Part shown: one piece after another, positions 1 to 64,000 of the stretch
Position numbering within the stretch: the first letter of the stretch is position 1
How the letters are laid out: every line of letters starts with the position of its first letter
Source: a bacterium UBA2214
GTDB taxonomy: Bacteria; Zhuqueibacterota; Zhuqueibacteria; Residuimicrobiales; Residuimicrobiaceae
Direction: 5' to 3'
Length of the DNA: 64,000 nucleotides
NCBI GenBank assembly: GCA_002327255.1
Contig: DCUM01000204.1
Coordinates: 781-64,780 of the forward strand
Made by a program: the position numbers and the translations under genes
The notes under the pieces: model-generated
What the model was told of the DNA's origin: nothing
Databases searched by the model: none
What the model saw: the letters and a program-made list of their open reading frames with translations, nothing else

Positions 1-382
1 GAAGGATATTCAGGAAACATTGAAAGATCTGGCGTATATCCCGATCATGTTCATTTCGGTGCTTGATAAAATTCGCGTCTTTCGCCTCCTGGATATGGCG
101 TTGTCGGTATACGAGGAATGCCGGCGGGAAGTGCCCACGGCCGAGCTCAACCAGCTGCTGCGCGCGGTCATAGAAAAAAACCATCCGCCGGCCTATGGCA
201 CCAAATGGGTCAAAATTAATTATGTGACACAAACGCGGAGCAATCCGCCCCAGTTTACGTTTTTCACCAATGAGCCGCTCGGCATAAAAGCGAATTATCG
301 TAATTATCTGGAAAATCAAATACGTGTTCAATATGGCTTTGCGGGTGTGCCGATTCGGCTGCGCTTCCGTCAAAAAAATTAA
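1..382 (+). CDS. der: GTPase Der (EngA), C-terminal KH-like domain; 5'-truncated by the window edge
   Basis: ORF 20..382 in a frame that is open from base 2. The C-terminal Der-like motifs are KWVKINYVTQTRSNPPQFTFF...YLENQIRVQYGFAGVPIRLRFRQKN. No upstream start fits, so the gene continues off-window. Confidence 0.7.
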   Translation, partial: KDIQETLKDLAYIPIMFISVLDKIRVFRLLDMALSVYEECRREVPTAELNQLLRAVIEKNHPPAYGTKWVKINYVTQTRSNPPQFTFFTNEPLGIKANYRNYLENQIRVQYGFAGVPIRLRFRQKN

Positions 383-395
383 CCGCGAAGATTCC

Positions 396-2147
396 TTGAA
401 AAAACACTTTGGCATTCTGATCTTCATCCTCTGGCTGGCGCCATCCGTACGGGCACTGGAGCAGAAATCCCTTTCGGAAAAACTCGGTGAGGATTATCTT
501 TCCGGGCAGATTTCCAGGACGCTCTATCTGGCCTATCATCTCATCGCCGCGGAAAATCCGGAAAAATTGCCGGCGGCCTACAGAAATTGTCCCATCACCC
601 ATGATATCTGCTCCACGCTCCGCGGTGGTGAAGCGCGCGCGCATCTCGATTCTGCATCAGGAGCGGAAAAAAGTCTGCTTGCCGCAGCCTTGAGCCGTCC
701 CGATGTGTCGCGACTGCCACTTCGCCTGATCAGTCCCAAGGGAAACTTTTGCCTCCATTTTACGACGGCAGGCTCTGATTCGGCCACCGAGGCGTTTGTC
801 GCGGAAGCGGCCCGCACCTTCGATTATGTCTATGATTTGCTGATCCATGAGATGGGATACCATCCACCTCCCGATGATCTCGGGGGCGGGGGAACCCCTC
901 AACTCGATGTCTATATCATGCAATTCAGTCTCTACGGTGAAACGCGATTCGAACAGAGCGTTCCGGGCAGCAATGGCCAAAGATACACCAGCTTTATCAT
1001 CATCGATAACGATTTTTTCGGTTCGGCGTTTAAAACCCAGGGTGTGGACGCGCTGCATGTGACGGCCGCGCATGAATTTTTTCACATGGTGCAGGGGGGC
1101 TACCGCTATTTTCCAAGCACCAGCATGGATTCCCGCTTCCTGTTCGAAGCCTCTTCGGTTTGGTTCGAAGAAGTCGCCTTCGATGAAGTGAACGACTATC
1201 TGCAATATGTGCAGACCTTCCTCAACTATCCCTCGAATCCTTTCCATGTCTTTTCCAACACCACCTACGGGCTGGGACTTTACATGATCATGCTGGAAAA
1301 GCGGCACCATCGTAATACCATCCGCAGAATATGGCAGGGTCTCTACGATCAGGAACCCCTGCCTGCGTGGAATGCGGCGCTGGCGCATGACGGAGAACAG
1401 ATCGGCTTGTCGCTGGCCCATTTCGCCGTCTGGAATGGTTTCACGGCCGGCCATGCGGATACGGTGAAATTCTATCCCGAGGCCGATCTCTACCCGCCTC
1501 TCACCACAAAAGAAAAAGCGGTCTTCATGTCGACGCTCGTTATCGAGGGGAACGCCTCGGAGCTGGTCACGCAATACTACTGCATCGAAGTGCCCATGGG
1601 CGGTGTTCTGCAGATCACGCCCTCTCTCAAACGGCCGGCGGACTGGATGTACAGTGTCGCGGTATATGACCCGGCAAAATCCGACAGCTATAAGATCACG
1701 GCCGGCAATGGGCGACAAATCGTCGGGCCCCTTTCACCCGGATCGGAATTGCAACTGGCCATCACCAATATCAGCTGGCCAACTTTTTCCTATGCGCGCA
1801 ACGCCCAATCTTTCACCTTCACGCTCTCTGCCGCATTCGAACAGCCTTCCGCGGAGGAGGGTATTTATGCCCTGTCACCCGCCCCCTTTGTGCCAGCGCG
1901 AGACCAGTTCATGCAGATACAGTTCATACTCGCCAGCGCGGAAGAAACGGTGACACTTTACATCCTTTCGGAAAATGGCCGGAAATTAATTGAACGGGAA
2001 TTACACGGGCTTCCCCCTGGTGCGAATTGTTACTTTTGGGATGGCAGAGACGCAAACGGGTTGATCGTACCATCCGGCATCTATTTGTGTCACCTGCGGA
2101 GCGACAACAAATCGTGGCCCTTGCGCAAATTTGCCGTGATGCAGTGA
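396..2147 (+). CDS. Secreted zinc metalloprotease (HExxH) with C-terminal T9SS-type (Por_Secre_tail/FlgD-Ig-like) sorting domain
   Basis: ORF 324..2147. The frame overlaps the der stop, so I place the start at TTG 396, which gives the signal peptide MKKHFGILIFILWLAPSVRA/LEQ. There is an HEFFHMVQ zinc-binding motif. The C-terminus TLYILSENGRKLIERELHGLPPGANCYFWDGRDANGLIVPSGIYLCHLRSDNKSWPLRKFAVMQ matches the T9SS CTD pattern. Confidence 0.6.
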   Translation: MKKHFGILIFILWLAPSVRALEQKSLSEKLGEDYLSGQISRTLYLAYHLIAAENPEKLPAAYRNCPITHDICSTLRGGEARAHLDSASGAEKSLLAAALSRPDVSRLPLRLISPKGNFCLHFTTAGSDSATEAFVAEAARTFDYVYDLLIHEMGYHPPPDDLGGGGTPQLDVYIMQFSLYGETRFEQSVPGSNGQRYTSFIIIDNDFFGSAFKTQGVDALHVTAAHEFFHMVQGGYRYFPSTSMDSRFLFEASSVWFEEVAFDEVNDYLQYVQTFLNYPSNPFHVFSNTTYGLGLYMIMLEKRHHRNTIRRIWQGLYDQEPLPAWNAALAHDGEQIGLSLAHFAVWNGFTAGHADTVKFYPEADLYPPLTTKEKAVFMSTLVIEGNASELVTQYYCIEVPMGGVLQITPSLKRPADWMYSVAVYDPAKSDSYKITAGNGRQIVGPLSPGSELQLAITNISWPTFSYARNAQSFTFTLSAAFEQPSAEEGIYALSPAPFVPARDQFMQIQFILASAEETVTLYILSENGRKLIERELHGLPPGANCYFWDGRDANGLIVPSGIYLCHLRSDNKSWPLRKFAVMQ

Positions 2148-2420
2148 TTCATGTGTTCAATATTTGAACAAAAAAACTTGACAATGCTATTTTTTATTAA
2201 TACTTTAAAGAGTATGCATGGGTATGATAAAACATGCCATTTTTTAGCCAGTATTGGTACAGCTGTAGCAATACGATACAATATTGAACGATATTTCACC
2301 ACTCCATCATTTTGATTTTTACCATGCAGCACTCGGTCGTTTTGACAGGGGCAGGCGCGAATCTGTTCAATATAAATACTGCACTTAACGCGATAAATGG
2401 GTGCAGCATGGCCTCGATCC

Positions 2421-2458
2421 ATTGACAACAACTTTCCTTTCTCAATAGTTGGTATAAT
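2421..2458 (+). promoter_or_regulatory. Candidate extended -10 promoter (TGgTATAAT) for the downstream YbgF-like gene, in a 400-bp AT-rich intergenic region
   Basis: ttggTATAAT at about 2449-2458. The upstream TTGACA at 2422-2427 has non-ideal spacing. The gene starts about 125 nt downstream. Confidence 0.3.
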
Positions 2459-2584
2459 TTTTGCAAATTGTAGACGAGTGAATGTAAGACTACCTGGCAT
2501 CTGCAGCACACGTAAATCACATAAGCTTGTTCATAAAAGCTATTGATTACCTTCCTCGGCGCCTGTAGAGGGGAGAGACGGTTT

Positions 2585-3904
2585 ATGAAGCACATTATAT
2601 CTGTTTCGGTTATCCTGGTTTTACTGATGTTAGCCTTTTCAGTCGCAGCTCAGGATGACACGAATCTCGCTTCCAAAAGGAGCAATATCGGAGTGGGTTT
2701 CAATCTGGGGCTGCAAAAGCCTTATTGCGATGTGCTCCACACCGGAGTGGGGCTGGCGGGCGAGTTCATGATGCGTTTTCTGGTTGGCGACTATCTGGAT
2801 GTCTCGGTGGGATTGGGCTATGGCACGCTGAATGATGGTTTCAGCTACAATACCTTTGTGACGGACATGATAACCGGCGACGTCAAGGCAAATATCCATC
2901 TGACCCGGCCGGGAAAAACCAATCCCTATGTTTCGATGGGCATTGGTTTCAATAACTTTTCCTATACACGCAACAAACCATGGGCGATCGGCAGCGAGGA
3001 ATTTGAAGATGAACGTTTCACGGATGGCATCTTTATTTTCGGCGCCGGCACCGACTTTATGCTCACCCCTCAGATTGCCCTCAATACCCTGATCGATTAT
3101 CGTTTCAGCATGGGCGACGCTCTGGATGGGGCGGAAGTCGGAAAACACAAAGACGGTTATCTCAATGCACGCGTCGGCATCACCTATTACCTCTCTCCAC
3201 GGGGACAAAAACCGGCTCAAACAGAAGATGAATTACTCGCCTTGCAACGCTCTGAATATGGATCGGCCATGTCTGGTGCAACCGGGTCCAACAACCGTTT
3301 CGATATGTTCGAGGCAAAACTCGATAAAATGGAAGCCGCGGACGCAAACCTCAGCATGGAACAGTATGTACGCCTGAAATCCCGCGTCGATGAACTCAAC
3401 CAACTGGTCACCATCAAGGAAGACGAACTCGACGAACTCAAGTCGACGCTCGATTTCAAAGAACAGCGTATCGCTGATCTGCAATCCGCCCTGCAAACCT
3501 CAGAGGCATCCGGCGCCGGTTCGGCACCCTTGTCACGAGATTTTTCCTATCATTATGAACAGTCCTTGCGCAAATTCTACGCCAGAGACTATCGCGGCGC
3601 AATCGCTCTGTTCAGCAGCTTGCTGCGGGAATATCCAACCCACACACTGGCCAGCAATTGTCAATACTGGCTGGGTGAATGCTATTTCGGCTCGAGAGAC
3701 TATAAATCGGCGGCAGATGCTTTCACCGCTGTCTTTAACTATGCGGAATCCACCAAACGGGATGATGCGACGTTGATGCTCGGACGCTGTTATTACAGCC
3801 TCAACGAGCGCGGCAAAGCCCGGGAATATTTCCAGGCGGTCATCGATCAACACCAGGGTAGCGAATACGTGGAGAAGGCACGGCAGTGGTTGCGAAGGTT
3901 GTAA
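2585..3904 (+). CDS. Outer-membrane beta-barrel (OmpA/porin-like N-domain) - coiled coil - TPR protein, YbgF/CpoB-like C-terminus
   Basis: ORF 2543..3904 with start at MKHIIS (2585). The signal peptide is MKHIISVSVILVLLMLAFSVAAQ. There are alternating beta-strand-like segments, a coiled-coil (ELNQLVTIKEDELDELKSTLDFKEQRIADLQ), and a C-terminal TPR block (YRGAIALFSSLLREYPTHTLASNCQYWLGECYFGSRDYKSAADAF...) resembling tol-pal YbgF. Confidence 0.6.
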   Translation: MKHIISVSVILVLLMLAFSVAAQDDTNLASKRSNIGVGFNLGLQKPYCDVLHTGVGLAGEFMMRFLVGDYLDVSVGLGYGTLNDGFSYNTFVTDMITGDVKANIHLTRPGKTNPYVSMGIGFNNFSYTRNKPWAIGSEEFEDERFTDGIFIFGAGTDFMLTPQIALNTLIDYRFSMGDALDGAEVGKHKDGYLNARVGITYYLSPRGQKPAQTEDELLALQRSEYGSAMSGATGSNNRFDMFEAKLDKMEAADANLSMEQYVRLKSRVDELNQLVTIKEDELDELKSTLDFKEQRIADLQSALQTSEASGAGSAPLSRDFSYHYEQSLRKFYARDYRGAIALFSSLLREYPTHTLASNCQYWLGECYFGSRDYKSAADAFTAVFNYAESTKRDDATLMLGRCYYSLNERGKAREYFQAVIDQHQGSEYVEKARQWLRRL

Positions 3905-3924
3905 GCGGCGTCTGCCAGGATCAT

Positions 3925-3957
3925 GGCGGCTGGATTGACTTCAGCCGCCTTTTTTTA
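3925..3957 (+). terminator. Rho-independent terminator after the YbgF-like gene
   Basis: GGCGGCTG-gattgactt-CAGCCGCC stem-loop followed by TTTTTTTAT. Confidence 0.5.
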
Positions 3958-4140
3958 TCATTTTTCTTTGCTATACTGCAGCACAAATGACTTGATATCA
4001 TCCAGGTGCGTCAGTATCATTCTGGCCTTCGCCAACCCGAATGAAAATGGATAGCGCTCACCTGGATTGAGCGTCAAGATGGGATTGCCTTTGTACTCAC
4101 CCACCTGGGGTCTATTTAACTTTTCACCATTCTCTTCCAT
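3958..4140 (-). CDS. Small hypothetical protein (60 aa) directly downstream of the adenylate cyclase gene
   Basis: Internal Met of ORF 3958..4332. AGGAGC sits 6 nt before the ATG at 4140. Product: MEENGEKLNRPQVGEYKGNPILTLNPGERYPFSFGLAKARMILTHLDDIKSFVLQYSKEK. No family recognised. Confidence 0.35.
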   Translation of the reverse strand: MEENGEKLNRPQVGEYKGNPILTLNPGERYPFSFGLAKARMILTHLDDIKSFVLQYSKEK

Positions 4141-4160
4141 AAAAGCTCCTGTTTTGCGGT

Positions 4161-6275
4161 TCACTTCTGTTTCATTTCGTAAATGCCATCCCAGTCCGAC
4201 GGGGCCGGAACCTCCAAAAAATTGAGACAGCGGATGGTATGGATGCGCGAGGGCCCATCGTTGGGAAAATAGCGTAAAACCCTGCGGAAGGAAATCAAAG
4301 CATCCGCCCAACGCCGCTCCCGATAGGCACACAAACCCTCTGTGTAGATATCGATCAAATAATCCTGCTCCAATTGGGGGAGCGAATCCATGCTGCGGAG
4401 TTCATAAATGCGAATAGGCCGGGACTTGCCCACAACCTTGACCTGGTCCAGCTCCCGGCAAAAGGATTTGTCCTTGATACAATGATAAGTACTCTCACTG
4501 ATGATCAGACTGGTCTGGTATTCCTTGTTGGCCCCCTCAAGTCGTGAGGCGAGGTTGACCTGATCGCCGATCACGGTATAGTCGAAAAGCTGCCGGGAAC
4601 CAAGATTACCGGCGATCATCTTGCCCGTGTTGATGCCTATGCCAATATTGAAATGACCGTAGGATTCTTCAGGCCAGGTTTTATGCAACTCCTTCAGCCT
4701 TTGCAGCATCTCCAGAGCCGCCTGGCAGGCACGATAGGCATGGTCTTCAAAATAATAGGGCGCGCCAAACAACGCCATGATCTCATCGCCGACAAATTTA
4801 TCCAGCGTCCCGTTGAATTTGAAAATGACGTCCACCATTTCACTGAGATACTCCGAAAGCCGGGATACCACCACCTCCGGCTCGTGACTTTCACTGAAGC
4901 GGGTGAAACCGCGAATATCCGAAAATAAAACCGTCAGCTCCTTGCGTTCGCCCCCATAACTGGGCAACTCGCCCGCATCGAGCATTTTTTCCACTACCGC
5001 AGGCGCAACATATTGCTGAAAGGTCTGGCGGATGCGAACTTTTTCTCGCTGCACAATCACAATCTGATAGGCGAGATGCGACACCGAGGCCAGCGCAAAT
5101 GTCAAAATCGGGACACTCAGAGGAAGCAGGATATTTAAAAGGTAAAATCCAGCATATACCATCGCACCATAGAATAAGCCCATCAGGATCAACAGACCCA
5201 AAGCGCGAAGGCCATGCATCCAGCGCATTACAAGGCCGGCACAAATGGCCAATATAAGGGAAATTACAAGGAAGAACCAGGAGGGGGCAGGGTGGAGGAA
5301 GTCGCCGCGCAGTAGCGTGCTCAGGGCATTGGCGTGCAGTTCCACACCTGGCATTTTTTGCTTTAAACCGGCATAATCGAAAAAGGGAGTTAATTTGTTG
5401 TCTTGCATCTCCTCAGCGGCAGCACCCACAAAAACGATTTTATCGCGAAACGTCCCCCATGCCAGGTATTGGTCGAAAATATCGGTGTCCTCATCGGCAG
5501 CCAGAGCGAAGGTTGAATCATCGAGAATGCTGACCAGAGAATAGGTGTGAAAAGTGCGCGCCGGGCCTCTAAAATTGATATACATGGTGTTGTCTTGCAC
5601 TTTGGGGATATGCGTGGTACCCAGGACAAAGGAGTCGGACCAATAATCCGGCAGAACTTCCATGGACTCCCCTCTGAGGAGCCGCGTCGCCTGAATGGCC
5701 AACGAATAATAGACGCGTTGACCGGAGGGCTGGAAAAGCAGATATCTTCTGATAAAACCATCGGCATCTTCAGGAACATTGACCAAACCCAGGACAGCGC
5801 CCGAGCGCATCAGGGGCTGAATCGGTTCGAGGACATGCTCATTGTTGGCGAGGCGGCTGCCAATATCCAGTACGATTTTGCCCGCCAGAACGACCTGCTT
5901 CATATCGCTCACAGCTGCGGCGAGCAGCAGATCTTCTTCAGGTGCGTCATGAGTCGGCTCCGTGAACTCGACGTCAAAGATAATCATCCTGGCCCCTGCA
6001 CGCTTGAGATTATGGACCAGTCTGGCATAATAGCTGCGCGGGTAGGGCAATTTGCCGGGTAAACTCCGCAAAGTTTGATCATCAATCGCAACGATGACAA
6101 TGGAAGTATCTCTCGGTGTGACCGCGCCCCGCAGGCTGAACAGGGTATTGACTGTTTTGAGTTGAAAAGTATCTATCAACACCATGGACTGCAATACAAG
6201 AGCTGTTAGAACGGAGAGGAAGGCAACCACGATGATCGCCCGATAGCGCTCCCGTGTTCTTTTCTTGTCCAGCAT
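4161..6275 (-). CDS. CHASE2 sensor domain - class III adenylate/guanylate cyclase
   Basis: 704 aa. There is an N-terminal TM, a periplasmic CHASE2-like region, then TM helices. Cyclase motifs are LTVLFSDIRGFTRFSE, KFVGDEIMALFGAP and GIGINTGKMIAGNLGS. Confidence 0.8.
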   Translation of the reverse strand: MLDKKRTRERYRAIIVVAFLSVLTALVLQSMVLIDTFQLKTVNTLFSLRGAVTPRDTSIVIVAIDDQTLRSLPGKLPYPRSYYARLVHNLKRAGARMIIFDVEFTEPTHDAPEEDLLLAAAVSDMKQVVLAGKIVLDIGSRLANNEHVLEPIQPLMRSGAVLGLVNVPEDADGFIRRYLLFQPSGQRVYYSLAIQATRLLRGESMEVLPDYWSDSFVLGTTHIPKVQDNTMYINFRGPARTFHTYSLVSILDDSTFALAADEDTDIFDQYLAWGTFRDKIVFVGAAAEEMQDNKLTPFFDYAGLKQKMPGVELHANALSTLLRGDFLHPAPSWFFLVISLILAICAGLVMRWMHGLRALGLLILMGLFYGAMVYAGFYLLNILLPLSVPILTFALASVSHLAYQIVIVQREKVRIRQTFQQYVAPAVVEKMLDAGELPSYGGERKELTVLFSDIRGFTRFSESHEPEVVVSRLSEYLSEMVDVIFKFNGTLDKFVGDEIMALFGAPYYFEDHAYRACQAALEMLQRLKELHKTWPEESYGHFNIGIGINTGKMIAGNLGSRQLFDYTVIGDQVNLASRLEGANKEYQTSLIISESTYHCIKDKSFCRELDQVKVVGKSRPIRIYELRSMDSLPQLEQDYLIDIYTEGLCAYRERRWADALISFRRVLRYFPNDGPSRIHTIRCLNFLEVPAPSDWDGIYEMKQK

Positions 6276-6303
6276 CGGCTAATATCCTCTTCCCGCTGCG
6301 AAA

Positions 6304-8850
6304 TTAAAAATAACGGTCAAAGCGCAATCTGAGAATCGTGTCCGTATCGCTCTGATCCGCTGCATCATCCAGTTCCATCCTGTAGCGCCAGAGTTGACCC
6401 TCGAGCATCACTATCTGTCCCGGGGAAACTTGCCATCTGGCGCCCAGCCGCAGCTGCATCCGGTTTTGCGACAAATCGCCCTGTGGCTGTTTTTGCTCGA
6501 TGGCGCTGTATTGCCAGTCTGCAAAAGTGGACAACCGGTTCTGTAAAAGCCGGTATTCACTGGAAAAACCCAGCGTATTGTAATCAAGATCGGGTATGCC
6601 CGCACCATTCATGACGTTGTTGCTGTAGCTCAGGGTCGTTGTAAGAGGCGTCAAAAATCGTGTTGTCAAACTCAGCAAAACGATTCGGTTGGTCAATTCG
6701 GGTGAAATATAGCCGCTGCTGCGCGCGCCTCTGTGGTCATCGATATTGCGACTCGAAATATACCCGAGACTGATCTGATGCGACAGATCGAACAAGCGGA
6801 AATTTTGACTGGCCTGAAGCGCCAGATCGCGGAACCAGATTTTTTCCCGTTCATCGCGGAGCACCGTTGTGCTGTCCAGCAATGAGCTGATTTGATAGGA
6901 ATGCACCGAAATGGTGTCGACATGGTTATCCCGCAATTGATCGCGGAGGCTGATATTGAATTGCGGGTAGTTCCCTCCGGGCAGCAGCGTCACAGCATAG
7001 TTCAGCGTGCGCAGATCGATGGCGGGATTGGAATTTTCTTCGCTGAAATTATCCGCATATTGTTCATAGCCGAGGGTTATATAAGCGCGGTTCGAGAATA
7101 AGCGCAGGCGGTCGTTGATGAAAAAACCCCGTAAATCTTTCCTGAGCCAGGGATTGGCCAGCGAAATGTATTCGGATCCTATGGAACGATAGCCCATGTT
7201 CAGGTATTGATTGAGCAGATTAAGACGCAGATTGACGGTATAGGCCAGCGACCCGCCTTGCAGCGGATTCAAGGGGATGGTGCTGTCGTTGATGATGAGG
7301 AGATCATCCAGGCTCTGGGGATCGATTGGCAGTTCGAAATCGGATCCGAAAGCGCGCTTGACATCATCCGTGGTGACCGCACCGGGATAGATGTCGTGGG
7401 TGATCGCGCTGACGGCCGCCTGGGCCGTGAAAAGAACTCGGCCGCCGATCATGGAGAGCTTAACATCCGGGCCGATGACGAGATTATCCTTTGGCATCAC
7501 GCCTGCCGCGATCGAGGAGGTGTCGTCCTTGATTTTCAACAGGGTCAATCCGAGCTGAAAATGCCGTCCATCGCCGAGGCTGGGCCGTATGCCGATCAGC
7601 GACTGGCTGAACGTACCCGGCCGATTCACGGCCAGCGAATCGGTTCCAGTGCCTCCCGTTGCCATCTTCCAGGTCGTCTTCACCGCGCGCTGGGTGTGCC
7701 CGTACACCACATCCATGTTGACCAGGCCGAGATGTAAATAACCGGATACACCGCGAACCCGTTTGCCGGCGAGGATGAGCTCATTATAACGCGGATAGAC
7801 ATCGCCGCCGCTCACGCCAATCCACGGATTTTCGAGTGAAAAACCAAAACGATTACGGGGTTGAAAATGCCGGTCTTCGAGAGATGTCACGAAAAGATGG
7901 CCCCGGTATGAAAGGCTTTTCCATCTGCCGGACACTTCTGCGCCGGCCATGGCGATACCTTTTCCCGCATTGCCATACTCCTCATACGCGAGATCGCTAT
8001 AGGCATGGGCGTACATTTTTTCCCGGGACTGCTCTTGCGGTTTATCGGCCCCGGTCACAAAAAAGCGCACCGAAAGGGGTGGAATTCTGGTCTGGCGGCT
8101 GTCAACGGCCTGAATCTCGATGATGTGCCGGCCGGGGGAGAGGTTGGTTGGCGAATAGGTGATCAAGGCACTGCTGATCTCCGCCTGGCGTGTCACATCT
8201 GCGCCATCCATCGAAATCCGCACCAGCAGGGGATCGAGATCGCCCGGCCCATTGTAGGAGACCGCCAGCAGGACCTCATTCGCTTCATAGGTCGCGTCCT
8301 GGTCAGGCGTCAGCAGCAGGAGTGAATCGGTCGCTGCGACATCACCTGCATCGGCTGCGGCCGAAGGTATGGGTACCGGTGTGGTCGCTGGGGGCGCCGA
8401 TGTTTGGGGCAAACCAGGCGCAGGCGGCACAAGGGTCGCTGTGGCCGTAGGGGGCATGATCTCCAACTCGTGGGGAGAATGATAGGGATTGCGTTCCGGA
8501 AAAGTTTTCAGCGACTGGTTGTTGAAGAGAAATACAATGAAATAGGCGATTTTGGTGCCACGAACGTGTCGAGCGGGAACAACACCTTGCCAGTTCTCTC
8601 CGATGGATTGCAATGTGACAGAACGATAGGTGGTGTCACTGCCGGCGCGATAGAAAATATTGGCTTTTTGCACGCGCAGATCGGGTCCCGTCTTCAGGGT
8701 GCAATCAAGGGTCAATGCGCTGCCCGCGCGAACCTGCCGCGGGGGAACATGCCTGAGCACAGGTTGTGCAAGCGCCGGGAGGACAAAGGCAAGCCAGATC
8801 AAGAAAAGGGGACGATAGCCTTTGATACGGTCACACTGCCGTCGCGCCAT
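6304..8850 (-). CDS. Large outer-membrane beta-barrel protein (hypothetical), N-terminal Pro-rich linker
   Basis: ORF 6304..8871. The likely start is MARRQ (8850), with signal peptide ...PLFLIWLAFVLPALAQP. There is a Pro/Thr-rich linker and a long C-terminal region with alternating hydrophobic residues ending in ...RLRFDRYF, an OMP C-terminal Phe signature. It lies 28 nt upstream of the cyclase start. Confidence 0.55.
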   Translation of the reverse strand: MARRQCDRIKGYRPLFLIWLAFVLPALAQPVLRHVPPRQVRAGSALTLDCTLKTGPDLRVQKANIFYRAGSDTTYRSVTLQSIGENWQGVVPARHVRGTKIAYFIVFLFNNQSLKTFPERNPYHSPHELEIMPPTATATLVPPAPGLPQTSAPPATTPVPIPSAAADAGDVAATDSLLLLTPDQDATYEANEVLLAVSYNGPGDLDPLLVRISMDGADVTRQAEISSALITYSPTNLSPGRHIIEIQAVDSRQTRIPPLSVRFFVTGADKPQEQSREKMYAHAYSDLAYEEYGNAGKGIAMAGAEVSGRWKSLSYRGHLFVTSLEDRHFQPRNRFGFSLENPWIGVSGGDVYPRYNELILAGKRVRGVSGYLHLGLVNMDVVYGHTQRAVKTTWKMATGGTGTDSLAVNRPGTFSQSLIGIRPSLGDGRHFQLGLTLLKIKDDTSSIAAGVMPKDNLVIGPDVKLSMIGGRVLFTAQAAVSAITHDIYPGAVTTDDVKRAFGSDFELPIDPQSLDDLLIINDSTIPLNPLQGGSLAYTVNLRLNLLNQYLNMGYRSIGSEYISLANPWLRKDLRGFFINDRLRLFSNRAYITLGYEQYADNFSEENSNPAIDLRTLNYAVTLLPGGNYPQFNISLRDQLRDNHVDTISVHSYQISSLLDSTTVLRDEREKIWFRDLALQASQNFRLFDLSHQISLGYISSRNIDDHRGARSSGYISPELTNRIVLLSLTTRFLTPLTTTLSYSNNVMNGAGIPDLDYNTLGFSSEYRLLQNRLSTFADWQYSAIEQKQPQGDLSQNRMQLRLGARWQVSPGQIVMLEGQLWRYRMELDDAADQSDTDTILRLRFDRYF

Positions 8851-8867
8851 AGAGGTTCCTCTCACGC

Positions 8868-9548
8868 TCATTTCATTTTATATTTCAATTTGAGATGCTT
8901 TTTGCTGCCCTGGTTATTTTCGAATTCAATATCCAGTTCATTGATTTCATCCTCTTGCGCCCAATCCTCGAAATCGGCGCTGTCGAACAGCTGCGGTATG
9001 CCGTTTTTACTGACCTGGCCTGTGGTGCCCTTGACGACCAATATCTTGCCGAGATCATTGAAGAATTCGATGAGGCCTTCGATGCCGATGATCGTGGTAT
9101 TACCGTCCGCGTCGGCAATGCCGTAGAACTCGGTGCCTTTCACCGCTGCGACGCCGGAGGGTGTTTCCAGGCGAAACGTGCCTTTTCCCGGTATGACCCG
9201 GCTCCACATCTCACCGACCTCCATGAGGATGCGTTTATGAACGCCCTTTTCACCTTTTTCGGCGCGAATCTGCACCTCTGAATCGGAGCGTATTTTCATC
9301 ATCGTCTTGTCGTCGAGAAATACCAGCGCCACCAGACCCGAGGTGCCCGTTTTGATGATATCCTTGTTGTGCAGACGCATCCCTTTGGTGACGGTCGCCC
9401 AATTGGCACTCTCCTTTTTAATCCTGGCATCTCCATTTACCTTGAGTACAAAAGCCACTTCCTGACTGGCCGCCCAAAGCAAGCTCGTGCTCAGCAGGAG
9501 TATGGTGCTGCACACCATGATGGTGGTGAAAAGCTGTATTCGTTTCAT
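8868..9548 (-). CDS. FecR-domain periplasmic protein
   Basis: 226 aa with signal peptide MKRIQLFTTIMVCSTILLLSTSLLWAASQE. FecR-like segment: KGMRLHNKDIIKTGTSGLVALVFLDDKTMMKIRSDSEVQI...TPSGVAAVKGTEFYG. Confidence 0.65.
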   Translation of the reverse strand: MKRIQLFTTIMVCSTILLLSTSLLWAASQEVAFVLKVNGDARIKKESANWATVTKGMRLHNKDIIKTGTSGLVALVFLDDKTMMKIRSDSEVQIRAEKGEKGVHKRILMEVGEMWSRVIPGKGTFRLETPSGVAAVKGTEFYGIADADGNTTIIGIEGLIEFFNDLGKILVVKGTTGQVSKNGIPQLFDSADFEDWAQEDEINELDIEFENNQGSKKHLKLKYKMK

Positions 9549-9575
9549 GATAGAGGTCTCCCTAAAATTCCGGCA

Positions 9576-10718
9576 TTACTCAACGCGTGATTCGATCAGT
9601 GTATATTCACCGGAAGCAATTTTGGCAAGAATGGCGCGTATTTGTTCCCGCGAAATCCAGCGGCCGTTGAGCATGAAGAGTCCACTGGGCGTGAATCCAT
9701 CCAAGGCACCACCGGCCCTGAAAAAGGTTTCCAGGTCATCGCCCAGCAGCGCGCGCAACTGCGCCAGCAAGGCTTCATCGCTCAGCGCGCCCATGGCAGC
9801 GCTCGCATCGTGGACGATGAATGACCAAATCTCACTGGGCAGTTCCAGGGGCGCCCCGGAGGAGGGCGCCATGCCGGTTATCTGCCAGTAGTAAATTTTG
9901 CCCGGTTCCAGGGGCCAGGCGCCGAAGGCAGGGTAGGGATACGCCGTGACAGAAATGTATTCACCGCCGTCGCTGGAAAAAGCGCCGGCGCGCGCGGGAT
10001 CCAGGGTGAAGGTGCGTTCGAAACGAATCCGGTCCTGAATGATCTCCGCCGGACTGGCGCTGTCATGCACCCCGGGAAGTTTTTCGGCAAGGATGAGTTT
10101 ATACTGATCCATATTGGAGGTCCAACGGAAGATGGGCTGTGTACCGGTTATAACGGCGGGCGCATCGCGCTCCGCCGGCGAGCCCGGTCCGATCAAATCC
10201 AGACTGGAGGGATTGGAGACGTCGATTTCGATAAAGGTGGAGGAGAGCTCCGCATCTCCTTCGGCGGGCTTTATGACAAACGTGAAGCGGTAGATATCCG
10301 AGGGCAGTTTGCCGAGTTTGAGGACGCGATCCCGCAATTGGCTGCCGTTATCGAGAATCTGATACTCCTGCAGGGCGAACTGTTGCGCCTGGGTGAAGAG
10401 ATTCTGATTGGTGAGGCGCATCAGGGCGCCACCCGGTAACGCGAAAGGACGGGTGATGCCGGCTGCCAATTCTCCCAACCGCATGGAACTGATCCCCACC
10501 CACAGTCGCGCCGTTTGCGGCAGCGGCGAGGTGTTTTGGATGGTGAGCGCAAATATTTCATTGGCGGAAGTGCCACGTCCGCTGAGATTCAGATCACTGA
10601 GAAAAAAGACGCGCAAATCGCGCTGAATCAACTGTGCATGCACCTGCACCTGCGCCCTGGCGGCCAGCGTGGGAAACATCCAGATCATCAGGAAGATGAT
10701 CGCTTTTCGGCCATACAT
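9576..10718 (-). CDS. Secreted hypothetical protein
   Basis: ORF 9576..10730. The likely start is M5, with signal peptide MYGRKAIIFLMIWMFPTLAARAQ. It is the first gene of the minus-strand operon. No recognisable family. Confidence 0.5.
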   Translation of the reverse strand: MYGRKAIIFLMIWMFPTLAARAQVQVHAQLIQRDLRVFFLSDLNLSGRGTSANEIFALTIQNTSPLPQTARLWVGISSMRLGELAAGITRPFALPGGALMRLTNQNLFTQAQQFALQEYQILDNGSQLRDRVLKLGKLPSDIYRFTFVIKPAEGDAELSSTFIEIDVSNPSSLDLIGPGSPAERDAPAVITGTQPIFRWTSNMDQYKLILAEKLPGVHDSASPAEIIQDRIRFERTFTLDPARAGAFSSDGGEYISVTAYPYPAFGAWPLEPGKIYYWQITGMAPSSGAPLELPSEIWSFIVHDASAAMGALSDEALLAQLRALLGDDLETFFRAGGALDGFTPSGLFMLNGRWISREQIRAILAKIASGEYTLIESRVE

Positions 10719-10988
10719 AAATACCTCCATGGGTTGAGATGTTCTAGGGAGGATCTATTACAAATTAAGTGCCATAAAGTCGGAAAAATGAATATAATAG
10801 TACCAATGAGTTAGGGCGCGGGATGGGGCGGCGCGCAGCGCAGGAGTGTTCAATCCTGATTTATTGTCTCAGCCTATTACAGTGCCACGGGACGCAAAGG
10901 CTTATTGATCTTGCATTTGCCGTTGAATATGCCTACATTAGTTAACAGTGAATCATGGTAAAATATTTAACCCATCTGAACTATTTTC

Positions 10989-11759
10989 GTGAAAATCCAG
11001 GGTCATCATATCCTCATCACTGGTGCATCCAGTGGCATCGGCGCGGCGTTGGCACGCCAGTTGGCGGCTCGAGATTGCGCACTGATTTTGCTGGCACGGC
11101 GGGAGGAACAGCTGCGAGACCTCGTACAACAGCTGCCGGGCGGCCTGCAACGCCATCGCATCATCGTCTGCGACGTCAGCCGTTCTGCTGAGGTCCAAAA
11201 AGCCTGCCGGGAGATTGAAGCACTGGCGCCCCCTGTGGATGGCCTGATCCTGAACGCGGGGGTCGGAGGCGGTTTCGATGTTCGTGCCATGGATGTGGAG
11301 GCCATGCGCTATCAGTTCGAAGTCAATTTCTGGGGGAGCGCAGGTTTTCTCGCCGAATTACTGCCGGGATTTCTGCAGCGCCACAGCGGTTTTATCGCTG
11401 TCACCTCCAGCCTCGCCGCCTGGCGCGGCATGCCGCGTTCTGCGCCCTATTCAGCTTCAAAATCAGCGCTGGACCGTCTGATCGAGAGCATCCGCATCGA
11501 TTGCTGGCGTTGCGGCGTGCACATCGCGTTGATCTCTCCCGGCTTTGTAAAAACACCCATGACCGACAGGAACCGCTTCCCGATGCCGTTGATGATATCG
11601 GCCGATAAGGCAGCCCGGAAAATCATCCGGGGATTGGACAAGAAAAAACCGCACATTCGTTTTCCCTGGTACTATGTCTGCGCGATGCAACTGGTGCGAA
11701 TACTGCCCGACGGGCTCTACAGCCGCCTGATGGCGATTCGTAAAAAGTATGAACAATAG
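10989..11759 (+). CDS. Short-chain dehydrogenase/reductase (SDR)
   Basis: ITGASSGIGAALARQL (TGxxxGxG), catalytic YSASKSAL (YxxxK). Confidence 0.8.
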   Translation: MKIQGHHILITGASSGIGAALARQLAARDCALILLARREEQLRDLVQQLPGGLQRHRIIVCDVSRSAEVQKACREIEALAPPVDGLILNAGVGGGFDVRAMDVEAMRYQFEVNFWGSAGFLAELLPGFLQRHSGFIAVTSSLAAWRGMPRSAPYSASKSALDRLIESIRIDCWRCGVHIALISPGFVKTPMTDRNRFPMPLMISADKAARKIIRGLDKKKPHIRFPWYYVCAMQLVRILPDGLYSRLMAIRKKYEQ

Positions 11760-11771
11760 GCGAGACCGTAT

Positions 11772-12650
11772 ATGAACTATCGTCGTGCTGCTTTTCTCGT
11801 TAGTGTGGGGCTGATTCTGGCCTCGACCGGATGCCGTAATTCACAGCAACCCGATGACCGTGTCCTGGTTGCGGCGAGCATCGCGCCACTGGCCGATTTT
11901 ACGCGGCAAATTGGTGCGGACAAGGTCCATGTAGTGACCATCGTTCCGGGCAGCGCCAACCCGCACACCTTTGAGATAACACCGGATATCATCAGCCGTT
12001 GCAGCAAGGCCAGGGTGCTTGTCCTCAATGGCATCGGGCTTGAATTTTGGGCCGGCAAGCTCGCCAGCACCCTGCAAAATCCGGACGTGATCATCATCAC
12101 CACCGCGCAGGGCATAGCGGTTCTTGAAGACGACGATCATGCGCAAGGCAATCCACACGTTTGGCTGGATCCGGTCTATGCCAAACTGCAGGTGCAGGCT
12201 ATTTCAGACGCCCTGGTAAAGGCCGATCCCCCCCATGCCTCCCTGTACCGGCAAAACACAACACACTATCTGCAAAAACTGGATGTGCTGCACGCGCAGA
12301 TCACCGAAGAGGTGAGTACCTGGAGGCAGAGGGAATTCATCTGTTTTCATCCTTCATGGAACTATTTCGCCAACCGGTACGGCCTGGTGCAGGCGGCTGT
12401 GATCGAAAAGCGGCCCGGATTTGAGCCCAATCCGCGCGAAATGGCGGAACTCATCGAGTTGGCGCGGCGATTGCAAGTGCGCGCCATCTTCGCCGAAAAG
12501 CAATTCCCTGCAAAAATCAGTGAAACAATCGCGGCAGAATCCGCGGCGCAGGTCATCGCCCTGGATCCCCTGGGGCAGGACGGCGAAGATTTCTCCTATG
12601 AAGATCTTATACGCTATAATGTACGACAGATGGCCACCGCCATGAAGTGA
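11772..12650 (+). CDS. Metal (Zn/Mn) ABC transporter substrate-binding lipoprotein, TroA/ZnuA family
   Basis: Lipobox LILASTGC and DPHVWLDP metal-binding region. It is followed by an ATPase and a permease. Confidence 0.8.
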   Translation: MNYRRAAFLVSVGLILASTGCRNSQQPDDRVLVAASIAPLADFTRQIGADKVHVVTIVPGSANPHTFEITPDIISRCSKARVLVLNGIGLEFWAGKLASTLQNPDVIIITTAQGIAVLEDDDHAQGNPHVWLDPVYAKLQVQAISDALVKADPPHASLYRQNTTHYLQKLDVLHAQITEEVSTWRQREFICFHPSWNYFANRYGLVQAAVIEKRPGFEPNPREMAELIELARRLQVRAIFAEKQFPAKISETIAAESAAQVIALDPLGQDGEDFSYEDLIRYNVRQMATAMK

Positions 12651-13465
12651 GCACTATGTCCGCAGAAATTGTCATCGAATGTCTTCAACTCAGTGTCGCC
12701 TATCAGGACAAGCTGGCGCTGGAAGATGTGACTTTTAGCATTCATCGCAATGAATTCTGGGGCATTCTCGGCCCCAATGGTTCGGGAAAAACCACCTTGC
12801 TGAAAAGCATGCTTGGACTTCTCACGCCGGTACAGGGCACCATCCGCGTTTTCGGCGTGGCGCCGCAGAAACTGGGTCCATTGCGCGACAGGATTGGTTA
12901 TGTGCCGCAGCATTCACAAATTGATTTCAATTTTCCGCTGCAAGTGCATGAAATGGTTTTACTCGGGCGCTGCCGCAAAATGGGCCTGGGGCGGCGCGCC
13001 AGCGGCGAGGATATCGAAGCGGTTGAAAAAGCCCTGGAGCGCGTCGAGATGCAACACCTTGCGCACCGCCAGATCGGCCGGCTCAGCGGCGGGGAACGCC
13101 AACGGGCATTGATCGCCCGGGCATTGGCTCTGGAACCCGAAATACTGCTGCTCGATGAACCCACGGCGGCACTGGATGTCAGTGCCACCGAAGGCTTTTA
13201 TGAATGGCTCCATCATATGCATTCGCAACTGCATATGACCCTGGTGCTGGTTTCACACGATGTGGGCGTTGTCTCTCAATATGTCAACGCCATTGCTTGC
13301 CTCAACAAAAAGCTGGTCGCGCACGGCCGGCCAACCGATGTGCTCAATCAGGAGAGCCTCGAACAGATGTACGGGTGCGATGTCATGCTCTTTCAACACG
13401 GCAAGGTGCCTCATATGGTGGTGCCATCGCCCGCACACCATCACGAATCCCCTCACCAGGAATAG
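12647..13465 (+). CDS. Metal ABC transporter ATP-binding protein (ZnuC-like)
   Basis: Walker A GPNGSGKTT, signature LSGGERQRALIARALA. Its start overlaps the SBP stop by 4 nt. Confidence 0.85.
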   Translation: MSTMSAEIVIECLQLSVAYQDKLALEDVTFSIHRNEFWGILGPNGSGKTTLLKSMLGLLTPVQGTIRVFGVAPQKLGPLRDRIGYVPQHSQIDFNFPLQVHEMVLLGRCRKMGLGRRASGEDIEAVEKALERVEMQHLAHRQIGRLSGGERQRALIARALALEPEILLLDEPTAALDVSATEGFYEWLHHMHSQLHMTLVLVSHDVGVVSQYVNAIACLNKKLVAHGRPTDVLNQESLEQMYGCDVMLFQHGKVPHMVVPSPAHHHESPHQE

Positions 13466-13475
13466 GATACAGGTC

Positions 13476-14306
13476 TTGGATCTCTTGCACTACGCTTTCA
13501 TGCAGCGCGCCCTGCTCTCGGCAACCATCATTGGAACCGTGTGCGCGGTTATCGGTGTCTATGTCGTGCTGCGCAGCATGTCCTTCATCGGCGCCGGCAT
13601 CGCTCATGCCTCCTTCGGCGGCGTGGCGTTGGGTTTTCTTTCAGGGATCAATCCGCTCTTCACCACCATCCTCTTTTGCATCGCCACGGCATGGGGCATC
13701 GCCTTCCTCAGCGAAAAAAGGAAAATTCATGAAGACAGCGCAGTGGGCATCTTTTTTGCGTCGACCATGGCCCTCGGCATTCTTTTGATCGGATTGATGA
13801 AAGGCTATAATGCCGATTTATTCGGGTACCTTTTCGGCAATATTCTGGCGGTCAGTGCCGGTGATGTGACTTTCAGCATCATCATCGCCGTTTTGGTGCT
13901 CGGCCTGATCTGGTTCTTTTATAAAGAATTCCTGCTGATGACGTTCGATTTGGAGATGGCACAGGTGACGGGACTGCCAACCAGGTCGCTCAATCTGCTC
14001 ATGATGACCCTGATGGCGGTCACCATCGTGATCTCGATCAAGAGCGTCGGCATCGTCCTGGTCTCCGCGCTGATCGTCACACCGGCTGCCTCGGCTTACC
14101 TGTTGAGCAGCGACTTTAAATCCATGATGCGACTCTCGGTGCTCTTCGGCGTCGCTTCCTCCTGGATCGGCCTGCTCCTGTCCGTATGGCTTAATCTGGC
14201 CTCCGGTGCAACCATCGTCATGGTTGCCACGCTGCTGTTTTTCATCTGCTATTTTATTTCCGCGCAACGCAAACGTCTCAAGCAGCCGGAGCATGCCTCA
14301 TCCTGA
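13476..14306 (+). CDS. Metal ABC transporter permease (ABC-3/ZnuB-like)
   Basis: ORF 13260..14306. It overlaps the ATPase, so I use the TTG at 13476, giving M-DLLHYAFMQRALLSATIIG, a typical ZnuB N-terminus. It is polytopic and hydrophobic. Confidence 0.75.
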   Translation: MDLLHYAFMQRALLSATIIGTVCAVIGVYVVLRSMSFIGAGIAHASFGGVALGFLSGINPLFTTILFCIATAWGIAFLSEKRKIHEDSAVGIFFASTMALGILLIGLMKGYNADLFGYLFGNILAVSAGDVTFSIIIAVLVLGLIWFFYKEFLLMTFDLEMAQVTGLPTRSLNLLMMTLMAVTIVISIKSVGIVLVSALIVTPAASAYLLSSDFKSMMRLSVLFGVASSWIGLLLSVWLNLASGATIVMVATLLFFICYFISAQRKRLKQPEHASS

Positions 14307-14375
14307 TCTCATTGAGAACGAAAAAAAAAGGCTGCCCGAAAAACAGGGCAGCCTTTTTCGATTAATGGGAGCCAG

Positions 14376-15899
14376 TCATCTGGTTTGCTGGATGCTCTCG
14401 CGGACTTTTTGCGTCACCGAACGGAAGTCTATCTTGCCACTGCCCATCTTGGGCAGTTCATCGACCAGAATGAAATTTTTCGGCAGGGCGATCGTCGGCA
14501 GATCATTGGCCATCTTTTTCAGGATGTCCTTCTCATTGATGGGCGCTGTAATGGCGGCGACGATGCGGGCGCCCTTGATGGAATCGGGTATTTCCACCAC
14601 GCAGCAGGCCATGCCACTGGGCAAGTATTTTTCCAGAACACTTTCTGTGCGCACCAGCGAAATCATCTCTCCGCCGATTTTGACAAAGCGTTTCAGACGG
14701 CCGCGATGCCACAGGAAGCCATCGCTGTCGATCATGCCCATGTCGCCTGTGTCATACCAGCCGTCTTTGATGCGGAGCGAAGTCTCTTCAATATCGTCGA
14801 AATAGCCCTTCATCACCAGATCGCCTTTGACGAGGATCTTGCCCTCCTGTCCAGTGGGCATTTCATGGCCCTTATCGATGTCGACTATCTTCACCTGGAC
14901 ACTGGGCAACGGTTTGCCAATGCTTCCGGGTTTATTGGCCTCAACCGTATTCACCGATACGCCGGGACTGGTTTCGGTGGCGCCGTAGGCTTCCATCAAT
15001 TCGATGCCGTGCTTGTCGCGATAGCCCTGGCGCAGCCAGTCGGGCGTCTTGTCGGCGCTGGGCAGCATGAGACGCAGCGAGGCAAAGTCGCCGGGCTGCG
15101 ATTCGCGCAGATAACCGGCAAAAAAGATCGGTGTTCCGGCCAGCAGGGTCGCTTGTTCTTCGCGGATGATCCCGGGGACGCGTTTGTATTCGAGGGGATT
15201 GGCGAGGGTGATGTTGGTCATGCCCATGATCAGGGGCAGCCAGAAGTTGGCGTTGTGGCCGAAAACGTGAAAAAGGGGCAAAACACTCATGAAGCGCTCC
15301 TGTTCGGTGAGGTGAAAGACCTGAACAAGATCGCGGATGTTGGAACCGAAATTGGTATGGGTGAGCTGTACCCCTTTGGGATCCTTTTCGCTGCCACTGG
15401 TGAAGAGGATCACTGCCGTATCGTCTTCCTTCACCGAGGGGAGGGAGGCGATCAGCAGGGAGGCGGGAAGTTTGGAGCGCAGGGCGGCGCGCAATTTTTC
15501 GGCGACGGTGACCTGTTCGAGAATATCCTCGATGAATACCATCCCGGGGACGATGCGACAATTTATTTTCTCGATGAGGGCCTTGCTGGTGATGATGGTC
15601 TTGAAACCGCACTTGTTCTGGGCATATTCCGAGTTCTCGGCGGCGCCGGTGGAGTAGTTGATCATCACCGGCACTTTGCCGGCCATCACCACGGCGAGTG
15701 TGGAGAGGATCGACCCCGCAGAAGTGGGAATCATGATGCCGATGAACCCTTCCTTCATCTTTTTAAAACGATTGGCAAGAATCAGGGAGGCGATCAATGT
15801 TTTCGCAAAGGTCAACCTTTTCTCGGTCGTCCTGTCGATGATGGCAAGCTTGTCGCCTCTCTTTTTCGCCGTTTTGATGAACTCATGATGAAGTATCAT
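14376..15899 (-). CDS. AMP-binding enzyme, acyl-[ACP] synthetase / Aas-like acyl-activating enzyme
   Basis: AMP-binding motif ILFTSGSEKDPKGVQLTHTN. 507 aa, typical adenylate-forming fold length. Confidence 0.7.
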   Translation of the reverse strand: MILHHEFIKTAKKRGDKLAIIDRTTEKRLTFAKTLIASLILANRFKKMKEGFIGIMIPTSAGSILSTLAVVMAGKVPVMINYSTGAAENSEYAQNKCGFKTIITSKALIEKINCRIVPGMVFIEDILEQVTVAEKLRAALRSKLPASLLIASLPSVKEDDTAVILFTSGSEKDPKGVQLTHTNFGSNIRDLVQVFHLTEQERFMSVLPLFHVFGHNANFWLPLIMGMTNITLANPLEYKRVPGIIREEQATLLAGTPIFFAGYLRESQPGDFASLRLMLPSADKTPDWLRQGYRDKHGIELMEAYGATETSPGVSVNTVEANKPGSIGKPLPSVQVKIVDIDKGHEMPTGQEGKILVKGDLVMKGYFDDIEETSLRIKDGWYDTGDMGMIDSDGFLWHRGRLKRFVKIGGEMISLVRTESVLEKYLPSGMACCVVEIPDSIKGARIVAAITAPINEKDILKKMANDLPTIALPKNFILVDELPKMGSGKIDFRSVTQKVRESIQQTR

Positions 15900-16098
15900 G
15901 CGCTGTACTCCTGTCAGTGTGAATAGGATTCAAATAATAATTTGAAAGTAATTGTTAGTTATATATTTGATAGATGTAAATTGAATTTGATTCAATACAG
16001 TTTACTTAAAATAATGGTAAAGTGCAACAAAAAAAGTTGCCATTTTGGGGGCTTGTGCGGATTTGTGGCAAGCGCAGATGTGCAGAGTCTTGAGGAGG

Positions 16099-17967
16099 TC
16101 AGGGATGGGTTGAGACCTGCAGAATGCGTCCCCATCGTCCTGGAAGTAGTATTTCCGCAGCGTCACCACCGGCATCAAACCGCTCTCCGGACAACAGATC
16201 GAGGGCGGCCCCGGCGGCATGATCCAGCCTGATCGCGTGCGCTTTTGCATCACCATTCAATAAAATCAGCAATCGTTCCTGATCCGTGAAGCGTTCGAAA
16301 CAGAAGAGCTGCCGGCTGTCATCGCACAACAGGGTGCGATAAGCGCCGCGCCACAGGGCGGGATGATCGCGGCGCACCCGGATGAGTTTTCGATAATGAT
16401 CGTGCAAATCCATATCAGGTGATATGGCGATGGCTTGCGGAAAGGGCACACCCTGCGGTGACATCCGCTCCGGCTCGTGGCGGATATCCTCCCAAAGCAT
16501 GGGCTTGCGGCAGCAGGGATCGTTGGCGCCTGTCATGCCGACCTCATCGCCATAATAGATCATCGGCGCACCCACATAGGTCATCTGAAACAGGGTGATC
16601 AGGCGCAGCGTCTGCAGCTCTTCGGCATCGGGTTTGCGCATTTGCACATCCGGATGGCTGCCCTTGCTCAACTCGAAAAATGCGCCCCACTCCCGGAATG
16701 CACCCAAATCCCCGTTGACGATCAGGGAGGCTAAGCGCATGGTGTCGTGACTGTCGAGCAGATTCTGCATGACCGGGGCAACGCCCGGCGGAAACGCCTC
16801 GCGCACCAGCCGCAGCTGGCGCTCGAAGGCCGAAATGGTGATGCGATTTTTTTTGCGCATGAAGAGGTCGTGACAGGCGAAGGCGAACTGATAGTTCATC
16901 ACGGCATCGAACTCGTCGCCGAGCAGGTAGGGTTTGAGAACCTCCGGCGTATCGATCACCTCCGCGGTCAGATAGGCCTGCGGATTGATCGAGAGCACCT
17001 GCTGCCGCCAGGCCTTCCAGAAGGGATGCGCCACGCAAAAGGCCACATCCAGGCGCCAGCCATCGATGCCATCGCGCGGATCACCATCTCCGTCCGGATC
17101 CATCCAGCGCCGCGTCGCAGCGTAGATATAATCGCGCGGACCTTCAACCAGTCCCCCTTCATCTTCACGCAATTCGGGCAGCTCGGAAACGCCGAACCAT
17201 CCTTCATAGGTGAAGGGCGCATGGCGGCTTTTATGGTCCCAGGAGGTGATGGTGAACCAATCCTTATAAGCGGATGCCTGGCGCTGTTTGACGACATCCT
17301 GAAATGCCCAGCTGGTGATGCCCATGTGGTTGAAAACACCATCGAAAATAAGGTGCATGCCGCGCTGATGAACCTGGTCGATCAACTGCAGCATCAGGCG
17401 GTCGGCGCTGCTCCAGCGCCAGGTGGCGGGGTCGGCGGGATCTTCGCCGGCGATGAGGGCGCGATCACCCTGCGGATCGGGTCCGAAATGGGGGTCGATG
17501 TGATGATAGGTCGCGCCATCGTATTTATGGGAGGAGGGGGCGGCAAACACCGGATTTAAATAGAGGGCCGTGACGCCGAGATTCTGCAGATAATCGAGCT
17601 TTTCGAGGATGCCCGCCACATCACCGCCGTAGCGCCGCCGCTGCAGGTTGAACCAGATGGAATGACCATTTTTCTTTTCATAGGGCTGCAGTTCATACCA
17701 GTCGGCACCCCAGGGATGGATCTGCCAGGGCGAATGGACGTCGTGGGGATAGGCGCCTGCAAGGTCCGATAGCGCGGGATCATTTCCTCTGTCTCCGTTG
17801 CGAAAACGCTCCGGAAAGATCTGATACCAGACGGCGCGACGTGCCCATTCAGGTCCCCAGTTGCCGTCTGCTGTAAAAGCGGGATAATCCACCTGCGCAG
17901 GCGTGAGGCTGAACACCGCCATGAGGACTCCATAAATAATAAAAACAACGGTTAAAAAAGGCATCAA
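16099..17967 (-). CDS. Glycoside hydrolase family 13 (alpha-amylase family) enzyme, secreted
   Basis: Signal peptide, then GH13 conserved regions: GVTALYLNPVF...YDGATYHHIDP, GWRLDVAFCV (nucleophile Asp), YLTAEVID (acid/base Glu), LLDSHDTMR. Confidence 0.8.
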   Translation of the reverse strand: MMPFLTVVFIIYGVLMAVFSLTPAQVDYPAFTADGNWGPEWARRAVWYQIFPERFRNGDRGNDPALSDLAGAYPHDVHSPWQIHPWGADWYELQPYEKKNGHSIWFNLQRRRYGGDVAGILEKLDYLQNLGVTALYLNPVFAAPSSHKYDGATYHHIDPHFGPDPQGDRALIAGEDPADPATWRWSSADRLMLQLIDQVHQRGMHLIFDGVFNHMGITSWAFQDVVKQRQASAYKDWFTITSWDHKSRHAPFTYEGWFGVSELPELREDEGGLVEGPRDYIYAATRRWMDPDGDGDPRDGIDGWRLDVAFCVAHPFWKAWRQQVLSINPQAYLTAEVIDTPEVLKPYLLGDEFDAVMNYQFAFACHDLFMRKKNRITISAFERQLRLVREAFPPGVAPVMQNLLDSHDTMRLASLIVNGDLGAFREWGAFFELSKGSHPDVQMRKPDAEELQTLRLITLFQMTYVGAPMIYYGDEVGMTGANDPCCRKPMLWEDIRHEPERMSPQGVPFPQAIAISPDMDLHDHYRKLIRVRRDHPALWRGAYRTLLCDDSRQLFCFERFTDQERLLILLNGDAKAHAIRLDHAAGAALDLLSGERFDAGGDAAEILLPGRWGRILQVSTHP

Positions 17968-17979
17968 TCCCCCACCCGT

Positions 17980-20427
17980 TCATTGATCGCTGGCGACGTG
18001 CTTTTCCAGCCATTGATCCATTTCCCAGAGCATATGCAGCACCGACTCGCGGGCGCGATAACCATGACTCTCACACGGGAGTATGACCAGGCGGACTGTT
18101 TTACCCATCCCTTTCAAGGCGGCGTAGTAACGCTCGCTCTGCATGGGAAAGGTGCCGCTGTTGTTGTCCGCTTCACCGTGCATCAGCAACAACGGCGTAT
18201 TCATCTGCCTGACGAACATGAATGGCGACATCCGCGCATAGACGTCCGGGGCATCCCAGAGCGTACGCTCCTCGCTCTGAAAGCCGAAAGGCGTCAGGGT
18301 ACGGTTATAGGCGCCGCTGCGGGCGATACCGGCGCGGAAAAGATCACTATGGCTGAGCAGATTGGCCGTCATGAAGGCGCCATAGGAGTGTCCACCAATC
18401 GCGATGCGGTTGGAATCGGCCACGCCGCGCCGCTGCAGCTCGGCGATCGCCGACCTCGCGCTGGCGACCAGTTGTTCGATGTAGGTATCATTCGGCTCCT
18501 CATCGTTCTCCCCGATGATCGGCATGGCCGGATTGTCGAGGATGGCGTAACCGCGCACGAGCCAGAAGAGGGGAGAGTGGCTCGAAAGGCGCACAAAACG
18601 ATAGGGCGAATCCTTGACCTGTCCCGCAGCCGCGGCACTCTTGTATTCCTGCGGATAGGCCCAGAAAAGAACGGGCAAGGGACCCTGTTCGCGCTGCCAT
18701 CCGGCCGGCGTGTAGAGGGTGCCGCTCAATGAAACGCCATCCTCGCGGAGGTAGTGGATGAGTTCTTTTTGCACCTTTTCGAGTTGGGGATAGGGGTGCG
18801 GAAAAGAGGTCACAGCGTGGACGGTGGCGTCCCGGCCTTTGTGGATGTAGTAATTGGGCGGTTCCTGCAGCGACTCCCGGCGGGTTAAATAGTGCCGGTT
18901 ATCGTCATCGAGGAAATCGATAAAATATTCATAGTACGGTGCCGCGCATTGCCACAATCGCGTCGATTTTCCGGAGCCGAGATCGTACTCATCCAGAAAC
19001 GGAAAGTCGCCCTGCGGCGAGGCGCCCATGCCCCGCAAAAAAATGCGCCCGGTGTTGCCGGCAAAACGGAGGAGGGGTCGCCCCGAGGCGTTGGTTGTCA
19101 GCACCGGCACGCCGGGATCACCGTAGCGCTCTTCCCAGGAACGCTCCCAAACCAGATTCACTGCGGCGCCCGGCACATCCGGACGCACGCGCCACACGCG
19201 AATCTGCCGGGTATCCCACCAGCGCTCTGATACCAAGGCGGTGGTGCCGGTGCCCCAGAAAATGCCGCTGTAGCGCCTGGTGAGATTGATCAGCAGTTGC
19301 GGATCGCGATTGAACGGCGCCGGCAGCGTCCACACTTTGTCGCGAACGGCTACATCGATTTTCGGATCTCCACCATCCTGTGCTTCACACCAGCACAGCG
19401 TGGCGGCCGCATCGTGGCGCCAGGCGAAGTCCCTCGCGCCCGCAGGTACCGCATCCCGGGCAATGGGCACCTCTTCGGCCAGAGGCAAATCAGCCAGAGA
19501 CTTGATCACTTTTCCGTCTTTATCCCAAACCTGGACGGCATGGGGGAAGCGATTCATGGGGACGAGGTAGGAAAAGGGTCTGTGCAGGGTCTCCACCAAA
19601 ATATACTGGCCGTCCGGAGAGGGCTCGGCCGTGCGATGGAGGCCGGGCGAACCCAGGGAACGCTTTTGCCCATCCAGAGAAACAAGGACGAGCTGGAGGG
19701 TAAAATAATGCTCGAACAGGGCCTCATCGTGGGGCGATTTGAGCAAATCCTGATAGGTGCGGGCGGGTGCGATTTTGCCGTGGTTCTCCTGGATAATCGG
19801 CCGCGTTGGCGTTGCGTCGGACACCGGCGCCGGAGGATAATTTTCCGGTATTTGCCGGCAAAGCAGCCCCTGACTGTCCGGCATCCATTCATAGGGTGCA
19901 CCCGGAAAACAGGCATTCAGTCTTTCCACCAGGGGAACGGCCTGACGCGTGGCCACCTCGAGGCACCACAGCGAGATGCCATGAACGCCGGCGAAGGTGA
20001 AGGCGATGCGGCGGCCGTCCGGCGACCATTTGACATCTCGAAGACGCGGTTGATCGGGCAAGCCGGCGATGGAAAATTCCGGCGGCTCCGTCGTCTTTTT
20101 AAGAAGCATGCCGCTAAAGTAAGAAGAGCGACTTGGCGCAAACGTCCCGGGATTGATGCGTTCACCCGCCAGAGAGAGCTCCGGTTGTGCAAGTTCTGAT
20201 AGAGGTGGCAGCGCCGGGATATCCAGCAGGAGCATCCAGTTACGGTGCGGCGATAACAAAACGGCGGGGGTCATCGGGGCATCCACCAGAGCGGCGATCT
20301 CCGCCGGCGGCATGCGATACCCTTGTTCCTGCGCCGGGAAGCTGGCAGTGAACATCATCAACAATCCTATGGATGAAAAAGAGATCGCACCCAATCTCAT
20401 TCTATGGCTCATGACTTCCCTCCTCAC
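17980..20427 (-). CDS. S9 family serine peptidase (prolyl oligopeptidase/dipeptidyl aminopeptidase-like), secreted
   Basis: 815 aa with an N-terminal beta-propeller-like region and a C-terminal alpha/beta hydrolase. Nucleophile GGHSYGAFMTANLL. Catalytic Asp/His region: LLMHGEADNN...ILPCESHGY. Confidence 0.75.
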   Translation of the reverse strand: MRREVMSHRMRLGAISFSSIGLLMMFTASFPAQEQGYRMPPAEIAALVDAPMTPAVLLSPHRNWMLLLDIPALPPLSELAQPELSLAGERINPGTFAPSRSSYFSGMLLKKTTEPPEFSIAGLPDQPRLRDVKWSPDGRRIAFTFAGVHGISLWCLEVATRQAVPLVERLNACFPGAPYEWMPDSQGLLCRQIPENYPPAPVSDATPTRPIIQENHGKIAPARTYQDLLKSPHDEALFEHYFTLQLVLVSLDGQKRSLGSPGLHRTAEPSPDGQYILVETLHRPFSYLVPMNRFPHAVQVWDKDGKVIKSLADLPLAEEVPIARDAVPAGARDFAWRHDAAATLCWCEAQDGGDPKIDVAVRDKVWTLPAPFNRDPQLLINLTRRYSGIFWGTGTTALVSERWWDTRQIRVWRVRPDVPGAAVNLVWERSWEERYGDPGVPVLTTNASGRPLLRFAGNTGRIFLRGMGASPQGDFPFLDEYDLGSGKSTRLWQCAAPYYEYFIDFLDDDNRHYLTRRESLQEPPNYYIHKGRDATVHAVTSFPHPYPQLEKVQKELIHYLREDGVSLSGTLYTPAGWQREQGPLPVLFWAYPQEYKSAAAAGQVKDSPYRFVRLSSHSPLFWLVRGYAILDNPAMPIIGENDEEPNDTYIEQLVASARSAIAELQRRGVADSNRIAIGGHSYGAFMTANLLSHSDLFRAGIARSGAYNRTLTPFGFQSEERTLWDAPDVYARMSPFMFVRQMNTPLLLMHGEADNNSGTFPMQSERYYAALKGMGKTVRLVILPCESHGYRARESVLHMLWEMDQWLEKHVASDQ

Positions 20428-20773
20428 AGTACATCAAAAAACGCCTGGCGTGGACGATAACAGTGCGGGCTGCCGGATGAGCCGGACAGATCCAACGCGC
20501 ATAAAGGGATCTGCTCAGACAGGAAAAGAAAATCAGATGCAACCAGGATGCAGGTTCTACTTAAATATAAAAAAATCATATCATTTTGCAAGCATTTTTT
20601 TTCGCCCCCGACTTTTATCTTGCATTTTTGTCAAAGAACGTTAACTTAAACATCCCGTTTTTTGATAATATCTTTCCTGTCTACCTGATAAATCACATTG
20701 AAATTATGAATTGAATTGATTACATTATCAGGCGGTTCATCCTGGTTTAATCCGTGGGTTGGGAGATAAAAGC

Positions 20774-21688
20774 ATGCTGAGATGTTATCATATCTGCGAA
20801 GGCAAGATTCAGACCTGCAATGTTGCAGATGCGCAGATCCTGACCTATATCAACCCCGATGAATCCGAGAAGAAATACCTCACCGGCGATCTCAATCTCG
20901 ACGAGCACACGCTCAATTCCTGTCTTGACCCCGATGAACTGTCGCGTCTGGAATTTGAACCCGAACATGTCGCCATGATCTTCAAGCGGCCGCGCAATTA
21001 TCTGGTCGAGGACCGCTTTCTTTTCAGGGTCACCTCCATGGGCGCATTTGTATTTGCCGATAAAATCATTCTCGTCTCCTCCGAAGATGTGCCCATTTTT
21101 GATGACAAAAAGTTCACCAAGGTCACCAGTCTCAAGGATGTCATGCTCAAGATGCTCTTTCGTTCCATTTACCATTTTCTCGAGCATCTCAAGATCATCA
21201 ACATGATCACCAACGATCTGGAAGAGAAGATCAACTCCTCCATGGAAAACCGCTATCTCATCAGTCTCTTCTCCCTGGAAAAAAGTCTGGTCTATTACCT
21301 CAACGCCATCACCGCCAATTCGATCCTTTTGCAGCGCCTGAAAAACAATGGCAGCAAGATCGGCTTCATTCCCGATGAAGAGGATTTGCTCGACGACATC
21401 ATGATCGAGAATTCGCAATGTTACCGCCAGGCGGAAATCTATTCCAACATCTTGTCCGGCATGATGGATGCGCGCGCCTCCATCGTGAATAACAATATCA
21501 ACGTGCTCATGAAGACGCTCAACATCATCACCATCGGCATTATGGTCCCCACCTTTATTGTGAGCGCCTTTTCCATGAACGTCGGCATTCCGTTCCAAAA
21601 GCATCCGCAGGCTTTTTGGTTCGTTTTGGGCATCGCTCTGGTTTCGGTCTATGGATTTTACTGGATTTGGCGCTATAAAAAGTGGTGA
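20774..21688 (+). CDS. corA: CorA-family divalent cation transporter
   Basis: ORF 20759..21688 with GGGAG 7 nt before the ATG at 20774. There is a cytoplasmic N-domain and two C-terminal TM helices. The loop motif AFSMNVGIPF is a variant of GMN. Confidence 0.65.
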   Translation: MLRCYHICEGKIQTCNVADAQILTYINPDESEKKYLTGDLNLDEHTLNSCLDPDELSRLEFEPEHVAMIFKRPRNYLVEDRFLFRVTSMGAFVFADKIILVSSEDVPIFDDKKFTKVTSLKDVMLKMLFRSIYHFLEHLKIINMITNDLEEKINSSMENRYLISLFSLEKSLVYYLNAITANSILLQRLKNNGSKIGFIPDEEDLLDDIMIENSQCYRQAEIYSNILSGMMDARASIVNNNINVLMKTLNIITIGIMVPTFIVSAFSMNVGIPFQKHPQAFWFVLGIALVSVYGFYWIWRYKKW

Positions 21689-21741
21689 TTTTGCATACTT
21701 TTTCAGGTTCATGCATCTAATCATTAGGGATCGGATGACGC

Positions 21742-22626
21742 ATGGCAACTATTTCCAACATTCTCGTCGCCAGTGATTTTTCGCAGCCCGCCGAGGCCGC
21801 ACTGCAAAATGCCTTGCGCATTGCGAGAGGATCGGGCGCTTCGCTCACCCTCCTGCATGTGGCGACCATCTTTGAGGGCGATTTCTCTGGCGAAAGAATT
21901 GCAACCCTGAAATCACTTTATCAGCGTCTCGAGAAAAAAGCAGCGCTGGAGATTTCCAGCCATCTCGCGGGGATTGACAGCAAAGGCGTCACCCTTCATA
22001 CGGCCGTGCGCAGCGGTTTCAACGCCGCCGAGGAGATTCTCACCTTTATCAAAAAAAATCACATCGACCTGGTGGCACTGGGTTCTCAGGGCCGCAAGCC
22101 GCTGTCGGAATGGATTCTCGGCAGCGTGGCCGATAAAATCGTCAGAATGGCGCCCTGTCCCGTACTCACCGTGCGACAGACTGCTCAAAACCCGACTGAC
22201 AAAACCGGTTACGGCCACATCGTGGTTGCCACGGATTTTTCTCCCAACAGCCAAAAAGCGTTGCAGATGGCCAACACCCTCGCAAACCGTGAGGCCCGCA
22301 TCGATGTGATCCACGTTTTGGATGACAGTTTCCTGGCGCACTATGGCGCCTCCGGAATGGCAGCCTTGATGCCCGACCTGCAGCGCCGCGCCGCGGAGAC
22401 CCTCGAGCAGTTTGCAGCCCGGGGTTTGACGCCCGGGCGCAAAGGCCGCCGCATCCTCGAGATGGGCGCTGTTTCCGATAAAATACTCGAATATGCGCAG
22501 GGCAGTCATGCCGATCTCATCACCGTCGGGCAGCGCAGCCGGGTGACGGAGGAACCCATCATGCTGGGAAGCGTTTCGCAGCATCTGGTGCAGCGTTCAC
22601 GGCTGCCGGTTTTGGTGGTCAAATGA
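21742..22626 (+). CDS. Universal stress protein, tandem UspA domains
   Basis: Two repeats of the Usp fold: NILVASDFS...LHV and HIVVATDFS...HVL. Each has a C-terminal G-x2-G-x9-GS-like ATP-binding region. Confidence 0.75.
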   Translation: MATISNILVASDFSQPAEAALQNALRIARGSGASLTLLHVATIFEGDFSGERIATLKSLYQRLEKKAALEISSHLAGIDSKGVTLHTAVRSGFNAAEEILTFIKKNHIDLVALGSQGRKPLSEWILGSVADKIVRMAPCPVLTVRQTAQNPTDKTGYGHIVVATDFSPNSQKALQMANTLANREARIDVIHVLDDSFLAHYGASGMAALMPDLQRRAAETLEQFAARGLTPGRKGRRILEMGAVSDKILEYAQGSHADLITVGQRSRVTEEPIMLGSVSQHLVQRSRLPVLVVK

Positions 22627-22638
22627 GCTGAGGTTTAC

Positions 22639-22881
22639 ATGGTATGTGAAAAAATCATCGAGCAGATTTGTGCCGAATTGGCGGAAGACATCGATGTGGA
22701 GGTCTGTCAGAAGGTCAAAGCGCATCTGCTGACGTGCCCGGAATGCGCACAGCAGCTGCAAGCGATGCGCATGACCGTGCATCTCTACGCGCTGCTTGGA
22801 GAGCGCGAGGTGCCGCAAAAAATCCATGAACGATTGGCTCTGTTGCTCAACCTGCCCTGTGCGGAATCGGGAAAAAGGTGA
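22639..22881 (+). CDS. Small zf-HC2 (anti-sigma factor-type zinc finger) protein, orphan
   Basis: 80 aa with GAGG upstream of the ATG. H-x3-C-x2-C motif: AHLLTCPECAQQ. No ECF sigma gene is adjacent. Confidence 0.45.
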   Translation: MVCEKIIEQICAELAEDIDVEVCQKVKAHLLTCPECAQQLQAMRMTVHLYALLGEREVPQKIHERLALLLNLPCAESGKR

Positions 22882-22900
22882 ACAAAAGAGCACTTTATTC

Positions 22901-22929
22901 TTGACAGAGAGTGAAATTTTGCGTATACT
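22901..22929 (+). promoter_or_regulatory. Near-consensus sigma70 promoter of lexA operon (TTGACA-17-TATACT)
   Basis: TTGACA 22901-22906, 17-nt spacer, TATACT 22924-22929. It lies 41 nt upstream of the lexA ATG. Confidence 0.5.
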
Positions 22930-22931
22930 GA

Positions 22932-22951
22932 GGGTGAAAGGAATTTCACCC
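22932..22951 (+). promoter_or_regulatory. Perfect 8-4-8 palindrome GGGTGAAA-GGAA-TTTCACCC between -10 and RBS of lexA; candidate LexA operator (SOS box)
   Basis: Inverted repeat read directly from the sequence. A third GTGAAA half-site lies in the promoter spacer (22912-22917). Confidence 0.4.
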
Positions 22952-22969
22952 TTTTTTTATGGGAGGGTT

Positions 22970-23578
22970 ATGGAAAAGCTGTCACGAAAACAGGAGAAGG
23001 CACTGGCGTTGATCGCCAAACGCACCCGCGAGCAGGGGTATCCGCCGACGCTGGCGGAGTTGACCGAGGAACTCGGGGCGGCCTCGAAAAACACCGCGGT
23101 CAAGTACCTGCGCATCCTCTCGCGCAAGGGCTATATCGTCTGGGAACGCAACAAGGCGCGGGGGATTCAGCTGACCGCCGATGCCGGCGGGGGCGAGGTG
23201 GGACTGCCGCTGATCGGCGCGGTGGCGGCCGGCGCGCCGTTGCTGGCCGAACAGAATATCGAACGCTATGTGACGGTGCCTTCCTGCTTGCTCCAGGCCA
23301 GTGCGCCGCATTTTCTCCTGCGCGTCGCCGGCCAGAGCATGCTCCAGGCCGGCATCCTGCCCGACGATCTCGTGGTGGTACGGGCGCAACCGCATGCGGC
23401 CGTGGGCGAAGTGGTGGTCGCCCTGATCGACGGGGAAGCCACGGTGAAACGGCTGGCGCAGAGCGCCGACCGCCTCTTTCTCAAGGCGGAAAATCCGGAA
23501 TTTGCCGACATCCACCCGCAAGGGGAGTGGTCGATTCAGGGCAAGGTGGTGGCGCTGATCCGCGAAGCGGTGGTGTGA
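22970..23578 (+). CDS. lexA: LexA repressor
   Basis: Internal Met of ORF 22796..23578 with a GGGAGGG RBS. N-terminal wHTH: MEKLSRKQEKALALIAKRTREQGYPPTLAELTEELG. C-terminal S24 peptidase: VAGQSMLQAGIL (Ser) and GKVVALIR (Lys). Confidence 0.85.
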   Translation: MEKLSRKQEKALALIAKRTREQGYPPTLAELTEELGAASKNTAVKYLRILSRKGYIVWERNKARGIQLTADAGGGEVGLPLIGAVAAGAPLLAEQNIERYVTVPSCLLQASAPHFLLRVAGQSMLQAGILPDDLVVVRAQPHAAVGEVVVALIDGEATVKRLAQSADRLFLKAENPEFADIHPQGEWSIQGKVVALIREAVV

Positions 23579-23854
23579 CAGGCGCCTGCAGCTCGACGCG
23601 TCTCGTCGACCTGCAGAACGGCGCTGTCCGGCTGTGCCTGCGATTTCGGCATTCTTCATTAAATGCAACGCGCTCGTCGATCGGCATGACAGCGCTGTCC
23701 TTAGGTGAAACGGCTTCTCAACGCGGCGGCGAAACGGCAGGAAATGGAGTATACCGATACCAAATCTCCTTGGCGAACTGTCGCAAAAGGGGCTGCCGAT
23801 CAGAAAGAAGACCATCCCCCGGCGCAAGGCGCGAAAAAGGGTGGAAGGGGAAAG

Positions 23855-23882
23855 GAAGAGAGAAGAGAGAAGAGAGAAGAGA
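23855..23882 (+). repeat. Tandem heptamer repeat (GAAGAGA)x4 within a ~60-bp polypurine tract upstream of imuB
   Basis: gaagaga gaagaga gaagaga gaagaga with degenerate flanks ggaagggg aaag and gaatgga gaagagg. The tract spans 23842..23899. Confidence 0.9.
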
Positions 23883-23962
23883 GAATGGAGAAGAGGGAAA
23901 AGGCCCCGGGTTCTGCCGCGCCTCTTACAGCAAACAGGGTGATTTCTTTGGACGGAAACTTT

Positions 23963-25126
23963 ATGTCGCGCACGATTTTGCATATCGACGTCAACGATTT
24001 TCCCGTGGCCGTGGAACGGGTGCTGGAGCCGCGCCTGCGGCAACGCCCCGTGGCCGTGGCGGTGGAGAGCGCCAGCCGCGCCCTCGTCGCCGCGCGTTCG
24101 CGCGAAGCGGCCGCCAACGGCGTGCAGCGCGGCATGCCCCTGCACCAGGCCCTGAAATACTGCCCGGATCTGACCGTGCTGCCCCCCAACGAAGCGCTCT
24201 ATCACCGCGCCACAACCGCGCTGCTGCACCTCCTCGGTCAGTTCACGCCCGTCATCGAACCGCTGCGCTTCGGCCACGCCTACCTCGACCTCACCGGCTC
24301 CGGCCGCCTCTTCGGCAACGGCGTCGATGCCGCCGCCCGCGCCCAGCGCGAAATCCGCGACCGCCTCCGCCTCGACGCCGTCGCCGGCGTCGCCAGCAAC
24401 AAACTGGTCAGCAAGGTCGCCTCCGATGTCATCACCGTCCGGAACCCGCAAACCGCCCTCTGCGACGTCCACTACGGCGAGGAACAACGCTTCCTCGCGC
24501 CGCTGCCGGTGGGCTATCTGCCCGGCGTGCAGAAAACCATCCGCGCCCAACTGACCGAACTCAACATCCACCGCATCCGGGAACTGGCGGGGATCAAATC
24601 CGAACACCTGCAGATGGTCTTCGGCCGCTTCGGCCTGCTGCTCTTCCAGCGCGCCCGCGGCATCGACGAGCGCCCGGTGATGCCGCCCCGGCGCAGCCCG
24701 GAGATCGTCGAAACCGTCGAACTGGCCGACGACGGCAACGACTATGAAGCGTTGCGCCGCCTGACCTTCGCGCTGCTCGCCCGCGCCACCCGCCGCCTGC
24801 GCCGCGACCGCCTCTTCACCCGGCACCTGGGGGTGGAAATCCTCTATGGCGATCACCGCCGCGACACGGCGCAGACCCGCACCGCCGCAGCGCAAACCGA
24901 CGCCGATCTCCTCGCCGTCGCCGAAACAACTTTGGGAAAGGCCCTGGCGCGGCGCGTGCGCGTACGCAAAATCACCCTGCGCCTCGGCGGCCTCGGCCCG
25001 GCCAGCGGCCAGCTCGGACTCTTTGCCGCCACCGAAAATCCCAAATATGCCGCGCTCACCGGCGCCATGGACAAAATCCGCGACCGCTTCGGCGATGCCG
25101 CCATCCGCTTCGGGTATGCCGCCTGA
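23963..25126 (+). CDS. imuB: ImuB, catalytically inactive Y-family DNA polymerase paralogue of the SOS mutagenesis cassette
   Basis: Starts MSRTILHIDVNDFPVAVE, aligning with DinB MRKIIHVDMDCFFAAVE but with the second Asp replaced by Asn. The SLDEAYLD catalytic DE position reads RFGHAYLD. Catalytic carboxylates are therefore lost, as is typical of ImuB. It sits between lexA and dnaE2. Confidence 0.75.
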   Translation: MSRTILHIDVNDFPVAVERVLEPRLRQRPVAVAVESASRALVAARSREAAANGVQRGMPLHQALKYCPDLTVLPPNEALYHRATTALLHLLGQFTPVIEPLRFGHAYLDLTGSGRLFGNGVDAAARAQREIRDRLRLDAVAGVASNKLVSKVASDVITVRNPQTALCDVHYGEEQRFLAPLPVGYLPGVQKTIRAQLTELNIHRIRELAGIKSEHLQMVFGRFGLLLFQRARGIDERPVMPPRRSPEIVETVELADDGNDYEALRRLTFALLARATRRLRRDRLFTRHLGVEILYGDHRRDTAQTRTAAAQTDADLLAVAETTLGKALARRVRVRKITLRLGGLGPASGQLGLFAATENPKYAALTGAMDKIRDRFGDAAIRFGYAA

Positions 25127-25246
25127 AACGGCGACAGGAGGGCGGCAATCCGGTGCGCCGGACAGCCCCGCAATGCAACGGAACGCCTGCAGAAAAAAGT
25201 TGATCTTTACCAAAATTATGCTAAATTGCTCCCTGGAGGCGCGACC

Positions 25247-26122
25247 ATGATCATCTCCGCCAGCCGCCGCACCGACATCCCGCGCTATTACGCCAAGTGG
25301 TTCATCCGCCGCGTGCGCGCCGGCCACTGCACCGTGCCCAATCCCTTCAATCCCGGACAGGTGCGCCGCGTCGACCTGCGCCCCGAAGCTGTCACCGCCC
25401 TGGTGTTCTGGACGCGGTTTCCAAAGCTGTTAATGCCCTATATACCGGAACTTGAACACAGGAAATTAAAGTTTTACTTTCAATATACCATCACGCGTTA
25501 TCCCGATCGGTATGAACCCGGCGCACCGCCCGCGGAGGAGGCGATCGCCTGCTTTCGTTCCCTGGCCCGGCTGTTGGGCCCGGGACGCATGATCTGGCGC
25601 TACGACCCGATTTTTTTCACGGATGAATGTGATCCGGACGATCATCTGCAGAACTTTGCACGCCTGTGCGCGCAGTTGCAGGGCTGCACCCGCAAGGTGG
25701 TGATCAGTTTTCTCGATGAATACCGCCGCACGCGGAGCCGGATGCGCGCGGCGGGCGTGGCTTATCCGGGCGATCCCCTGCAACATCCGGGTCTGAAGCC
25801 CCTGCTGCAGGCCATGGTGGAGATCGCCGCGCATCATCACCTGGGCATCGAATCGTGCGCCGAACCCGAATGGCTGCAATCGTATGGCATTGCCACAGGC
25901 CGCTGCATCGATGAGCGATTGCTGCAATCCGAATTCGGGGTAAGAGTGGCCTATAAAAAGGATCCGGGACAGCGTCCCCTGTGCGGCTGCATGCCGAGCA
26001 GGGACATTGGCAGCAACAATACCTGTCCGGCCGGCTGCCTGTACTGCTATGCCACCCCAAATCCTGCTCAGGCGCAAGAACGCTTTTGCCGCCATGACGT
26101 GAAGGCGGAATCTCTCATTTAA
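25247..26122 (+). CDS. DUF1848-family protein (putative Fe-S protein) embedded in SOS cassette
   Basis: GGAGG 8 nt before the ATG. N-terminal MIISASRRTDIPRYYAKWF resembles the DUF1848 signature ISASRRTDIPAFY. C-terminal CPAGCLYC is a CxxxCxxC motif. Confidence 0.55.
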   Translation: MIISASRRTDIPRYYAKWFIRRVRAGHCTVPNPFNPGQVRRVDLRPEAVTALVFWTRFPKLLMPYIPELEHRKLKFYFQYTITRYPDRYEPGAPPAEEAIACFRSLARLLGPGRMIWRYDPIFFTDECDPDDHLQNFARLCAQLQGCTRKVVISFLDEYRRTRSRMRAAGVAYPGDPLQHPGLKPLLQAMVEIAAHHHLGIESCAEPEWLQSYGIATGRCIDERLLQSEFGVRVAYKKDPGQRPLCGCMPSRDIGSNNTCPAGCLYCYATPNPAQAQERFCRHDVKAESLI

Positions 26123-26151
26123 TCCATTGGCCTCGAAAGGGAGTAACCACT

Positions 26152-27321
26152 ATGTCGAACGTGAAGATTATTCAATTTTCCAACAAAACCGCCCAGGATC
26201 GCCGTCTCTTGAAAGTATTCGTCGATTTTCACTGGAAACACTATGAGCACGATCCGCAGTACATCCCCCTGCTCGATTATGAGTATCTCGGATTCAAACT
26301 CCTCGGCATGACCGGTTTTTTTGAACCCGGCAATCTGTTCTTCAAGCATGGGGAAATGGTTTTTTTTCTGGCCCAGTGCGGCGATCACATCGTCGGCTGC
26401 TGCAACGCCTTTGTCAATCATAATCACAACAAACACTGGAATGACAAGGTCGGCTTCTTCGGCCAGTTCGAAACCATCGATGACCAGGAGGTCGCTGAAG
26501 CGCTGTTGAACGCCGCAGCCACCTGGCTGAGAAGCAAAGGCATGACCGCCATGCGCGGCCCGCAGAATCTGCCGGTCAACGAAGCCACCCCGGGGTGTCT
26601 GGTGGAGGGGTTCGACACCCGCCCCGTGGTCTATTATCATTACAACAAGCCCTATTATGAAAAGATTTTGCAAGCTTATCAGATGCAGGTGGTCAAACGC
26701 GTCAAATCCTGGGAAGTGCCCGTGGACCGGCCCATGGAGGAGAAGCTGGGGCGCGTCGGCAAAAAGGTGATGGAGCACTATGGCGTGCGCGTCGAAAACT
26801 GGGGAGAGCGGCCGTTGCCGGTGCGCAAGGAGGAGATGCTGCAGGTCTACAATGAGGCCTGGAATGACAACTGGGGCTATGTGCCCTTCACCCGGGAAGA
26901 GTTTTGCAAAAACATCGACGATATGCAACTGATCATGGAAAAAGGTCTCTTTATCTTTGTCTATGTCAAGGATGAATTGGCCGCTTTTTTTGGCGGCGTG
27001 CCGAATATTTTTGAACGCATGCAGCCGCTCTCCTGGTGCCGCCGTTGTGAATTTGTCCGCGCGGCGCGCATGCTGCTGTCCAGACACAAGATAAGAGGGT
27101 TCCGGCTCGGCTACATGGGCGTCCGGCCCAAATTCCGCCGGCTCGGCCTCGACGGCGTCATGTTGTGGCAGCAAAAGATCTTTGCGCAGCAGAAGGGTTA
27201 CGACTATAGCGATCTCGGCTGGGTGCTGGAAGATAATGTGCTGATCATACGCGTCGTCGAAATGATGCAGGACGTCAGGCTCTCCAAAGTCTATGCCATT
27301 TTTCAAAAAGAGCTTGTCTGA
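26152..27321 (+). CDS. Hypothetical protein, probable GNAT/FemAB-like acyltransferase fold, embedded in SOS cassette
   Basis: 389 aa with GGGAG RBS. It has two halves with an acyl-CoA N-acyltransferase-like pattern. No specific family is recognised with certainty. Confidence 0.45.
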   Translation: MSNVKIIQFSNKTAQDRRLLKVFVDFHWKHYEHDPQYIPLLDYEYLGFKLLGMTGFFEPGNLFFKHGEMVFFLAQCGDHIVGCCNAFVNHNHNKHWNDKVGFFGQFETIDDQEVAEALLNAAATWLRSKGMTAMRGPQNLPVNEATPGCLVEGFDTRPVVYYHYNKPYYEKILQAYQMQVVKRVKSWEVPVDRPMEEKLGRVGKKVMEHYGVRVENWGERPLPVRKEEMLQVYNEAWNDNWGYVPFTREEFCKNIDDMQLIMEKGLFIFVYVKDELAAFFGGVPNIFERMQPLSWCRRCEFVRAARMLLSRHKIRGFRLGYMGVRPKFRRLGLDGVMLWQQKIFAQQKGYDYSDLGWVLEDNVLIIRVVEMMQDVRLSKVYAIFQKELV

Positions 27322-27329
27322 GCGCTGCG

Positions 27330-30300
27330 ATGTCCCCGGCAGGAGCTCCCGGTGGTTTTGTCCACCTGCATGTTCACTCCCATTACAGTCTGTGCCGGGG
27401 CGCCAATACCATCGCGGATATCTGCCGCCGCGCCCGCGACATCGGCCTTTCTCATCTCGCCCTGACCGATACCAACGGCATCTACGGACTGGTGTGGTTT
27501 CTCCAGGAGGCGCGCGCGCAGGGTATCCAGCCCCTCATCGGCGCCTTTCTGCAGCACCAATCCAACCACGCGGTGATGCTGGCGAAAAATCGCGCCGGCT
27601 ACCGCACGCTGTGCCGCACCCTGACCGCCCTGCACGGGGATGACCCTTTCGACCTCATCACCTGGCTGCAGCGCAACCGGGAGCAGACCATCCTCTTCAG
27701 CGACGATCTCCAGCTGCTCACCGCCCTGACGGATTCCGGCGTGCGCGATGATCTCTACGCCGAGCTCATTCCGCACCGGCAACGCCACAAAATCCTGCAA
27801 TTCGCACGCGAAAGGCATCTTCCGCCGCTGGCGAGCCAGGGCGCCTATTTTCTCGACCGCGCCGATTATGCGGTGCATCGCCTCCTGCGCGCCATCGATC
27901 TGAACACCACGCTGACCCGTATTCCGGAGGCAGAACTGGCCGCGCCGCAGGCCTGTATGGCGACGCCGCGGGAGATGCAGCACTTTTTCCCGGATTGCCC
28001 GGAAGCCATCGAGAATACCCGCAAGATCGCCGCAGCATGCGCTTTCGATCTCGATTTCGGCGGCGCTATTTTTCCCTCTTTCAGCGGTCCGGATGGGGAG
28101 GATGCACAGACTTGTCTTCAGGATCAGGTCGAAAAAGGCGCCCTGTGGCGTTACGACGCCATCACACCTCCGGTTCAACAACGCATGGTGTATGAACTGG
28201 ATCTCATCAACCGCAAGGGATTCGCGCCCTATTTTCTGGTCGTCGCCGACGCCGTGCGCCAGGCGCCGCGCACCTGCGGACGCGGATCCGCGGCCGCCAG
28301 TCTGGTGAGCTATTGCCTCGGCATCACCCATGTCGATCCCATCAAATACGATCTTTTTTTCGAACGCTTTCTCAATCCGGGGCGCATCGATCCACCGGAT
28401 ATCGATGTCGATTTTCCCTGGGATGAGCGCGACGATATCATTGATTACCTCTTTCGCAAATATGGCCGGTCGTGCGTGGCCATGATCGCCAACCACAACG
28501 GCTTCAAGGCGCGCTCTGCCGTGCGTGAAATCGCCAAAGTGTATGGCCTCCCGGATCGCGAAATAGGCCTCATCACCAAAAAGCTGACCAGTTATTGGCA
28601 GCCCGGCAATCTTGAGGAAGTGATCGCCACCCATCCGGTTTTCCACGGCACGGAATTGCGTCCGCCGTGGCCCGAAATTTTGCAGATGGCAGATAAAATC
28701 CGCGGTTTTCCACGGCATCTTTCCATTCACTGCGGCGGCGTCGTCATCGCCCCGGATGGACTCGATCACTATTGTGCCGTGCAACCGGCCAAAAAGATAC
28801 TTCAACCTGCCGGCGTTCTCTCCCGCGGCGACACGGGGCTGCCGCGGGCGCTCGAGCATGTGCAAGTGGTACACTGGGAGAAAGACCAGTCGGAAGAGAT
28901 GGGTCTGGTGAAAATGGACATCCTCGGCAACCGCTCCCTGGCCGTCATCCGCGATGCACGCCGTGCGGTGCTGGACAACTATGGCGTGGAACTGGACTTC
29001 AACCGCATCAATCCCCAGGAAGATGAAGCGACCCGGGCGTTGCTGGCGCGCGGCGACACCATCGGCGTCTTTTATGTGGAATCACCCGCCATGCGGCAGT
29101 TGCAACGCAAGACCGGCAAAGGCGACTTTGAACATCTGGTCATTCACAGCTCCATCATCCGGCCGGCCGCGGCGGTCTTCATTCAGGAATACGTCCGCCG
29201 TTTGCGCGGCGGCGCCTGGACCCCCCTGCATCCGGCTGTGGAGGAGTTGCTCCGGGAAACCTATGGTATCATGGTCTATCAGGAGGACGTCTCGAAAGTC
29301 GCCATCGCTTTGGCCGATTTTGATGCATCCGGCGCCGACGAACTGCGCAAGATCGTCACCAAGAAAAACAAACATCGCCAGTTGGCTGATTATAAGGAGC
29401 GTTTTTTTTGCGGCGCCATGAAAAAAGGCGCCGACGCGGAGATGTGCGAAAAAATATGGGCGATGATCCTGAGTTTCGCCGAATACAGTTTTTGCAAGCC
29501 ACATTCGGCCTCCTTTGCGCTGGTCTCCTGCCAGTCGGCCTATTTGCGCGTTCATTATCCGGCCGAGTTCATCGCCGCGGTGATCAGCAATCAGGGCGGT
29601 TATTATTCGACCTTTGCGTATGTGTCGGAAGCGCGGCGCATGGGACTGGAAGTCCTGGCGCCGGACATCAACCAGAGTCTGCAGAAATACACGGGCGTGG
29701 AGCGTCAGGTGCGCGTGGGATTGATGCAATTGAAGGGATTGTCGCAGCACGCCCTTGAAACCGTGCTGGCGGAGAGAGAAAAAAACGGGCCCTTTGCTTC
29801 TTTTTGCGATTTTTTGTCCCGCGTCACTTTGGATGCGACGGATATTGCTATCTTTATAAAGGCGGGATGCTTTGATATCCTCGAATCGGGACAAACCCGG
29901 CCGCAACTGGTATGGCATCTGCATGGGTGGCAGGCGCAGAAAAAAGCGTTATCCACTCCCGGCGCCACCCTTTCTCTCTTTGAGGCAGACACCCGAACAC
30001 CGCAGGGACTTCCCGCTCCACCCGCCTATTGTGCCGAGCAAGTGTGGCGGATGGAAGAAGAAATTCTCGGATTTCTGCTGTCGCAGCATCCGCTGATGCT
30101 GTATACGGCCAAAATTCAGCGCATCCCGCATGTCCGGGGTTGTGATTTGCAGCGGCATATCGGCAAACGGGTTCATACCATCGGCTGGCTCATCACCGCC
30201 AAGGTGGTCAGCACCCGGAATAAAGACCTCATGGAATTCGTCAGTTTTGAAGACACGACGGCCATCTATGAGACCACTTTTTTCCCAAAAGCGTATGCCC

Positions 30301-30407
30301 GCTTCGCGCAGCGGATGAGCAACGATCGTCCCTTTCTGTTACAGGGCACAGTCGATGAACAATTTGGCGCCGTCTATCTGAATGTCGAAGAGATGAACTA
30401 TTTGTGA
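27330..30407 (+). CDS. dnaE2: Error-prone DNA polymerase DnaE2 (ImuC), Pol III alpha paralogue
   Basis: 1025 aa, a DnaE2-typical size. PHP domain HLHVHSHYSLCRGA. Catalytic FPDIDVDF. Finger GRGSAAASLVSYCLGITHVDP. It is the last gene of the lexA-imuB operon. Confidence 0.85.
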   Translation: MSPAGAPGGFVHLHVHSHYSLCRGANTIADICRRARDIGLSHLALTDTNGIYGLVWFLQEARAQGIQPLIGAFLQHQSNHAVMLAKNRAGYRTLCRTLTALHGDDPFDLITWLQRNREQTILFSDDLQLLTALTDSGVRDDLYAELIPHRQRHKILQFARERHLPPLASQGAYFLDRADYAVHRLLRAIDLNTTLTRIPEAELAAPQACMATPREMQHFFPDCPEAIENTRKIAAACAFDLDFGGAIFPSFSGPDGEDAQTCLQDQVEKGALWRYDAITPPVQQRMVYELDLINRKGFAPYFLVVADAVRQAPRTCGRGSAAASLVSYCLGITHVDPIKYDLFFERFLNPGRIDPPDIDVDFPWDERDDIIDYLFRKYGRSCVAMIANHNGFKARSAVREIAKVYGLPDREIGLITKKLTSYWQPGNLEEVIATHPVFHGTELRPPWPEILQMADKIRGFPRHLSIHCGGVVIAPDGLDHYCAVQPAKKILQPAGVLSRGDTGLPRALEHVQVVHWEKDQSEEMGLVKMDILGNRSLAVIRDARRAVLDNYGVELDFNRINPQEDEATRALLARGDTIGVFYVESPAMRQLQRKTGKGDFEHLVIHSSIIRPAAAVFIQEYVRRLRGGAWTPLHPAVEELLRETYGIMVYQEDVSKVAIALADFDASGADELRKIVTKKNKHRQLADYKERFFCGAMKKGADAEMCEKIWAMILSFAEYSFCKPHSASFALVSCQSAYLRVHYPAEFIAAVISNQGGYYSTFAYVSEARRMGLEVLAPDINQSLQKYTGVERQVRVGLMQLKGLSQHALETVLAEREKNGPFASFCDFLSRVTLDATDIAIFIKAGCFDILESGQTRPQLVWHLHGWQAQKKALSTPGATLSLFEADTRTPQGLPAPPAYCAEQVWRMEEEILGFLLSQHPLMLYTAKIQRIPHVRGCDLQRHIGKRVHTIGWLITAKVVSTRNKDLMEFVSFEDTTAIYETTFFPKAYARFAQRMSNDRPFLLQGTVDEQFGAVYLNVEEMNYL

Positions 30408-30436
30408 TCGTGAAAAGCGGCTGCCGGCTTTGATAC

Positions 30437-31519
30437 TTGAATACGAGTACGCCCTGTACAATCCCCGTTGAGATGACAGAGGAACAGATGCACAACCTAT
30501 CCCTACAGCGTTTCATTAAAGAACTGCCCAAAGTGGAATTGCATCTCCATCTGGAAGGCGCCATCCGTCCCGAGACGGCTCTGAATTTGATGCGCCGCAA
30601 CCGTTCGGCCCCTTTGCCTGAAAACAGCGAACAGGTCAGGGCGTTATACCGTTTTGAGGATCTCTCCCAGTTTGTCCTCGCCATGCGTGCGGTCTCCAAT
30701 CATATCCGCTCTCTGGAAGATTTGCAAAATATCACGCAGGAAATGCTCAGCGATCTCATTGCGCAACACACCTTCTATGTCGAATTTGATTGTGCCCTGC
30801 AAAAATATATCGATCTGGGCTACCCCCTGGTGGAGATTCTCGAGGCGCTCCATGCGACGACGCAGGCCTTCCGGGAGCAGATTCATGCCCGCCTCATCGT
30901 CAATTTGCAGCGTTCCCATGGTTCTGACAAAACGGCCGCGCTGGTCGAGGAAGTAGCCCGCCTCAATCATCCCCTGGTCGCCGGGATCGGATTATCGGGG
31001 GATGAATCCAGATTTCCGCAAAAATGGTTTGTGCGCGCCTTTGCGGTGGCCCGGGAGGCGGGCCTGAAGCGTACCGTGCACGCCGGTGAAGCCCTCGGTC
31101 CGGAGAGCATCCGGGAGGCGCTCGACCTCCTGCATGCCCAGCGCATCGATCACGGCACGCAGGCCCATAAAGACGCGCATCTGCTGGAGCGTCTGAAAGC
31201 GGAGGGCATCCCCCTGACCCAGTGCATCAGCAGCAATGTGCGCTTGCATATCGTCGATCGCATCGAGGATCATCCCTTTGTGGATTACCTGCGCGGGGGT
31301 CTGGTGACGGCCTTGCACACGGATGATCCACAGGTCTTTGGCATCTCATTGACATCAGAGTATGAACTGGCCGCCACAACCTTCGACCTCTCCCGTGAGG
31401 AAATCGTACAAATTCTGTTGAATGGCATCCAGGGTTCATTTATGCCCGATCGCATTCGCCACAGCCTGATCGGCCAATTCAAGGCCCTTTACGCCGATCA
31501 ACACACCCTTTCAGCGTGA
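30437..31519 (+). CDS. add: Adenosine deaminase
   Basis: PKVELHLHLEGAIRPET, TVHAGEALG (HAGE motif), ALHTDDPQVFGISL. Confidence 0.8.
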   Translation: MNTSTPCTIPVEMTEEQMHNLSLQRFIKELPKVELHLHLEGAIRPETALNLMRRNRSAPLPENSEQVRALYRFEDLSQFVLAMRAVSNHIRSLEDLQNITQEMLSDLIAQHTFYVEFDCALQKYIDLGYPLVEILEALHATTQAFREQIHARLIVNLQRSHGSDKTAALVEEVARLNHPLVAGIGLSGDESRFPQKWFVRAFAVAREAGLKRTVHAGEALGPESIREALDLLHAQRIDHGTQAHKDAHLLERLKAEGIPLTQCISSNVRLHIVDRIEDHPFVDYLRGGLVTALHTDDPQVFGISLTSEYELAATTFDLSREEIVQILLNGIQGSFMPDRIRHSLIGQFKALYADQHTLSA

Positions 31520-31664
31520 AAGATTCCCGCAAGGCGTTCCATGGCCGCTGTCGAGAACGCCGCGAGGCTCGGCATCGATACTATCTTTTCCCGCTTTAAA
31601 TCTGGTTTCATCAGCAAAAAGGCATGAAGGGGCAGTGACCTATGCCCTTCAAGGAGAGCTCCGC

Positions 31665-32402
31665 TCAGAGAAACCGGATATTGCGCTGTGAGAGGTCCGA
31701 TTCAATTTCCTGCAAATCAGTCCACTTGCCCACATCCCGCCAGTAGCAGTCATCCATCTGATGGCCCATGATGCGTTCACCCCGCCCCGCCGCCCGCAGA
31801 TAGGCGTCGATACTGGAAAATTTATCGGCGGGATAGTTGCCAAAAAGGAGTGGATCGATGACCTGAATGCCATTAAAGGCCCAAGGGAGGGGTTTGCCCC
31901 GGGGTTGGCGCACCCATTCACAGCGTCTTGCGTCGGCGGCCATCCGTCCGCATAAGAGGTGACTTTCATCGAACAACAAATAGCGCCGGGTGGGACGGCT
32001 TTGTAGCGCCAGCGTGGCCCTGTTGCCGTGGCGGAGGTGCGCTTCATAGAGCCGTTCCAGGGGCAGATCCGAAAAGACATCGACATTGTGCACCAGAATC
32101 GGGGCATCGCTGCCGAGGAGAGGTATCATCTTTTTGATGCCGCCGCCGGTCTCCAGGATCTCGGCTTCGATGGACAGATGTATTTTGAGAGTTTCCGCCG
32201 CATAGGTGGCGAGAAATTCAACGAGCTGGTCGGCGAGGTGGTGTCCATTGATGGCGATTTCGTCAAAACCGGCGTGCTGCAGCCGCTGCAGGACGTGGGC
32301 AAGGAGCGGCTTGCCCGCCACCGGGATCAACGCTTTGGGTGTTTTGTCGGTGAGCGGCCGCAAGCGGGTGCCGAATCCGGCCGCCAGGATCATCGCTCTC
32401 AT
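31665..32402 (-). CDS. murU: Sugar-1-phosphate nucleotidyltransferase (MurU-like N-acetylmuramate-1-P uridylyltransferase / mannose-1-P guanylyltransferase family)
   Basis: MRAMILAAGFGTRLRPLTDKTPKALIPVAGKPLL NTP-transferase motif. It is in an operon with an AmgK-like kinase. Confidence 0.65.
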   Translation of the reverse strand: MRAMILAAGFGTRLRPLTDKTPKALIPVAGKPLLAHVLQRLQHAGFDEIAINGHHLADQLVEFLATYAAETLKIHLSIEAEILETGGGIKKMIPLLGSDAPILVHNVDVFSDLPLERLYEAHLRHGNRATLALQSRPTRRYLLFDESHLLCGRMAADARRCEWVRQPRGKPLPWAFNGIQVIDPLLFGNYPADKFSSIDAYLRAAGRGERIMGHQMDDCYWRDVGKWTDLQEIESDLSQRNIRFL

Positions 32403-32812
32403 GAAAAATCCGGTTTGTCCATGTGGGTGAGCCGCACCTGAAAACCCTCGCGGCGCAGACGGGCAGCCATCAGATCGGCACAGTACACCGAGCGGTGCTG
32501 TCCGCCCGTGCAGCCGAAGGATACCATGAGGTGTCCAAAGCCGCGCTGCTGATAATTCAGGGCGCTGTCGCGGATCAGCGTCCAGGCGTTCTCAATAAAA
32601 CGTTCGACCTGGGGACTTTTTTCCAGAAAGTCGCGCACCTCCGGGTCTTCTCCGGTGCGCTTGTGAAATTCAGGATCACGGCCGGGATTGGGAAGGCCGC
32701 GACAATCAAAGACAAAACCGCCGCCGTGACCGCCTGGATCACGCGGAATGCCTGAGACATGGAAACCGAAACTGAAGACGGAGATGGTCAGTGCTTCATG
32801 GTCTTTCATCAT
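32399..32812 (-). CDS. Stand-alone RapZ (YhbJ) C-terminal domain homologue, 137 aa
   Basis: SFGFHVSGIPRD...GFVFDCRGLPNPGRDPEF...DFL and HLMVSFGCTGGQHRSVYCADLMA closely match the RapZ CTD ([47 protein letters not shown]). There is no P-loop N-domain. Confidence 0.65.
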   Translation of the reverse strand: MMKDHEALTISVFSFGFHVSGIPRDPGGHGGGFVFDCRGLPNPGRDPEFHKRTGEDPEVRDFLEKSPQVERFIENAWTLIRDSALNYQQRGFGHLMVSFGCTGGQHRSVYCADLMAARLRREGFQVRLTHMDKPDFS

Positions 32813-32839
32813 GCTATTTCCCTGATGGCGGGTGCCACC

Positions 32840-33859
32840 CTACAGGTCGCGCAAGGTGGCGTCCTCGATGAGATCGGTGAATATCCGCCGCAAAACCGGC
32901 AGGTGTTCGAGCAAAGCGGCTTTGTGGTTTATGATTTCCAGATTCTGCAGGGCGTAAGGGACCGATTTCAGGAAATTCTTTTTGCCTTTGACGGTGGCCA
33001 GATACCCATAGGCCCCGAAGGCCTGCATGACGCGGATCATCACAAACCCGTAAAAGTAATGGAGAAAGTTTTCCGCGTCGCAGGGCTCCACTTCCTGCAG
33101 ACAATAGAGATAGTAATTCAACAATTCCTCGCGCACCGCCTGGGGTATGCTGGCTTTGGCATCGAAGAGGAGGGAGGCGACATCGTATTGCAGCGCCCCG
33201 CGGCGTCCCGATTGAAAATCGATGAAATAGGGTTCATCCTCCAGGATCATGATGTTGCGCGACTGAAAATCGCGATAGAGGAAAGAATCACCCGGTGCCT
33301 CCAGCAGGTGGCTGACCAGACGGTCAAAATCGCCCTCGAGAGCGCTTGCGTCAAAAGGCCGTTGGTAGAAAGCCGAGAGGAAGCGATGTTGAAAATAGCG
33401 TAAATCCCAGATCATGGATTCCCGGGAAAACCGGGCGTGCTGGTAACAATAGGAATAATCGAGGCGGCGGCCCGCCGTGATCTGCAGCCGCGGCAGCCAC
33501 TTCAAGACCTTTTTGTACATATCGATGATGCGGGTAGAGAATCCACCCTGCTGGCGAATGGGCGTCATCCATTCAAACAGCGTATAATGGCCCAGATCCT
33601 GTTCCAGGTAGACGCCATTTTCGAGGTCCTCGATATATATTTCCGGTACCGGGATGCCGCAGGCGAAAAAATGTCTGGCGAATTGAACAAACGCTTCATT
33701 TTCAGGCCGGTTATCGCCGGCGACGCCGATGATGGAACGATACGCGTTCTGCATGCGATAGACGCGCCGCTCCGAGCCGTCGCCTTTGAGCGGATTAATG
33801 CGATCGGGCGTCTCGTCATAACAGGTACGAAAAAGTTTTTCCAGCAGCCTTGTTTCCAA
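32840..33859 (-). CDS. amgK: Aminoglycoside-phosphotransferase-fold sugar kinase, AmgK-like (MurNAc/GlcNAc anomeric kinase)
   Basis: APH-family catalytic loop YRDFQSRNIMI (HxDxxxxN variant) and DFQSGRRG (DFG-like). It is paired with a MurU-like gene. Confidence 0.6.
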   Translation of the reverse strand: METRLLEKLFRTCYDETPDRINPLKGDGSERRVYRMQNAYRSIIGVAGDNRPENEAFVQFARHFFACGIPVPEIYIEDLENGVYLEQDLGHYTLFEWMTPIRQQGGFSTRIIDMYKKVLKWLPRLQITAGRRLDYSYCYQHARFSRESMIWDLRYFQHRFLSAFYQRPFDASALEGDFDRLVSHLLEAPGDSFLYRDFQSRNIMILEDEPYFIDFQSGRRGALQYDVASLLFDAKASIPQAVREELLNYYLYCLQEVEPCDAENFLHYFYGFVMIRVMQAFGAYGYLATVKGKKNFLKSVPYALQNLEIINHKAALLEHLPVLRRIFTDLIEDATLRDL

Positions 33860-34007
33860 TGAATTCCCGCAACGCTTGTTGATAAAACCTGTTTTCGCGT
33901 AACATAACCATTATTTCGTTGAAAACAAAATTATTTTCCCTGGAGCAGCGGAGAATCTTGGCATTTGCAATTTAATTCACTATATTGCTGCAGCAAATGG
34001 GAGACCG

Positions 34008-35633
34008 TTGGTGTTACACAGACTGATTCTTTTTTTTCTTGTTGTGCTCATCACCCCGCTGCAGGCGCAACTTCTCCAGGGCCGCGTCCGAGATGCGTAC
34101 ACGCGGCAACCGCTGGCCGGTGTATCGATCATCATCGAGGATTTGCAATCGGCGCAAAAGGATAGTGTCACGAGTGGTGAAGATGGCACCTGGGCATTGC
34201 AACGGAGCACGGGCATCAATGGCCCGGCGCGCTCGCCGCAACGGTTTGAACTCTATCCCAACTTTCCCAATCCCTTCAATCCGAGCACCGTCATCTCCTT
34301 CCAGACGCCGCACGCGGGTGCGGTGCAAATCACGGTCTACAACGTCCTTGGTCAGTTGATGGACACCCGGGAAGCTTTCCTCGCTCCCGGCCCGCACCGC
34401 ATTGGCTGGGACAGCAGGGGATCGGCCGGTGTCTATGTTTACCGCATCCGTTTCGGCCAGGAGATTCTCCAGGGCAAAATGCTGCAGTTGGATGATGGCA
34501 ACGGCAGCGGCTTGACCGCCTTCCATGCCGGTTCCGCCACGCAAGCGCTGTCCAAAGCCGCATCCGGCAAGGTGGCCCTGTACCTGAAAAAGTTCGCCTA
34601 TGCTTGCGATACGCTGCAGCTGACGCTTCAGGAAGCGGAATGGATCGAACACGGTCTGGAGACGATTCATCGCCGCAGCTGCGTCATCGATCTTCACAAC
34701 GATATTCTCGAACGGATGTATGAGAGTCCCACCTATCATCTCATCGATCGTCATACCATTTGGCAAACCGATATACCGCGTCTGGAGCAGGGCGGCATCG
34801 ATCTGCAGTTTTTCGCCATCTGGGTCAATCCCAAGGCATACAGCACAAATCCGTTCCAGACCGCATTGGCCATGATCGAACGCATGAAGGCCGAGATCGA
34901 TATGAGCCAGGGCAGGCTGCTGCAGGCGTTTTCAGCGGAAGAGGCGGAGCAAATTGTCGCTGGAAAAAAGATCGCCTATATGTTCGGGGTCGAGGGGGGG
35001 CACACCATCGAGAATGATTTGCAGAAACTCTATCAACTCTATCATCATGGTATGCGCTATCTCACCATCACCTGGAACAACAGCACCGACTGGGCGGTCT
35101 CCTGTGACGATGCGCGCCGCAACACCGTCGGGCTCTCGGAATTCGGCCGTCGCGTGATCCGCGCCTGCGATTCTCTGGGTGTGATGATTGATGTCTCCCA
35201 TGTCGGGGCGAAAACCATCCAGGACATTCTGCTCACCAGCAAGAACCCCATCGTAGCCACTCATTCGGGCGCCTACGCGTTGAGAGCTCATCAGCGCAAC
35301 CTCAGCGATGCCCAGATCAGAGCCCTTGCCGCCACAGGAGGGGTTGTGGGCGTCATCTTTTATCCGTCATTTCTGGTACCCAGCGGCACACGGTGCGATA
35401 TCTCCAGCGTGATCAGGCACATCGACCACCTGGTGCAGGTCGGCGGCATCGATCATGTTGCGCTCGGCTCCGATTTTGATGGCGTTTCCGATGTGCTTCC
35501 CCGTGGCCTCGAGGATGTCACCAAAATGCCGGATCTCACCGCAGCACTCCTGGCGCACGGATACACGTCTGAAGAAGTGCAGAAAATATTGGGTCGCAAC
35601 ATGCTGCGCGTCATCAGACGGGTCTGCCAATAG
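34008..35633 (+). CDS. Membrane dipeptidase (peptidase M19) with N-terminal carboxypeptidase-regulatory-like and FlgD-Ig/T9SS-tail-like domains
   Basis: Signal peptide. FELYPNFPNPFNPSTVISF...VYVYRIRFGQEILQGKMLQL is FlgD-Ig-like. M19 motifs: VIDLHNDIL, IDVSHVG, HSGAYAL. Confidence 0.75.
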   Translation: MVLHRLILFFLVVLITPLQAQLLQGRVRDAYTRQPLAGVSIIIEDLQSAQKDSVTSGEDGTWALQRSTGINGPARSPQRFELYPNFPNPFNPSTVISFQTPHAGAVQITVYNVLGQLMDTREAFLAPGPHRIGWDSRGSAGVYVYRIRFGQEILQGKMLQLDDGNGSGLTAFHAGSATQALSKAASGKVALYLKKFAYACDTLQLTLQEAEWIEHGLETIHRRSCVIDLHNDILERMYESPTYHLIDRHTIWQTDIPRLEQGGIDLQFFAIWVNPKAYSTNPFQTALAMIERMKAEIDMSQGRLLQAFSAEEAEQIVAGKKIAYMFGVEGGHTIENDLQKLYQLYHHGMRYLTITWNNSTDWAVSCDDARRNTVGLSEFGRRVIRACDSLGVMIDVSHVGAKTIQDILLTSKNPIVATHSGAYALRAHQRNLSDAQIRALAATGGVVGVIFYPSFLVPSGTRCDISSVIRHIDHLVQVGGIDHVALGSDFDGVSDVLPRGLEDVTKMPDLTAALLAHGYTSEEVQKILGRNMLRVIRRVCQ

Positions 35634-35708
35634 GGGCGGTTCGAAAAATGCTTGCGTTTTCGGGCGCCAATGATTAATTTAGGGCATCAAATACACAGAG
35701 GAGAATGA

Positions 35709-36347
35709 TTGACTTCCTTGACCGACATTTTTTCGCCGCTCGCCAGCAGTAATCTGCTCGAATGGTTTCAGGACTTGAACCAGCTCTGGCACGAAACCGG
35801 CCCCATTGCTCCCGAAGACCGCCAGGCGTCCAAAGGCATGACACAGTGGATTCACTATCATAATTATTGCCTGTGGCATGAGGAGGATGAGGCCCGACGC
35901 AGCGATGTGCCCGATGCCTATATTGTGCGTGCCAAACGAGACATCGACAAACACAACCAACAACGCAACGATGGCATCGAAAAAGTGGATGTTTGGATTG
36001 ATAATGTATTGAGTACGGCAGGGATTCAGCCCGATGAACAGGTCGAGCTCAATTCAGAAACCCCCGGCGCCATCATAGACCGGCTCTCCATTCTCACACT
36101 CAAAATTTATCACATGGAGGAGCAGAAAGAGCGTCCGGATCTATCCGATGACTTGCGCAATTTGTGCGACCTGCGACGCTCCATTTTGCACGAGCAGATC
36201 AACGATCTCGCCCGTGCACTCGACAAACTCTTTCTCGATCTCAGACAGGTGAAAAAGAGACACAAAGTATACCGCCAATTCAAAATGTACAACGATCCCC
36301 GATTCAATCCCGCTGTCTATCTGCATCGCAGAGACGATTTGAACTGA
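35709..36347 (+). CDS. DUF4254-family protein
   Basis: TTG start with GAGGAG RBS. Conserved IHYHNYCLWHEED, ILTLKIYHMEEQKER and YRQFKMYNDPRFNPAVY resemble DUF4254. Confidence 0.5.
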   Translation: MTSLTDIFSPLASSNLLEWFQDLNQLWHETGPIAPEDRQASKGMTQWIHYHNYCLWHEEDEARRSDVPDAYIVRAKRDIDKHNQQRNDGIEKVDVWIDNVLSTAGIQPDEQVELNSETPGAIIDRLSILTLKIYHMEEQKERPDLSDDLRNLCDLRRSILHEQINDLARALDKLFLDLRQVKKRHKVYRQFKMYNDPRFNPAVYLHRRDDLN

Positions 36348-36647
36348 ACAACAGGCGATCGCATTGTCTGTGCGCTCCGCGCATTTGCTGTTCCGCGGAA
36401 CTTTATGACGCTTAATACGTTTTATAAACAACACCAGCGGATGGGCATTCGCACATATCCTGTTTCCGTCCGCCGCCTTTTGCAAACAGAATCAGGCATT
36501 CCTTTCAATATAGTTCCAATTTTAGTTGATTTTTACCATCAACTATTGTAAATTATATCTATTTTTAACGTTAATTTATTTTTATTATAGATGGGTTCTA
36601 TGTTCGGTGGTGTGGAGACACATGGCCGGGAAGGAGGTCTATATCAT

Positions 36648-37172
36648 ATGATGAAAATCGGCAGTCTGGATACCGTCGAAGCGCTCAAGATGGCTATCCA
36701 ATGCAAAATGGAGATGAAAAGCTATTATGCGAAATGCGCTCAACTGATGCACAACGATGATGCCATGACCATACTGGACGGTCTTGCTGAAAAAGAAGAA
36801 CGCCACCGCATTCAGCTGATTCGCAAATACAGTTCCATCAGCGGCAAGAAGATTCTTTATCTCAACCTTGGCAAAAAACATAAACTGGGCACACTGATTC
36901 CTTGCGGTGAAGACCCCAATGAAGCCGTGCGTGCCGCCAAGAAGAACGAGACCGAAATCAAGAATTTCTATACCACGGTTTCACGCCGGCTGTACGAGAG
37001 TGATATGCGGCAGATGTTCCGCCAGCTGGCGATGGAGGAAGAGCAACACATTGCCCTGCTGGAATCGACTTTTGTGGAACCGCTGAACCTCGATCAGGGC
37101 GCTGCGGCTCAGAACGATGCCATCTACCAGGAAATGGCCGCGGAAGGAAATGACGGAGCCTCTACATGGTGA
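36648..37172 (+). CDS. Rubrerythrin/ferritin-like di-iron protein
   Basis: Internal start MMKIG after GGAAGGAGG. E-x2-H-type pairs: EMKSYYAKCA...EKEERHRIQL and LAMEEEQHIALL. Confidence 0.6.
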   Translation: MMKIGSLDTVEALKMAIQCKMEMKSYYAKCAQLMHNDDAMTILDGLAEKEERHRIQLIRKYSSISGKKILYLNLGKKHKLGTLIPCGEDPNEAVRAAKKNETEIKNFYTTVSRRLYESDMRQMFRQLAMEEEQHIALLESTFVEPLNLDQGAAAQNDAIYQEMAAEGNDGASTW

Positions 37173-37385
37173 CGCGCTGTTCAGAGAACGTCTGATCTGC
37201 TATCCCGTAGATCTCGAAAAAGCTCGCTTGCATCATGCAGCGGGCTTTTTTTTGCCATCGCGCATTTTTGCCGTCACCCCTAACCGGTGCGAATTGAGCT
37301 TGATTTTATTGGAAATAATTGTTATTTTTAACCGGAATTTACGGGCCTCGATTTCAATCTCATGTGCTTTTCACGCGAGGTAATT

Positions 37386-38606
37386 ATGAAGCCAATTTAT
37401 ATGGATCATCATGCGACCACTCCCATGGACCCGGAAGTCCTCGACGCCATGATGCCCTTTTTGACGAGCGATTTTGGCAATCCATCCAGCAGCACCCACA
37501 TTTACGGCCGCCAGGCGCGCGTCGCCGTGGAAAACGCCCGGGAACAGATCGCCGCGTTGATCGGCGCTGAACGCAGCGATGAAATCATCCTCACCAGTGG
37601 CGCCACCGAATCGGATAACCTGGCCCTGAAAGGACTCGCTTTCCGGCAAACGGCCGGCAAAGGCCACTTCATCACCATCGCCACCGAACACAAGGCCATT
37701 CTCGACACCGCCGAATTTTTGAAAAAACAGGGTTTTGAGGTCACCTATGCCCGCATCGATTCCTACGGGGTTGTTGACCTGGACGACCTGCGCCAGCAGA
37801 TTCGTAAAGATACCCTGCTCATCACCATTCAGGCCGCCAACAGCGAAATCGGCACCCTTCAGCCCATAGCCGATATAGCACGCATCGCCCACGAAAACGG
37901 CATCGTGTTTCATAGCGACGCCGTGCAGGCCCTCGGCAGAATGGCTGTCGATGTCGTCAAGGACGGGATCGATCTGCTCTCCATATCCGCTCACAAGATC
38001 TACGGTCCCAAGGGGGTCGGGGCCCTGTATGTCAAAAAAGGCATTCGCCTGCAGCCCCTGTTGCACGGCGGCGGACACGAACACGGCATGCGCTCCGGAA
38101 CCCTCAACGTGCCAGGCATCGTCGGCCTCGGCAAGGCGGCTGAAATCGCCGGACGCGATCTGGCAACTGAATCACAGCGTCAGCTGCAACTGCGCGAACG
38201 TCTGCGGCATGGCATCGAATCGAGAATAGAACTGGTTCGTTTGAATGGTCATCCGCAACAGCGCCTGGTCAATAATCTCAATTACAGCTTTTCCTTTGTC
38301 GAGGGCGAGTCACTGATGCTGGCATGCCGCGATGTCGCACTCTCTTCCGGTTCCGCCTGCACCTCGGCTTCACTGCAATCATCCTATGTGCTGCGCGCCA
38401 TCGGGGTTGCGGAGACACTGGCACACTCCTCGATTCGGTTCGGCCTGGGGAAAAGCAATACCGCCGCGGAGGTCGATCATCTGCTCGATCTGCTGCAAAA
38501 GCAGGTGAAACGATTGCGGGAGATGTCACCCCTGTACGATATGGCCCAAGAAGGTGTGGACCTTGAAAACTATGCATGGAGTCCGCATGATCACCACAAT
38601 CACTGA
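37386..38606 (+). CDS. iscS: Cysteine desulfurase (IscS/NifS)
   Basis: PLP-Lys SAHKIYGPKG and active-site SSGSACTS. GAGG RBS. Confidence 0.85.
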   Translation: MKPIYMDHHATTPMDPEVLDAMMPFLTSDFGNPSSSTHIYGRQARVAVENAREQIAALIGAERSDEIILTSGATESDNLALKGLAFRQTAGKGHFITIATEHKAILDTAEFLKKQGFEVTYARIDSYGVVDLDDLRQQIRKDTLLITIQAANSEIGTLQPIADIARIAHENGIVFHSDAVQALGRMAVDVVKDGIDLLSISAHKIYGPKGVGALYVKKGIRLQPLLHGGGHEHGMRSGTLNVPGIVGLGKAAEIAGRDLATESQRQLQLRERLRHGIESRIELVRLNGHPQQRLVNNLNYSFSFVEGESLMLACRDVALSSGSACTSASLQSSYVLRAIGVAETLAHSSIRFGLGKSNTAAEVDHLLDLLQKQVKRLREMSPLYDMAQEGVDLENYAWSPHDHHNH

Positions 38607-38617
38607 GGAAATTAACG

Positions 38618-39022
38618 ATGGATGCCTGGGACGAATATACTGAAAAAGTCATGGAACATTACGAGAATCCGCGCAACGTCGGCACGGCCGACAATGCCAA
38701 CGGGGTCGGCGTCGTCGGCAATCCAGCCTGCGGCGACGTCATGAAATTGACGATCCGCGTCGAGGATGATCGCATCGTGGATGCAAAATTCAAGACATTC
38801 GGCTGTGGTGCCGCCATCGCCACCAGTTCCATGGTCACAGAGATGGTCATCGGTAAAACCGTCACGGAAGCTTTGCACATCTCCAATAAAGCGGTGGCCG
38901 AAGCGCTGGGCGGATTGCCGAAAATCAAGATGCATTGTTCGGTGTTGGCAGAGGATGCGCTCAAAGCGGCTGTCGATGATTACCGGAAAAAAACGGGCAA
39001 AACCGATCTCGCCACAAAATGA
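38618..39022 (+). CDS. iscU: Fe-S cluster scaffold IscU/NifU
   Basis: NPACGDVM, FGCGAAIA, LPKIKMHCS (three Cys + His). Confidence 0.85.
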   Translation: MDAWDEYTEKVMEHYENPRNVGTADNANGVGVVGNPACGDVMKLTIRVEDDRIVDAKFKTFGCGAAIATSSMVTEMVIGKTVTEALHISNKAVAEALGGLPKIKMHCSVLAEDALKAAVDDYRKKTGKTDLATK

Positions 39023-39237
39023 GGAGACCAAGCTTGGGAACGTTGAAATTATACATTGTCTACCATCTGGGCGCCAATGCCTGCTGGAGTCTGCGCGTCG
39101 CACGCTCTCCGGAAGAGGCACTGACCCATTGTCTGGATCACAAGGAATCCGGACCGCAAAAACAGGCCCATGAAGGAAGCTGTCGCGTCGAAGAGGTGCA
39201 GCTGCCGGGCTACCGTATCATCATTGAATCTGAATGA
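39019..39237 (+). CDS. Small hypothetical protein (72 aa) translationally coupled to iscU (ATGA overlap)
   Basis: Its start overlaps the iscU stop. Codon usage looks coding. No family recognised (it is not IscX-like). Confidence 0.35.
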   Translation: MRRPSLGTLKLYIVYHLGANACWSLRVARSPEEALTHCLDHKESGPQKQAHEGSCRVEEVQLPGYRIIIESE

Positions 39238-39291
39238 AATAATTCGCAACGATAATCAGTTTACGCTTGTGAAAAAGGAGAGTGCGCAACG

Positions 39292-40485
39292 ATGAAACCT
39301 GTGCAAATCAAGCCCGATGTCTACTGGATTGGGGCGTTACATCCCGATTTACGGGTCTTTGATATCATCATGTATTGCAAGAATGGCACCACCTACAACA
39401 GCTACCTGGTGAAAGGCGACAAGGTTGCCATTATCGATACCGTCAAAGACAAGTTCTCGGCCGGCTATCTCGAACGGATTGCCGAACTGGTCGATTTCTC
39501 GCGCATTGACTATATTGTGGCGCAGCACAATGAAATGGATCATGCGGGGAGTCTGGCCGCCTTGCTGGAAAAAGCGCCCCAGGCACAAATCGTCTGCTCA
39601 AAACCGGCTGCCAAATATGTGCAAAACATACTCAACAGGGATGTCGCCATCAAAACCGTTGAAGCGGGAGAAATTATCGATCTCGGCGGCAAATCCCTGC
39701 AGTTTTTCCCGGCGCCGTTTTTGCATTGGCCGGACACCATGATGACCTATCTGCAAGAGGATAAGGTGCTTTTCACCTGCGACATGTTCGGCGCCCATTT
39801 TTGCGACAGCCACCTCTTCAACGACCTGATCACGCGCGATACCCAGGCGGATTTCAGGTATTATTTCGATATGATCATGCGTCCGTTTAAAAAACAGGTG
39901 CGCAATGGGTTGAAAAAAATTGCGGAACTGCCCTTCGATATGATCGCACCCAGCCATGGGCCGATCTTGCGCGAGAAGGCAAGGGATTACGTCGAGGCGT
40001 ACGATCGCTGGTCGCTTCCCGCTGCAGCAAATACGCCGCGCCGGCTGTTGATCTATTACGCCAGCGCCTATGGTAACACCGAGCGCATGGCGGAACAAAT
40101 CGCGCGCGGCGCCCAGGCTTCCGGCCTGGCGGTCGATCTCTACGATGCAACTGCCATCCAGCCGCAAGATCACCTCGACCGCATCGAGTCCGCCGACGCC
40201 ATTGCCATCGGCAGTCCCACCATCAACAACGATGCCGTCAAACCGGTGTGGAATCTGCTCTCGAGTCTGGTGACGCTCGATCTCAAGGGCAAAATCGGCG
40301 CAAGTTTCGGTTCCATGGGGTGGAGCGGCGAGGCCGTCGATTATCTCGATCAAAGACTGGCCCATCTTAAACTCAAGGTCACACAACCCGGACTCAAAAT
40401 CAATTTGATACCGAGTGATGAAGATTTGCAACAGTGCTTTGTGTTCGGCCAGGCCATCGCTGCGGCTGCGCAGGCAAAGGAGTAA
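39292..40485 (+). CDS. Flavodiiron protein (FprA-type A: metallo-beta-lactamase + flavodoxin domains), O2/NO reductase
   Basis: MBL motif HNEMDHAG. Flavodoxin domain LLIYYASAYGNTERMAEQIA. Confidence 0.8.
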   Translation: MKPVQIKPDVYWIGALHPDLRVFDIIMYCKNGTTYNSYLVKGDKVAIIDTVKDKFSAGYLERIAELVDFSRIDYIVAQHNEMDHAGSLAALLEKAPQAQIVCSKPAAKYVQNILNRDVAIKTVEAGEIIDLGGKSLQFFPAPFLHWPDTMMTYLQEDKVLFTCDMFGAHFCDSHLFNDLITRDTQADFRYYFDMIMRPFKKQVRNGLKKIAELPFDMIAPSHGPILREKARDYVEAYDRWSLPAAANTPRRLLIYYASAYGNTERMAEQIARGAQASGLAVDLYDATAIQPQDHLDRIESADAIAIGSPTINNDAVKPVWNLLSSLVTLDLKGKIGASFGSMGWSGEAVDYLDQRLAHLKLKVTQPGLKINLIPSDEDLQQCFVFGQAIAAAAQAKE

Positions 40486-40516
40486 GGACAGACAACACCC
40501 AGCAGGGAGTCATTCT

Positions 40517-41914
40517 ATGGCAGAAAAATACGATCTCGTTGTAATCGGATCCGGTCCCGGCGGTTATGTGGCCGCCATCCGGGCGTCTCAATTGGGGCTC
40601 AAAACCGCCGTCATTGAAAAGGCAGAACTGGGCGGCGTCTGTCTGAACTGGGGCTGCATTCCCACCAAGGCACTGCTCCACAGTGCGACGCTGCTCAATC
40701 ATATCAAGCGTGCGGCTGATTTCGGGATCGTCACATCGGACGTCTCCGTCGATTTTGCCAAAGTCGTCAAACACAGCCGCACGACCGCAGCGCGGCTCTC
40801 CAAAGGCATTGAATTTCTCTTCCGCAAGAACAAGATCACGACGATCCCCGGGCACGGCCGGCTCGTCGCCAAAGACAAGGTGGAGGTCACGGCAGCGGAC
40901 AAAAGCAAACAGATCGTCCAGGCCGGCAACATCCTCATCGCCAGCGGCGCGCGCGCGCGCGCCATCCCCGGCGTGTCCTTTGATGGCAAAACCATCATCA
41001 GCGCACGAGAAGCCATGGTGCTGGAAAAACCACCCGCAACACTCCTGATCATCGGCGCCGGCGCCATCGGTGTCGAGTTCGCCTATTTCTATGCCTCCAT
41101 GGGAAGCAAGGTGACGCTCATCGAGATGATGCCGCATATTCTGCCCATCGAGGACAAGGAGGCGGTGGACGTGGTGGCCAAAGCCTTTAAAAAGAGCGCT
41201 ATCGATATCCTCACCGACACCAAAGTCGAAAAGGTGGAAAAAACCGCCAAAGGCGTCGTGCTGACGCTGTCAGGGGCGGAGGGCGCAAAAACCGTTGCAG
41301 GGGAGAAGGCACTGGTCGCCATCGGCGTGCAGGGCAATAGCGAAGAGCTCGGACTCGAAACCGTGGGCATCCAGGTCGAACGCGGCTTCATCCAGGTTGA
41401 TAAAAAGACCTATAAAACCAATGTGGAAGGCATCTACGCCATCGGTGACATCATCGGACCTCCCTGGCTGGCGCATGTCGCTTCGGCCGAGGGCATTGCG
41501 GCAGTGGAAGGAATCGCCGGACATCCCTCCAAAGCGGTCGATTACGACAATGTCCCCGGATGCACCTATTGTCAACCGCAGGTGGCCAGCATGGGTTTGA
41601 CCGAGGAGAAGGCCAGAGAAATGGGACGCGATGTAAAAATAGGCCGTTTCCCCCTGCGCGCCAATGGAAAATCGTTGGCCATGGGTGAGAGTGAGGGATT
41701 CGTCAAACTCATCTTCGAGGCGCAATATGGCGAATTGATCGGTGCCCATATCGTCGGCGCCGAAGCCACGGAGTTGCTGGCCGAACTCAATGTCGCCAAA
41801 GCGCTGGAAACCACGGCCGATGAACTCATGCATACCATGCATGCCCATCCCACCGTCTCCGAAGCCATCAAGGAAGCCAGCGAAGACGCATTTGGTCGCG
41901 CGATTCATATTTAA
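40517..41914 (+). CDS. lpdA: Dihydrolipoyl dehydrogenase (E3)
   Basis: MAEKYDLVVIGSGPGGY (FAD) and GGVCLNWGCIPTKAL (redox disulfide). GGGAG RBS. Confidence 0.85.
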   Translation: MAEKYDLVVIGSGPGGYVAAIRASQLGLKTAVIEKAELGGVCLNWGCIPTKALLHSATLLNHIKRAADFGIVTSDVSVDFAKVVKHSRTTAARLSKGIEFLFRKNKITTIPGHGRLVAKDKVEVTAADKSKQIVQAGNILIASGARARAIPGVSFDGKTIISAREAMVLEKPPATLLIIGAGAIGVEFAYFYASMGSKVTLIEMMPHILPIEDKEAVDVVAKAFKKSAIDILTDTKVEKVEKTAKGVVLTLSGAEGAKTVAGEKALVAIGVQGNSEELGLETVGIQVERGFIQVDKKTYKTNVEGIYAIGDIIGPPWLAHVASAEGIAAVEGIAGHPSKAVDYDNVPGCTYCQPQVASMGLTEEKAREMGRDVKIGRFPLRANGKSLAMGESEGFVKLIFEAQYGELIGAHIVGAEATELLAELNVAKALETTADELMHTMHAHPTVSEAIKEASEDAFGRAIHI

Positions 41915-41971
41915 GCGACGTGGTCGTCCTGGCTGTCCTTTGATCGTGCATAATGAGAGAGCAGGAGATCC

Positions 41972-43987
41972 TTGTTGACAAGATATAAATCAATATCAAA
42001 TAAAGATTTAGTGCCTATTTATCGCCTGATGTATACCAGCCGTCTGCTCGATGAAAAGATGCTCATCCTGCTGCGTCAGGGCAAATCCTACTTTCACATC
42101 GGTGCCGCAGGACATGAAGCGGCACAAATCGCCGCGGGCATGGCCCTTCATCCGGGCAGCGATTGGGCCTTTCCCTATTACCGCGACCTCGCCTTCGTGC
42201 TCTCCTGGGGTACGACTGTCGAGGAGATTCTTCTCAATTTTCTCGCCCGCAGAGAGGATCCTTCTTCCGCCGGCCGGCAGATGCCGCAGCATTATGGACA
42301 TAAAAAACTGAATATCGTCTCACAATCGAGTCCGACCGGTAGCCAATATCTCCAGGCCGTCGGTGTCGCCATGGCCGGCAAGCGCCTCGGCACCTCCGAG
42401 GTGGTCTATGTCTCTTCCGGAGAGGGGGCCACCAGCCAGGGTGACTTCTATGAAGCCATCAATTGGGCCACGCGCGACAAATTGCCGGTGCTTTTTTTCA
42501 TTCAGGATAATCACTACGCCATCTCCGTCCCCAGTTCGCAGCAGACCGCAGGTACCTCTGTCTATGAAATGGTGATGGGCTATAAAAGCCTGCACCGTCA
42601 TTGCGTCGACGGACTCGATCTGGAGCAGACTTATCAAACGGTGCAACATTGCGCACACATCGCCCGGCAGGGGGAAGGCCCGAGCCTCATCGTCGCCCGC
42701 ACCGTTCGCCTCCTCTCACACTCTTCCTCTGACGATCATCGCAAATATCGCTCCGCCGGCGACCTGGAAGAAGAACTTAAAGTAGATCCTCTCGGCAATC
42801 TGCAGCAAAAATTGCTCTCTGCGGGTATCCTTTCACCCGAAGCTGTGGCGGAACTTGAATCCGGCATCCGCCTGCAGATCGACCGCGCGGCCGCCATGGC
42901 GGAGGCAGCGCCCTCCGCGGATCCGGCTAGCGTCCGCGATCATCTTTTCGCCACACCTTACGGGCCCCATACCGTGACTCCCTTTCCCGACGATGATACC
43001 CAAAAAATTGTCATGGTCGATGCCCTGAACCATGCCCTCGCCGAAGAACTGGCCGCCAATGACAAACTGCTCATTTACGGGCAGGATGTCGCCGATGATA
43101 AAGGGGGCGTATTCACCGTGACCAAGGGACTCTCGACGCGATTTGGTCCGGAGCGGGTTTTCAATTCCCCACTGGCCGAATCGAGCATCATTGGAACGGC
43201 CATTGGACTGGCGCTGCGCGGATTCAAACCCGTCGTCGAAATACAATTCGCTGATTACATCTGGACGGCGATGATGCAGATCCGCAATGAAGTGGCCACC
43301 ATGCGTTGGCGTTCGGCCGGCCAATTCAGCGTTCCCATGGTCATCCGCGTGCCGGTGGGTGGCTACATCCATGGCGGTTTGTGCCACAGCCAGAATATCG
43401 AAGCCTTTTTCGCCCATATTCCGGGACTCTATATCGTTTTCCCATCCACGGCTGCCGACGCCAAAGGTCTCCTGAAAGAAGCCATTCATCAACCCGATCC
43501 GGTACTGTTTCTGGAACATAAAGGACTCTATCGGCAAAGTTTCGCCATGACGGCGGAACCGGGGGCGGATTATCGTCTGCCCTTTGGCGTAGCCGCTGTC
43601 CGCCGTCCCGGTGTGGATGTCACTGTGGTCACTTATGGCCTGCTGGTATACAAAGCGCTCCAGGTCGCTGCCACTCTGGCGGATCAGGGGATCGATGTGG
43701 AAATCATCGATCTGCGCACCATCTATCCGCTTGACAAGGAGACGCTGTTTGCGTCGCTCGAAAAAACGGGCAGATTGCTGGTGTTGCATGAGGACACGCT
43801 GACGGCCGGTTTTGGTGCAGAGATTGCTGCCATCGCAGCCCGGGAAGCTTTCACCTCCCTGGATGCACCCGTGATGCGGGTGGCGGCGCTGGACACGCCC
43901 ATTCCCTATAATTGGGATTTGGAAGCCGCCGTCCTGCCCCAAAACTGGCACATCGAAACGGCCATCCAGGAACTGGTTGGCTTTTAA
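41972..43987 (+). CDS. 2-oxoacid dehydrogenase E1 component, fused alpha-beta subunits (671 aa)
   Basis: The N-terminal half is an E1-alpha TPP-binding domain (YRDLAF, GEGATSQGDFYEAINWA). The C-terminal half is E1-beta (PLAESSIIGTAIGLALRGFKPVVEIQFADYIW). Confidence 0.75.
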   Translation: MLTRYKSISNKDLVPIYRLMYTSRLLDEKMLILLRQGKSYFHIGAAGHEAAQIAAGMALHPGSDWAFPYYRDLAFVLSWGTTVEEILLNFLARREDPSSAGRQMPQHYGHKKLNIVSQSSPTGSQYLQAVGVAMAGKRLGTSEVVYVSSGEGATSQGDFYEAINWATRDKLPVLFFIQDNHYAISVPSSQQTAGTSVYEMVMGYKSLHRHCVDGLDLEQTYQTVQHCAHIARQGEGPSLIVARTVRLLSHSSSDDHRKYRSAGDLEEELKVDPLGNLQQKLLSAGILSPEAVAELESGIRLQIDRAAAMAEAAPSADPASVRDHLFATPYGPHTVTPFPDDDTQKIVMVDALNHALAEELAANDKLLIYGQDVADDKGGVFTVTKGLSTRFGPERVFNSPLAESSIIGTAIGLALRGFKPVVEIQFADYIWTAMMQIRNEVATMRWRSAGQFSVPMVIRVPVGGYIHGGLCHSQNIEAFFAHIPGLYIVFPSTAADAKGLLKEAIHQPDPVLFLEHKGLYRQSFAMTAEPGADYRLPFGVAAVRRPGVDVTVVTYGLLVYKALQVAATLADQGIDVEIIDLRTIYPLDKETLFASLEKTGRLLVLHEDTLTAGFGAEIAAIAAREAFTSLDAPVMRVAALDTPIPYNWDLEAAVLPQNWHIETAIQELVGF

Positions 43988-44002
43988 AGGAAAGGAATCA
44001 TT

Positions 44003-44980
44003 ATGTCCCGGCCGGAAATGGAAATATCGCCGGATATTCAGATAAAGCTCTACACGCTCATGGTCAAAACCCGGGCCACGGAAGATCGTATCATCGCGCT
44101 GTACCGGCAGGGCCGCATTGTAGGTGGTGCCTACACGGGGCGCGGTGTTGAAGGCACCACCGTCGGCGCCGCGCTCGCCCTTGAACCGCAAGATTATCTC
44201 TTTCCCATCCACCGCGATCTCGGTGCGCATCTGGCCAAGGGACAGAGTGTGCTCAACATTCTGCTGCAATATCTGGGACGCGGCAACAGCCTGACCAGGG
44301 GCAAAGACAGCGGCATTCATGTCACCGACCCGGCCTTGAACATCGTTGGTAATGTCAGCCATCTCGGGCATATGATTCCGGTCGCTGTGGGCGCCGCCAT
44401 TGGCAAGCGCATGCAGGGCGAAAAAGTGGTCAGCCTCAACTTCATCGGCGAGGGGGGCAGCAATATCGGCGACTTTCACGAAGGCCTCAATTTTGCCGCC
44501 GTGCAGAAGGCGCCTTTCGTGCTCATCATTGAAAACAACCAGTACGCCTATTCGACGCCGACGCATAAAGGCTATGTTTGCAAATATCTCTCCGACCGCG
44601 CCGCGGGCTATGGCATTCCCGGCCATCACGTCGATGGCACGGATGCCTTGCAGGTCTATGCGGTCGTCAGGGAAGCGGTGGAACGCGCCCGCAGCGGAGA
44701 TGGCCCCAGCCTGATCGAATGCCTGAGTTTCCGCATGGTTGGCCACTCCGCCCATGACGATGCGTTCTATGTCGATAAAAACCGCATGAAAGAGTATGAA
44801 AAGAAGGATCCGATCGCGCGGCTGGAGAAAAAGCTGTTTGAAACCGCTCTGTTGACATCCGCTCAGGCGGCCGCCATTAAAAAAGAGATCGATGAAGAAA
44901 TCGAAAATGCCACGGAAACGGCCATCAACAGTCCCATGCCCGAACCCCATTGGGCGGCTGAAGGCGTCTACGCGGAATAG
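44003..44980 (+). CDS. 2-oxoacid (pyruvate/branched-chain) dehydrogenase E1 alpha subunit
   Basis: HRDLGAHL, GEGGSNIGDFHEGLNFAA TPP motif. Confidence 0.8.
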   Translation: MSRPEMEISPDIQIKLYTLMVKTRATEDRIIALYRQGRIVGGAYTGRGVEGTTVGAALALEPQDYLFPIHRDLGAHLAKGQSVLNILLQYLGRGNSLTRGKDSGIHVTDPALNIVGNVSHLGHMIPVAVGAAIGKRMQGEKVVSLNFIGEGGSNIGDFHEGLNFAAVQKAPFVLIIENNQYAYSTPTHKGYVCKYLSDRAAGYGIPGHHVDGTDALQVYAVVREAVERARSGDGPSLIECLSFRMVGHSAHDDAFYVDKNRMKEYEKKDPIARLEKKLFETALLTSAQAAAIKKEIDEEIENATETAINSPMPEPHWAAEGVYAE

Positions 44981-44998
44981 CATGGAGGATCATTCCAT

Positions 44999-45979
44999 AT
45001 GGCAGAAACAACCTATATTCAGGCCATCACGGACGCCATGCGTGAAGAGATGCTCCGCGATCCCGGGGTTTTTATTTTGGGCGAGGACATCGGCGTCTAT
45101 GGCGGCGCCTTCAAGGTCACCAGGGGCCTCATCGATGAGTTTGGCGAAGAGCGCATCATGGACACGCCGATCTCCGAATCCGCCATCATCGGCGTCGCTG
45201 TGGGGGCCGCCCTGGTGGGCATGCGGCCCATCGCGGAGATTCAGTTTGCCGATTTCATCACCGTCGCATTCAGCCAGATCGTCACCAATGCCGCCACCAT
45301 GCATTACCGCTACGGCACACCCGTGCCGCTGGTCGTCCGGGCGCCTTCGGGAGGAGGCATTCATGGCGGCGCCTTTCATTCCAAAAATCCCGAGGCCTGG
45401 TTTGTGCATCAGCCCGGTTTGAAGGTGGTCGCACCGGCCACCGCGCGGGATGCCAAGGGGTTGCTCAAGGCGGCGGTGCGCGATAACAATCCCGTCATCT
45501 ATTTTGAAAACAAATATCTCTATCGCCGCGTCAAGGAAGATCTGGATGCGAATGAAGAAGTGGTCGTTCCGCTGGGAAAAGCGGCAACGGTTCGCGGCGG
45601 CGGCGATGTCAGCATCATCACCTACGGTTCCATGGTGCATGCCGCGCAGCAGGCCGCCGAGATCGTCTGCGAACAGGATCAGATCGAGACGGAGATAGTG
45701 GATTTGCGATCCCTGCAGCCCCTCGATGTGGAAGCGATCCTGGCAACGGTGCAAAAAACCAGCCGGGTGGTCATTACCCATGAGGCCAACCTCACCGGAG
45801 GCATCGGCGGGGAAGTGGCAGCGCTGATTTCCGAGCATGCCTTCGAATCGCTCGATGCCCCCATCAAACGCGTGGCGGCGCTGGATACGCCAACGCCGTA
45901 CGCGCCGGCCATGGAAGAGTATTTCATGCCGAATGCAGAAAAAATTGTTAACGCGATACGACAGGTCGTTCGTTTCTAA
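44999..45979 (+). CDS. 2-oxoacid dehydrogenase E1 beta subunit
   Basis: PISESAIIGVAVGAALVGMRPIAEIQFADF transketolase-like domain. Confidence 0.85.
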   Translation: MAETTYIQAITDAMREEMLRDPGVFILGEDIGVYGGAFKVTRGLIDEFGEERIMDTPISESAIIGVAVGAALVGMRPIAEIQFADFITVAFSQIVTNAATMHYRYGTPVPLVVRAPSGGGIHGGAFHSKNPEAWFVHQPGLKVVAPATARDAKGLLKAAVRDNNPVIYFENKYLYRRVKEDLDANEEVVVPLGKAATVRGGGDVSIITYGSMVHAAQQAAEIVCEQDQIETEIVDLRSLQPLDVEAILATVQKTSRVVITHEANLTGGIGGEVAALISEHAFESLDAPIKRVAALDTPTPYAPAMEEYFMPNAEKIVNAIRQVVRF

Positions 45980-45995
45980 CGCCAGAGGTGCACGC

Positions 45996-46241
45996 ATGAC
46001 GAGACACGAAGAAGAAAAATTGCGCTCGATGCGCGAGATTCTCCTCATCGCCATACAACGCGAAGAGGAGGCTTATCAATTTTATATTGGTGCTCGACAG
46101 TGTGCCCGTACGCCCGTTGAAGAGGAGATGTTCACGCGCCTGGCGGCCCAGGAACAGCAGCACAAGAAGACGCTGGAAACCCAGCTGGCTGAAATCAATG
46201 CGCAATTGGAGATCGATCGGGCTTTGTCTTACGACATTTGA
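45996..46241 (+). CDS. Small ferritin-like/rubrerythrin-like domain protein (81 aa)
   Basis: Internal Met of ORF 45837..46241. EEEAYQFY...LAAQEQQHKKTLE resembles E-x2-H diiron-like pairs. Annotation is uncertain. Confidence 0.4.
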   Translation: MTRHEEEKLRSMREILLIAIQREEEAYQFYIGARQCARTPVEEEMFTRLAAQEQQHKKTLETQLAEINAQLEIDRALSYDI

Positions 46242-46267
46242 ACCATCCGGTTTTGAAAGGCTAAAAC

Positions 46268-47614
46268 ATGAAAATCGATATGATCATGCCCCAGATGGGG
46301 GAGAGCATCGTCGAGGGGACCATCCTCAAATGGCGCAAACGCAGCGGTGAGCACGTGCACAAGGACGAAATGATCCTCGACATCAGTACCGACAAAGTCG
46401 ATTCCGAAATTCCATCCCCGGCCGCGGGCGTGTTGACGGAAATTCTCGCCGCAGAGGGCAAAACGGTAGCCGTGGGCTCTGTCATTGCCCGCATCGAGAG
46501 CGCCGGCGTGGAGACAGCCCCGCCCGTGGCGCCGCTTCCTGGCACCGCACCAGATCGATCCGAACCCGCCCCGGCCGCGGCGCCGTCACCGGATAGCAGA
46601 CGTTTTTTATCACCGGTGGTGAAAAAAATCGCGCGCGAATATGGACTAAACGCCGCCGAGTTGGATGCCATCCGTGGCAGCGGCGGCAATCAGCGCATCA
46701 GCAAAAATGATATTCTCGCCTATCTTGAACGAAAGCGGGACGGGATCGCGGTGTTTCCTGCAAAGCCGGCCGCTGCGCCGCCCGGTGTCGCCACAGCATT
46801 CCCGCAACCGGCCCCTGCGGCGCCATCCGGTGCACCCTCGCTTTCATCGCCGCCGGCAGCCCCGCCACCATCGGTCGCAACCCCGGAGACGCCGCCGCCG
46901 GCCCTGCCTGCGTCATCTGCTGAACGCGCCGAGTATGAAATCGTGCCAATGGACCATGTGCGCAAACGCATCGCCGAACACATGGTCTTGAGCAAGCATA
47001 CCTCCGCGCACGTGACCTCGGTGGCCGAAATCGACGTCACTGAAATCGTCCAATACCGCGAACGTGTCAAAAAATCATTTGAAGAGCGCGAGGGCTTTCC
47101 CCTCACCTTCACGGCCTTTTTTGTCGATGTGGCAGCCCGCACGCTGAAGGATTTTCCCTATCTCAATTCCTCCGTGGAGGGCGACAAGATATTTCTCAAG
47201 AAATCCATTCATATTGGCATTGCCGTCGGCCTTGAAAACGGCCTGATCGTTCCGGTGATTCGTCACGCCGATCAGATGAATTTGACCGGTATCGCCCGCG
47301 TGATATCCGATCTCGCCAACCGCGCACGCACCCGGCAGCTCAAACCCGATGAGGTGCAGGGGGGGACCTTCACCATCACCAATATCGGCACTTTTGGCAA
47401 TCTTTTCGGAACCCCGGTGATCAATCAACCCCAGGTGGCCATTCTCGGAACCGGTGCCATTAAAAAACGGCCTGTCATCATCGATGATGCCATCGCCATT
47501 CGCTCCATGATGTATATGAGCCTGACCTACGATCATCGCATCATTGATGGCCTCTATGGCGGCTCCTTCTTGCAGCAGATAGTCCAGAAACTCGAGAATT
47601 ATAAAATTGAATAA
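46268..47614 (+). CDS. Dihydrolipoamide acyltransferase (E2) of 2-oxoacid dehydrogenase complex
   Basis: Lipoyl domain with DISTDKVDSEIPSPAAG, Ala/Pro linker, catalytic DHRIIDG. Confidence 0.85.
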   Translation: MKIDMIMPQMGESIVEGTILKWRKRSGEHVHKDEMILDISTDKVDSEIPSPAAGVLTEILAAEGKTVAVGSVIARIESAGVETAPPVAPLPGTAPDRSEPAPAAAPSPDSRRFLSPVVKKIAREYGLNAAELDAIRGSGGNQRISKNDILAYLERKRDGIAVFPAKPAAAPPGVATAFPQPAPAAPSGAPSLSSPPAAPPPSVATPETPPPALPASSAERAEYEIVPMDHVRKRIAEHMVLSKHTSAHVTSVAEIDVTEIVQYRERVKKSFEEREGFPLTFTAFFVDVAARTLKDFPYLNSSVEGDKIFLKKSIHIGIAVGLENGLIVPVIRHADQMNLTGIARVISDLANRARTRQLKPDEVQGGTFTITNIGTFGNLFGTPVINQPQVAILGTGAIKKRPVIIDDAIAIRSMMYMSLTYDHRIIDGLYGGSFLQQIVQKLENYKIE

Positions 47615-48323
47615 CCAATGCAAGGGAGGCAGGGTGGAGGAACCACTCCGTGAGATAGCGGTTCTCGATCATGGTTTTGTCAAACTGGTTGATTTTATGG
47701 GTGGTGATATGGCCGTCGTCCAAGCCGCCCGTGTCTCCTTTGGCAAAGGTGTCACTGAACCGGAACGCGACAGAAAACTGCTGGCATTTTTACTGGCCAA
47801 TCGCCATGAAACGCCCTTTGAGCACTCGGTATTCAAATTCCATATCAAGTGCCCTCTTTTCGTCGCCCGGCAATGGTTTCGTCATCGCATCGCCAGCTAT
47901 AATGAAATATCCGGGCGTTATGCGACTCTGAATGAGGAATTTTGCCTGCCGGAGGTTCTGCGCACACAAAAGGCGAAAAACTACCGCTATGAACGCATGG
48001 CCGAGCCCGAAAATAGCGTGTTGAAGGGCAAAATGGCGGCGTTCTATCAGGCGGCCTACGACCTCTACCGGGAATTGCTGCAAAACGGCGTCGCAAAAGA
48101 GCATGCGCGCATGGTGCTGCCGCTCGCCTTGTATACGCAGTTTTATTGGACCATCAACGCGCGCGCCCTGATGAACTTTCTGTCGCTCAGGCTGGATAAA
48201 CACGCCCAGGATGAGATTCGGCATTATGCAGAAGCCATCGCAGGCGTCTTTGCCGAATACATGCCCTGGACATTCGACGCCTTCAAACGTTATGTCGTCT
48301 CGGGAGAAAAATGGATCGAGTAG
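47607..48323 (+). CDS. thyX: Flavin-dependent thymidylate synthase ThyX
   Basis: ThyX motif RHRIASYNEISGRY. The true start is probably the GTG at 47634, after AAGGGAGG. Confidence 0.8.
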   Translation: MNNQCKGGRVEEPLREIAVLDHGFVKLVDFMGGDMAVVQAARVSFGKGVTEPERDRKLLAFLLANRHETPFEHSVFKFHIKCPLFVARQWFRHRIASYNEISGRYATLNEEFCLPEVLRTQKAKNYRYERMAEPENSVLKGKMAAFYQAAYDLYRELLQNGVAKEHARMVLPLALYTQFYWTINARALMNFLSLRLDKHAQDEIRHYAEAIAGVFAEYMPWTFDAFKRYVVSGEKWIE

Positions 48324-49180
48324 TCAGGCAACGCAGACCGCATTGGCTCAAGGTGGATTTGAGCGGTAAAGGCCAGTACTACCACGTCAAAGAGCTGGTT
48401 GCCAAACGAGCACTGCATACGGTATGCCAGAGTGCCAGGTGTCCGAATATCGGAGAATGCTGGGCGCGTAATACCGCCACTTTCATGATTTTAGGCGACA
48501 CCTGCACGCGCAATTGCCGTTTTTGTGCCGTTGACCATGGAGTAGCCGGGCCGGTTGATGGCGATGAACCCGCGCGCGTTGCGGAAGCGGTCGCCGAATT
48601 GCACCTCTCCTATGCGGTCATTACCTCCGTGACGCGCGATGATTTGCCGGACGGCGGCGCGTGCCAGTTCGCTGAAACCATTCGTGCCATCAAGGGTCGC
48701 GCCCCGCATTGTCTGGTGGAAGTGCTCATCCCGGATTTTCTGGGTTCGAATGCGGCGCTGGAAATGGTGATTGAGGCGGCACCGGATGTACTCAATCATA
48801 ACCTCGAAACCGTCCCGGCGCTCTATGAGCGTGTGCGGCCGCAGGCGAATTACCGGCGTTCCCTGGAAGTCCTGCAGCGCGCCCGGCGAAACGGCATGCC
48901 TACCAAATCGGGTCTCATGCTGGGACTGGGAGAAACGCGCGATCAGATTGTATCGACGATGCATGATCTGCGCCACGTCGATTGCCAGATTCTGACCCTT
49001 GGACAGTATCTGCAGCCCTCCCGGCATCATCTCCCCGTCGAACGTTACCTGGAACCGCAAGAATTTGCCGAATTGAAACAGATGGGACTGGATGTTGGAT
49101 TCAGCCATGTGGAGTCCGGCCCGCTGGTCCGCAGTTCCTATCATGCCGATAAACAGTCCCTCGAGGCCTTGCGCGGATGA
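48311..49180 (+). CDS. lipA: Lipoyl synthase
   Basis: CPNIGECW and CTRNCRFC (radical SAM) clusters. Confidence 0.85.
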   Translation: MDRVVRQRRPHWLKVDLSGKGQYYHVKELVAKRALHTVCQSARCPNIGECWARNTATFMILGDTCTRNCRFCAVDHGVAGPVDGDEPARVAEAVAELHLSYAVITSVTRDDLPDGGACQFAETIRAIKGRAPHCLVEVLIPDFLGSNAALEMVIEAAPDVLNHNLETVPALYERVRPQANYRRSLEVLQRARRNGMPTKSGLMLGLGETRDQIVSTMHDLRHVDCQILTLGQYLQPSRHHLPVERYLEPQEFAELKQMGLDVGFSHVESGPLVRSSYHADKQSLEALRG

Positions 49181-49231
49181 TGATCAGGCATTGAACCAGC
49201 TTTATAACCTTACACCTGAGAGAGAAACGAT

Positions 49232-49819
49232 ATGGCGATTTTACCCGTCATCAAATATGGACACCCGACCTTGCGAAAAATGGCTCAACCCGTCCGGCCG
49301 GAAGAGATTGATTCCCGGTTCATTGAGGATATGATAGAGACCATGCTTGCCCTGGATGGCGCTGGCCTGGCAGCCAATCAGGTTGACAGCCTGCAGAAAA
49401 TCCTCGTCGCCGTAGAACCCAAAAAAGATATGATTCACGTCCTGATCAATCCGGTCATTGCCGGATACAGCGAAAGAAGCGAAACAGACAGCGAAGGCTG
49501 TCTGAGTCTGCCGGGATTGCAGGCCACGGTGGAGCGTCACAGCAAAATAGTCGTTAACGCCCTCACGCCTGATGGGGAAAAGGTGGAAATTCAGGCACGC
49601 GGACTCTTTGCGCGCATTCTCCAGCATGAAATTGATCATCTCAACGGCATTCTTTACATCGACCGGGCTGATCTGGATACGCTGGTTTGGCTACGCGATG
49701 TGAGTGAAAAGGAGGTTATGACAGAACCCGCCACCCTGGAGGAAGTTCAGAAAGCGTATAATAAACAATACCATAAAGCCGTGCCGCTCAGTGTATTTTC
49801 GCCCCCGAAAAATACTTGA
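49232..49819 (+). CDS. def: Peptide deformylase
   Basis: GLAANQ, EGCLSLPG, QHEIDHLNG. Confidence 0.85.
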   Translation: MAILPVIKYGHPTLRKMAQPVRPEEIDSRFIEDMIETMLALDGAGLAANQVDSLQKILVAVEPKKDMIHVLINPVIAGYSERSETDSEGCLSLPGLQATVERHSKIVVNALTPDGEKVEIQARGLFARILQHEIDHLNGILYIDRADLDTLVWLRDVSEKEVMTEPATLEEVQKAYNKQYHKAVPLSVFSPPKNT

Positions 49820-49891
49820 ATATTTCATCCTGTTTTTCTATTTTAAGCACAAACAGGGGCAACACAGAGCACAGGACGGCAACAGGGAGTT

Positions 49892-50857
49892 GTGATGAGC
49901 AATGATTCATTGGCATTTATTGGACTCGATCTGGGCGGCACTTTTTTAAAATATGCCTTGGGGCGTGAGGATGGAAAGGTGCTGGCCAAGGGGAAAATGC
50001 CCAGCCGGGCTCAGGAATCAAGGGATAAAACATTTGAGGTCATGTTCATGGCCATCGCAGAGATGCTTGAAAAAGCGAAATCTTTTTCTGTGCATGTCGC
50101 CGGTATGGGGGTGGGCAGTCCCGGTGCCGTGGATTTCGATCATGGACGCATCCTCGGCAATACGCCCAATCTGCCCAATTGGTCGGACGCCGACATCCGC
50201 GGCGAATTGGAGTCCAGGTTCAATATCCCGGTTTGGGCCGATAACGATGCCAACCTGATGACCCTGGCCGAGTGCCGCTACGGCGCGGCCAAGGGCAGCC
50301 GCTATGTCATCGCGCTGACGCTGGGTACGGGTATCGGTGGCGGGATTGTTATCGATGATCAACTCTATCGCGGTGCGCGTTTTTCAGGTTCTGAATTGGG
50401 CCACATGAGCATCAATTTTGAGGGACCGCCCTGTGGTTGCGGATGCGTTGGCTGTATCGAGGCTTATGCGTCCGCCCCCGCTATAGTGAAAAATTATCGT
50501 GAAAAACTCGCCAACAAACACTTTCCGACGCCCAATCCAATCACGACCGAAATCATCTTTCAGCATGCCAAAGACGGTGACCTGCTCGCCAATCAGGTCA
50601 TCGACGAAATCTGTTTTTATCTGGGCGCAGCCATCGGCAGCCTCATCAATATCTTCAATCCGCAAGTCGTTGTCATCGGTGGTGGCGTCGCGGATGCCGG
50701 CGATGAGTTCATTCAGCGTATTTGGCAGGCTGTCCACGGCAGAGCCATGGAAGCCGCGCTGCGTGGTGTGCGCCTTGAACGGGCCAGTCTGGGTAACGAT
50801 GCCGGCGTGGTGGGCGCCTTTGCACTTGCCGCAGATTGCTACAAAGCCCTTTCGTGA
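49892..50857 (+). CDS. ROK-family sugar kinase (glucokinase-like)
   Basis: IGLDLGGT ATP-binding region. Zinc motif CGCGCVGCIEAYAS. Confidence 0.75.
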   Translation: MMSNDSLAFIGLDLGGTFLKYALGREDGKVLAKGKMPSRAQESRDKTFEVMFMAIAEMLEKAKSFSVHVAGMGVGSPGAVDFDHGRILGNTPNLPNWSDADIRGELESRFNIPVWADNDANLMTLAECRYGAAKGSRYVIALTLGTGIGGGIVIDDQLYRGARFSGSELGHMSINFEGPPCGCGCVGCIEAYASAPAIVKNYREKLANKHFPTPNPITTEIIFQHAKDGDLLANQVIDEICFYLGAAIGSLINIFNPQVVVIGGGVADAGDEFIQRIWQAVHGRAMEAALRGVRLERASLGNDAGVVGAFALAADCYKALS

Positions 50858-50867
50858 TGTAATTTTT

Positions 50868-51890
50868 ATGTCTGATCATCCAGAGACCGCCATGCTGAGC
50901 CGATTACCGGCTTTCACCCCTTTGGCCAATTTGCCGACGCCCATTCAGCCCCTGCTGAAATGGCAGGAAAAAACCGCCGGCGTAAACTGGTGGATAAAGC
51001 GGGATGATCTCACGGCCAATGCCGCCAGCGGGAACAAGATTCGCAAGCTCGAGTATGTCGCCCATGCGGCGCTTGCCCGGGATGCGGATGTCCTCATCAC
51101 CTGCGGAGGCCTGCAATCCAATCACGCCAGAACGACTGCACTGGTCGCCGCACAATTGGGATTGAAATCACACCTGGTTCTCCGCGGCGAAATGCCCGCG
51201 CAATGGAATGGCAATTTTCTCCTGGATAAAATCGCGGGCGCCACGATCAGCTTCATAACACCCGAAGAATACGCAGCGGCTAATTGGCAGATCATGCACA
51301 CCGTGGCCGAATCGTACGCAGCAAAAGGCATCAAGGCGATCGTCATTCCCGAAGGCGCTTCCGATGCACTCGGCACCTTTGGCTATGCCAAAGCCGTAGA
51401 GGAGATCATACAACAAGCGCAGGCCATGGGGGTCTCGTTCGATGCGGTCTTTTGCGCCACCGGTTCAGGCGGTACGCAGGCCGGCCTGATACTGGGCAAA
51501 GCCCTATATGGCTGGAACGCAACCGTTTATGGCATCAACATCTGTGATGATGAAGCCTATTTTCAGCAAAAAATTCGCACCATTCTCGATGGTGTCCGGG
51601 CGGACTATCTGCCGGAATTTGCGGCAGCCCGGCAGGATATTCGGCTGCTCGATGGCCATATTGGTGATGGGTATGCCAAAACCCGGCCTGAAGAATTGGC
51701 CACGCTGATCGCGTTTGCCCGCCTCGAGGGCATCATCCTTGATCCCGTCTACTCCGGCAAAGCACTGCACGGCCTCATGAAAGAATTCAATAAAGGACGT
51801 TTTGCCGGATTGGCCAATATTCTCTTTCTGCATACCGGCGGCCTCTTTGGCCTGTTTCCCTTTGAAGCGCAATTTCAGACTGTGTGCTGA
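50868..51890 (+). CDS. PLP-dependent D-cysteine desulfhydrase / ACC deaminase family enzyme
   Basis: Internal Met of ORF 50499..51890. WIKRDDL...SGNKIRKLEY (PLP Lys), GGLQSNHARTTA. Confidence 0.75.
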   Translation: MSDHPETAMLSRLPAFTPLANLPTPIQPLLKWQEKTAGVNWWIKRDDLTANAASGNKIRKLEYVAHAALARDADVLITCGGLQSNHARTTALVAAQLGLKSHLVLRGEMPAQWNGNFLLDKIAGATISFITPEEYAAANWQIMHTVAESYAAKGIKAIVIPEGASDALGTFGYAKAVEEIIQQAQAMGVSFDAVFCATGSGGTQAGLILGKALYGWNATVYGINICDDEAYFQQKIRTILDGVRADYLPEFAAARQDIRLLDGHIGDGYAKTRPEELATLIAFARLEGIILDPVYSGKALHGLMKEFNKGRFAGLANILFLHTGGLFGLFPFEAQFQTVC

Positions 51891-51978
51891 CCAGAAGCCT
51901 CCGGCGTCATCGAAATTAAAAAAAAGGTTGCATTTTTTAATAAATATGAGTACACTGATGGAAATTAAGGAGCGTAAC

Positions 51979-52032
51979 GTGTATTTCAGCCGCGTCCATC
52001 ATCAGCACCACCATCACACCTGTGAGACTTGA
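51979..52032 (+). CDS. hisL: His-rich leader peptide of his operon (MYFSRVHHQHHHHTCET; alternative ATG start at 51946 gives 28 aa)
   Basis: AAGGAG RBS 7 nt before the GTG at 51979. Six His codons out of seven (cat cat cag cac cac cat cac). It is followed by an intrinsic terminator and hisG. Confidence 0.55.
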   Translation: MYFSRVHHQHHHHTCET

Positions 52033-52066
52033 GAGATAGGTTACGGCTGCAGTACGTTTTGATTAC

Positions 52067-52101
52067 AGGCCCGCTGATCCTATCAGCGGGCCTTTTTATT
52101 T
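52067..52101 (+). terminator. Intrinsic terminator / attenuator between his leader peptide and hisG
   Basis: AGGCCCGCTGAT-cct-ATCAGCGGGCCT 12-bp stem followed by TTTTTATTT. hisG starts 23 nt downstream. Confidence 0.65.
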
Positions 52102-52123
52102 GAAACTCGAGGAAAGGGAAAAT

Positions 52124-53020
52124 ATGATTGACTGGAATGGTCTTGATGATAAAGTCTTGAAAATCGGGTTGCCCAAAGGAAGTCTGCAGGAGGCAACGTT
52201 GCGCTTGTTGGCAAAGGCCGGTTTTCATTTTTCCGTGAGCGAAAGGTCCTACTTTCCTTCCATCGATGACCCGGATATCCAGGCCATACTCATTCGTGCA
52301 CAGGAGATCGCCAAATATGTTGAGGATGGCATCTTTGATATCGGTTTGACGGGTAAAGACTGGATTCTGGAGAATCGTGCCGATGTTGTTGAAGTCGCTG
52401 AACTCACCTATGCCAAATTGACGATGCGACCGGTCAAATGGGTGCTCGCCGTACCCACGGAGTCCCCGATAAAAAGTGTTCAGGATCTTCAGGGCAAACG
52501 CATTGCCACCGAGATCGTCAATCTCACCAAAGATTATCTGAGTGGGCACGGTGTCTCCGCGGATGTCGAATTTTCATGGGGCGCCACGGAAGTCAAAGCC
52601 CCTACACTGGTCGATGCCATTGTCGAGGTTACGGAAACCGGCAGTTCGTTGCGCGCCAATAATCTGCGCATCGTTGAAGTGCTGCTGGAGTCGCGCACCA
52701 TGCTCATCGCCAACAAGATGAGCTGGCAGAATGAGAGCAAAAGAGAACGCATTGAAAACCTCAACATGCTGCTCCAGGGCGCGATTGTGGCGGAGGGCAA
52801 AGTGGGATTGAAGATGAATGTCCGCCAAACCCAACTGGAAGGCCTCATGCAGCAATTGCCAGCCATGAAGCAGCCAACCGTTTCACCGCTGCACGGCGGT
52901 GAATGGGTTGCGGTGGAAACGATCGTCGAGGAAGCCCTGGTGCGCAAGCTCATTCCGAATCTGAAGCGTGCCGGCGCACAGGACATCATTGAATACCCGT
53001 TGAATAAAGTCATTTATTGA
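52124..53020 (+). CDS. hisG: ATP phosphoribosyltransferase, long form
   Basis: [22 protein letters not shown]...[26 protein letters not shown]-terminal regulatory domain present. Confidence 0.85.
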
Positions 53021-53023
53021 TGG

Positions 53024-54319
53024 ATGGGCACCATGATCACGGTCTATCAGGATAGCGAAATTGAATCTTTTTTACAGCGTTTCCAGTCACGGCGTCAGGA
53101 AATCGGCGTTGAAGTGGAGGCCGCGGTGCGTGAAATTCTCCGCGATGTCGAGAAACTCGGCGATGCGGCTCTGTACACCTATGCCGGAAAGTTCGATCGG
53201 GTGCCTTTGGAAGAAATCGGGCTTCTGGTCCCGGAGAGTCAATTACAAGCGGCACATAAAAATCTCGACCCGTCCTTGTTGCAGGCGTTGCGCAGCGCGC
53301 GAGAAAATATCGCGCGGTTTCACAGCCGTGCCGTGCCGCAATCGTGGATGAGTTGGGAGGCGGATGGCATTATCCTCGGACAGCGTCTGCTGCCACTCGA
53401 TCGTGTGGGTATTTATGTGCCGGGTGGACGGGCGGCCTATCCCTCTTCACTGCTGATGGGCGTGGTTCCGGCGCAAGTGGCGGGTGTGCGCGAAATTGTC
53501 ATCACAACACCCTGCGATGGCAACGGGAATATCCATGCGACGATTTTGGCCGCTGCCTGGGAACTGGGTATACGCCAGGTTTATCGCGTAGGCGGTGCCC
53601 AGGCTGTAGCCGCCCTGGCTTATGGCACCCAAACCATCCCGCGCGTGGATAAAATCGTCGGACCCGGAAATATCTATGTGGCGACGGCGAAAAAGATGGT
53701 CTATGGAACCACCGGCATCGATATGGTGGCCGGTCCCAGTGAAGTGGTCGTTGTGGCCGATGAGACAGCCGATCCGGCCTATATCGCCGCCGATCTTCTC
53801 GCTCAGGCTGAACACGATCCCCTCGCTTCTGCCATTCTCATCACGCCCTCCCGGGAACTGGCGCGTGCGACCGCCGGGCAATTGAACCGACTCGCGGCGC
53901 CGTTGCCGCGAAAAAGCATCATCGCCGAGGCCTTGCGCCACTACGGCGCCCTCTTGATCAGCAAAGATTTGCACGAAGCGGCCGCCCTGTCGAACCGTCT
54001 TGCGCCGGAACATCTTGGACTTCACCTCGACGATCCCTGGCGCTGGCTGCCTGCGTTCGTCTGCGCCGGCGCCATTTTCCTCGGTCATCATTCACCGGAA
54101 GCAGTGGGCGACTATTGGGCCGGGCCCAATCATATTCTGCCAACCAACGGTTCCGCGCGATTTGCATCGCCATTGCGCACTGAAGATTTCCTGCGCGCCA
54201 GCAGCCTGGTCTGTTACACACAGGAGGGACTCACCAAAGCGAGTCCCTTCATTCAACAATTTGCCGCCAGCGAAGGATTGCTGGCACATGCCCAATCGGT
54301 CACCATTCGAGTGAAATAA
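53024..54319 (+). CDS. hisD: Histidinol dehydrogenase
   Basis: VYRVGGAQAVAALAYGT, GPGNIYV, AQAEHDP. Confidence 0.85.
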   Translation: MGTMITVYQDSEIESFLQRFQSRRQEIGVEVEAAVREILRDVEKLGDAALYTYAGKFDRVPLEEIGLLVPESQLQAAHKNLDPSLLQALRSARENIARFHSRAVPQSWMSWEADGIILGQRLLPLDRVGIYVPGGRAAYPSSLLMGVVPAQVAGVREIVITTPCDGNGNIHATILAAAWELGIRQVYRVGGAQAVAALAYGTQTIPRVDKIVGPGNIYVATAKKMVYGTTGIDMVAGPSEVVVVADETADPAYIAADLLAQAEHDPLASAILITPSRELARATAGQLNRLAAPLPRKSIIAEALRHYGALLISKDLHEAAALSNRLAPEHLGLHLDDPWRWLPAFVCAGAIFLGHHSPEAVGDYWAGPNHILPTNGSARFASPLRTEDFLRASSLVCYTQEGLTKASPFIQQFAASEGLLAHAQSVTIRVK

Positions 54320-54322
54320 ACG

Positions 54323-55381
54323 ATGGAAAATTATTTTAAAGCGAGCGTTCTCAGTCTGCCCGGTTATGGCGCGCCTCCCCAGGAAGCGCCTGCCGCCAAA
54401 CTCAATCAAAATGAGAGTCCCTTTGACTTGCCCGCTGCCTTGAAAAAAGAGATACTCGATAAAGCGCTAACGCTGTCCTGGAATCGCTATCCGGTCAATG
54501 AGTCACCGCGATTGAAAGAAGCCCTGGCCGCCTGGCACCAGCTGGCGCCAGAGCAGATTTTGCTTGGAAACGGGTCGAACCAGCTGCTGCAAACCATCCT
54601 GAGTGGATGCACGGAACCCGGAGAGAAAATACTCTGCTGTCCGCCGACTTTTTCCCTGTTCGAGCTGTATATCGCGCTCTATGGGGGCGAAGCGCTTCTG
54701 GTACCCCGTCTTCCCGGTTCAGAAACCCCGCAAGCGGAGATCATGACGGCGATCAAAACCCGGCAACCCAAATTGATCCTGTTCTGTTCACCCAATAATC
54801 CCACTGGCAGCGAATTCGAGGTGGCTTTTGTCGAACAAGTCTGTGATGTTTCCCGCGGACTGGTCGTCGTCGATGAAGCCTATGCAGAATTCAGCACCCA
54901 ATCCTTTTTACCGCTGTTGAAACAGCGTAAAAATCTGGTCCTCTCCCGTACTTTTTCCAAAGCCTTCAGCATGGCGGGCCTGCGACTGGGATATCTGATG
55001 GCGGACGCAGAAATCATCGCGCAGTGGCGTAAAGTGAATCTGCCCTATAATATCAATCTCTTCACAGAACTGGTTGGCTTGACCCTTTTGAATCATCGTG
55101 CGCTCATCGAGCAACAGGTACAATTCATCATCCGGCAACGCGAATGGTTGCTCGCGCAGATGCAACAGATCGATGCCATCAAAGCCTGTCCTTCCGCGGC
55201 CAATTTCATCCTGTTTTCCTGTCCGGATGGCAAAGCGCTCTTTGCGCACCTCAAGGGAAGAGGCATTCTCGTGCGCGATGTGTCGGGCTATTGGGGCTTG
55301 GAAAACCATTTGCGCGTAAATGCCGGAAGTTTGCTGGAAAATCAATTATTTATCACCGCATTGCATGAATACTATCTATAG
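54323..55381 (+). CDS. hisC: Histidinol-phosphate aminotransferase
   Basis: Class II aminotransferase. PLP-Lys region SRTFSKAFSMAGLRLGY. Confidence 0.85.
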   Translation: MENYFKASVLSLPGYGAPPQEAPAAKLNQNESPFDLPAALKKEILDKALTLSWNRYPVNESPRLKEALAAWHQLAPEQILLGNGSNQLLQTILSGCTEPGEKILCCPPTFSLFELYIALYGGEALLVPRLPGSETPQAEIMTAIKTRQPKLILFCSPNNPTGSEFEVAFVEQVCDVSRGLVVVDEAYAEFSTQSFLPLLKQRKNLVLSRTFSKAFSMAGLRLGYLMADAEIIAQWRKVNLPYNINLFTELVGLTLLNHRALIEQQVQFIIRQREWLLAQMQQIDAIKACPSAANFILFSCPDGKALFAHLKGRGILVRDVSGYWGLENHLRVNAGSLLENQLFITALHEYYL

Positions 55382-55389
55382 GTGGATGC

Positions 55390-55980
55390 ATGGAACGTTG
55401 TGCTGAATGGGAGCGAAAAACCCGCGAAACCGCTGTCGCCGTACGGTTGCAGCTCGAGGGATCCGGAACCGCGGAGATCGCGACCGGAATCGGTTTTTTT
55501 GATCATCTGCTCGATGCGCTTTGCCGCCATGCCGGCCTGGATTTGTCGGTAAAAACGACGGGCGATCTTGAAGTCGATGGGCATCATACGGTTGAAGATA
55601 CGGGGATCGTGCTGGGGAAAGCCTTTGACGCGGCGCTGGGAGATCGCAGCGGGATTCGCCGCTTCGGTTACGCCTGCTGTCCGCTGGACGAAGCACTGGT
55701 GCGTGCCGTGGTGGACATCAGCGGCCGCGGCGGTTTTTATTTCACAACCGTGCTGCCGCTTGCACAGGTGGGCGCCTTCGCCGGCGAACTGCTCCCCGAG
55801 TTTTTTCGTGCACTGGCCTTGAACGGCCACTTCACCCTGCATCTGGATCTGTTGAAAGGGGAGAATCAGCATCATCTGCAGGAAGCGGCCATGAAAGCCT
55901 TTGCGATTGCCTGGCGGGAAGCGGTTATGGTGCAGGCGGCGCAGCGCGGTGTTCCCTCCACCAAGGGGACGTTGCGATGA
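55390..55980 (+). CDS. hisB: Imidazoleglycerol-phosphate dehydratase (monofunctional)
   Basis: RKTRETAVAVRLQLEGSG...FFDHLLDALCRHAGLDL...HHTVEDTGIVLG. Confidence 0.85.
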   Translation: MERCAEWERKTRETAVAVRLQLEGSGTAEIATGIGFFDHLLDALCRHAGLDLSVKTTGDLEVDGHHTVEDTGIVLGKAFDAALGDRSGIRRFGYACCPLDEALVRAVVDISGRGGFYFTTVLPLAQVGAFAGELLPEFFRALALNGHFTLHLDLLKGENQHHLQEAAMKAFAIAWREAVMVQAAQRGVPSTKGTLR

Positions 55981-56579
55981 ACCTCGGCATCATCGATTAT
56001 GGGGCGGGGAATCTGCGCAGTGTCGCCAAGGCGGTGGAATATTGCGGCGCCACAGCGCAGATTATCGCCACGCCGCGAGAGATTCTGCACATGGACAAGA
56101 TCATCCTGCCTGGCGTTGGCGCCTTTGGACACGCCATGTCCGCGCTTGCGCAGCTCGACCTGCTCGATGCGCTCAAAACATTCATGCAGAGCGGCAAACC
56201 CTTTCTCGGCATCTGTCTCGGCATGCAGGTGCTATTTGGCGACAGCGAGGAGAGTCCCGGCGTACCGGGGATCAATATCTTCCCCGGCCACGTGCGTCGT
56301 TTCCCAAACCACCTCAAAGTACCCCATTTGGGCTGGAATCAAATCATCCCCGAGAAATCCTCGCCGCTTTTCAGGGGTGTGCCGGAAGAAGCTTTCTTTT
56401 ATTTTGCACACTCGTATTATGCACATCCAGTGCAATCGGAATGTATCATTGCAACAACTGATTATCAGGGCAGTTACACAGCTGCAACGGCCCGTGAGCC
56501 TGTATTTGGCATTCAATTTCATCCGGAAAAATCACAAAGCAACGGTCTGCTTGTATTGAACAATTTTATCACGCTTTAG
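55977..56579 (+). CDS. hisH: Imidazole glycerol phosphate synthase, glutamine amidotransferase subunit
   Basis: IIDYGAGNLRSV, GICLGMQVLF (Cys nucleophile), HPEKS. Confidence 0.85.
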   Translation: MNLGIIDYGAGNLRSVAKAVEYCGATAQIIATPREILHMDKIILPGVGAFGHAMSALAQLDLLDALKTFMQSGKPFLGICLGMQVLFGDSEESPGVPGINIFPGHVRRFPNHLKVPHLGWNQIIPEKSSPLFRGVPEEAFFYFAHSYYAHPVQSECIIATTDYQGSYTAATAREPVFGIQFHPEKSQSNGLLVLNNFITL

Positions 56580-57009
56580 CCGGAAGCATTTAACCTGAAT
56601 AATTCACACAACACCAGGGCACAAAGCTCACAAAGAGCACCGGGTGAATTTATTGATTAAACAATATTGGATTGATCCCTTAAATGATAACCGTCATATA
56701 CTTCGTGTGCCTGGTGGACTTTGCGTGAAAAATGCATTTTGAAACCTGTTGTGCCGAATCATATGGTATCCAGGCAAGTCGCAGCTTTTGTTGGCCTGTT
56801 TGCTGATTCATCAGGTTAAATACTCCGAAAAAACGAGGCGGAATCGATAATTGTAGTGTTTTGGATTGAAACCTTATCAACCGTTTTTTGGCAATGCATG
56901 CGCCTGGTGGTTGCGTTCAGTTTTGAGACTTGGCGCTTTCTATCGCAAGGTTGGCAGGCATGTTACTGCTGCCAATTCCGGTGTGTGCGGGTTCAGATCA
57001 GGAGGTAAA

Positions 57010-57744
57010 TTGGAGTTCATACCTGCCATCGATATTCTGCACGGACAATGTGTCCGGCTGCTGCAGGGAGATCGTCAACGGGTCACCGTCTACCATGAAG
57101 ATCCATTGCAAATCGCGCACCACTGGCGGGATCAGGGCGCGAAGCGGCTGCACATTGTCAATCTGGATGGCGCCTTTGGCGCGGCCAATGACAACAGCGC
57201 CATCGTGCGGGAAATCATTTTGTCGGAGACGCTCCCTGTACAGCTCGGGGGTGGTATCCGCACGCTCGATCAGGCCCGTTCCTGGATGGATATGGGGGTT
57301 TCCAGGATCATCCTCGGCACCATCGCCATAGGCACACCGGCTCTGCTGGATGAGATGCTGACATTGTTTTCCCCGGAGCGCATTATCGTTGGACTCGATG
57401 CCCGCGGCGGACACATTGCCATCAGGGGCTGGGAGCAGGTCACTTCCGCGCAATTGCTTCCCACGGCGCAGGCCCTGCAGGCGCGCGGCGTCCTGCGCAT
57501 CATCTACACCGATATCAGCAGGGACGGTGCCCTGACCGGACCCGATTTGGCCGGCACACGCCAATTGTGCGAAAAGACGCAGCTCAAAATAATCGCCTCG
57601 GGTGGTTTTGCGAATCTGGATCATTTGAAAGCGCTTTGCCAGTTGCCGTGTGCAAACCTGGAGGGGGCGGTTTTGGGCAAAGCGCTTTACGAAAACAAGG
57701 TGTCGTTTATGGAATTATCGCAGTTGATGAAAACGATGGAGTAG
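57010..57744 (+). CDS. hisA: ProFAR isomerase
   Basis: TTG start after a perfect [53 protein letters not shown]. Confidence 0.8.
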
Positions 57745-57749
57745 CGGTC

Positions 57750-58508
57750 ATGCTCGCCAGAAGGATCATCCCGTGTCTGGACGTCAAGGAAGGGCGCGTG
57801 GTCAAAGGAACCCAATTTGTCAATTTGCGCGATGCCGGCGATCCGGTTGAGCAAGCGCGTTTTTATGACGAGCAGGGGGCTGACGAACTTGTTTTTTTGG
57901 ATATCACGGCATCCGCAGAATACCGTGATATCATCTATGATGTAGTAGCGCATACCGCTGAGCAGGTTTTCATGCCGCTGACGGTCGGCGGCGGCATTCG
58001 CACGGTGGCGGATGCCCGTAAATTGCTGCAGAGTGGTGCCGATAAAATCGCCATCAACACAGCGGCGCTGCAGGAGCCGGAACTGGTCGCTGCGTGCGCG
58101 CGTCAGTTCGGCAGTCAAGCGGTCGTCGTGGCCATCGATGCGCGCCGGATATCGGCCGGGAGGTGGCAAGTCTTTATTCATGGAGGTCGCACCGCCATGG
58201 ATGTGGATGCGGTACAATGGGCACTCGAGGCAGAGCACAGAGGCGCCGGTGAAATTCTTCTCACCTCGATGGATCGCGACGGTACCAGGGATGGTTACGA
58301 TATAGATCTCACGCGCGCCATCAGCACCCGCGTCAACATCCCTGTGATTGCTTCGGGGGGCTGCGGCGAGGCCGCCCATTTTTTTGATGTCTTTGAAAAT
58401 GGCAAAGCCGACGCCGCATTGGCTGCATCGGTCTTCCATTACCGGCACAACAGCATCGCCGAAATCAAGAACTATCTCAAGGAGAGAGGCATCCATGTCC
58501 GAATATGA
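57750..58508 (+). CDS. hisF: Imidazole glycerol phosphate synthase cyclase subunit
   Basis: [32 protein letters not shown]. Confidence 0.85.
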
Positions 58509-58842
58509 ATCTCTGAAACAGGATAAATTTCTATCAGACCTGAAGTTTGACCAGCAGGGACTCATTCCCGCCATCATCCAGGATGAAGCAGATGGCGCCA
58601 TCCTCATGTTGGGCTATATGAATGAAAAGAGTTTGCAGATAACCCTGGAGAGCGGTCAGGTGACATTTTGGAGCCGTTCGCGGAAAAAGTACTGGACCAA
58701 AGGGGAGACCTCCGGACATTATCTCTATCTCGTCAAGATATTCACCGATTGCGATCGTGATGCCTTGTTGCTGCGCGTTCGCCCCATTGGACCGACATGC
58801 CATACAGGCAAACGAAGCTGTTTTTCCTGGGAGATGGCGTAA
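58495..58842 (+). CDS. hisI: Phosphoribosyl-AMP cyclohydrolase (HisI only, no HisE domain)
   Basis: [35 protein letters not shown]. It overlaps the hisF stop by 14 nt. Confidence 0.8.
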
Positions 58843-58892
58843 AAGATCAACCTTCGGGGACTCGGATAACCGTTCCACGAGGAGGGAGGCAG

Positions 58893-59714
58893 ATGCACGC
58901 AAGAGTGGTTGTTCTGTGTCTATTAATCATTTGTGCGGAGGGCCGCACGGGTAGTGCGCAAAAGCTCCTGACACCGGAGACCTTTCAGGAATTCCTCTAT
59001 CCCGGTGCAAAACCGGAACCCGCTGCCATCAAGGCGCTGGATCAGAAAATTCTCACCACATTTCCGGATGCCAGACCTGTCAAACTGACCTCCCTGTTGA
59101 CGCCGACCGCGTGGCAGAAGGTCGTCGCTTACTATACGATCATGACCGGGCTGCCATTCCGTCAGATCGGTCCACGATTTTACTTCATCTTTTCCTCTCG
59201 CAACGGCATCCCGACCGATTATATCGAGGTATGTCCGATTCAGATCCTGCGCGGATCGTCGGATTTCTGGCCGGCACGCATCAATCTGGTTCTGCTTTCG
59301 TTTCCCTTGGCCGGCTTGACGCCGGCCAGCCAACCCACCACGTCCGAATTGAAACCTTTGACGGGCCGCCTCTGGTATCCGGGGCAAACAAGGAACGACC
59401 TGGCGGCGCTGAAAAACCATGAACTGGGTGCCGGAGCGCAGGTGCTCATTATCCTCACAGAAGACTCTTTTGACAAGGTCTATTCCTTTTTCAGACGCAA
59501 TTATGGCCGTATTTATATTGTCAATGCTCATCGTGAACATTTTTCCGAGCGGGATTTTGAATTTGATGCCTCCAGCGCCTTATCAACCCGCCGTCACGGC
59601 AAGGAGTTGCACATTCGCGTCGAGGAAAACCCTCTGCTGGTGGATCGTGAAGGCAACAGTGAACGGTTATTGGGTAAATGTCTGGTGCAATATACCTTCT
59701 GGCCTGCCCAATAA
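58893..59714 (+). CDS. Secreted hypothetical protein
   Basis: Internal Met with GGAGGGAGG RBS. Signal peptide MHARVVVLCLLIICAEGRTGSAQ. Confidence 0.5.
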   Translation: MHARVVVLCLLIICAEGRTGSAQKLLTPETFQEFLYPGAKPEPAAIKALDQKILTTFPDARPVKLTSLLTPTAWQKVVAYYTIMTGLPFRQIGPRFYFIFSSRNGIPTDYIEVCPIQILRGSSDFWPARINLVLLSFPLAGLTPASQPTTSELKPLTGRLWYPGQTRNDLAALKNHELGAGAQVLIILTEDSFDKVYSFFRRNYGRIYIVNAHREHFSERDFEFDASSALSTRRHGKELHIRVEENPLLVDREGNSERLLGKCLVQYTFWPAQ

Positions 59715-59937
59715 CTTTGCACGTCATGAACCCGGATTCGGTGTAAACAGGCACAGGTATCGGAAATGTTGACACCCACAGGGTTACTGATTTCAACGTG
59801 TCACACCGGATCGGGGATAAAATAATCTTGCATTTATCGTATAATTCTATTAAATTTAAAACAGCGTAACCAGACGCATCCTTTTCCGCGCGCTGCATCA
59901 TCATTACCAGGATCACCCGCTTAACGTGAGGGGCGAT

Positions 59938-60306
59938 ATGCCAATACCCGATCCAACACCCGTTGCCAATGGCGTGGGGAAACCCGGCGAATTTCTGGTC
60001 TGGTTTCCGGTCAATGAAACGATTTCCATCGTTGCCTTGACGGTTGGCATCCTGATATTCATCATCGCCTATTTTGCCGGCGGCAAGGAGAACTTTAGCA
60101 AAATCATTGCCAGCACGGTTATATCCATCCTCATCGCGATGCTTGCCATGCCCCTGTTCATAAAACTGGGCCAATTTTTTGGCATTTTGAACTCCAGGGA
60201 GGGAGAAATTTTCATCCTGGTGCTGCTGATGTTTTTTATCGCCGGATTGTCCGCTCACATATACGAGATCATCACCGTATCGGCGCGCGAGGCGAGGCCT
60301 GATTGA
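59938..60306 (+). CDS. Small integral membrane protein, hypothetical
   Basis: GAGGGG RBS. Three hydrophobic helices. Confidence 0.45.
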   Translation: MPIPDPTPVANGVGKPGEFLVWFPVNETISIVALTVGILIFIIAYFAGGKENFSKIIASTVISILIAMLAMPLFIKLGQFFGILNSREGEIFILVLLMFFIAGLSAHIYEIITVSAREARPD

Positions 60307-60524
60307 AAGGATATAGCTTCATCAGCTTTTATACTTGCTTTTCGTAAATATTAAGTGTATATTATCCAACTTTGATCAAACTTGCCGGATTCTGCCCTGG
60401 CGCCGCCCCCCGGCTGCGAGCAAAAGGGCCTATTTCGCTTGTTGTTCATCATGCAGGAATTGCATTTTATCTTAAAGCAACCCATTCGGGCTAAACCATC
60501 CATCAAAAGCGGGTTTGATAAACA

Positions 60525-61196
60525 ATGCTGAAACCAAGAAAGCGAATTACCAAAAAGAAACTCAAGGAAGACAAGCTGGTCACTTTTTATTTCAGGGCCA
60601 GCGATTGGCTGGAAGAAAACAGCAAATACCTGTTCATGGGCCTTGCCGCCATCGTTTTGGTGGCTGCGGCGATCATCTATTTCAATTACGCGCAGGAAAA
60701 ATCCGAGAAAAACGCCAGCGTCGATCTGGCGCGCGCGACGCGTACTTTGGAAACCGGTGACTATCAGAATGCCATTGCGCAATTGAGCAGCATCGTCGAC
60801 AACTATGGCAGCTCGACCAGCGGAACCATGGCGCGTCTCTATCTGGCCAACGCTCTTTTTCAGACCAAAGAATACAACAATGCCGAAAAGAATTATGGCA
60901 AATTTATCTCGCGTTTTTCGGGTGACGAGTACCTGCTAGCCGCGGCTCAGGGCGGCATTGCTGCGTCCCTGCAAGCCCGGAAAAAATGGGCCGAAGCGGC
61001 CAAAGCATATGAAAAAGCGGCCGAAAAATATGACTCGGTTTTGGCGCCCGGATTTTATATTCAAGCCGCGCGGTGCTATACCAGCCTGGGAGATGATCGC
61101 AAGGCCAAATCGCTCTACAACAAAGTGATAGAAGAGTTTCCCCAAGCCACGGAAAAAGAGGAAGCTTTGATGCTTCTCAGCATGCTCGGCGCTTGA
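60525..61196 (+). CDS. Membrane-anchored TPR protein, YfgM-like (UPF0070)
   Basis: N-terminal basic segment plus a single TM (YLFMGLAAIVLVAAAIIYF), followed by TPR-like repeats. Confidence 0.5.
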   Translation: MLKPRKRITKKKLKEDKLVTFYFRASDWLEENSKYLFMGLAAIVLVAAAIIYFNYAQEKSEKNASVDLARATRTLETGDYQNAIAQLSSIVDNYGSSTSGTMARLYLANALFQTKEYNNAEKNYGKFISRFSGDEYLLAAAQGGIAASLQARKKWAEAAKAYEKAAEKYDSVLAPGFYIQAARCYTSLGDDRKAKSLYNKVIEEFPQATEKEEALMLLSMLGA

Positions 61197-61252
61197 TTTT
61201 TTAGCGATTTTTCTTGCATAGTTCATTATTTTTTTATATATTATCACGCTGA

Positions 61253-61282
61253 AGTGGGTCCATCTGACCCACTTTTTTGTTG
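61253..61282 (+). terminator. Rho-independent terminator (AGTGGGTC-catct-GACCCACT + TTTTTTGTTGTT)
   Basis: Stem-loop plus T-run, 57 nt after the YfgM-like stop and 17 nt before rimP. Confidence 0.55.
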
Positions 61283-61298
61283 TTATAGGGTTCATTCT

Positions 61299-61751
61299 GT
61301 GAATACATCAGAAGAAATCAAAAAACTTGTCGATCCTGTTCTCGAAACGCTTGGCCTTGAACTGGTTGATGTGGAAGTGAAGGGCGGAGGGGGCAAAAGC
61401 ATCGTGCGGATAACCATCGATGTCGCAGGCGGCATCCGTATCGGGCAGTGTACTCAGGCCAGTCGCGTCATTGCCGATCTACTGGATCAGAAGGATGTCA
61501 TCCCGGGGCGATATACACTCGAAGTCTCATCTCCCGGCACAGACCGGCCGCTGAAATCCGGCAAAGATTTCTCACGACATTGCCATCGCATGGTAAAAGT
61601 AAACTTTACGGTAAACGGTGAAACCTCGCAGTGTCTCGGCCAAATCAACCGCGTCGAGGATGATATGCTCTATTTGCATACAGCAGACAGTGACTTGAAA
61701 ATACCATTGTGTGATATCACGTTGGCCAAAATAGTTGTCGAAATGAAATGA
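61299..61751 (+). CDS. rimP: Ribosome maturation factor RimP
   Basis: GTG start within ORF 61254..61751. LVDPVLETLGLELVDVE...LEVSSPGTDRPL. Confidence 0.7.
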   Translation: MNTSEEIKKLVDPVLETLGLELVDVEVKGGGGKSIVRITIDVAGGIRIGQCTQASRVIADLLDQKDVIPGRYTLEVSSPGTDRPLKSGKDFSRHCHRMVKVNFTVNGETSQCLGQINRVEDDMLYLHTADSDLKIPLCDITLAKIVVEMK

Positions 61752-61770
61752 TGTTCATTGGGTACACATT

Positions 61771-63015
61771 ATGAAAAATGAAATCGTCGAAGCATTCTCG
61801 CTCCTGGTGAAGGAGAAGAACATTGACAAAGAAGTGCTGTCCAGAATCCTTCAGGAAATTTTTCTCACGTTGGTGAAGAAAAAATATGGGCAGAATGGCA
61901 ACTACTCCATCTTTGTCAATATGGAGAAGGGCGAGATTGAAATCTACCAGAGCAAGACCATCGTCTCTGAGGTTGGGGATGAGGTGACCGAAATTGCCCT
62001 GGAGATTGCACAGCGAACCGAACCCGATCTGGAAGAAGGCGACGAGTTTTTGGAAATCATCGATCCCTCCACTTTTGGCCGGCGTCTGATTATCTCCGCC
62101 AAACAAAATTTGAATCAACGCATCAAAGAGATCGAAAAAGAGCTGGTTTACGAGGAATTTATCAACCGGGTCGGTGAAATTCTCATCGGTGAGATTCGCC
62201 AGCTCAATCGTGATGAAATATTCATGACCGTGGACAACAAAATCGAAGTCCTCCTGCCCAAATCCGAACAAATCAAGGACGAGAAATACCGTCGCGGTGA
62301 ATCGCTGCGTGCGGTTATCAAAGAGGTTCGCAAGAGCAATCGCGGCCCGGAGATTATCGTCAGTCGCGCCGATCCCTCGTTCATCACCCGTCTTTTCGAA
62401 AATGAAGTGCCCGAGATTGAAGAAGGCATCATCGAGATCAGAACCATCGCCAGAGAGCCGGGCGAGCGCACCAAGATTGGTGTCTACAGCCACGACAAGC
62501 GCATCGATGCCGTAGGGGCTTGCGTCGGCATGAAAGGCATGCGCATTCAGTCTATCGTGCGCGAGTTGAACAATGAAAAAATCGACATCATAAACTGGAG
62601 CAGCGAGCCGGAAATATTCATCACCCGGGCACTCAGCCCGGCAAAACCCCTGCGTATCATCATTGATGAAGAGGAGAAAAAAGTCACCGCGGTTCTCGAC
62701 GACGAACAAATTTCATTGGCCATCGGCAAGGGCGGACTGAATCGCAGACTCGCTTCACGTTTGACGGGATATGATATCCAGACCATGCGTGAGGAAGACT
62801 ACAGAAAGATGATCGATGCGCAGCGCGATCTCGATAAACCGCTCGAGGATGTGGTGGGGGTTTCTGAAAAAGTCAAACAAATCTTACTGGATGGCGGTTA
62901 CAGCACTGTTCGCGACGTTCTCACGGCAGATGTTGAGAACTTGACCAAGCTGCCGGGTATTGGTGTCAAAACAGCGGAAAAAATTATCTCTGCTTTGGAA
63001 GCAGAATCTCACTAG
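61771..63015 (+). CDS. nusA: Transcription termination/antitermination factor NusA
   Basis: N-terminal domain, S1 (GEILIGEIRQ), two KH domains (GMKGMRIQSIVRELNNEKIDII) and C-terminal HhH (LPGIGVKTAEKI). Confidence 0.9.
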   Translation: MKNEIVEAFSLLVKEKNIDKEVLSRILQEIFLTLVKKKYGQNGNYSIFVNMEKGEIEIYQSKTIVSEVGDEVTEIALEIAQRTEPDLEEGDEFLEIIDPSTFGRRLIISAKQNLNQRIKEIEKELVYEEFINRVGEILIGEIRQLNRDEIFMTVDNKIEVLLPKSEQIKDEKYRRGESLRAVIKEVRKSNRGPEIIVSRADPSFITRLFENEVPEIEEGIIEIRTIAREPGERTKIGVYSHDKRIDAVGACVGMKGMRIQSIVRELNNEKIDIINWSSEPEIFITRALSPAKPLRIIIDEEEKKVTAVLDDEQISLAIGKGGLNRRLASRLTGYDIQTMREEDYRKMIDAQRDLDKPLEDVVGVSEKVKQILLDGGYSTVRDVLTADVENLTKLPGIGVKTAEKIISALEAESH

Positions 63016-63073
63016 ATGCGGGTCCGTTCCTTCCTTTGTTTCGACGCATCGGTAGAATCTTAGGAGCTCTATA

Positions 63074-64000
63074 TTGTCTGTTAAAATGCGGGTATTTCAA
63101 ATAGCGAGAGAATTTAACATCTCCAACGAAGCTCTCATCGCTTTCCTCACAAAATTGAACTTTGATATCCGAAATCAGATGAGCGTGATTTCGGATGAGG
63201 CCTACGCTTTGGTCGCCGAAAAATTCGGGGAAAAGGCGCCCCAGGTCGATGAAGAATATGAATTTCGCCGACGCCTGCGTGAAAAGAAAGCCAATGAGGA
63301 AGCCAAGAAGCTCGAAAAGCAAAAGGATCTGGAACGTCGCCTGCAGGTTGCGCAGGAGTACGCCAAAGAGATGCCTGGGCTGCGCAAAAAACGCGAAGCG
63401 GAAATGGCCGAAGAAGCAGCCGCCAAACAAAAACTTTTTGCCACGGAAGCGGTTGGTGAAGCACCCGTCAAGAGCGGCAAACCGTCTCAGGTTTCTGATG
63501 TTGCTGAAGTGACTGAAATCAAACCCGAAGATGTTGAGAGCAAAACCCGTAAAAAATTGATTGTGATCGAGATCCCACCCGAAGAGCTCGGGAAACGGCA
63601 ACGCACCAGGGAACGGGCCCCGGAGGCCGCAAGCGAAAGCAAACCAGGAAAGCCCGAAAAACCCGCAGCAGCCGGAAAAGAAATGGTCACCCCGGAGCGT
63701 CTCAGTGAGATCGAGGCCGAAGAGGGGCGCGCACGCAAGAAAAAACGCAAACGCAAACGCAAGAAGAAGGGCGTCGACAAGGTCGAAACGCCCGCCGTGA
63801 AGCCGGCTGAGGCCGACCACAAACGCAAGCGGACCAAAAAGAAGAAAAAGGTCACCTTCAACGAAGAGGAAATCAAGGAATCGATCCGCCAAACCATGGC
63901 GAACCTGGACGAGACCGGAAAGATCAAACGCAAAAAACGCCGTACGCAGGCCGAAGAAGAGATCGAAGCCGATGAGTCTCCCGTCATCAAGGTCAGCGAA
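63074..64000 (+). CDS. infB: Translation initiation factor IF-2, N-terminal region (3'-truncated by the window edge)
   Basis: TTG start 6 nt after AGGAG. MSVKMRVFQIAREFNISNEALIAFL (IF2_N domain, compare B. subtilis MAKMRVYEYAK) followed by a Lys/Glu/Arg-rich linker. The frame is open to the window end. Confidence 0.8.
   Translation, partial: MSVKMRVFQIAREFNISNEALIAFLTKLNFDIRNQMSVISDEAYALVAEKFGEKAPQVDEEYEFRRRLREKKANEEAKKLEKQKDLERRLQVAQEYAKEMPGLRKKREAEMAEEAAAKQKLFATEAVGEAPVKSGKPSQVSDVAEVTEIKPEDVESKTRKKLIVIEIPPEELGKRQRTRERAPEAASESKPGKPEKPAAAGKEMVTPERLSEIEAEEGRARKKKRKRKRKKKGVDKVETPAVKPAEADHKRKRTKKKKKVTFNEEEIKESIRQTMANLDETGKIKRKKRRTQAEEEIEADESPVIKVSE

Follow-up and report, generated by a model that had tools for sequence, protein, structure and literature searches.

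A conserved gene cluster encoding a large predicted outer-membrane barrel, a secreted FecR-domain protein and a CHASE2 adenylate cyclase: a putative trans-envelope relay into cAMP

Related systems and layout of the cluster

Genetic work in Sinorhizobium meliloti has shown that signals cannot be perceived via CyaK and CyaD1/D2 without the outer-membrane protein NsrA, on which signal-induced cAMP synthesis depends (PMC7529298, PMC13001267). A further study describes CyaD1 without CHASE2 as constitutively active, with CHASE2 as an inhibitory module (PMC5498481). NsrA (locus L029) is one protein with a FecR domain (residues 66-160), TPR repeats and a barrel of ~600 aa; its gene lies directly against cyaK, which encodes a CHASE2 adenylate cyclase. 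Genes for a secreted FecR-domain protein recur beside CHASE2 receptor genes in Burkholderiales (PMC5192318), and the FecR-CHASE2 pairing recurs in Campylobacterota as well (PMC9239204).

The DNA analysed here (the window, a stretch of 64 kb) is derived from an uncultured bacterium of the KSB1 phylum and contains five tightly packed minus-strand genes, A-E, whose open reading frames were checked (Table 1). Start codons were refined by Shine-Dalgarno-like motifs and by exact database matches (P0033 for A, with 380 aa, and P0001 for C, with 848 aa). The intergenic gaps A-B, B-C, C-D and D-E amount to 27, 17, 28 and 20 nt, and every gene is preceded by a Shine-Dalgarno-like motif 5-11 nt upstream (GGAGG for A, AGGAG at 5 nt for E). 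The first-pass annotation had placed the five genes correctly but gave gaps of 18-28 nt, where 17-28 nt were measured, and 855 aa for the large barrel encoded by C, which is shorter by the refined start. No strong internal terminator was found within A-E. From the gaps, the Shine-Dalgarno-like motifs, the terminator search and a promoter element upstream of A, the genes A-B-C-D(-E) are predicted to form one transcription unit; the earlier reading as an operon thus stands as that of an operon-like unit with short gaps, a ribosome binding motif per gene and an order kept in relatives. The neighbouring genes encode an SDR, ZnuABC and a YbgF-like outer-membrane protein; an ECF sigma gene was not among them.

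Table 1 Features of the cluster, with positions in the window
Feature	Position	Strand	Description
Gene A	9576-10718	-	380 aa, secreted, tandem Ig-like
Gene B	8868-9548	-	226 aa, secreted, DUF7354 + FecR
Gene C	6304-8850	-	848 aa, two Ig-like domains + Pro-rich linker + ~28-strand barrel
Gene D	4161-6275	-	704 aa, CHASE2 + class III cyclase + TPR
Gene E	3958-4140	-	60 aa
Putative sigma-54-type -24/-12 element, TGGCAC-N5-TTGTA	10759..10774	-	~41 nt before the start codon of A
G+C-rich hairpin, 10 bp	3925..3949		between convergent genes E and 2543-3904(+)

Among known systems, NsrA-CyaK comes closest. Both place the coding sequence for a FecR domain and a barrel of ~570-600 residues just ahead of the gene for a CHASE2 class III adenylate cyclase; here these are B and C, which are directly upstream of and co-oriented with D. 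NsrA is a single polypeptide of 1200 aa, but here the FecR domain and the barrel are found on two proteins; NsrA has TPR repeats where C has Ig-like domains, and TPR is found at the cytoplasmic end of D instead. Furthermore, the cluster has an additional conserved protein, A, and its host belongs to the FCB group and not to the Alphaproteobacteria. The FecR region of NsrA was matched by B with 1e-16 (phmmer). Homology between C and the NsrA barrel was not detected, neither by hhalign (probability 0.75%) nor by phmmer and hmmsearch --max (E>0.09), all of which used a single NsrA sequence and are of limited sensitivity. Since the barrels are without detectable sequence homology, the NsrA precedent holds as an architectural analogy. 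The operon A-E would be a new variant of the Sinorhizobium relay, an idea that is not new in kind since NsrA is already an instance of it. More distant are the Burkholderia BiofilmReg operon, which shares the secreted FecR-domain protein (LysM-FecR) beside a CHASE2 receptor but uses a CHASE2 histidine kinase and a response regulator as output and has no barrel and no member of the A or C family (PMC5192318), and the Campylobacterota CHASE2 cyclase cluster, which shares the same pairing but has an extra phosphodiesterase and a TPR protein and likewise no A or C family member (PMC9239204).

The cyclase and the secreted proteins

D had been annotated as a class III nucleotide cyclase with a CHASE2 sensor, and indeed Pfam gave matches to CHASE2 (1.1e-54, 186.1 bits with a cut-off of 26.3, residues 22-348) and Guanylate_cyc (2e-26, 93.2 bits with a cut-off of 21.9); the TPR match was weak. 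By hydropathy, a basic N-terminus is followed by TM1 (14-32), the periplasmic CHASE2 domain (~33-331) and a bundle of three TM helices (332-408), which is the arrangement of a CHASE2 receptor, and the cytoplasmic part comprises a class IIIb cyclase domain (445-620) and TPR (644-673). The best PDB sequence match was the catalytic domain of Pseudomonas aeruginosa CyaB (3r5g, 1.4e-40). All six catalytic residues were invariant in 26 orthologues: D453 and D497, assigned as the metal-binding Asp residues, N574 and R578, assigned as the transition-state Asn and Arg, and K493 (in LDKFVGD) and T567 (in DYTVIG), assigned as the pair that specifies the substrate. Class III adenylate cyclases have Lys together with Asp or Thr at these positions, guanylate cyclases Glu together with Cys or Gly, and in the same alignment Glu occupies the K493 position in the guanylate cyclase Cya2 (2w01). 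From the invariant Lys/Thr pair the product of D is predicted to be cAMP and not cGMP, so that only the former is retained of the two outputs first considered. Neither a cAMP receptor nor a phosphodiesterase was found by Pfam among the window genes checked (those to ~40 kb except 40415-41914), and phmmer with E. coli CRP, a search that is not sensitive, retrieved no cAMP receptor among all ORFs of the window.

The soluble, secreted protein B carries a cleavable signal peptide and matches Pfam FecR (PF04773; E=2.8e-11, 44.1 bits with a cut-off of 24) and DUF7354 (E=1.8e-9), which bears out its description as a periplasmic FecR-domain protein. An acidic linker leads to a C-terminal motif of ~22 aa, ELDIEFxNxxGxxKHLKLKY, which looks like a beta-hairpin and was kept in 25/25 aligned family members, distant ones included. 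FecR-type anti-sigma factors have an N-terminal cytoplasmic anti-sigma domain and a single TM anchor and are encoded next to an ECF sigma gene. B was rejected as a member of this class: nothing precedes the signal peptide, neither an anti-sigma domain nor a transmembrane part was found in the protein, and there is no neighbouring sigma gene.

A, the signal-peptide hypothetical protein of the first-pass annotation, does have a signal peptide and matches no family in Pfam or NCBIfam. Its AF2 model (pLDDT 78) shows a tandem pair of beta-sandwich domains of the Ig/FN3-like type, with a small helical domain at the C-terminus, and Foldseek returned generic tandem beta-sandwich matches only. The A family is large, is without a Pfam model, and its members are always encoded directly upstream of B. 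The 60-aa ORF E turned out to be conserved as a protein, with 52-80% identity along its entire length in 13 loci (tblastn), always 15-45 nt after D and confined to one KSB1 subclade. It is cytoplasmic and had no match in Pfam, NCBIfam or PDB.

Gene linkage and the outer-membrane barrel

The survey of phyletic co-occurrence proposed at the outset was carried out. Order and strand of A-B-C-D were kept in 21/21 KSB1-clade species-level genomes with enough contig, down to ~30% identity, and C and D were adjacent in 28/28 KSB1-clade loci, of which only 7-13 had flanking genes in common. Across KSB1, Ignavibacteria and other FCB-group MAGs, C-D adjacency was found in 64/68 related loci with room, again with changing flanks. 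In the Ignavibacteria clade, where C is only ~25% identical, B-C was present in 33/33 loci, D followed C in 30/30 and an A-like ORF was located upstream in 29/30. The same four genes were also found in other clades (L030, L033-L036 and L073). Because C adjoins a double-CHASE2 cyclase without A or B in L074, and A/B/C components are found without D in L031, L032 and L072, we regard C as the hub of the module. The 4/68 loci that lack an adjacent CHASE2 gene have B together with C and, in two or three cases, an A-like gene, which suggests that an A-B-C complex may have its own function.

C has a signal peptide, a first Ig-like domain (31-132), a disordered Pro-rich linker (136-173), a second Ig-like domain (176-266) and a C-terminal barrel of ~28 strands (280-848) ending in ...RYF, in agreement with its description as an outer-membrane beta-barrel with a Pro-rich N-terminal linker. 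The AF2 model had a pLDDT of 80.5; AF2 leaves the domain arrangement uncertain (pTM 0.58). Periplasmic-type turns are 2-7 residues long, and conservation is higher in the long loops than in the strands. The family is large (842 representatives at E<=1e-30) and is without a Pfam model. The best Foldseek match was MtrB (6r2q_B, E=2.9e-10, TM 0.52 normalised on target), with the pilus ushers FimD and PapC next; TonB-dependent transporters were generic barrel matches only, with TM below 0.4. A plug or TonB box, for which the protein was to be inspected, was not found: profile searches gave no Plug, TonB_dep_Rec or STN match even at E<=10, and a TonB box is absent. Judged from the predicted strands, the likeness to MtrB and the conserved loops, C is not a generic or small diffusion porin, and the objection raised beforehand, that it might be one and unrelated to the other genes, fails against its recurrent linkage to FecR and CHASE2 genes across phyla.

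FecA-like TonB-dependent transducers have a Plug, a TonB box, an N-terminal STN domain and a 22-strand barrel. C was rejected as one of these, having two N-terminal Ig-like domains, ~28 strands and no Plug or STN. The analogy to FecA-FecR-FecI drawn in the first-pass annotation holds for the logic, in which an outer-membrane barrel and a periplasmic domain of the FecR fold (PF04773) inform an inner-membrane component, and no further: C lacks plug, TonB box and STN, B lacks a transmembrane or anti-sigma domain, the cluster has no ECF sigma gene and no TonB/ExbBD genes, and the predicted output is cAMP instead of a sigma factor. MtrB/PioB of MtrCAB is similar as the best structural match and as a very large barrel encoded after two genes for extracytoplasmic partners, but differs from C with its ~28 strands and two N-terminal Ig-like domains. 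C was not assigned to the MtrB/PioB sheaths, since Pfam MtrB_PioB scored 16.5 bits, below the gathering score of 23 and over the C-terminal 84 residues only, and there are no CXXCH partners; the structural resemblance is nevertheless real. CXXCH haem-binding motifs were found in none of A, B and C, and since A and B are without them, the cluster is not an electron conduit.

The resemblance to MtrB, a 26-strand sheath around MtrA, and to ushers is also what speaks for a different function, which we consider possible but rather unlikely: A-B-C would be an outer-membrane machine for surface display, secretion, anchoring or macromolecule uptake, built like MtrCAB or ushers with the large barrel sheathing a partner, and D would only monitor the state of the machine or envelope integrity and adjust cAMP, the signal arising inside the envelope without an external ligand. 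The mtr operon has the order mtrC-mtrA-mtrB, which A-B-C parallels. Two of the four D-less loci adjoin giant surface or T9SS proteins, a giant FG-GAP/LamG protein beside A/B/C in L031 and a T9SS Peptidase_C25 cargo beside A/B/C in L037, and L032 and L072 have a pair of long B and C, likewise without D. In addition, the LapA retention module finds a weak match in the N-terminal part of B (23 bits with a cut-off of 50), and giant proteins contain 18-20 copies of Ig domain 1 of C. However, the survey makes a cyclase gene after C the rule, NsrA genetics shows that an outer-membrane protein of this kind can be a dedicated signal receptor, a conserved cargo gene was not found beside the cluster, and A was not matched by Foldseek to chaperone or adhesin-tip folds.

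We give still less credence to C as a substrate-specific channel for a solute or oligomer, with periplasmic A and/or B binding the ligand and presenting it to CHASE2; this would be binding-protein-dependent sensing with no conformational signal across the outer membrane. A large barrel without a TonB-type plug, soluble periplasmic partners with binding-type folds and the fact that CHASE2 ligands are unknown (PMC5192318) are compatible with such a channel. Against it, the conserved long loops would be likely to block or gate the lumen, a simple channel has no need of two tethered Ig-like domains in the periplasm, and the covalent link of FecR to the barrel in NsrA argues for a physical relay. 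That the genes are mere neighbours by inherited synteny without shared function, with C a generic porin, would fit the lack of annotated functions for A and C but is highly improbable given an order and strand kept across KSB1, Ignavibacteria and other clades at ~25% identity while flanks differ, gaps that are short throughout and a single conserved promoter element upstream of A.

The proposed relay and its control signals

The reading we prefer, with a probability of roughly 0.55, is that A-B-C-D(-E) forms one transcription unit, sigma-54-driven in KSB1, for a trans-envelope sensory module that relays into cAMP. Since it joins a membrane adenylate cyclase with a large barrel and two periplasmic partners, the operon probably relays an envelope or surface signal. 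The barrel of C would reside in the outer membrane, and its conserved long loops, together with the two periplasmic Ig-like domains on a Pro-rich tether, would constitute the outer-membrane end of this relay. B would be a soluble periplasmic adaptor that docks to C, perhaps via its C-terminal hairpin, and also to the periplasmic CHASE2 domain of D, and A would belong to this complex as an accessory or ligand-binding subunit. A change arising in the outer membrane, either ligand binding or envelope perturbation, would be passed via B to CHASE2, whose inhibition of the dimeric class IIIb cyclase domain would be relieved, and D would make cAMP for effectors encoded elsewhere. The barrel/FecR/CHASE2/cAMP scheme of the first-pass annotation is backed by the NsrA-CyaK precedent, while the direction of signal flow and a surface ligand, like the physical contacts, the nature of the signal and the roles of A and E, are what we infer.

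A bolder version of signalling, to which we assign a low likelihood, is an MtrCAB-like trans-outer-membrane complex in which C sheathes B and couples it to A at the surface. B would be docked in the ~28-strand barrel via its conserved hairpin, and a surface event would be transmitted mechanically through the threaded protein to CHASE2. If true, this would answer what CHASE2 senses: CHASE2 domains would generally be partner-operated sensors and not small-molecule receptors. The complex would belong to a previously unrecognised class, and TonB-independent cell-surface signalling would be widespread in FCB-group bacteria.

For the preferred single-unit relay, a candidate promoter was found upstream of A. 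The pattern TGGCAYN5TTGYH matched once in the window, which alone is not significant with 0.76 matches expected by chance. However, the element was present 30-100 nt upstream of A in 17/20 KSB1-clade loci, with near-matches in two more. The background amounted to 27 matches in 2.06 Mb, 17 of which are these very sites upstream of A. GG at -24, GC/GT at -12, the spacing of TGGCAC-N5-TTGCW and the position upstream of A are kept; the surrounding DNA is poorly conserved. We therefore describe it as a new observation of a putative sigma-54 promoter of the -24/-12 type in 19/20 KSB1 loci; a sigma-54 activator with a GAFTGA motif was not found encoded in the window. At the other end, the hairpin downstream of E, with a T-run on the plus strand and an A-run on the opposite side, was the strongest terminator-like site in 3700-11100 and is probably a bidirectional terminator that closes the operon.

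A five-gene operon behind a sigma-54-type element

Five consecutive ORFs occupy the minus strand of 3958-10730 and encode, in the order of transcription, a secreted Ig-like protein (A), a secreted protein with DUF7354 and FecR domains (B), a predicted outer-membrane barrel protein (C), a CHASE2 cyclase (D) and a 60-aa protein (E). When the junctions were read, all five genes had a Shine-Dalgarno-like motif (GGAGG, GGGAG, GAGAGG, GAGG and AGGAG) located 5-11 nt upstream of one of the start codons, and the positions of these motifs fix the gene starts (see table). Two database proteins that are 100% identical to window proteins, P0033 (380 aa) for A and P0001 (848 aa) for C, have the same starts. 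The intergenic gaps amount to 27 (A-B), 17 (B-C), 28 (C-D) and 20 nt (D-E). ORFs and motifs thus confirm the five tightly spaced genes of the first-pass annotation, which had given the gaps as 18-28 nt; the upper end was correct, the smallest gap is 17 nt. Upstream, a 258-nt spacer separates the operon from a divergent SDR gene, and a hairpin forms the downstream boundary. An Rfam search of 3700-11200, which takes in the leader of A, gave no riboswitch or known RNA at E<=0.1.

The spacer upstream of A contains a sigma-54-type -24/-12 element, a feature absent from the first-pass annotation. A single match in the window is unremarkable, since chance would give 0.76 of them in a window. The element (TGGCAY-N5-TTGYW) was found 30-100 nt upstream of A in 17 of 20 loci of KSB1, the phylum-level clade of the window organism, and near-matches in two more bring this to 19 of 20 (besides the window, these are L001, L003, L005-L010, L012, L014, L016-L018, L020, L021 and L024-L026). 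Outside the element the spacer is poorly conserved, and in all fetched DNA (2.06 Mb) the pattern matched 27 times, 17 of these matches being the sites upstream of A. It is absent from the Ignavibacteria-clade loci. The conserved element suggests that the operon is probably RpoN-dependent in KSB1, and since a scan for the GAFTGA motif found no enhancer-binding protein encoded in the window, the activator is probably encoded elsewhere.

The convergent neighbour encodes an unusual fusion protein, whose TPR domain matched TIGR02795 with 87 bits, slightly below the cut-off. Also on the plus strand lies a gene for a putative metalloprotease of the MXAN_6640 family with an HExxH motif and a C-terminal FlgD_ig-like domain, a domain type which T9SS-type cargo proteins of related loci share. 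Two antisense ORFs opposite D are seemingly conserved elsewhere, which only reflects the conservation of D on its coding strand, and a minus-strand ORF triad was rejected as shadow ORFs on the basis of odd composition and overlapping plus-strand ORFs; all of these should stay unannotated.

Coordinates of the features discussed (nucleotides of the window unless a locus or residues are named)
Feature	Position	Strand	Remark
Gene A, start	10718	-	
Gene B, start	9548	-	
Gene C, start	8850	-	
Gene D, start	6275	-	
Gene E, start	4140	-	
Sigma-54-type -24/-12 element	10759-10774	-	TGGCACTTAATTTGTA
Divergent SDR gene	from 10989	+	
G+C-rich hairpin, 10 bp	3925-3949		common to operon and convergent gene 2543-3904
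OMP_b-brl (8-strand-type) / coiled coil / YbgF/CpoB-like TPR fusion	2543-3904	+	convergent neighbour
MXAN_6640-family putative metalloprotease	324-2147	+	
Antisense ORFs opposite D	5547-6062; 4653-4928	+	rejected
Shadow ORF triad	22982-27306	-	rejected
B, C-terminal motif	8868-8940	-	last ~22 codons; ELDIEFxNxxGxxKHLKLKY, also ELxIEFxNxxGxxKxLKIKY
C, Ig-like domain 1 (AF2)	residues 31-132		preceded by signal peptide
C, Pro-rich linker (AF2)	residues 136-173		disordered
C, Ig-like domain 2 (AF2)	residues 176-266		
C, barrel (AF2)	residue 280 to C-terminus		ends ...RYF
Double-CHASE2 cyclase	L074/L075: 9732-13388		1218 aa
FG-GAP/LamG giant	L031: 12166-20880		11,589 aa; extends past locus
Peptidase_C25 protein	L037: 3938-9286		1782 aa; T9SS sorting domain
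REC + PglZ genes	L022: 7372-9309; L027: 11417-13063; L033: 8090-9661; L034: 7960-9531; L035: 8521-10095		downstream of CHASE2 cyclase, same strand
DUF5706 protein	L029: 3696-4241	opposite to nsrA	just upstream of nsrA

Properties of the five proteins

C (848 aa) has no above-threshold Pfam family, the sole match being a sub-threshold one to MtrB_PioB at the C-terminus. The AF2 model (pLDDT 80.5, pTM 0.58) predicts two Ig-like domains followed by a barrel of ~28 strands, as counted by DSSP. In the model, the "even" connections of the barrel are turn-like with 2-7 residues and the "odd" connections in its first half are loop-like with 11-50 residues; the loops 323-333, 352-364, 443-454 and 558-572 have conservation values of 0.60-0.69 compared to 0.51 for the strands. 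Foldseek gave MtrB (6r2q_B, E=2.9e-10) as best match, followed by pilus ushers and barrels of TonB-dependent transporters. An MtrB-type electron conduit was rejected because haem-binding motifs are absent, and a FecA-like TonB-dependent transducer because C has neither plug, STN nor TonB-box domains; of the analogy to FecA-FecR-FecI drawn in the first-pass annotation, only the logic is therefore retained. Ig-like domain 1 (profile positions 29-141) recurs in 18-20 copies in the giant proteins P0140, P0160 and P0197 (3,000-4,000 aa) and is, thus, a repeat domain of large surface proteins that lacks an annotation.

B (226 aa) comprises a signal peptide, DUF7354, the FecR domain, a variable acidic linker with a conserved Trp and a C-terminal motif, which is kept in 25 of 25 aligned family members including distant ones. 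The residues of the motif alternate as in a pair of amphipathic beta strands, and judged from its sequence it looks like a docking hairpin. A (380 aa) has a signal peptide, no Cys and no match to a Pfam or NCBIfam family. Its AF2 model (pLDDT 78) consists of two beta-sandwich domains in tandem and, at the C-terminus, a small helical domain. The Foldseek matches were all of a generic tandem Ig/FN3 type (for example RbmA, fibronectin and transglutaminase beta-barrel domains); on these grounds a PapD-like chaperone and a specific adhesin were rejected. E has neither a signal peptide nor a transmembrane helix and matched no family or structure in Pfam or PDB. Its protein sequence is conserved across 13 loci, all of one KSB1 subclade, with the gene 15-45 nt downstream of D in every case, and 19 positions are invariant across 9 sequences. 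A PC4/YdbC-like ssDNA-binding fold was dismissed with an hhalign probability of 0.6%.

D (704 aa) is predicted to be an inner-membrane receptor. A first transmembrane helix is followed by a periplasmic CHASE2 domain, three further transmembrane helices, a cyclase domain of class III and a TPR. Among solved structures, the CyaB catalytic domain of P. aeruginosa is closest to it. The six canonical residues, whose roles we assign from established knowledge of class III cyclases, are all unchanged across 26 orthologues (D453, K493, D497, T567, N574 and R578). Adenylate cyclases (class IIIb) carry such a Lys/Thr pair as their signature and, therefore, D is expected to produce cAMP and not cGMP, which narrows the cAMP/cGMP output proposed before. 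A phmmer search with E. coli CRP found no cAMP effector in the window, and Pfam gave neither a cAMP effector nor a sigma-54 activator among the genes up to ~40 kb, except ORF 40415-41914.

Gene linkage and the proposed relay

In the relay that we propose, the barrel protein C would control, from the outer membrane, the CHASE2 domain of D and thereby cAMP synthesis; B would serve as the adaptor in the periplasm, and A would be an accessory subunit. The first-pass annotation had read the cluster as such a trans-envelope relay; in outline this holds as a functionally linked envelope-to-cAMP module. The analysis establishes the identity of the domains, the topology, an intact active site, the linkage of the genes and a conserved promoter; we infer which proteins touch, what the signal is and which way it runs, and what A and E do.

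The linkage was followed across genomes and MAGs with taxon labels as given by their submitters. A word-indexed search with C gave 32 matches, all in KSB1-type MAGs, and one with a profile of distant members gave 6, and an exhaustive profile search revealed a large C family in metagenomes, with 842 representatives (50% identity) at E<=1e-30 and 2,887 when the threshold is relaxed to E<=1e-10. Among 28 species-level genomes, mostly labelled KSB1/Zhuqueibacterota, A lies upstream in 21 of 21 loci with room, B adjoins C in 21 of 21 and C adjoins D in 28 of 28. In 34 metagenome loci of a clade that has members labelled Ignavibacteriaceae, Ignavibacterium or "Chlorobiaceae" and whose C is ~25% identical to that of the window, an A-like ORF of 343-375 aa was found in 29 of 30, B-C in 33 of 33 and C-D in 30 of 30. 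Ten further clades were sampled once each; B-C is adjacent in nine and C-D in six, and five of them have A-B-C-D (L030, L033/34, L035, L036 and L073). Overall, C and D are neighbours in 64 of the 68 loci with enough contig, and nearly every KSB1-clade locus has short gaps. C is, accordingly, the hub of a conserved module; it is no generic porin unlinked to its neighbours elsewhere, which was the case that the first-pass annotation had set against its own reading.

The exceptions bear on the main rival explanation, in which A-B-C would be a self-standing machine of the outer membrane that D only monitors. Four singly sampled clades keep C and B without an adjacent cyclase, two or three of them with an A-like gene. 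In L031 the gene after C encodes an FG-GAP/LamG giant and in L037 the barrel is followed by a Peptidase_C25 protein, which hints that the A/B/C unit may also serve surface proteins; in L032 and L072, B is long, with 525-532 aa. These giant surface proteins beside loci lacking D, as well as the MtrB- and usher-like fold of C, favour a machine, and the C-D adjacency speaks against it. In the L074/75 clade, C lies beside a double-CHASE2 cyclase without A and B, and the duplicated CHASE2 may stand in place of the FecR partner. A second rival, that C admits a ligand which is then bound in the periplasm, ranks behind the machine. That synteny alone holds the genes together is effectively excluded; identities within the 28 genomes drop to ~30%, and the flanking SDR/ZnuABC genes are common to only 7 loci of the KSB1 sample and the convergent outer-membrane TPR gene is retained beside the cluster in 13.

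In several lineages, a response regulator gene with REC and PglZ domains, an architecture which we take to be that of the T9SS regulator PorX, lies downstream of the CHASE2 cyclase; the window contains no such gene.

Comparison with NsrA-CyaK and other FecR-CHASE2 pairs

The closest known system is NsrA-CyaK of S. meliloti. NsrA (1200 aa, encoded on pSymB) contains a FecR domain (66-160), TPR repeats (378-587) and a C-terminal region without Pfam match, of which residues 600-1200 are described as a beta-barrel (PMC7529298); nsrA directly adjoins cyaK, which encodes a CHASE2 cyclase. Perception of plant and ribosomal-protein uL2 signals via CyaK and CyaD1/D2 needs NsrA, and the NsrA-dependent signalling raises cAMP and activates Clr (PMC7529298, PMC13001267). 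CyaD1 without CHASE2 produces cAMP constitutively (PMC5498481).

In the window cluster, the same parts are packaged differently. FecR domain and barrel reside on separate proteins (B and C) but on one protein in NsrA, Ig-like domains of C take the place of the TPR repeats, a TPR is found on the cytoplasmic end of D, and A is an additional conserved partner. The FecR domains of B and NsrA match at 1e-16, whereas hhalign, phmmer and hmmsearch --max revealed no sequence homology between the two barrels. By analogy, the NsrA fusion provides a Rosetta-stone-type argument that B and C may act as one working unit. A FecR-domain protein also adjoins a CHASE2 receptor in the Burkholderia BiofilmReg operon (PMC5192318) and accompanies a CHASE2-cyclase cluster in Campylobacterota (PMC9239204), which documents the recurrence of such pairs noted in the first-pass annotation.

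Since NsrA has already been studied experimentally, the relay concept is not a new category. The pairing of barrel, FecR and CHASE2 cyclase is, however, no rhizobial oddity; a split, non-homologous form is conserved in KSB1, Ignavibacteria and related uncultured lineages of the FCB group, and in KSB1 it is linked to sigma-54 control. With A and C, two large protein families without a Pfam model are defined here. CHASE2 domains were defined in 2003. What they recognise was not known as of 2016 (PMC5192318), and in the open-access literature NsrA is the sole mechanistic lead on their ligands. Specific testable contacts, and handles on what CHASE2 senses, are offered by the natural FecR/barrel split, by the hairpin at the C-terminus of B and by those loops of C that are conserved. 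The module was found in MAGs labelled Ignavibacterium and Ignavibacteriaceae, lineages which have cultured members.

Beside nsrA-cyaK, a DUF5706 protein is encoded which matches PycTM, the transmembrane domain of Pycsar effectors (3e-11); the presence of a cyclic-nucleotide-activated effector fold at this place may or may not be a coincidence.

Follow-up and report, generated by a model that had tools for sequence, protein, structure and literature searches.

Is the lexA operon described here, in which two unrelated genes stand between a Y-family polymerase gene and dnaE2, a new kind of SOS mutagenesis cassette or a known one that has been interrupted? The initial annotation of this stretch of DNA, analysed here over its whole length of 64,000 nucleotides (the window), favoured the former. 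The locus, from an uncultured KSB1 bacterium, forms a putative damage-response operon in which an apparently dead Y-family polymerase (iPolY) is combined with an error-prone Pol III, and its position among known systems depends on the identity of the Y-family protein and on the history of the two inserted genes.

Organization of the locus

The genes lexA, iPolY, DUF1848, tandem GNAT and dnaE2 follow one another in this order, all on the + strand, with gaps of 384, 120, 29 and 8 bp, which nearly agrees with the co-directional run with 9-385 bp gaps proposed initially. The features of the region are as follows.

22639..22881, +, zf-HC2 (anti-sigma-like) gene, 80 aa (PF13490, E=7.6e-5)
22877..22894, candidate LexA box 1, imperfect, GGTGAACAAAAGAGCACT (one mismatch to GGTG-N10-CACC)
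22901..22929, +, sigma-70-type lexA promoter, TTGACA-17-TATACT (11/12 match)
22931..22952, candidate LexA box 2, perfect palindrome AGGGTGAAAggaaTTTCACCCT (core GGTGA-N8-TCACC)
22970..23578, +, lexA, 202 aa (TIGR00498, E=2e-56; PF01726, PF00717)
23579..23962, lexA-iPolY spacer, 384 bp, with a purine-rich GAGAAGAGAG run
23963..25126, +, iPolY, 387 aa (PF00817, PF11799, PF21999)
25200..25227, +, internal promoter-like site before DUF1848, TTGATC-16-TGcTAAATT, without a LexA box
25247..26122, +, DUF1848 protein, 291 aa, ATG start at 25247 (PF08902, E=2e-92, full-length match)
26152..27321, +, predicted tandem-GNAT acyltransferase, 389 aa (weak GNAT match, PF00583, E=2e-4)
27330..30407, +, DnaE2-type Pol III alpha, 1025 aa, without the tau-binding C-terminus
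30437..31519, +, adenosine deaminase (TIGR01430, E=1.5e-78)

The zf-HC2 gene is a neighbour of the cassette, found directly 5' of lexA throughout the KSB1 clade (20 related loci, tblastn). Downstream, the co-directional run extends past dnaE2 to the adenosine deaminase gene, 29 bp further 3'. A Pfam scan of the 26 products between 8.9 and 44 kb detected none that is RecA- or SulA-like, in agreement with the earlier statement that an ImuA-like gene is missing. The spacer between lexA and iPolY is unique: neither the rest of the window nor related loci contain a copy, the relative L008 has a gap of only 18 bp and L010 one of 175 bp with unrelated sequence, and an Rfam scan of 22.4-31.8 kb gave sub-threshold chance matches only, none of them within the spacer. 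GC3 of lexA and iPolY is somewhat above that of the neighbouring genes in several genomes; a separate origin of the two genes was considered on this ground and rejected, the offset being small.

lexA and its candidate operators

The first gene encodes LexA (190.8 bits with TIGR00498, the cutoff being 111), with a winged-helix DNA-binding domain and an S24 self-cleaving domain containing the Ala-Gly site, the serine and the lysine; VAAG, GQSM and VKRL are readable in the translation. The consensus promoter and palindromic operator noted earlier are both present and kept in relatives. The promoter elements (TTGACA at 22901, TATACT at 22929) are kept in L008 and L010, and across approximately 20 KSB1 loci the arms of box 2 are kept while its loop varies, a pattern that argues against chance; in L028, a copy of box 2 stands immediately before iPolY. 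Box 1 is located just 5' of the -35 element, overlaps the zf-HC2 stop codon, and occurs at the identical position in L008, L010-L013 and L022. Both boxes are candidate operators to which LexA is predicted to bind, and GGTGA-N8-TCACC, in two copies around the promoter, is a candidate LexA operator for the KSB1 lineage.

The palindrome of box 2 was flagged as terminator-like by a scan, but this reading was rejected, because the -10 element ends 2 bp before the palindrome and the transcript would begin within its 5' arm. Another AT-rich GGTG-N10-CACC sequence, at 58248, was attributed to chance, as it falls within a coding sequence judged from its translation to be hisF-like; the remaining sites of this form in the window have GC-rich spacers.

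An inactive Y-family polymerase and a DnaE2-type partner

The open reading frame of the Y-family polymerase spans 23705-25126, but the real start was placed at 23963, because every homologue begins at MSRT. Residues D103-E104 of E. coli Pol IV align to G104-H105 of the KSB1 protein, so that the catalytic D-E pair is replaced, and G104 is invariant among 36 homologues; the protein is thus predicted to be catalytically inactive, as the initial annotation had it. Its designation as ImuB did not stand. The ImuB-C domain is absent; instead, the C-terminus carries a QLGLF clamp motif, in which Q350 and F354 are invariant, followed by a RecA-NT-like motif, PKYAALTGAMDKIRDRFGDAAIRFG, and the chain ends six residues past the latter, as do most homologues. 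The QLxLF and RecA-NT-like motifs are kept in the 36 homologues, and residues 359-381 align with residues 5-27 of RecA at 35% identity (hhalign, E=0.019). Given this C-terminus, the protein is best assigned to iPolY rather than ImuB. It fits the 'gbDinB2-like' group, for which DinB2 of Geobacter bemidjiensis (ACH37529.1) serves as the reference, and is approximately 40% identical to the iPolYs of Desulfobacterota cassettes.

A LexA-linked Pol III alpha, probably of the DnaE2 type, is present as described. The catalytic Asp motifs of the 1025-aa protein, PDIDVDF and KMD, are intact. It scores 598 bits with NF004225 ('error-prone polymerase', cutoff 939) and 719 bits with the DnaE model NF004226 (cutoff 1002), below the threshold of either NCBIfam model.

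Synteny of iPolY and dnaE2

In 46 species genomes, dnaE2 comes directly after iPolY, within 650 bp in 45 of them (median 124 bp), and neither GNAT nor DUF1848 genes occur within 10 kb in any of the 46; these genomes represent Acidobacteriota, Desulfobacterota, Polarisedimenticolia, TA06, Phycisphaerae and other KSB1. In the window the two polymerase genes share a strand and lie 2.2 kb from each other, the two inserted genes filling the interval. The presence of DUF1848 and GNAT genes next to iPolY or dnaE2 is confined to one KSB1 clade: iPolY is followed by GNAT in 15 of the 28 close loci, and one genome has a split cassette, with lexA, iPolY and DUF1848 on one contig (L059) and GNAT and dnaE2 on another (L009).

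The best explanation, to which we assign a probability of about 75%, is that the locus is a KSB1 member of a translesion system already described, the ImuA-less DnaE2B-iPolY-RecA system, and that two passenger genes interrupt it. The lack of imuA, presented initially as non-canonical, is then to be expected, as ImuA-less iPolY-DnaE2 cassettes have already been described (PMC6511836; PMC12926913). Counting against the passenger reading, the iPolY-dnaE2 junction tolerates no insertion in 43 or more other genomes, which makes a long-lived insertion unusual.

The tandem GNAT protein

The 389-aa protein was expected to have a GNAT fold, and its structural model contains two such folds in one chain. 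The model matches GNATs only, with no RecA/SulA-type P-loop fold, the best structural matches being small-molecule (amino-sugar or thiol) acetyltransferases; a sequence search against PDB gave nothing significant and NCBIfam has no model for it. The modelled fold thus points to a tandem acyltransferase of the small-molecule type rather than a RecA/SulA-like protein. Known tandem GNATs (MAB_4324, the C. acetobutylicum glucosamine N-acetyltransferase, MshD and clavulanate ORF14) are 10-15% identical to it. We know of no reported link between tandem-repeat GNAT acetyltransferases and DNA polymerases.

The least unlikely alternative is that the tandem GNAT alone is tied to DnaE2, in the KSB1 clade only, and is co-translated with it; acetylation of DnaE2, iPolY, RecA or the clamp would be one conceivable activity, inactivation of a genotoxic compound bearing an amine another. 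In ten genomes, across the deepest splits of the clade and the deepest branches of the GNAT tree, the GNAT stop and the dnaE2 start are -7 to +17 bp apart. This spacing would fit functional pairing and counts against the passenger reading; the linkage to adenosine deaminase is looser. Moreover, a promoter-like element 5' of GNAT, without a LexA box and kept in five genomes, would drive both genes, and an AcCoA-loop-like sequence, KFRRLGLDG, is nearly invariant. However, a gene for a 1438-aa protein comes between the two in L009, they are approximately 1 kb apart in L015 and L018, and no dnaE2 follows GNAT in L014 and L028. Orthologues of 63-69% identity are found in SSF-GNAT-GH172 (sugar-utilisation) or other unrelated loci, and no LexA box was found upstream of these non-cassette copies. 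The latter nest within the cassette copies in the tree, so that paralogy between a cassette copy and a housekeeping copy is unsupported. Adenosine deaminase, kept 3' of dnaE2 across the whole clade and used as the control for a conserved position, as well as NTP-transferase/PapZ_C/APH and Usp, hold their positions as deeply as GNAT does. Since the whole 15-20 kb region is syntenic, the adjacency of GNAT and dnaE2 represents one inherited event. Together with the small-molecule character of the best structural matches, this makes a dedicated role in the mutasome unlikely; still, the tight coupling of GNAT to dnaE2 is the sole thread here that deserves an experiment.

The DUF1848 protein

The assignment of the 291-aa protein to DUF1848 proved correct; it also matches the PADLOC model RTasDUF1848 (E=6.5e-42). 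Its structural model resembles radical SAM enzymes and TIM barrels, without a RecA/SulA-type P-loop fold, which suggests a radical-SAM-like protein with a partial TIM barrel; a sequence search against PDB gave nothing significant and no NCBIfam model exists. The gene is present in five of the 28 close KSB1 loci. Its recurrence near iPolY within the clade, in three different arrangements, counts against the passenger reading.

The protein might instead be a radical-SAM-type enzyme of nucleic acid repair or modification, that is, a damage-response gene of the SOS neighbourhood rather than a mutasome subunit. Its C-terminal CX3CXYC motif is invariant, the gene lies 0.06-6.6 kb from iPolY in seven KSB1 loci, and a DUF1848 subfamily accompanies the UG25 methylase-RT defence candidate (PMC9226505), which hints at a nucleic acid substrate. 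We nevertheless consider this role distinctly unlikely. No LexA box precedes the gene, which has a promoter-like site of its own (the orthologous site of L010 matches at 10/12 positions, with an extended -10, and one is present in L005, too). In four of the seven loci its start or stop codon overlaps genes for large secreted proteins, not repair genes (the secreted proteins flanking it in L017, L020 and L059 have no homologue in the window). Among 82 DUF1848-anchored loci from elsewhere, none contains a Y-family or Pol III alpha gene, and only one has lexA within 10 kb.

Quite improbable, too, is a KSB1-clade mutasome with a fourth component, in which a tandem GNAT translationally coupled to dnaE2 would modify a mutasome protein or a genotoxin and a subclade would add a permuted radical-SAM DUF1848 protein acting on nucleic acid; such a regulated mutasome would, if true, be of a new type.

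The proposal of the initial annotation, that both proteins are novel accessory factors of the mutasome or functionally replace ImuA, and are made from one damage-inducible transcript with lexA, iPolY and dnaE2, could draw on the co-directional genes, the short gaps free of terminator-like hairpins, the LexA-box promoter and the lack of imuA nearby, but it is very improbable, as neither protein has a RecA/SulA-like fold, both genes are missing from all 46 direct iPolY-dnaE2 cassettes elsewhere, none of the 82 DUF1848 loci from elsewhere has a translesion polymerase gene, DUF1848 with its own promoter is missing even from most close relatives, GNAT orthologues elsewhere are free of LexA boxes, and iPolY already has a motif of the RecA-binding type, RecA being the replacement for ImuA proposed in PMC12926913. 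Nor does damage induction, which had been deduced from co-regulation with lexA, follow from position alone, given the internal promoter-like sites without LexA boxes before DUF1848 or GNAT. Before genes lodged in a repair operon are labelled accessory factors, a synteny control is required, however long they have been there.

Proposed mode of action

Under the passenger reading, LexA would repress lexA and iPolY from the two GGTGA-N8-TCACC boxes on either side of the lexA promoter, and DNA damage would de-repress the operon via RecA-stimulated self-cleavage of LexA. The dead iPolY would serve as an adaptor, using QLGLF to contact the beta clamp and the C-terminal RecA-NT-like helix to contact RecA, and would recruit the active DnaE2 for error-prone bypass, RecA presumably substituting for ImuA. 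The DUF1848 and GNAT genes would be lineage-specific insertions and not mutasome subunits: the former a radical-SAM-like enzyme with its own promoter, limited to a few close relatives, and the latter a gene kept across KSB1 that in one clade appears to have come to sit just 5' of dnaE2, where the two are probably co-transcribed from an internal promoter, with additional read-through. LexA binding to the boxes, RecA binding and co-transcription are all predictions from sequence.

Comparison with known systems

The canonical (lexA-)imuA-imuB-dnaE2 cassettes of Pseudomonas, Caulobacter and Mycobacterium share with the window the SOS linkage, a dead Y-family adaptor with a clamp-binding motif, and an error-prone C-family polymerase. 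In contrast to this ImuA-ImuB-DnaE2A type, the window has no ImuA, its Y-family protein lacks the ImuB-C beta-barrel, and its Pol III alpha, at 598 bits, remains under the 939 bits that the NCBIfam 'error-prone polymerase' model requires. [quoted passage not shown] UG25 reverse-transcriptase systems have a DUF1848 accessory gene in common with the window, in which, however, no reverse transcriptase or methylase is found nearby and DUF1848 is flanked by the genes of a dead polymerase and a GNAT protein.

The closest counterpart is the lexA-iPolY-dnaE2 arrangement without ImuA, described in 2019 (Timinskas and Venclovas, PMC6511836) and 2026 (NAR, PMC12926913) and named 'DnaE2B-iPolY-RecA', with RecA proposed for the role of ImuA; DnaE2B genomes encode neither ImuA nor ImuB, as stated in PMC12926913. 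Like the window, this system pairs a DnaE2-type Pol III alpha with an inactive PolY that has a clamp motif and, at its C-terminus, a RecA-NT-like motif but no ImuB-C; lexA often precedes the pair, and imuA is absent. It has a wide phyletic spread, and KSB1, a phylum without complete genomes, was probably outside the published survey. The window differs in that unrelated DUF1848 and tandem GNAT genes separate iPolY from dnaE2, and it probably extends the recently described ImuA-less DnaE2B-iPolY(-RecA) system to the candidate phylum KSB1.

Organization of the cassette

Domain matches, coordinates and the promoter score bear out the five co-directional genes, with promoter and palindrome, that were described in the initial annotation:

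22901-22929, + strand: lexA promoter, TTGACA-17-TATACT (11/12 positions)
22970-23578, + strand: lexA (TIGR00498, E=2e-56)
start 23963, + strand: Y-family polymerase gene (inactive PolY, iPolY), 387 aa, start set by homologue alignment
25247 (start ATG) to 26122, + strand: DUF1848 gene, 291 aa (PF08902, E=2e-92)
between the DUF1848 and Pol III alpha genes, + strand: gene with a marginal GNAT match, 389 aa
27330-30407, + strand: Pol III alpha gene (dnaE2), 1025 aa

The iPolY start was moved to 23963 because all 36 of 36 aligned homologues have an M-x-R N-terminus; the public gene model (413 aa) begins 26 codons 5' of the start common to homologues. With corrected starts, the intergenic gaps from lexA to dnaE2 are 384, 120, 29 and 8 bp. 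An adenosine deaminase gene, initially overlooked, lies 29 bp 3' of dnaE2 on the same strand.

The G+C content of the window is about 55%, and protein matches indicate candidate division KSB1. GC3 is 0.82 in lexA and 0.86 in iPolY (22970-25126), versus 0.66-0.71 in the next four genes (25247-31519); the offset has the same sign, but is smaller, in related genomes. A 781-aa antisense ORF over lexA and iPolY (22982-25327, - strand) was rejected as a high-GC3 artefact, as were long antisense ORFs over the GNAT gene and dnaE2. Insertions have a hotspot at the junction between lexA and iPolY, in the window and in relatives (numbered L loci, from other genomes). The window spacer (384 bp, 23579-23962) is unique and contains a GAGAAGAGAG purine run, that of L010 (175 bp, 9827-10000) is unrelated to it, the gap in L008 is 18 bp, and other relatives (L015, L018, L020, L059) carry inserts of 1.3-4 kb.

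Polymerase subunits

The Y-family protein is catalytically dead as judged from its alignment, since D103-E104 of E. coli Pol IV are replaced by G104-H105, G104 being invariant in the family. It is not ImuB, the identity first given to it: inspection of the C-terminal end in the homologue alignment revealed no ImuB-C domain, only a clamp-type QLGLF motif and then PKYAALTGAMDKIRDRFGDAAIRFG, after which the protein stops. Profile comparison gave a single match, short and weak (E=0.019) but at the predicted position: iPolY residues 359-381 align with the oligomerisation helix of RecA (residues 5-27). The dnaE2 product retains the catalytic PDIDVDF and KMD motifs and looks polymerase-competent. It lacks the DnaE1 C-terminal tail and scores under both NCBIfam cutoffs, as would fit a divergent clade of DnaE2.

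Distribution of the inserted genes

An iPolY-alignment-anchored scan with one genome per species yielded 80 loci, in each of which the seven proteins of the window were placed by tblastn. Beyond the close KSB1 clade, 46 loci have dnaE2 directly after iPolY, with 45 of the spacings no longer than 650 bp (median 124 bp). These loci represent Acidobacteriota, Desulfobacterota, Polarisedimenticolia, TA06, Phycisphaerae and other KSB1, and in none of them did tblastn place GNAT or DUF1848 homologues within 10 kb. Neither inserted protein resembles RecA or ImuA.

The close clade comprises 28 loci (iPolY 52-85% identical). The iPolY-GNAT order occurs in 15 of them, most continuing with dnaE2 and adenosine deaminase. 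DUF1848 is present in only 5/28, in three arrangements: window-like (L010, plus L005); iPolY-58 bp-DUF1848-849-aa secreted protein, without GNAT or dnaE2 (L017, L086); and 3.7 or 6.6 kb 3' of iPolY, with start/stop codon overlap with large secreted proteins (L020, L059). One genome has a split cassette, with lexA, iPolY and DUF1848 on L059 and GNAT, a 1438-aa gene, dnaE2 and deaminase on L009. The DUF1848-GNAT spacer is 29 bp in the window versus 460 bp in L005 (~1990-2200 region), where it holds about five tandem repeats of ~35 bp (gctggtcagggaaacgagcgctggcacagacaaa).

A GNAT-anchored search found four orthologues (63-69% identity), each on a long contig and in an unrelated context: SSF transporter-GNAT-GH172 beside alpha-amylase twice (L001, 7945-12403; L092, 7956-12395), pyruvate-formate-lyase-like gene-GNAT-M28 peptidase once, and standing alone once. 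The SSF transporter of L001 and L092 is a sodium:solute symporter, and a CBM9 protein also adjoins GNAT-GH172; this placement may indicate a role connected with carbohydrates or amino sugars. In a neighbour-joining tree the non-cassette copies are nested among the cassette copies, so by sequence GNAT is a single orthologous family whose position varies by lineage.

A functional link of GNAT to dnaE2 specific to this clade is rather improbable, even though the GNAT stop lies -7 to +17 bp from the dnaE2 start in ten genomes; the deaminase is linked less tightly, and the GNAT-dnaE2 pair occupies a junction that is gene-free in 45 other genomes. The pair is split by a 4.3-kb gene in L009 and by ~1 kb in L015 and L018, and the adjacent dnaE2 has been lost after GNAT in L014 and L028. 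Moreover, in a synteny control, adenosine deaminase, an NTP-transferase/PapZ_C/APH trio on the opposite strand, and the upstream Usp and u2_333 (an ORF matching by position an L008 gene annotated as CorA) were position-conserved across the same deep branches as GNAT. The adjacency thus reflects a single inherited gene order in a region that rearranges slowly, and does not count as repeated, independent support for a link. The trio (31665-33859, - strand; APH is a kinase) is convergent with the deaminase, is conserved in the whole clade and looks like a module for sugar-1-phosphate recycling.

The DUF1848-anchored set comprised 80 metagenome loci and two further look-ups, with 46 reaching 8 kb or more. 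It contained no Y-family polymerase, no Pol III alpha and no homologue of GNAT, and lexA only once. Elsewhere in KSB1, the start/stop codons of DUF1848 overlap or abut genes for ~680-aa and ~850-aa secreted proteins (L017, 1982-5421; L086, 1479-4918; L020, 12779-18302; L059, 15780-18688), of which no homologue was found in the window. DUF1848 has a radical-SAM-like barrel with a radical-SAM-type CX3CXYC motif at the C-terminal end (residues 247-270), an arrangement suggestive of a permuted cluster site. Among PADLOC models, the one built for the partner protein of UG25 methylase-reverse-transcriptase systems also matches DUF1848.

Regulation

A perfect palindrome, AGGGTGAAAggaaTTTCACCCT, lies 3' of the lexA promoter; its GGTGA-N8-TCACC core (22933-22950) directly follows the -10 element, and a second, weaker copy just precedes the -35 (22877-22894). 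Alignment 5' of lexA revealed such paired palindromes around the promoter, with variable loops, in about 20 KSB1 loci (GGTGA-N8-TCACC in L008, L010-L014, L018, L020, L022-L024, L027, L029-L032, L041 and L047), while more distant clades of the locus set have CTGT-type boxes instead. L028 has no lexA before iPolY, yet carries a copy directly 5' of iPolY; this fits a candidate LexA operator of the KSB1 clade. An 80-aa zf-HC2 (anti-sigma/RsrA-like) gene (22639-22881) is located directly 5' of lexA in 20 related loci, and its stop codon falls within the candidate LexA box that precedes the -35 (box 1).

No LexA box was found 5' of DUF1848, GNAT or dnaE2 in the window or 5' of GNAT or dnaE2 in the split L009, and the four non-cassette loci have none 5' of GNAT. 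A promoter-like site, TTGAyC-16-TGcTAwATT, initially overlooked in the window, lies 5' of DUF1848 there as well as in L010 and L005 (10/12 plus extended -10 in L010), and relatives without DUF1848 have a conserved cTTGgATTAaCcGCc.CAAATGCGTATaCT element 5' of GNAT. The inserted genes are probably transcribed independently of LexA; read-through from the lexA promoter is possible, as no terminator-like hairpin was found in the cassette intergenic gaps. Given the internal promoter-like sites and the lack of LexA boxes, damage induction of these genes, earlier deduced from co-regulation with lexA, does not follow from their position.

Comparison with known ImuA-less systems

The locus is best read as a KSB1 member of a type of SOS translesion cassette already known to lack ImuA. 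Two lineage-specific genes interrupt it, and the evidence favours DUF1848 and GNAT being passengers rather than mutasome factors. The lexA-linked cassette without imuA is real, but its novelty is not: the same iPolY-dnaE2 arrangement is described by Timinskas & Venclovas (PMC6511836) and in a 2026 NAR survey (PMC12926913). [quoted passage not shown] Since DnaE2B-iPolY cassettes have been published from imuA-free genomes, the absence of imuA is a known state of the system. The window cassette resembles DnaE2B-iPolY-RecA in combining a dead PolY bearing a RecA-NT-type motif with a DnaE2-type polymerase while imuA is missing, but differs in holding the DUF1848 and GNAT genes between iPolY and dnaE2.

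Follow-up and report, generated by a model that had tools for sequence, protein, structure and literature searches.

LexA is unusual among global regulators in that its binding motif has changed repeatedly, and each new motif helps to reconstruct how regulons have been rewired. To our knowledge, autoregulation through a dyad at the lexA promoter is a general rule for the family. In Geobacter, lexA is followed by dinB, a Pol IV-type gene, and the LexA proteins are not known to bind recA; the box of Geobacter sulfurreducens was reportedly written at first as GGTTN2CN4GN3ACC. A LexA can also be linked to a cassette, as in the lexA-imuA-imuB-dnaE2 mutagenesis cassette, for which LexA2 of Pseudomonas putida is an example. 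The experimentally defined LexA box of Geobacter is quoted as GGTT-N10-AACC in PMC8565304, and 17 LexA motifs were known by a count made in 2021 (PMC8565304). Within the FCB group, the closest relative in print is the motif of the Balneolaeota, which is a different direct repeat (PMC7739468). Variation of the LexA motif is an established theme, to which the present study adds a comparative sequence prediction for one operon.

Here we analysed a stretch of DNA of 64 kb, referred to as the window throughout, in which a perfect palindrome lies at the start of a lexA gene, and compared it with orthologous loci of KSB1-type genomes. We propose, with a probability of roughly 0.6, that this palindrome is the autoregulatory LexA operator of the KSB1 lineage, with the core GGTGA-N8-TCACC (O1) and an auxiliary box (O2), and that it would serve at the same time as a terminator of the upstream gene. 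The features of the locus are listed in Table 1.

Table 1. Features at and around the lexA promoter, in positions of the window
Feature	Positions	Strand	Basis or remark
zf-HC2 (anti-sigma-like) gene, 80 aa	22639-22881	+	Pfam zf-HC2; weak RsrA-type match
O2, distal degenerate box GGTGAACAAAAGAGCACT (GGTG-N10-CACT)	22877-22894		Ends 6 nt before the -35 hexamer
-35 hexamer TTGACA	22901-22906	+	Sequence; TTGAC invariant in the nine-sequence alignment and also in L179-L181
GTGAAA in the promoter spacer	22911-22916	+	Direct copy; also in L179, nowhere else among the 12 promoters
-10 hexamer TATACT	22924-22929	+	TAT..T invariant in relatives; 17-nt spacer in all
Hairpin plus U7, intrinsic-terminator-like	22930-22958	+	Terminator scan; 10 pairs, 4-nt loop, T7
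Perfect palindrome GGGTGAAAGGAATTTCACCC	22932-22951		After 'ga' 3' of the -10 hexamer
O1, proposed LexA operator core GGTGA-AAGGAATT-TCACC	22933-22950		Exact form 2-4 nt past the -10 hexamer in relatives
T7 run	22952-22958		Directly 3' of the palindrome
Shine-Dalgarno sequence GGGAGGG	22961-22967	+	GGAGG before the ATG in short-leader relatives
lexA, 202 aa	22970-23578	+	ATG at 22970; Pfam PF01726 (LexA_DNA_bind) and PF00717 (Peptidase_S24)
Pol IV-like Y-family polymerase	23963-25126	+	Pfam IMS, IMS_C, IMS_HHH_1
DUF1848 protein	25226-26122	+	Pfam PF08902, 2e-92
389-aa protein	26152-27321	+	Conserved beside the DnaE-family polymerase
DnaE-family polymerase, 1025 aa, DnaE2-like in size	27330-30407	+	Pfam PHP, DNA_pol3_alpha, finger, HHH_6

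The original prediction had described a TTGACA-17-TATACT promoter followed at once by a perfect 8-4-8 palindrome that overlaps the start site, and the sequence does read this way. The promoter agrees with the consensus at 11 of 12 positions and was the best promoter-like site in a 5-kb scan (21500-26500), while the inverted repeat, GGGTGAAA-GGAA-TTTCACCC, extends to a 9-4-9 form by a further A...T pair (22931-22952). O1 begins 3 nt past the -10 hexamer and overlaps the predicted +1 (~22936). The T7 run, which makes the sequence a canonical intrinsic terminator, went unmentioned in the original prediction. Perfect 8-4-8 palindromes number four in the window versus 1.3 expected from dinucleotide shuffles (maximum 4), so that chance could account for the palindrome taken by itself, and its significance must rest on its position and on its conservation in relatives. 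The search pattern that had been suggested, GTGAAA-N4-6-TTTCAC, gave no useful excess across the window at up to three mismatches; its N4 form has the true spacing of the site, whereas its N6 form misses it.

The gene downstream was rightly taken to be lexA. Its product carries both of the expected Pfam domains and exceeds the cut-off of the TIGR00498 equivalog model (190.8 bits versus 110.95), it can be aligned over its full length with structures of E. coli LexA, and its Ala-Gly cleavage site and catalytic Ser and Lys are invariant across 36 relatives. A genuine LexA is expected to have a winged HTH and an S24 domain besides these residues, and the repressor has them all; among named LexA proteins, those nearest to it belong to candidate division KSB1. 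Its recognition helix has the sequence SKNTAVKY versus SPNAAEEH in E. coli, and these differences, which include positions that we take to be base-contacting in the E. coli LexA-DNA structure, fit a changed specificity.

In the window, lexA heads a cluster of same-strand genes with short gaps, in which it is followed by the genes of the Pol IV-like protein, the DUF1848 protein, the 389-aa protein and the DnaE-family polymerase and then by that of an adenosine deaminase; lexA and the Pol IV-like gene are probably co-transcribed. The NCBIfam models for Pol IV match the Pol IV-like protein at 1e-61, yet below their cut-offs, and for the DnaE-family polymerase the models of the error-prone polymerase and of Pol III alpha both give matches, again below their cut-offs. 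The 389-aa protein has no match in Pfam or NCBIfam; counterparts of 386-394 aa are present in L086, L091, L094, L176, L179 and L180, and a Pol IV-like gene follows lexA in the same loci and in L081. Outside the lexA cluster, no SOS genes were found in the 64-kb window. On the upstream side, a zf-HC2 gene lies directly 5' of lexA in 11 of the 12 loci compared, and the co-directional genes found there are those of CorA, a universal stress protein (Usp) and zf-HC2. The remaining locus, L181, lacks both a zf-HC2 gene and polymerase genes, and its upstream gene is divergent.

The evidence that carries our proposal is the comparison of 12 distinct orthologous lexA promoters from KSB1-type genomes (the window, L081, L086, L091, L176, L179, L001, L093, L177, L180, L094 and L181), whose LexA proteins are 57-100% identical to that of the window. 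As these promoters represent about five clades, the independent observations number fewer than 12. Large scans of genome contigs and of metagenome contigs for LexA brought one close relative each among the matches listed (L001, L096), and a scan of viral contigs for a KSB1-like LexA found none. According to the alignments, the blocks TTGAC, TAT..T, GGTG and TCACC, and no others, are invariant in the promoter, and the spacer and the 8-bp centre of the palindrome vary. The conserved element is GGTGA-N8-TCACC, exact in 10 of the 12 promoters; L094 has one mismatch (GGTGT-N8-TCACC), and in L180 the arms stand N7 apart. In all 12, O1 starts 2-4 nt past the -10 hexamer, at a distance from the ATG that ranges from 35 to 255 nt, and it is retained despite changes in leader length, gene context, inner stem and T-run. 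The outer GGTG/CACC pairs show no variation in any of the 12, with a fourth base that is always G and a partner that is always C, and the inner AAA/TTT of the window is replaced by ATC/GGT, ATT/GAT, ACG/TGT, ACA/ATT or TCA/GTT in relatives.

The position of O1 is the classic one for autorepression, as had been claimed, and the phylogenetic footprinting suggested at the time bears out the palindrome at this very place in all 12 orthologous promoters. The half-site itself needs to be redrawn, since the conserved part is the outer GGTGA/TCACC and not GTGAAA, of which the AAA (and the TTT of the other arm) varies. What had been viewed as a third, direct GTGAAA half-site occurs in two of the 12 promoters, within a spacer that is not conserved, and is probably due to chance.

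In 260 kb of KSB1 loci, exact GGTGA-N8-TCACC sequences number 11, against 0.26 expected from shuffles, and 10 of these are located at lexA promoters. The eleventh, at 58248 of the window, lies inside hisF, where it encodes GAGEILLTS, and was set aside as a chance match. In two promoters the sequence is conserved although the structure is not: L181 has an exact box at the unchanged position despite a stem of 5-6 bp, a missing T-run and a different gene context, and in L094 it is kept with four complementary outer pairs only and no T-run. Position at the promoter and half-sites conserved at a fixed spacing across orthologous promoters of genomes with similar LexA recognition helices are among the features by which an SOS box is recognised, and O1 is, on this comparative evidence, a plausible lineage-specific LexA box. 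In L178, whose LexA is 52% identical to that of the window, no such box was found in 20 kb, and lexA is located 19 nt after a small gene.

The palindrome can also be read at the level of RNA. A G+C-containing stem-loop, followed by a T-run, is present after a co-directional gene, which is the sequence signature of a Rho-independent terminator; the hairpin lies 49 nt past the zf-HC2 stop codon, and zf-HC2 transcripts would meet both the hairpin and the T7 run. The window hairpin has a folding energy of -13.7 to -15.5 kcal/mol (z = -2.8), and other parts of the window contain similarly built terminators of the ordinary kind. Ten of the 12 promoters, all of them among the 11 that have a co-directional upstream gene, carry the T-run. 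It is missing in L094 and in L181, the sole promoter without such a gene, and its loss in L181, a single case, fits an operator-plus-terminator model. In addition, compensatory changes and changes of the G.U type are seen at flanking and inner positions of the stem, so that pairing, too, is under selection, and the N7 spacing of L180, where hairpin and T-run are kept, is easier to reconcile with a structural element in RNA than with a rigid dimer site.

Such observations would suit an explanation in which the palindrome is purely the intrinsic terminator of the CorA/Usp/zf-HC2 genes, textbook in its form, with a lexA promoter that merely overlaps it and a LexA that binds elsewhere or does not act here. 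We consider this unlikely, as GGTG/CACC is fixed in 12 of 12 promoters next to an unconserved spacer, whereas stems normally drift at such divergence, and as the motif is kept in L181 and L094 without a usable hairpin or T-run. Moreover, the box is fixed relative to the -10 hexamer and not to the stop codon, which lies ~78 nt before the box in L093 and 51 nt before it in the window, and a pure terminator would leave O2, a copy that forms no hairpin, unaccounted for. We favour instead a LexA operator whose palindrome, judging from its sequence, is probably also a stop signal for the transcripts of the upstream gene.

Alternatively, the hairpin might belong to the lexA mRNA itself, either as an attenuator or as a 5' stabilising stem-loop, in which case the transcript would begin no later than 22931 and the hairpin, formed at its 5' end, would either terminate most transcripts at the U-run or protect the message from 5'-end-dependent decay. 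The hairpin is stable, with -10 to -14 kcal/mol across the promoters, the U-run is conserved, and pairing is kept through G.U wobbles in L001 and L093. However, a usual start at the seventh nucleotide past the -10 hexamer omits the left arm and leaves only 0 to -4 kcal/mol in every promoter, no conserved antiterminator pairing was detected, and Rfam gave no family match in 22600-23000 at E <= 1. Taken together with the invariance of the sequence itself and the exceptions L181 and L094, which also speak against it, this makes a role in the lexA leader very improbable.

A further element that sets the LexA operator reading apart is O2, the box upstream of the -35 hexamer, which the original prediction did not include. 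With a PWM made from the first nine O1 sites, O2 is the second-best match in the whole 64-kb window (21.2; the next match scores 10.0), and GGTG-N10-CA(C/A)T, abbreviated CAMT at its right end, is found in 10 of the 12 promoters, 53-56 bp 5' of O1, with 4-6 nt between it and the -35 hexamer. Depending on the locus, the stop codon of the upstream gene falls within O2, shortly ahead of it or at a distance of more than 20 nt, and since O2 is kept whatever the position or frame of this codon, coding constraint is not the explanation. O2 does not form a hairpin, nor is it involved in any RNA pairing that is conserved. The idea that O2 pairs with the right arm of O1 as an antiterminator was rejected, as no conserved pairing of this kind was found.

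O2 and the T-run co-occur perfectly among the 12 promoters, a pattern that is confounded by phylogeny, and both are seen only where the zf-HC2 gene adjoins. This would be expected if the palindrome were the operator of a DNA-binding protein other than LexA, such as a regulator linked to the conserved zf-HC2 gene or to an ECF-like promoter upstream, and it would agree with such a regulator that no independent SOS gene carrying the box was found. L181, however, keeps O1 without a zf-HC2 gene, LexA is the sole DNA-binding regulator encoded in the operon, the architecture of the box is that of a known LexA box, and autoregulation through a dyad at such a position follows the family rule mentioned above. 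We regard the operator of another protein as the least probable of the explanations weighed here.

For a regulon beyond lexA, the limited evidence is negative: no box was found at up to two mismatches at the stand-alone Pol IV and DUF1848 genes of L093, nor at the Pol IV, DUF1848 and dnaE-family genes of L176. In the cluster, genes of these three kinds are located 3' of lexA and could be transcribed from the lexA promoter. Autoregulation is not refuted by these boxless genes or by L178, but 'SOS box' is a provisional label. Two sets of partial matches were discarded, namely weak matches in the gap between lexA and the Pol IV gene of L176, which belong to 125-bp tandem repeats, and GGTGA at the CorA stop codon (L001 2475, L093 9371, window 21686-21688), which represents a Trp-stop codon pair.

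In the LexA operator model that we favour, a LexA dimer on O1 would cover the predicted start of a sigma-70-type promoter, and given that O1 lies immediately past the -10 hexamer and over this start, bound LexA would be expected to block open-complex formation or promoter escape. O2, the weaker box just 5' of the -35 hexamer, probably recruits a further LexA dimer. The promoter repressed in this manner appears to drive a translesion/mutagenesis cluster composed of lexA and the Pol IV-like, DUF1848, 389-aa and DnaE-family genes, and it would be freed upon DNA damage through self-cleavage of LexA, for which the Ala-Gly, Ser and Lys positions are present. In RNA, the palindrome and the T7 run would terminate transcripts of the CorA/Usp/zf-HC2 genes and thereby shield the mutagenesis cluster from read-through, while lexA transcripts would begin inside the left arm, so that their hairpin could not form and the terminator would be skipped. 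An overlap of operator and terminator that is skipped by the regulated promoter's own transcripts would be a compact design. Going one step further, we speculate, as a tentative and rather doubtful extension, that the locus is dual-use in a stricter sense: a LexA site for which no earlier description was found, with its auxiliary GGTG-N10-CAMT box, would lie over the +1, and the same site would act in RNA as the terminator of a stress operon that has an ECF-like promoter and includes the anti-sigma-like gene, so that the error-prone polymerases would be expressed via LexA cleavage alone and at no time through read-through.

In the literature searched, GGTGA-N8-TCACC was not found described as a LexA recognition sequence, and no SOS system of KSB1 was found described, as none of the papers in the library searched connects LexA with KSB1 or Calditrichaeota. 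If the proposal is true, SOS regulons could be predicted in metagenome-assembled genomes of the KSB1 phylum.

How the locus relates to known systems differs from case to case. With E. coli lexA, which has two CTGT-N8-ACAG sites, it shares the presence of two boxes, an A/T-rich N8 centre and an operator over the transcription start, and the two repressors have the same domain layout and cleavage residues. However, the KSB1 half-site is a different one, the KSB1 boxes flank the promoter 56 bp apart whereas those of E. coli lie side by side, and the KSB1 operator is followed by a T-run and is hence terminator-like. The gene order resembles that of the lexA-imuA-imuB-dnaE2 cassette, in that lexA comes first and is followed by Y-family and DnaE-family polymerases, apparently under one operator, whereas Pol IV-like, DUF1848 and 389-aa proteins take the place of imuA/imuB. 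As L181 has the same LexA and the same operator without the cassette, the KSB1 LexA does not seem to be merely a cassette regulator.

The likeness to the Geobacter box, in the form quoted in PMC8565304, is closer. Each is a palindrome of 18 bp in which 10 bp separate the outer tetranucleotides, the two have the outermost GGT...ACC and hence three of four outer bases in common, and each is found at the promoter of a lexA that is followed by a Pol IV-type gene. The original prediction had placed the site outside the listed LexA motifs, which stands, but it is not unrelated to known boxes, given that it agrees with the Geobacter box in length, in symmetry and in all but one of the four outer bases. 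On the other hand, the fourth base in KSB1 is G and not T (GGTG/CACC versus GGTT/AACC), so that the half-sites are not the same, the fifth base (A/T) is conserved in KSB1 as well, and the inner C-N4-G of Geobacter is not. The two lineages, KSB1 and Desulfuromonadota, are unrelated, and the likeness is one known from the box sequence.

The Gram-positive Cheo box (GAAC-N4-GTTC) has the same centre of symmetry, and the conserved GA...TC of KSB1 coincides with the first two bases of GAAC and the last two of GTTC. The inner AC/GT, however, is free in KSB1 (AAA, ATC, ACG, ACA, TCA), and conservation is shifted outward to GGTGA/TCACC; in place of the Cheo core, the window has GAAA-N4-TTTC and its relatives have GATC/GGTC, GACG/TGTC, GACA/ATTC or GTCA/GTTC. 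A similar frame is encountered with a core of the GTAC type, known from the cyanobacterial RGTAC box, as the GGTG-TAC-N4-GTA-CACC of Calditrichales and Nitrospirae contains GTAC-N4-GTAC. The Calditrichales chromosome L002 (LexA 46% identical) carries GGTGTACTATTGTATATT, with GGTGTAC-N4-GTATATT, right after the -10 hexamer of lexA, and a perfect GTGTACATAAGTACAC, with GTGTAC-N4-GTACAC, ahead of a small ORF and dinB. In the Nitrospirae MAG L068, an exact GGTG-N10-CACC box, GGTGTACAAATGTACACC, overlaps the lexA promoter, exact copies are also present over the lexA promoters of L009 (directly past the -10 hexamer) and L064 (inside the spacer), and versions with one mismatch occur in L004 and L078. 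Given these GTAC/GAAC-N4-GTAC/GTTC cores within the GGTG...CACC frame of relatives, the KSB1 box looks derived, with its specificity moved outward. If our reading is true, the KSB1 box would represent an evolutionary intermediate that is still framed like the Cheo and Geobacter boxes but has its specificity in the outer GGTGA/TCACC.

Apart from O1, the GGTGA-N8-TCACC element proposed as the LexA operator at the lexA promoter, the window holds a single exact match to this sequence, at 58248-58265 inside hisF, where it encodes GAGEILLTS; this match is a coding coincidence. At the RNA level, O1 and the T-run that follows it can also be read as a terminator-like hairpin, and three other hairpins of the window (Table) show canonical intrinsic terminators of similar build to be in use in this genome. 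The T-run after O1 and O2, the degenerate box distal to O1, occur together in all ten promoters other than those of L094 and L181, the two most divergent promoters, which lack both elements. This co-occurrence may reflect either a functional link or common ancestry.

Downstream of lexA, the gap preceding the Pol IV-like gene contains the palindromes CTGCAG...CTGCAG and GACAGCGCTGTC as well as a purine-rich (GAGAA)n tract, and in locus L176 (9290-9520) it extends to 1 kb, with 125-bp tandem repeats bearing G5/C5 palindromes. In both cases the contents look like repeat or mobile-element insertions within the operon. Further into the cassette, counterparts of the 389-aa protein (386-394 aa) occupy the equivalent position in L086, L091, L094, L176, L179 and L180, and within the mutagenesis cassette this protein may be a partner not yet characterised. 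Adenosine deaminase, likewise found 3' of the DnaE-family polymerase gene in L091, L094 and L176, is a conserved neighbour with no obvious link to the cassette.

On the Calditrichales chromosome L002, a perfect GTGTAC-N4-GTACAC precedes a small ORF and dinB, a half-degenerate copy lies 3' of the lexA -10, and a 153-aa ORF with only an S24 domain (UmuD-like) directly follows lexA. This palindrome is a likely SOS box of Calditrichota.

Table. Coordinates of features in the window and in other loci
Feature	Sequence	Coordinates	Remarks
ECF-like motif	window	21692-21721	just 3' of CorA stop, ahead of Usp or zf-HC2 genes
ECF-like motif	L001	2480-2520	
ECF-like motif	L093	9380-9410	
ECF-like motif	L177	9570-9600	
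zf-HC2 gene	window	22639-22881	directly upstream of lexA; anti-sigma-like, weak RsrA-type match
lexA-Pol IV gap	window	23579-23962	long, about 384 nt
389-aa protein	window	26152-27321	adjoins DnaE-family polymerase; no match in Pfam or NCBIfam
Adenosine deaminase gene	window	30437-31519	after DnaE-family polymerase
G+C-rich hairpins, then T-runs	window	14330-14360, 52069-52100, 61252-61285	ordinary build
Features described in the text	L002	2955-2972, 3669-4130, 5034-5049, 5284-6537	

An anti-sigma-like zf-HC2 gene of 75-83 aa immediately precedes lexA in 11 of the 12 KSB1-type loci compared (the window, L081, L086, L091, L093, L094, L176, L177, L178, L179 and L180), being absent only from L181. 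Because merely 19 nt separate the two genes in L178, they probably share a transcript there. Farther upstream, the conserved motif TG(A/C)ATAC-N14-GCATCTAAT is located shortly past the CorA stop and ahead of the Usp or zf-HC2 genes (Table); in L094 and L179 it is found upstream of the small gene. RNA started at this motif would meet the O1 hairpin and T-run. With its GAAC-type -35 and TCTAA-type -10, the motif resembles an ECF-sigma promoter.

Follow-up and report, generated by a model that had tools for sequence, protein, structure and literature searches.

A probable histidine leader-peptide attenuator upstream of hisG in candidate division KSB1, outside the His_leader RNA family

The his operon of a candidate division KSB1 bacterium is preceded by a compact element, made up of a promoter, a 17-codon His-rich open reading frame (ORF), and an intrinsic terminator, which very likely functions as a ribosome-mediated, His-tRNA-sensing transcription attenuator of the operon. 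Three features of this class of attenuator are found here: a translatable ORF with start signals, clustered cognate codons, and a terminator before the first structural gene. The element lies in a 64,000-nucleotide (64-kb) stretch of DNA, referred to below as the window. HisG homologues 72 to 89% identical to the protein encoded in the window are repeatedly named candidate division KSB1, which corresponds to Zhuqueibacterota in the Fibrobacterota-Chlorobiota-Bacteroidota (FCB) superphylum (PMC11683472). The features of the element and of the operon behind it are as follows.

51914-51927, + strand: A-rich, UP-element-like tract 5' of the -35 box, read from the sequence
51928-51933, + strand: -35 box TTGCAT (each of the 11 KSB1 lineages has TTGCAn or something close to it)
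51951-51956, + strand: -10 box TACACT, its position relative to the leader ORF conserved; transcription would start near 51962-51964
51967-51972, + strand: Shine-Dalgarno sequence AAGGAG of the leader ORF, 6 nt 5' of the GTG
51979-52032, + strand: hisL-like leader peptide ORF, read directly; nearest orthologue MYFCRIHHHHHHHTYVT in lineage L161
51981-52000, + strand: segment 1, the 5' part of the ORF, predicted by folding to pair with segment 2 when free of ribosomes
51997-52017, + strand: regulatory His codons, the proposed ribosome stall site, from the sequence and the CAT/CAC alternation across lineages
52033-52055, + strand: segment 2, its predicted partner being segment 1 or, through 52035-52049 (the antiterminator 5' arm), the terminator 5' arm and loop
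52067-52102, + strand: intrinsic terminator (segments 3 and 4), consisting of stem, loop, and then the U-run TTTTTATTT
52124-53020, + strand: hisG, long form with a C-terminal regulatory domain, the first structural gene (TIGR00070, 181 bits; TIGR03455, 103 bits)
53024-58842, + strand: hisD, hisC, hisB (IGPD only), hisH, hisA, hisF, and hisI (cyclohydrolase only), from NCBIfam matches

The leader ORF extends from a GTG start to a TGA at 52030-52032, and its 17 codons read MYFSRVHHQHHHHTCET. Six of the seven codons at 51997-52017 (CAT CAT CAG CAC CAC CAT CAC) specify His, the run being broken by one CAG (Gln). A preliminary description of this DNA, made from the letters alone, had proposed such a 17-codon ORF with a GTG start and an AAGGAG ribosome-binding site, six His codons in seven, a 12-bp GC-rich stem with a U-run behind it, and the order hisGDCBHAFI with monofunctional hisB and hisI; direct reading bears out the first three, and NCBIfam confirms the last. 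The architecture it described also stands, with small corrections to the spacings: the stop codon is 34 nt rather than 35 nt from the stem and 91 nt rather than 90 nt from the hisG ATG. Its term "high-GC" does not suit the lineage, the GC content of the window being a moderate 54.7%. Clusters of at least five His codons in seven were found at two sites when both strands of the window were scanned, one in the leader ORF and the other at 21520. A second in-frame ATG lies upstream of the GTG, at 51958; because it is only 2 nt past the -10 box, transcripts probably do not include it. In the closest relative, L161, the leader starts with an ATG that aligns with the GTG of the window (MYFCRI... versus MYFSRV...).

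Contigs encoding the closest HisG proteins were assembled into a KSB1 set of 11 distinct lineages, with HisG 75 to 100% identical to that of the window (75 to 89% in the ten lineages besides the window's own); in scans of genome and metagenome contig collections, the best HisG identity among the matches listed was 68%. In each of the 11 lineages, hisG is preceded by a conserved promoter, then a short ORF, and then, 31 to 96 nt before the gene, a terminator; the ORFs of 10 of them contain clustered His codons, with differing nucleotide sequences. Conservation of the His run in relatives was one of the tests on which the preliminary description had staked its reading, and the run is kept in those 10. 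The leaders of the other lineages have 15 to 22 codons, with 3 to 9 His codons, and read as follows.

L161: MYFCRIHHHHHHHTYVT
L178: MRFNSLHHHHTNHSCHPGKGG
L163: MKIQRMTYRHIHHYHHVHHGSQ
L166: MKINTCKYPHHHLHHTWTLVR
L169: MTTINQKHHHHVHHHAEALLS
L174: MLHHHHHHHYHHNTAMVGG
L171: MYCHHHSHHHHSKILSGGG
L175: MQRYQTTHHHNLKSSISGGW, His run only HHH
L173: MLNYTVHHHHHLHIT
L167/L168: MKMMNDKYNHAVNPHCVHPGAR, unlike the others, with three scattered His codons and no run

The L167/L168 lineage retains the promoter and terminator and has lost the His run; its three scattered His codons, together with the bare HHH of L175, indicate that the run can decay. CAT and CAC swap freely between lineages without any loss of the reading frame or of the start and stop codons, a pattern to be expected if selection acts on translation and not on a motif in the RNA. 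Purine-rich motifs equivalent to AAGGAG are present in L161, L171, L173, L174, and L178, and in L163, L166, L167, and L169 an ATG lies 5 to 7 nt past the -10 box.

A promoter of the form TTGCAn-17-TAnnnT, or a close variant, precedes the leader in 11 of 11 KSB1 lineages, and the distance from the -10 box to the leader start codon is 21 to 24 nt in those that have a ribosome-binding site. Upstream of the leader ORF in the window, a 17-nt spacer separates TTGCAT (51928-51933) from TACACT (51951-51956), and the conservation of this arrangement supports the earlier proposal that the two boxes form a promoter. A generic sigma-70 scan missed the -35 box because TTGCAT matches only three of the six positions of TTGACA. 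A-rich tracts occupy the same position in most KSB1 relatives, and from its sequence the tract at 51914-51927 may act as an UP element. Transcription probably starts at about 51963, judging by the position of the -10 box.

The terminator consists of a 12-bp stem (52067-52078 paired with 52082-52093; 8 G-C pairs) with a 3-nt loop, followed by TTTTTATTT, and has a hairpin energy of -21.1 kcal/mol. It is found in all 11 KSB1 lineages, and its stem shows compensatory changes. The gene upstream of the leader belongs to the D-cysteine desulfhydrase family (NCBIfam) and ends with a stop at 51890. Since the hairpin follows that gene on the same strand, it might be read as the terminator of that gene, with a His-rich ORF in front of it by chance. 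The hairpin, however, is 177 nt past the stop of that gene, with the conserved promoter between them, and clusters of at least five His codons in seven occur at just one other place in the window. In the relatives, the promoter, His ORF, and terminator are kept behind different genes, which encode a PALP enzyme, an acetate kinase, a HAD hydrolase, a ROK protein, or, in divergent orientation, an APH (kinase) protein. The element is thus linked to hisG rather than to whichever gene comes before it, and we regard its origin in chance and an upstream terminator as next to negligible.

We also considered whether the ORF encodes a small functional peptide, a stable metal-binding or signaling micropeptide, rather than a regulatory leader. 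His-rich peptides can bind Ni, Zn, or Cu, and the ORF has good translation signals; outside the His run, however, the KSB1 leader peptides share no conserved residues or length, and their C-terminal residues follow the needs of RNA pairing, as where a GGUGGG arm is read as Gly-Gly. The ORF, moreover, always has a promoter before it and a terminator behind it, and histidine biosynthesis genes follow immediately. Pfam, in which PF08047 is presumably the His_leader peptide family, returned nothing at E ≤ 10 for the extended window peptide and three relatives, a weak test with peptides so short and of such low complexity. We give the micropeptide very little credence, and the leader peptide of an attenuator is the reading followed below.

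The whole leader of the window folds into a 5' hairpin and the terminator, and this fold is more stable than those of shuffled sequences (z = -3.6; 0 of 200 shuffles as stable). In the 5' hairpin, segment 1 pairs with segment 2, 51981-51985 and 51987-51992 with 52044-52055, and the His codons at 51996-52000 with 52035-52040; the outer helix is kept in L161 despite base changes, and the hairpin by itself has a modest z score of -1.68. In the state modeled with a stalled ribosome, 52035-52049 is instead predicted to pair with 52066-52084 in an interrupted helix of 15 bp (-12.4 to -13.7 kcal/mol), which is divided into four short helices of 6+3+3+3 bp and extends through the terminator loop into the first 3 nt of its 3' arm. 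Once the ribosome stands at the stop codon, the RNA is covered to about 52042, and -5.3 kcal/mol is left for the antiterminator. Stepwise folding with a stalled ribosome predicted that the antiterminator lasts until 52087 has been made; with the ribosome at the stop codon, the terminator was already nucleating by 52087. At equilibrium the terminator always outcompetes the antiterminator in our folding, so that a switch could operate only kinetically, as it does in the classical systems.

These calculations identify 52035-52049 with 52066-52084 as a plausible antiterminator, which was not more stable than duplexes formed by shuffled versions of segment 2 (P = 0.50; P = 0.33 in a second test). 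The target in the first duplex test ended where the terminator 3' arm starts and thereby missed the GAUAGG:CCUAUC helix of the window; the structure described here was seen after the target had been extended by 3 nt, a post hoc choice with which the pairing was still not significant. The antiterminator of L161 is similarly weak. The mutually exclusive pairings that the preliminary description had asked for are thus possible, but in the window's own version they are no better than shuffled controls, and so we infer the switch in the window mainly from its family. Two other candidates for the antiterminator arm were rejected: UUCAGCCGCG (51985-51994), which of all candidates formed the best duplex with the 5' arm of the terminator (-10.2 kcal/mol), is upstream of the stall site and absent from L161, and AUCAGC in the His run (-9.6 kcal/mol) would be covered by the stalled ribosome.

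Among the relatives the antiterminators are stronger than that of the window, with strong ones in L166, L171, and L174. The 11 leaders were aligned with MAFFT and analyzed with RNAalifold, which recovered the terminator alone, with register errors; the leaders are too divergent for column-wise covariation of the 1:2 and 2:3 pairings, and we therefore relied on folding each sequence separately and comparing the results at the level of helices. When the RNA under the ribosome was masked in the folding, each lineage had an antiterminator 5' arm, at or just past the leader stop codon, that pairs with the terminator 5' arm; in each case this antiterminator arm would be hidden by a ribosome that has reached the stop codon and left exposed by one stalled at the His codons. 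In several lineages segment 2 mimics the terminator 3' arm and changes along with the terminator.

L171 and L175: terminator arms GCCUUCCG / CGGAAGGC, segment 2 CGGGAGG
L173 and L178: terminator arms GCCCACC / GGUGGGC, segment 2 GGUGGG
L174: terminator arms GCCUGCCAU / AUGGCAGGC, segment 2 AUGGUAGG

The best support for an antiterminator that works comes from this three-way covariation of segment 2 with both terminator arms. In 6 of 10 lineages, segment 2 and the terminator formed a better duplex than dinucleotide-shuffled sequence did; the combined values (Fisher P = 4e-6; 7.5e-4 in a second test) are optimistic because the KSB1 lineages share ancestry. The same shuffle test detected the E. 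coli his antiterminator, which served as a control (P = 0.004).

The weakness of the pairing in the window raises the alternative of a decaying or near-constitutive terminator, a former His attenuator whose antiterminator would be too weak for useful read-through, so that it would now act mainly as a fixed damper and leave regulation to feedback inhibition of the long-form HisG. In keeping with this, the pairing of segment 2 with the terminator is no better than shuffles and the weakest of the set, alongside that of L167, the lineage without a His run; a Gln codon interrupts the His run; and HisG has a C-terminal regulatory domain. Against it, the six His codons, ribosome-binding site, start codon, and promoter are all intact, the window leader is identical in two further independent assemblies, with samples SRR5323296 and ERZ27315072 among the sources of this same leader, and an antiterminator of -12 to -14 kcal/mol can form with the ribosome stalled and cannot with the ribosome at the stop codon. 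We consider decay to a fixed damper unlikely, and a working attenuator, perhaps a partly decayed one of low dynamic range, to be the better account; the comparison across KSB1 supports the preliminary reading of the element as a textbook case of attenuation by ribosome stalling.

Translation of the leader ORF, stalling of the ribosome, and the switch itself are inferred from these features, and attenuation would proceed as follows. Transcription from TTGCAT-17-TACACT would start at about 51963, and a ribosome would load at AAGGAG/GTG and translate the 17-codon leader while RNA polymerase moves on. With His-tRNA plentiful, the ribosome would reach the TGA at 52030 and shield the first part of segment 2, as far as about 52042; once the ribosome was released, segment 1 (51981-52000) would pair again with segment 2 (52035-52055). 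In both situations nothing would occupy the terminator 5' arm, the hairpin at 52067-52093 would form, and transcription would end in the U-run before hisG. With His-tRNA scarce, the ribosome would stall on the six His codons (51997-52017), masking segment 1 and exposing segment 2, of which 52035-52049 could then pair with 52066-52084, a stretch that comprises the 5' arm and loop of the terminator and runs 3 nt into its 3' arm. This antiterminator would delay the terminator, and the polymerase would read through into hisGDCBHAFI.

Searches for known RNA families placed the element outside all of them. The preliminary description had suggested a search with the Rfam His_leader model, RF00514, which gave no match in 51600-52400 even at E ≤ 10; no Rfam family matched the 64-kb window at its gathering threshold, and none of the loci of nine KSB1 relatives was matched by RF00514 at its gathering threshold (49 bits). 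The E. coli hisL region, included as a positive control in the same run as the relatives, scored 131.6 bits. The element probably works like hisL but belongs outside the His_leader family. At E ≤ 10, weak matches on the leader were obtained with Thr_leader (24 bits; gathering threshold, 55), Trp_leader (16.5 bits; gathering threshold, 41), and sRNA models; all of these weak matches rest on the terminator, and assignment to any of these families was rejected.

A different kind of sensor might act on the same terminator, with a protein-binding or riboswitch-like RNA (a T-box, a HutP-like system, or another) reading the CAU/CAC stretch without translation; histidine T-boxes and protein-mediated antitermination do regulate his and hut genes in other phyla (PMC9413887). 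The T-box model, however, had no match at E ≤ 10 in 51600-52400, and the approximately 105 nt from the putative transcription start to the terminator are too few for a T-box. Apart from the weak terminator-driven matches to the Thr and Trp leaders, Rfam offered no other RNA. The CAY run, furthermore, is always in frame in a short ORF with a start signal and a nearby stop, and its CAT and CAC codons alternate freely. Such a sensor is very unlikely, and sensing by a translating ribosome is again the preferred explanation.

The leader of the window resembles hisL of E. coli and Salmonella in having 16 to 17 codons with a His run (E. coli, MTRVQFKHHHHHHHPD), a GC-rich intrinsic terminator directly before hisG, an operon in the order hisGDCBHAFI, and an antiterminator predicted to compete for the terminator 5' arm. 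It differs from E. coli hisL in its GTG start codon and in the monofunctional HisB and HisI encoded behind it, and the two have no match in sequence or structure. The gap between the leader stop codon and the terminator is 34 nt in the window and 64 nt in E. coli his; it therefore has room for four pairing segments, as in the trp leader, in comparison with six (A to F) in enteric his. Only a 1:2/2:3/3:4 arrangement of segments fits the window leader. E. coli trpL follows the same 1:2, 2:3, 3:4 logic: in both, segment 1 and the regulatory codons overlap, segment 2 begins right behind the stop codon, where the terminating ribosome covers part of it, and segments 3 and 4 form the terminator. The window leader, in contrast, uses His rather than Trp codons, is not homologous to trpL (16.5 bits against the gathering threshold of 41), and has a 2:3 pairing that is interrupted and reaches into the terminator loop.

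Vitreschak et al. (2004) reportedly mention candidate amino-acid attenuators in Bacteroidetes/Chlorobi. Attenuators with His leaders have been predicted by comparative genomics in Firmicutes, in the Bacillus cereus group, Peptostreptococcaceae, and Erysipelotrichales (PMC9413887, PMC2965389). Like those of KSB1, they have lineage-specific leaders, terminators, and antiterminators upstream of his genes and are missed by RF00514 (PMC9413887, PMC2965389); they differ in phylum and in gene context (hisZ or hisS paralogues in bacilli), and a sequence relationship is not expected. Leaders go unmentioned in a review-type analysis devoted to his genes of the Bacteroidota-Chlorobiota superphylum (PMC8305728). 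In the literature searched we found no published description of His leaders in KSB1 or Acidobacteriota.

To examine the wider distribution, we used 160 non-KSB1 loci chosen by HisG similarity; an ORF with at least four His codons in seven is present upstream of hisG in 31 of these loci from other phyla. All of the taxonomically labeled loci among the 31 are from Acidobacteriota (L017, L018, L056, L058, L063, L073, L104, and others). A detectable terminator follows about 25 nt past the leader stop in 25 of the 31, and several have significant antiterminator pairing. The Acidobacteriota loci share the compact layout of KSB1: a short His-run ORF is followed, at about 25 nt from its stop, by a terminator of the form GCCCGC...GCGGGC. 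In both groups part of the leader mimics the terminator 3' arm; in Acidobacteriota this part overlaps the end of the ORF. They differ from KSB1 in that leader and terminator precede hisI-hisG, the gap of about 450 nt before hisG being hisI itself, so that hisI and not hisG is the first gene controlled; their HisG proteins are 60 to 65% identical to that of the window. In two unclassified loci, L008 and L094, the element lies directly before hisG.

The preliminary description had called it notable to find leader-peptide his attenuation outside Gammaproteobacteria. The putative attenuator is indeed present here, but the many Acidobacteriota loci indicate that His leader attenuation is not exceptional outside Proteobacteria and has simply gone unannotated, and the Firmicutes predictions likewise make it less of an exception. 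Histidine leader-peptide control would be much wider than Rfam His_leader suggests, because that family recognizes only the proteobacterial type. We think it somewhat better than an even chance that the KSB1 leaders, perhaps with those of Acidobacteriota and of L008 and L094, form an undescribed and widespread compact family with four segments, independent of enterobacterial hisL, with translation of leaderless mRNA in L163, L166, L167, and L169. If so, tight transcription-translation coupling and the sensing of amino acids at the codon level would be ordinary in several large, mostly uncultured phyla, and the element would be wholly missing from current RNA family databases. The mechanism is a textbook one, and the gain is in distribution and annotation, not in principle. 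The element offers a concrete regulatory element for an uncultured phylum, KSB1 (Zhuqueibacterota), and attenuation there implies that transcription and translation are coupled closely enough to permit it. The KSB1 and Acidobacteriota leaders together could seed a new RNA family model and could improve the annotation of short "hypothetical" ORFs and "intergenic" terminators 5' of his operons.

HisG of the window is 31% identical to HisG of E. coli, which rules out recent transfer of an enteric his operon. Genes of the operon are otherwise tightly packed, but hisH and hisA are about 430 nt apart; in this spacer (56580-57007), folding and a repeat search revealed no significant structure, no Rfam match, and no further copies within the 64-kb window. 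Gene order upstream of the operon is shared with KSB1 assemblies, running from a lipoyl synthase-like radical SAM protein through peptide deformylase and ROK to the his genes.

The his promoter of the KSB1 phylum is sigma-70-like. The form TTGCAn-17 nt-TAnnnT occurs at 51928-51956 of the window and at matching sites of 10 KSB1 loci, and an A-rich tract lies upstream of it in most lineages. Bacteroidota promoters, in contrast, have a -33/-7 consensus, TTTG ... TAnnTTTG; this difference hints that promoter recognition in KSB1, a phylum of the FCB superphylum, is unlike that of Bacteroidota.

The KSB1 lineages differ in how the short His-rich leader ORF begins. A 5' UTR of ∼21 to 26 nt precedes it in the window and in six other lineages (L161, L171, L173, L174, L175, and L178), and a Shine-Dalgarno sequence is recognizable in most of these seven. 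In four further relatives, only 5 to 7 nt separate the -10 box from the leader ATG, and a ribosome-binding site is absent, so the leader peptide of these lineages would be made from a leaderless mRNA. The leader regions concerned are as follows:

L163:2838-2972, putative leaderless-type leader region
L166:1377-1505, putative leaderless-type leader region
L167:2823-2957, putative leaderless-type leader region
L169:2847-2973, putative leaderless-type leader region

L167 and a second locus, L168, represent one KSB1 lineage, with a HisG 82% identical to that of the window. Promoter, 22-codon ORF, and terminator are all retained there; the His codons of the ORF, MKMMNDKYNHAVNPHCVHPGAR, are scattered and number only three, and the antiterminator is weak. 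The element looks like a decaying or repurposed attenuator.

Leader ORFs with a His run were also seen in many Acidobacteriota (Bryobacteraceae, Terriglobia, and Solibacteraceae), e.g., MLRALAHHHHHHHLSYRVACQWANA. The ORF is followed by a GCCCGC...GCGGGC terminator, both upstream of hisI-hisG, and at the end of the ORF lies a mimic of the terminator's 3' arm. Two unclassified loci, L008 and L094, carry the same leader/terminator element directly before hisG. No description of such elements was found in the literature searched. The loci with His-run leaders are as follows:

L017:3444-3640, His leader
L058:3519-3700, His leader
∼25 more loci within L015-L159, His leaders

Within the his operon of the window, which is elsewhere tightly packed, and at its 3' end, further features were noted:

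56580-57007, hisH-hisA spacer, ∼430 nt
56667/56861 and 56706/56899, paired positions of two copies of a ∼130-nt element in the spacer
56585-56603 / 56806-56824, 19-nt inverted repeat in the spacer
58797-59714, 305-amino-acid ORF after the operon, overlapping the hisI end

The spacer contains no ORF of at least 60 amino acids, matched nothing in an Rfam search, and gave no significant fold. The two element copies, diverged and 193 to 194 nt apart, share the motif TGYGCCTGGTGG...TTGCGT, and no further copy occurs within the 64-kb window. The operon lacks hisE and a histidinol-phosphatase gene, and the 305-amino-acid ORF has no NCBIfam or Pfam match. Besides the leader ORF (51979-52032), a single site in the window has at least five His codons in seven (21520-21545, plus strand); it presumably falls inside a protein-coding gene.
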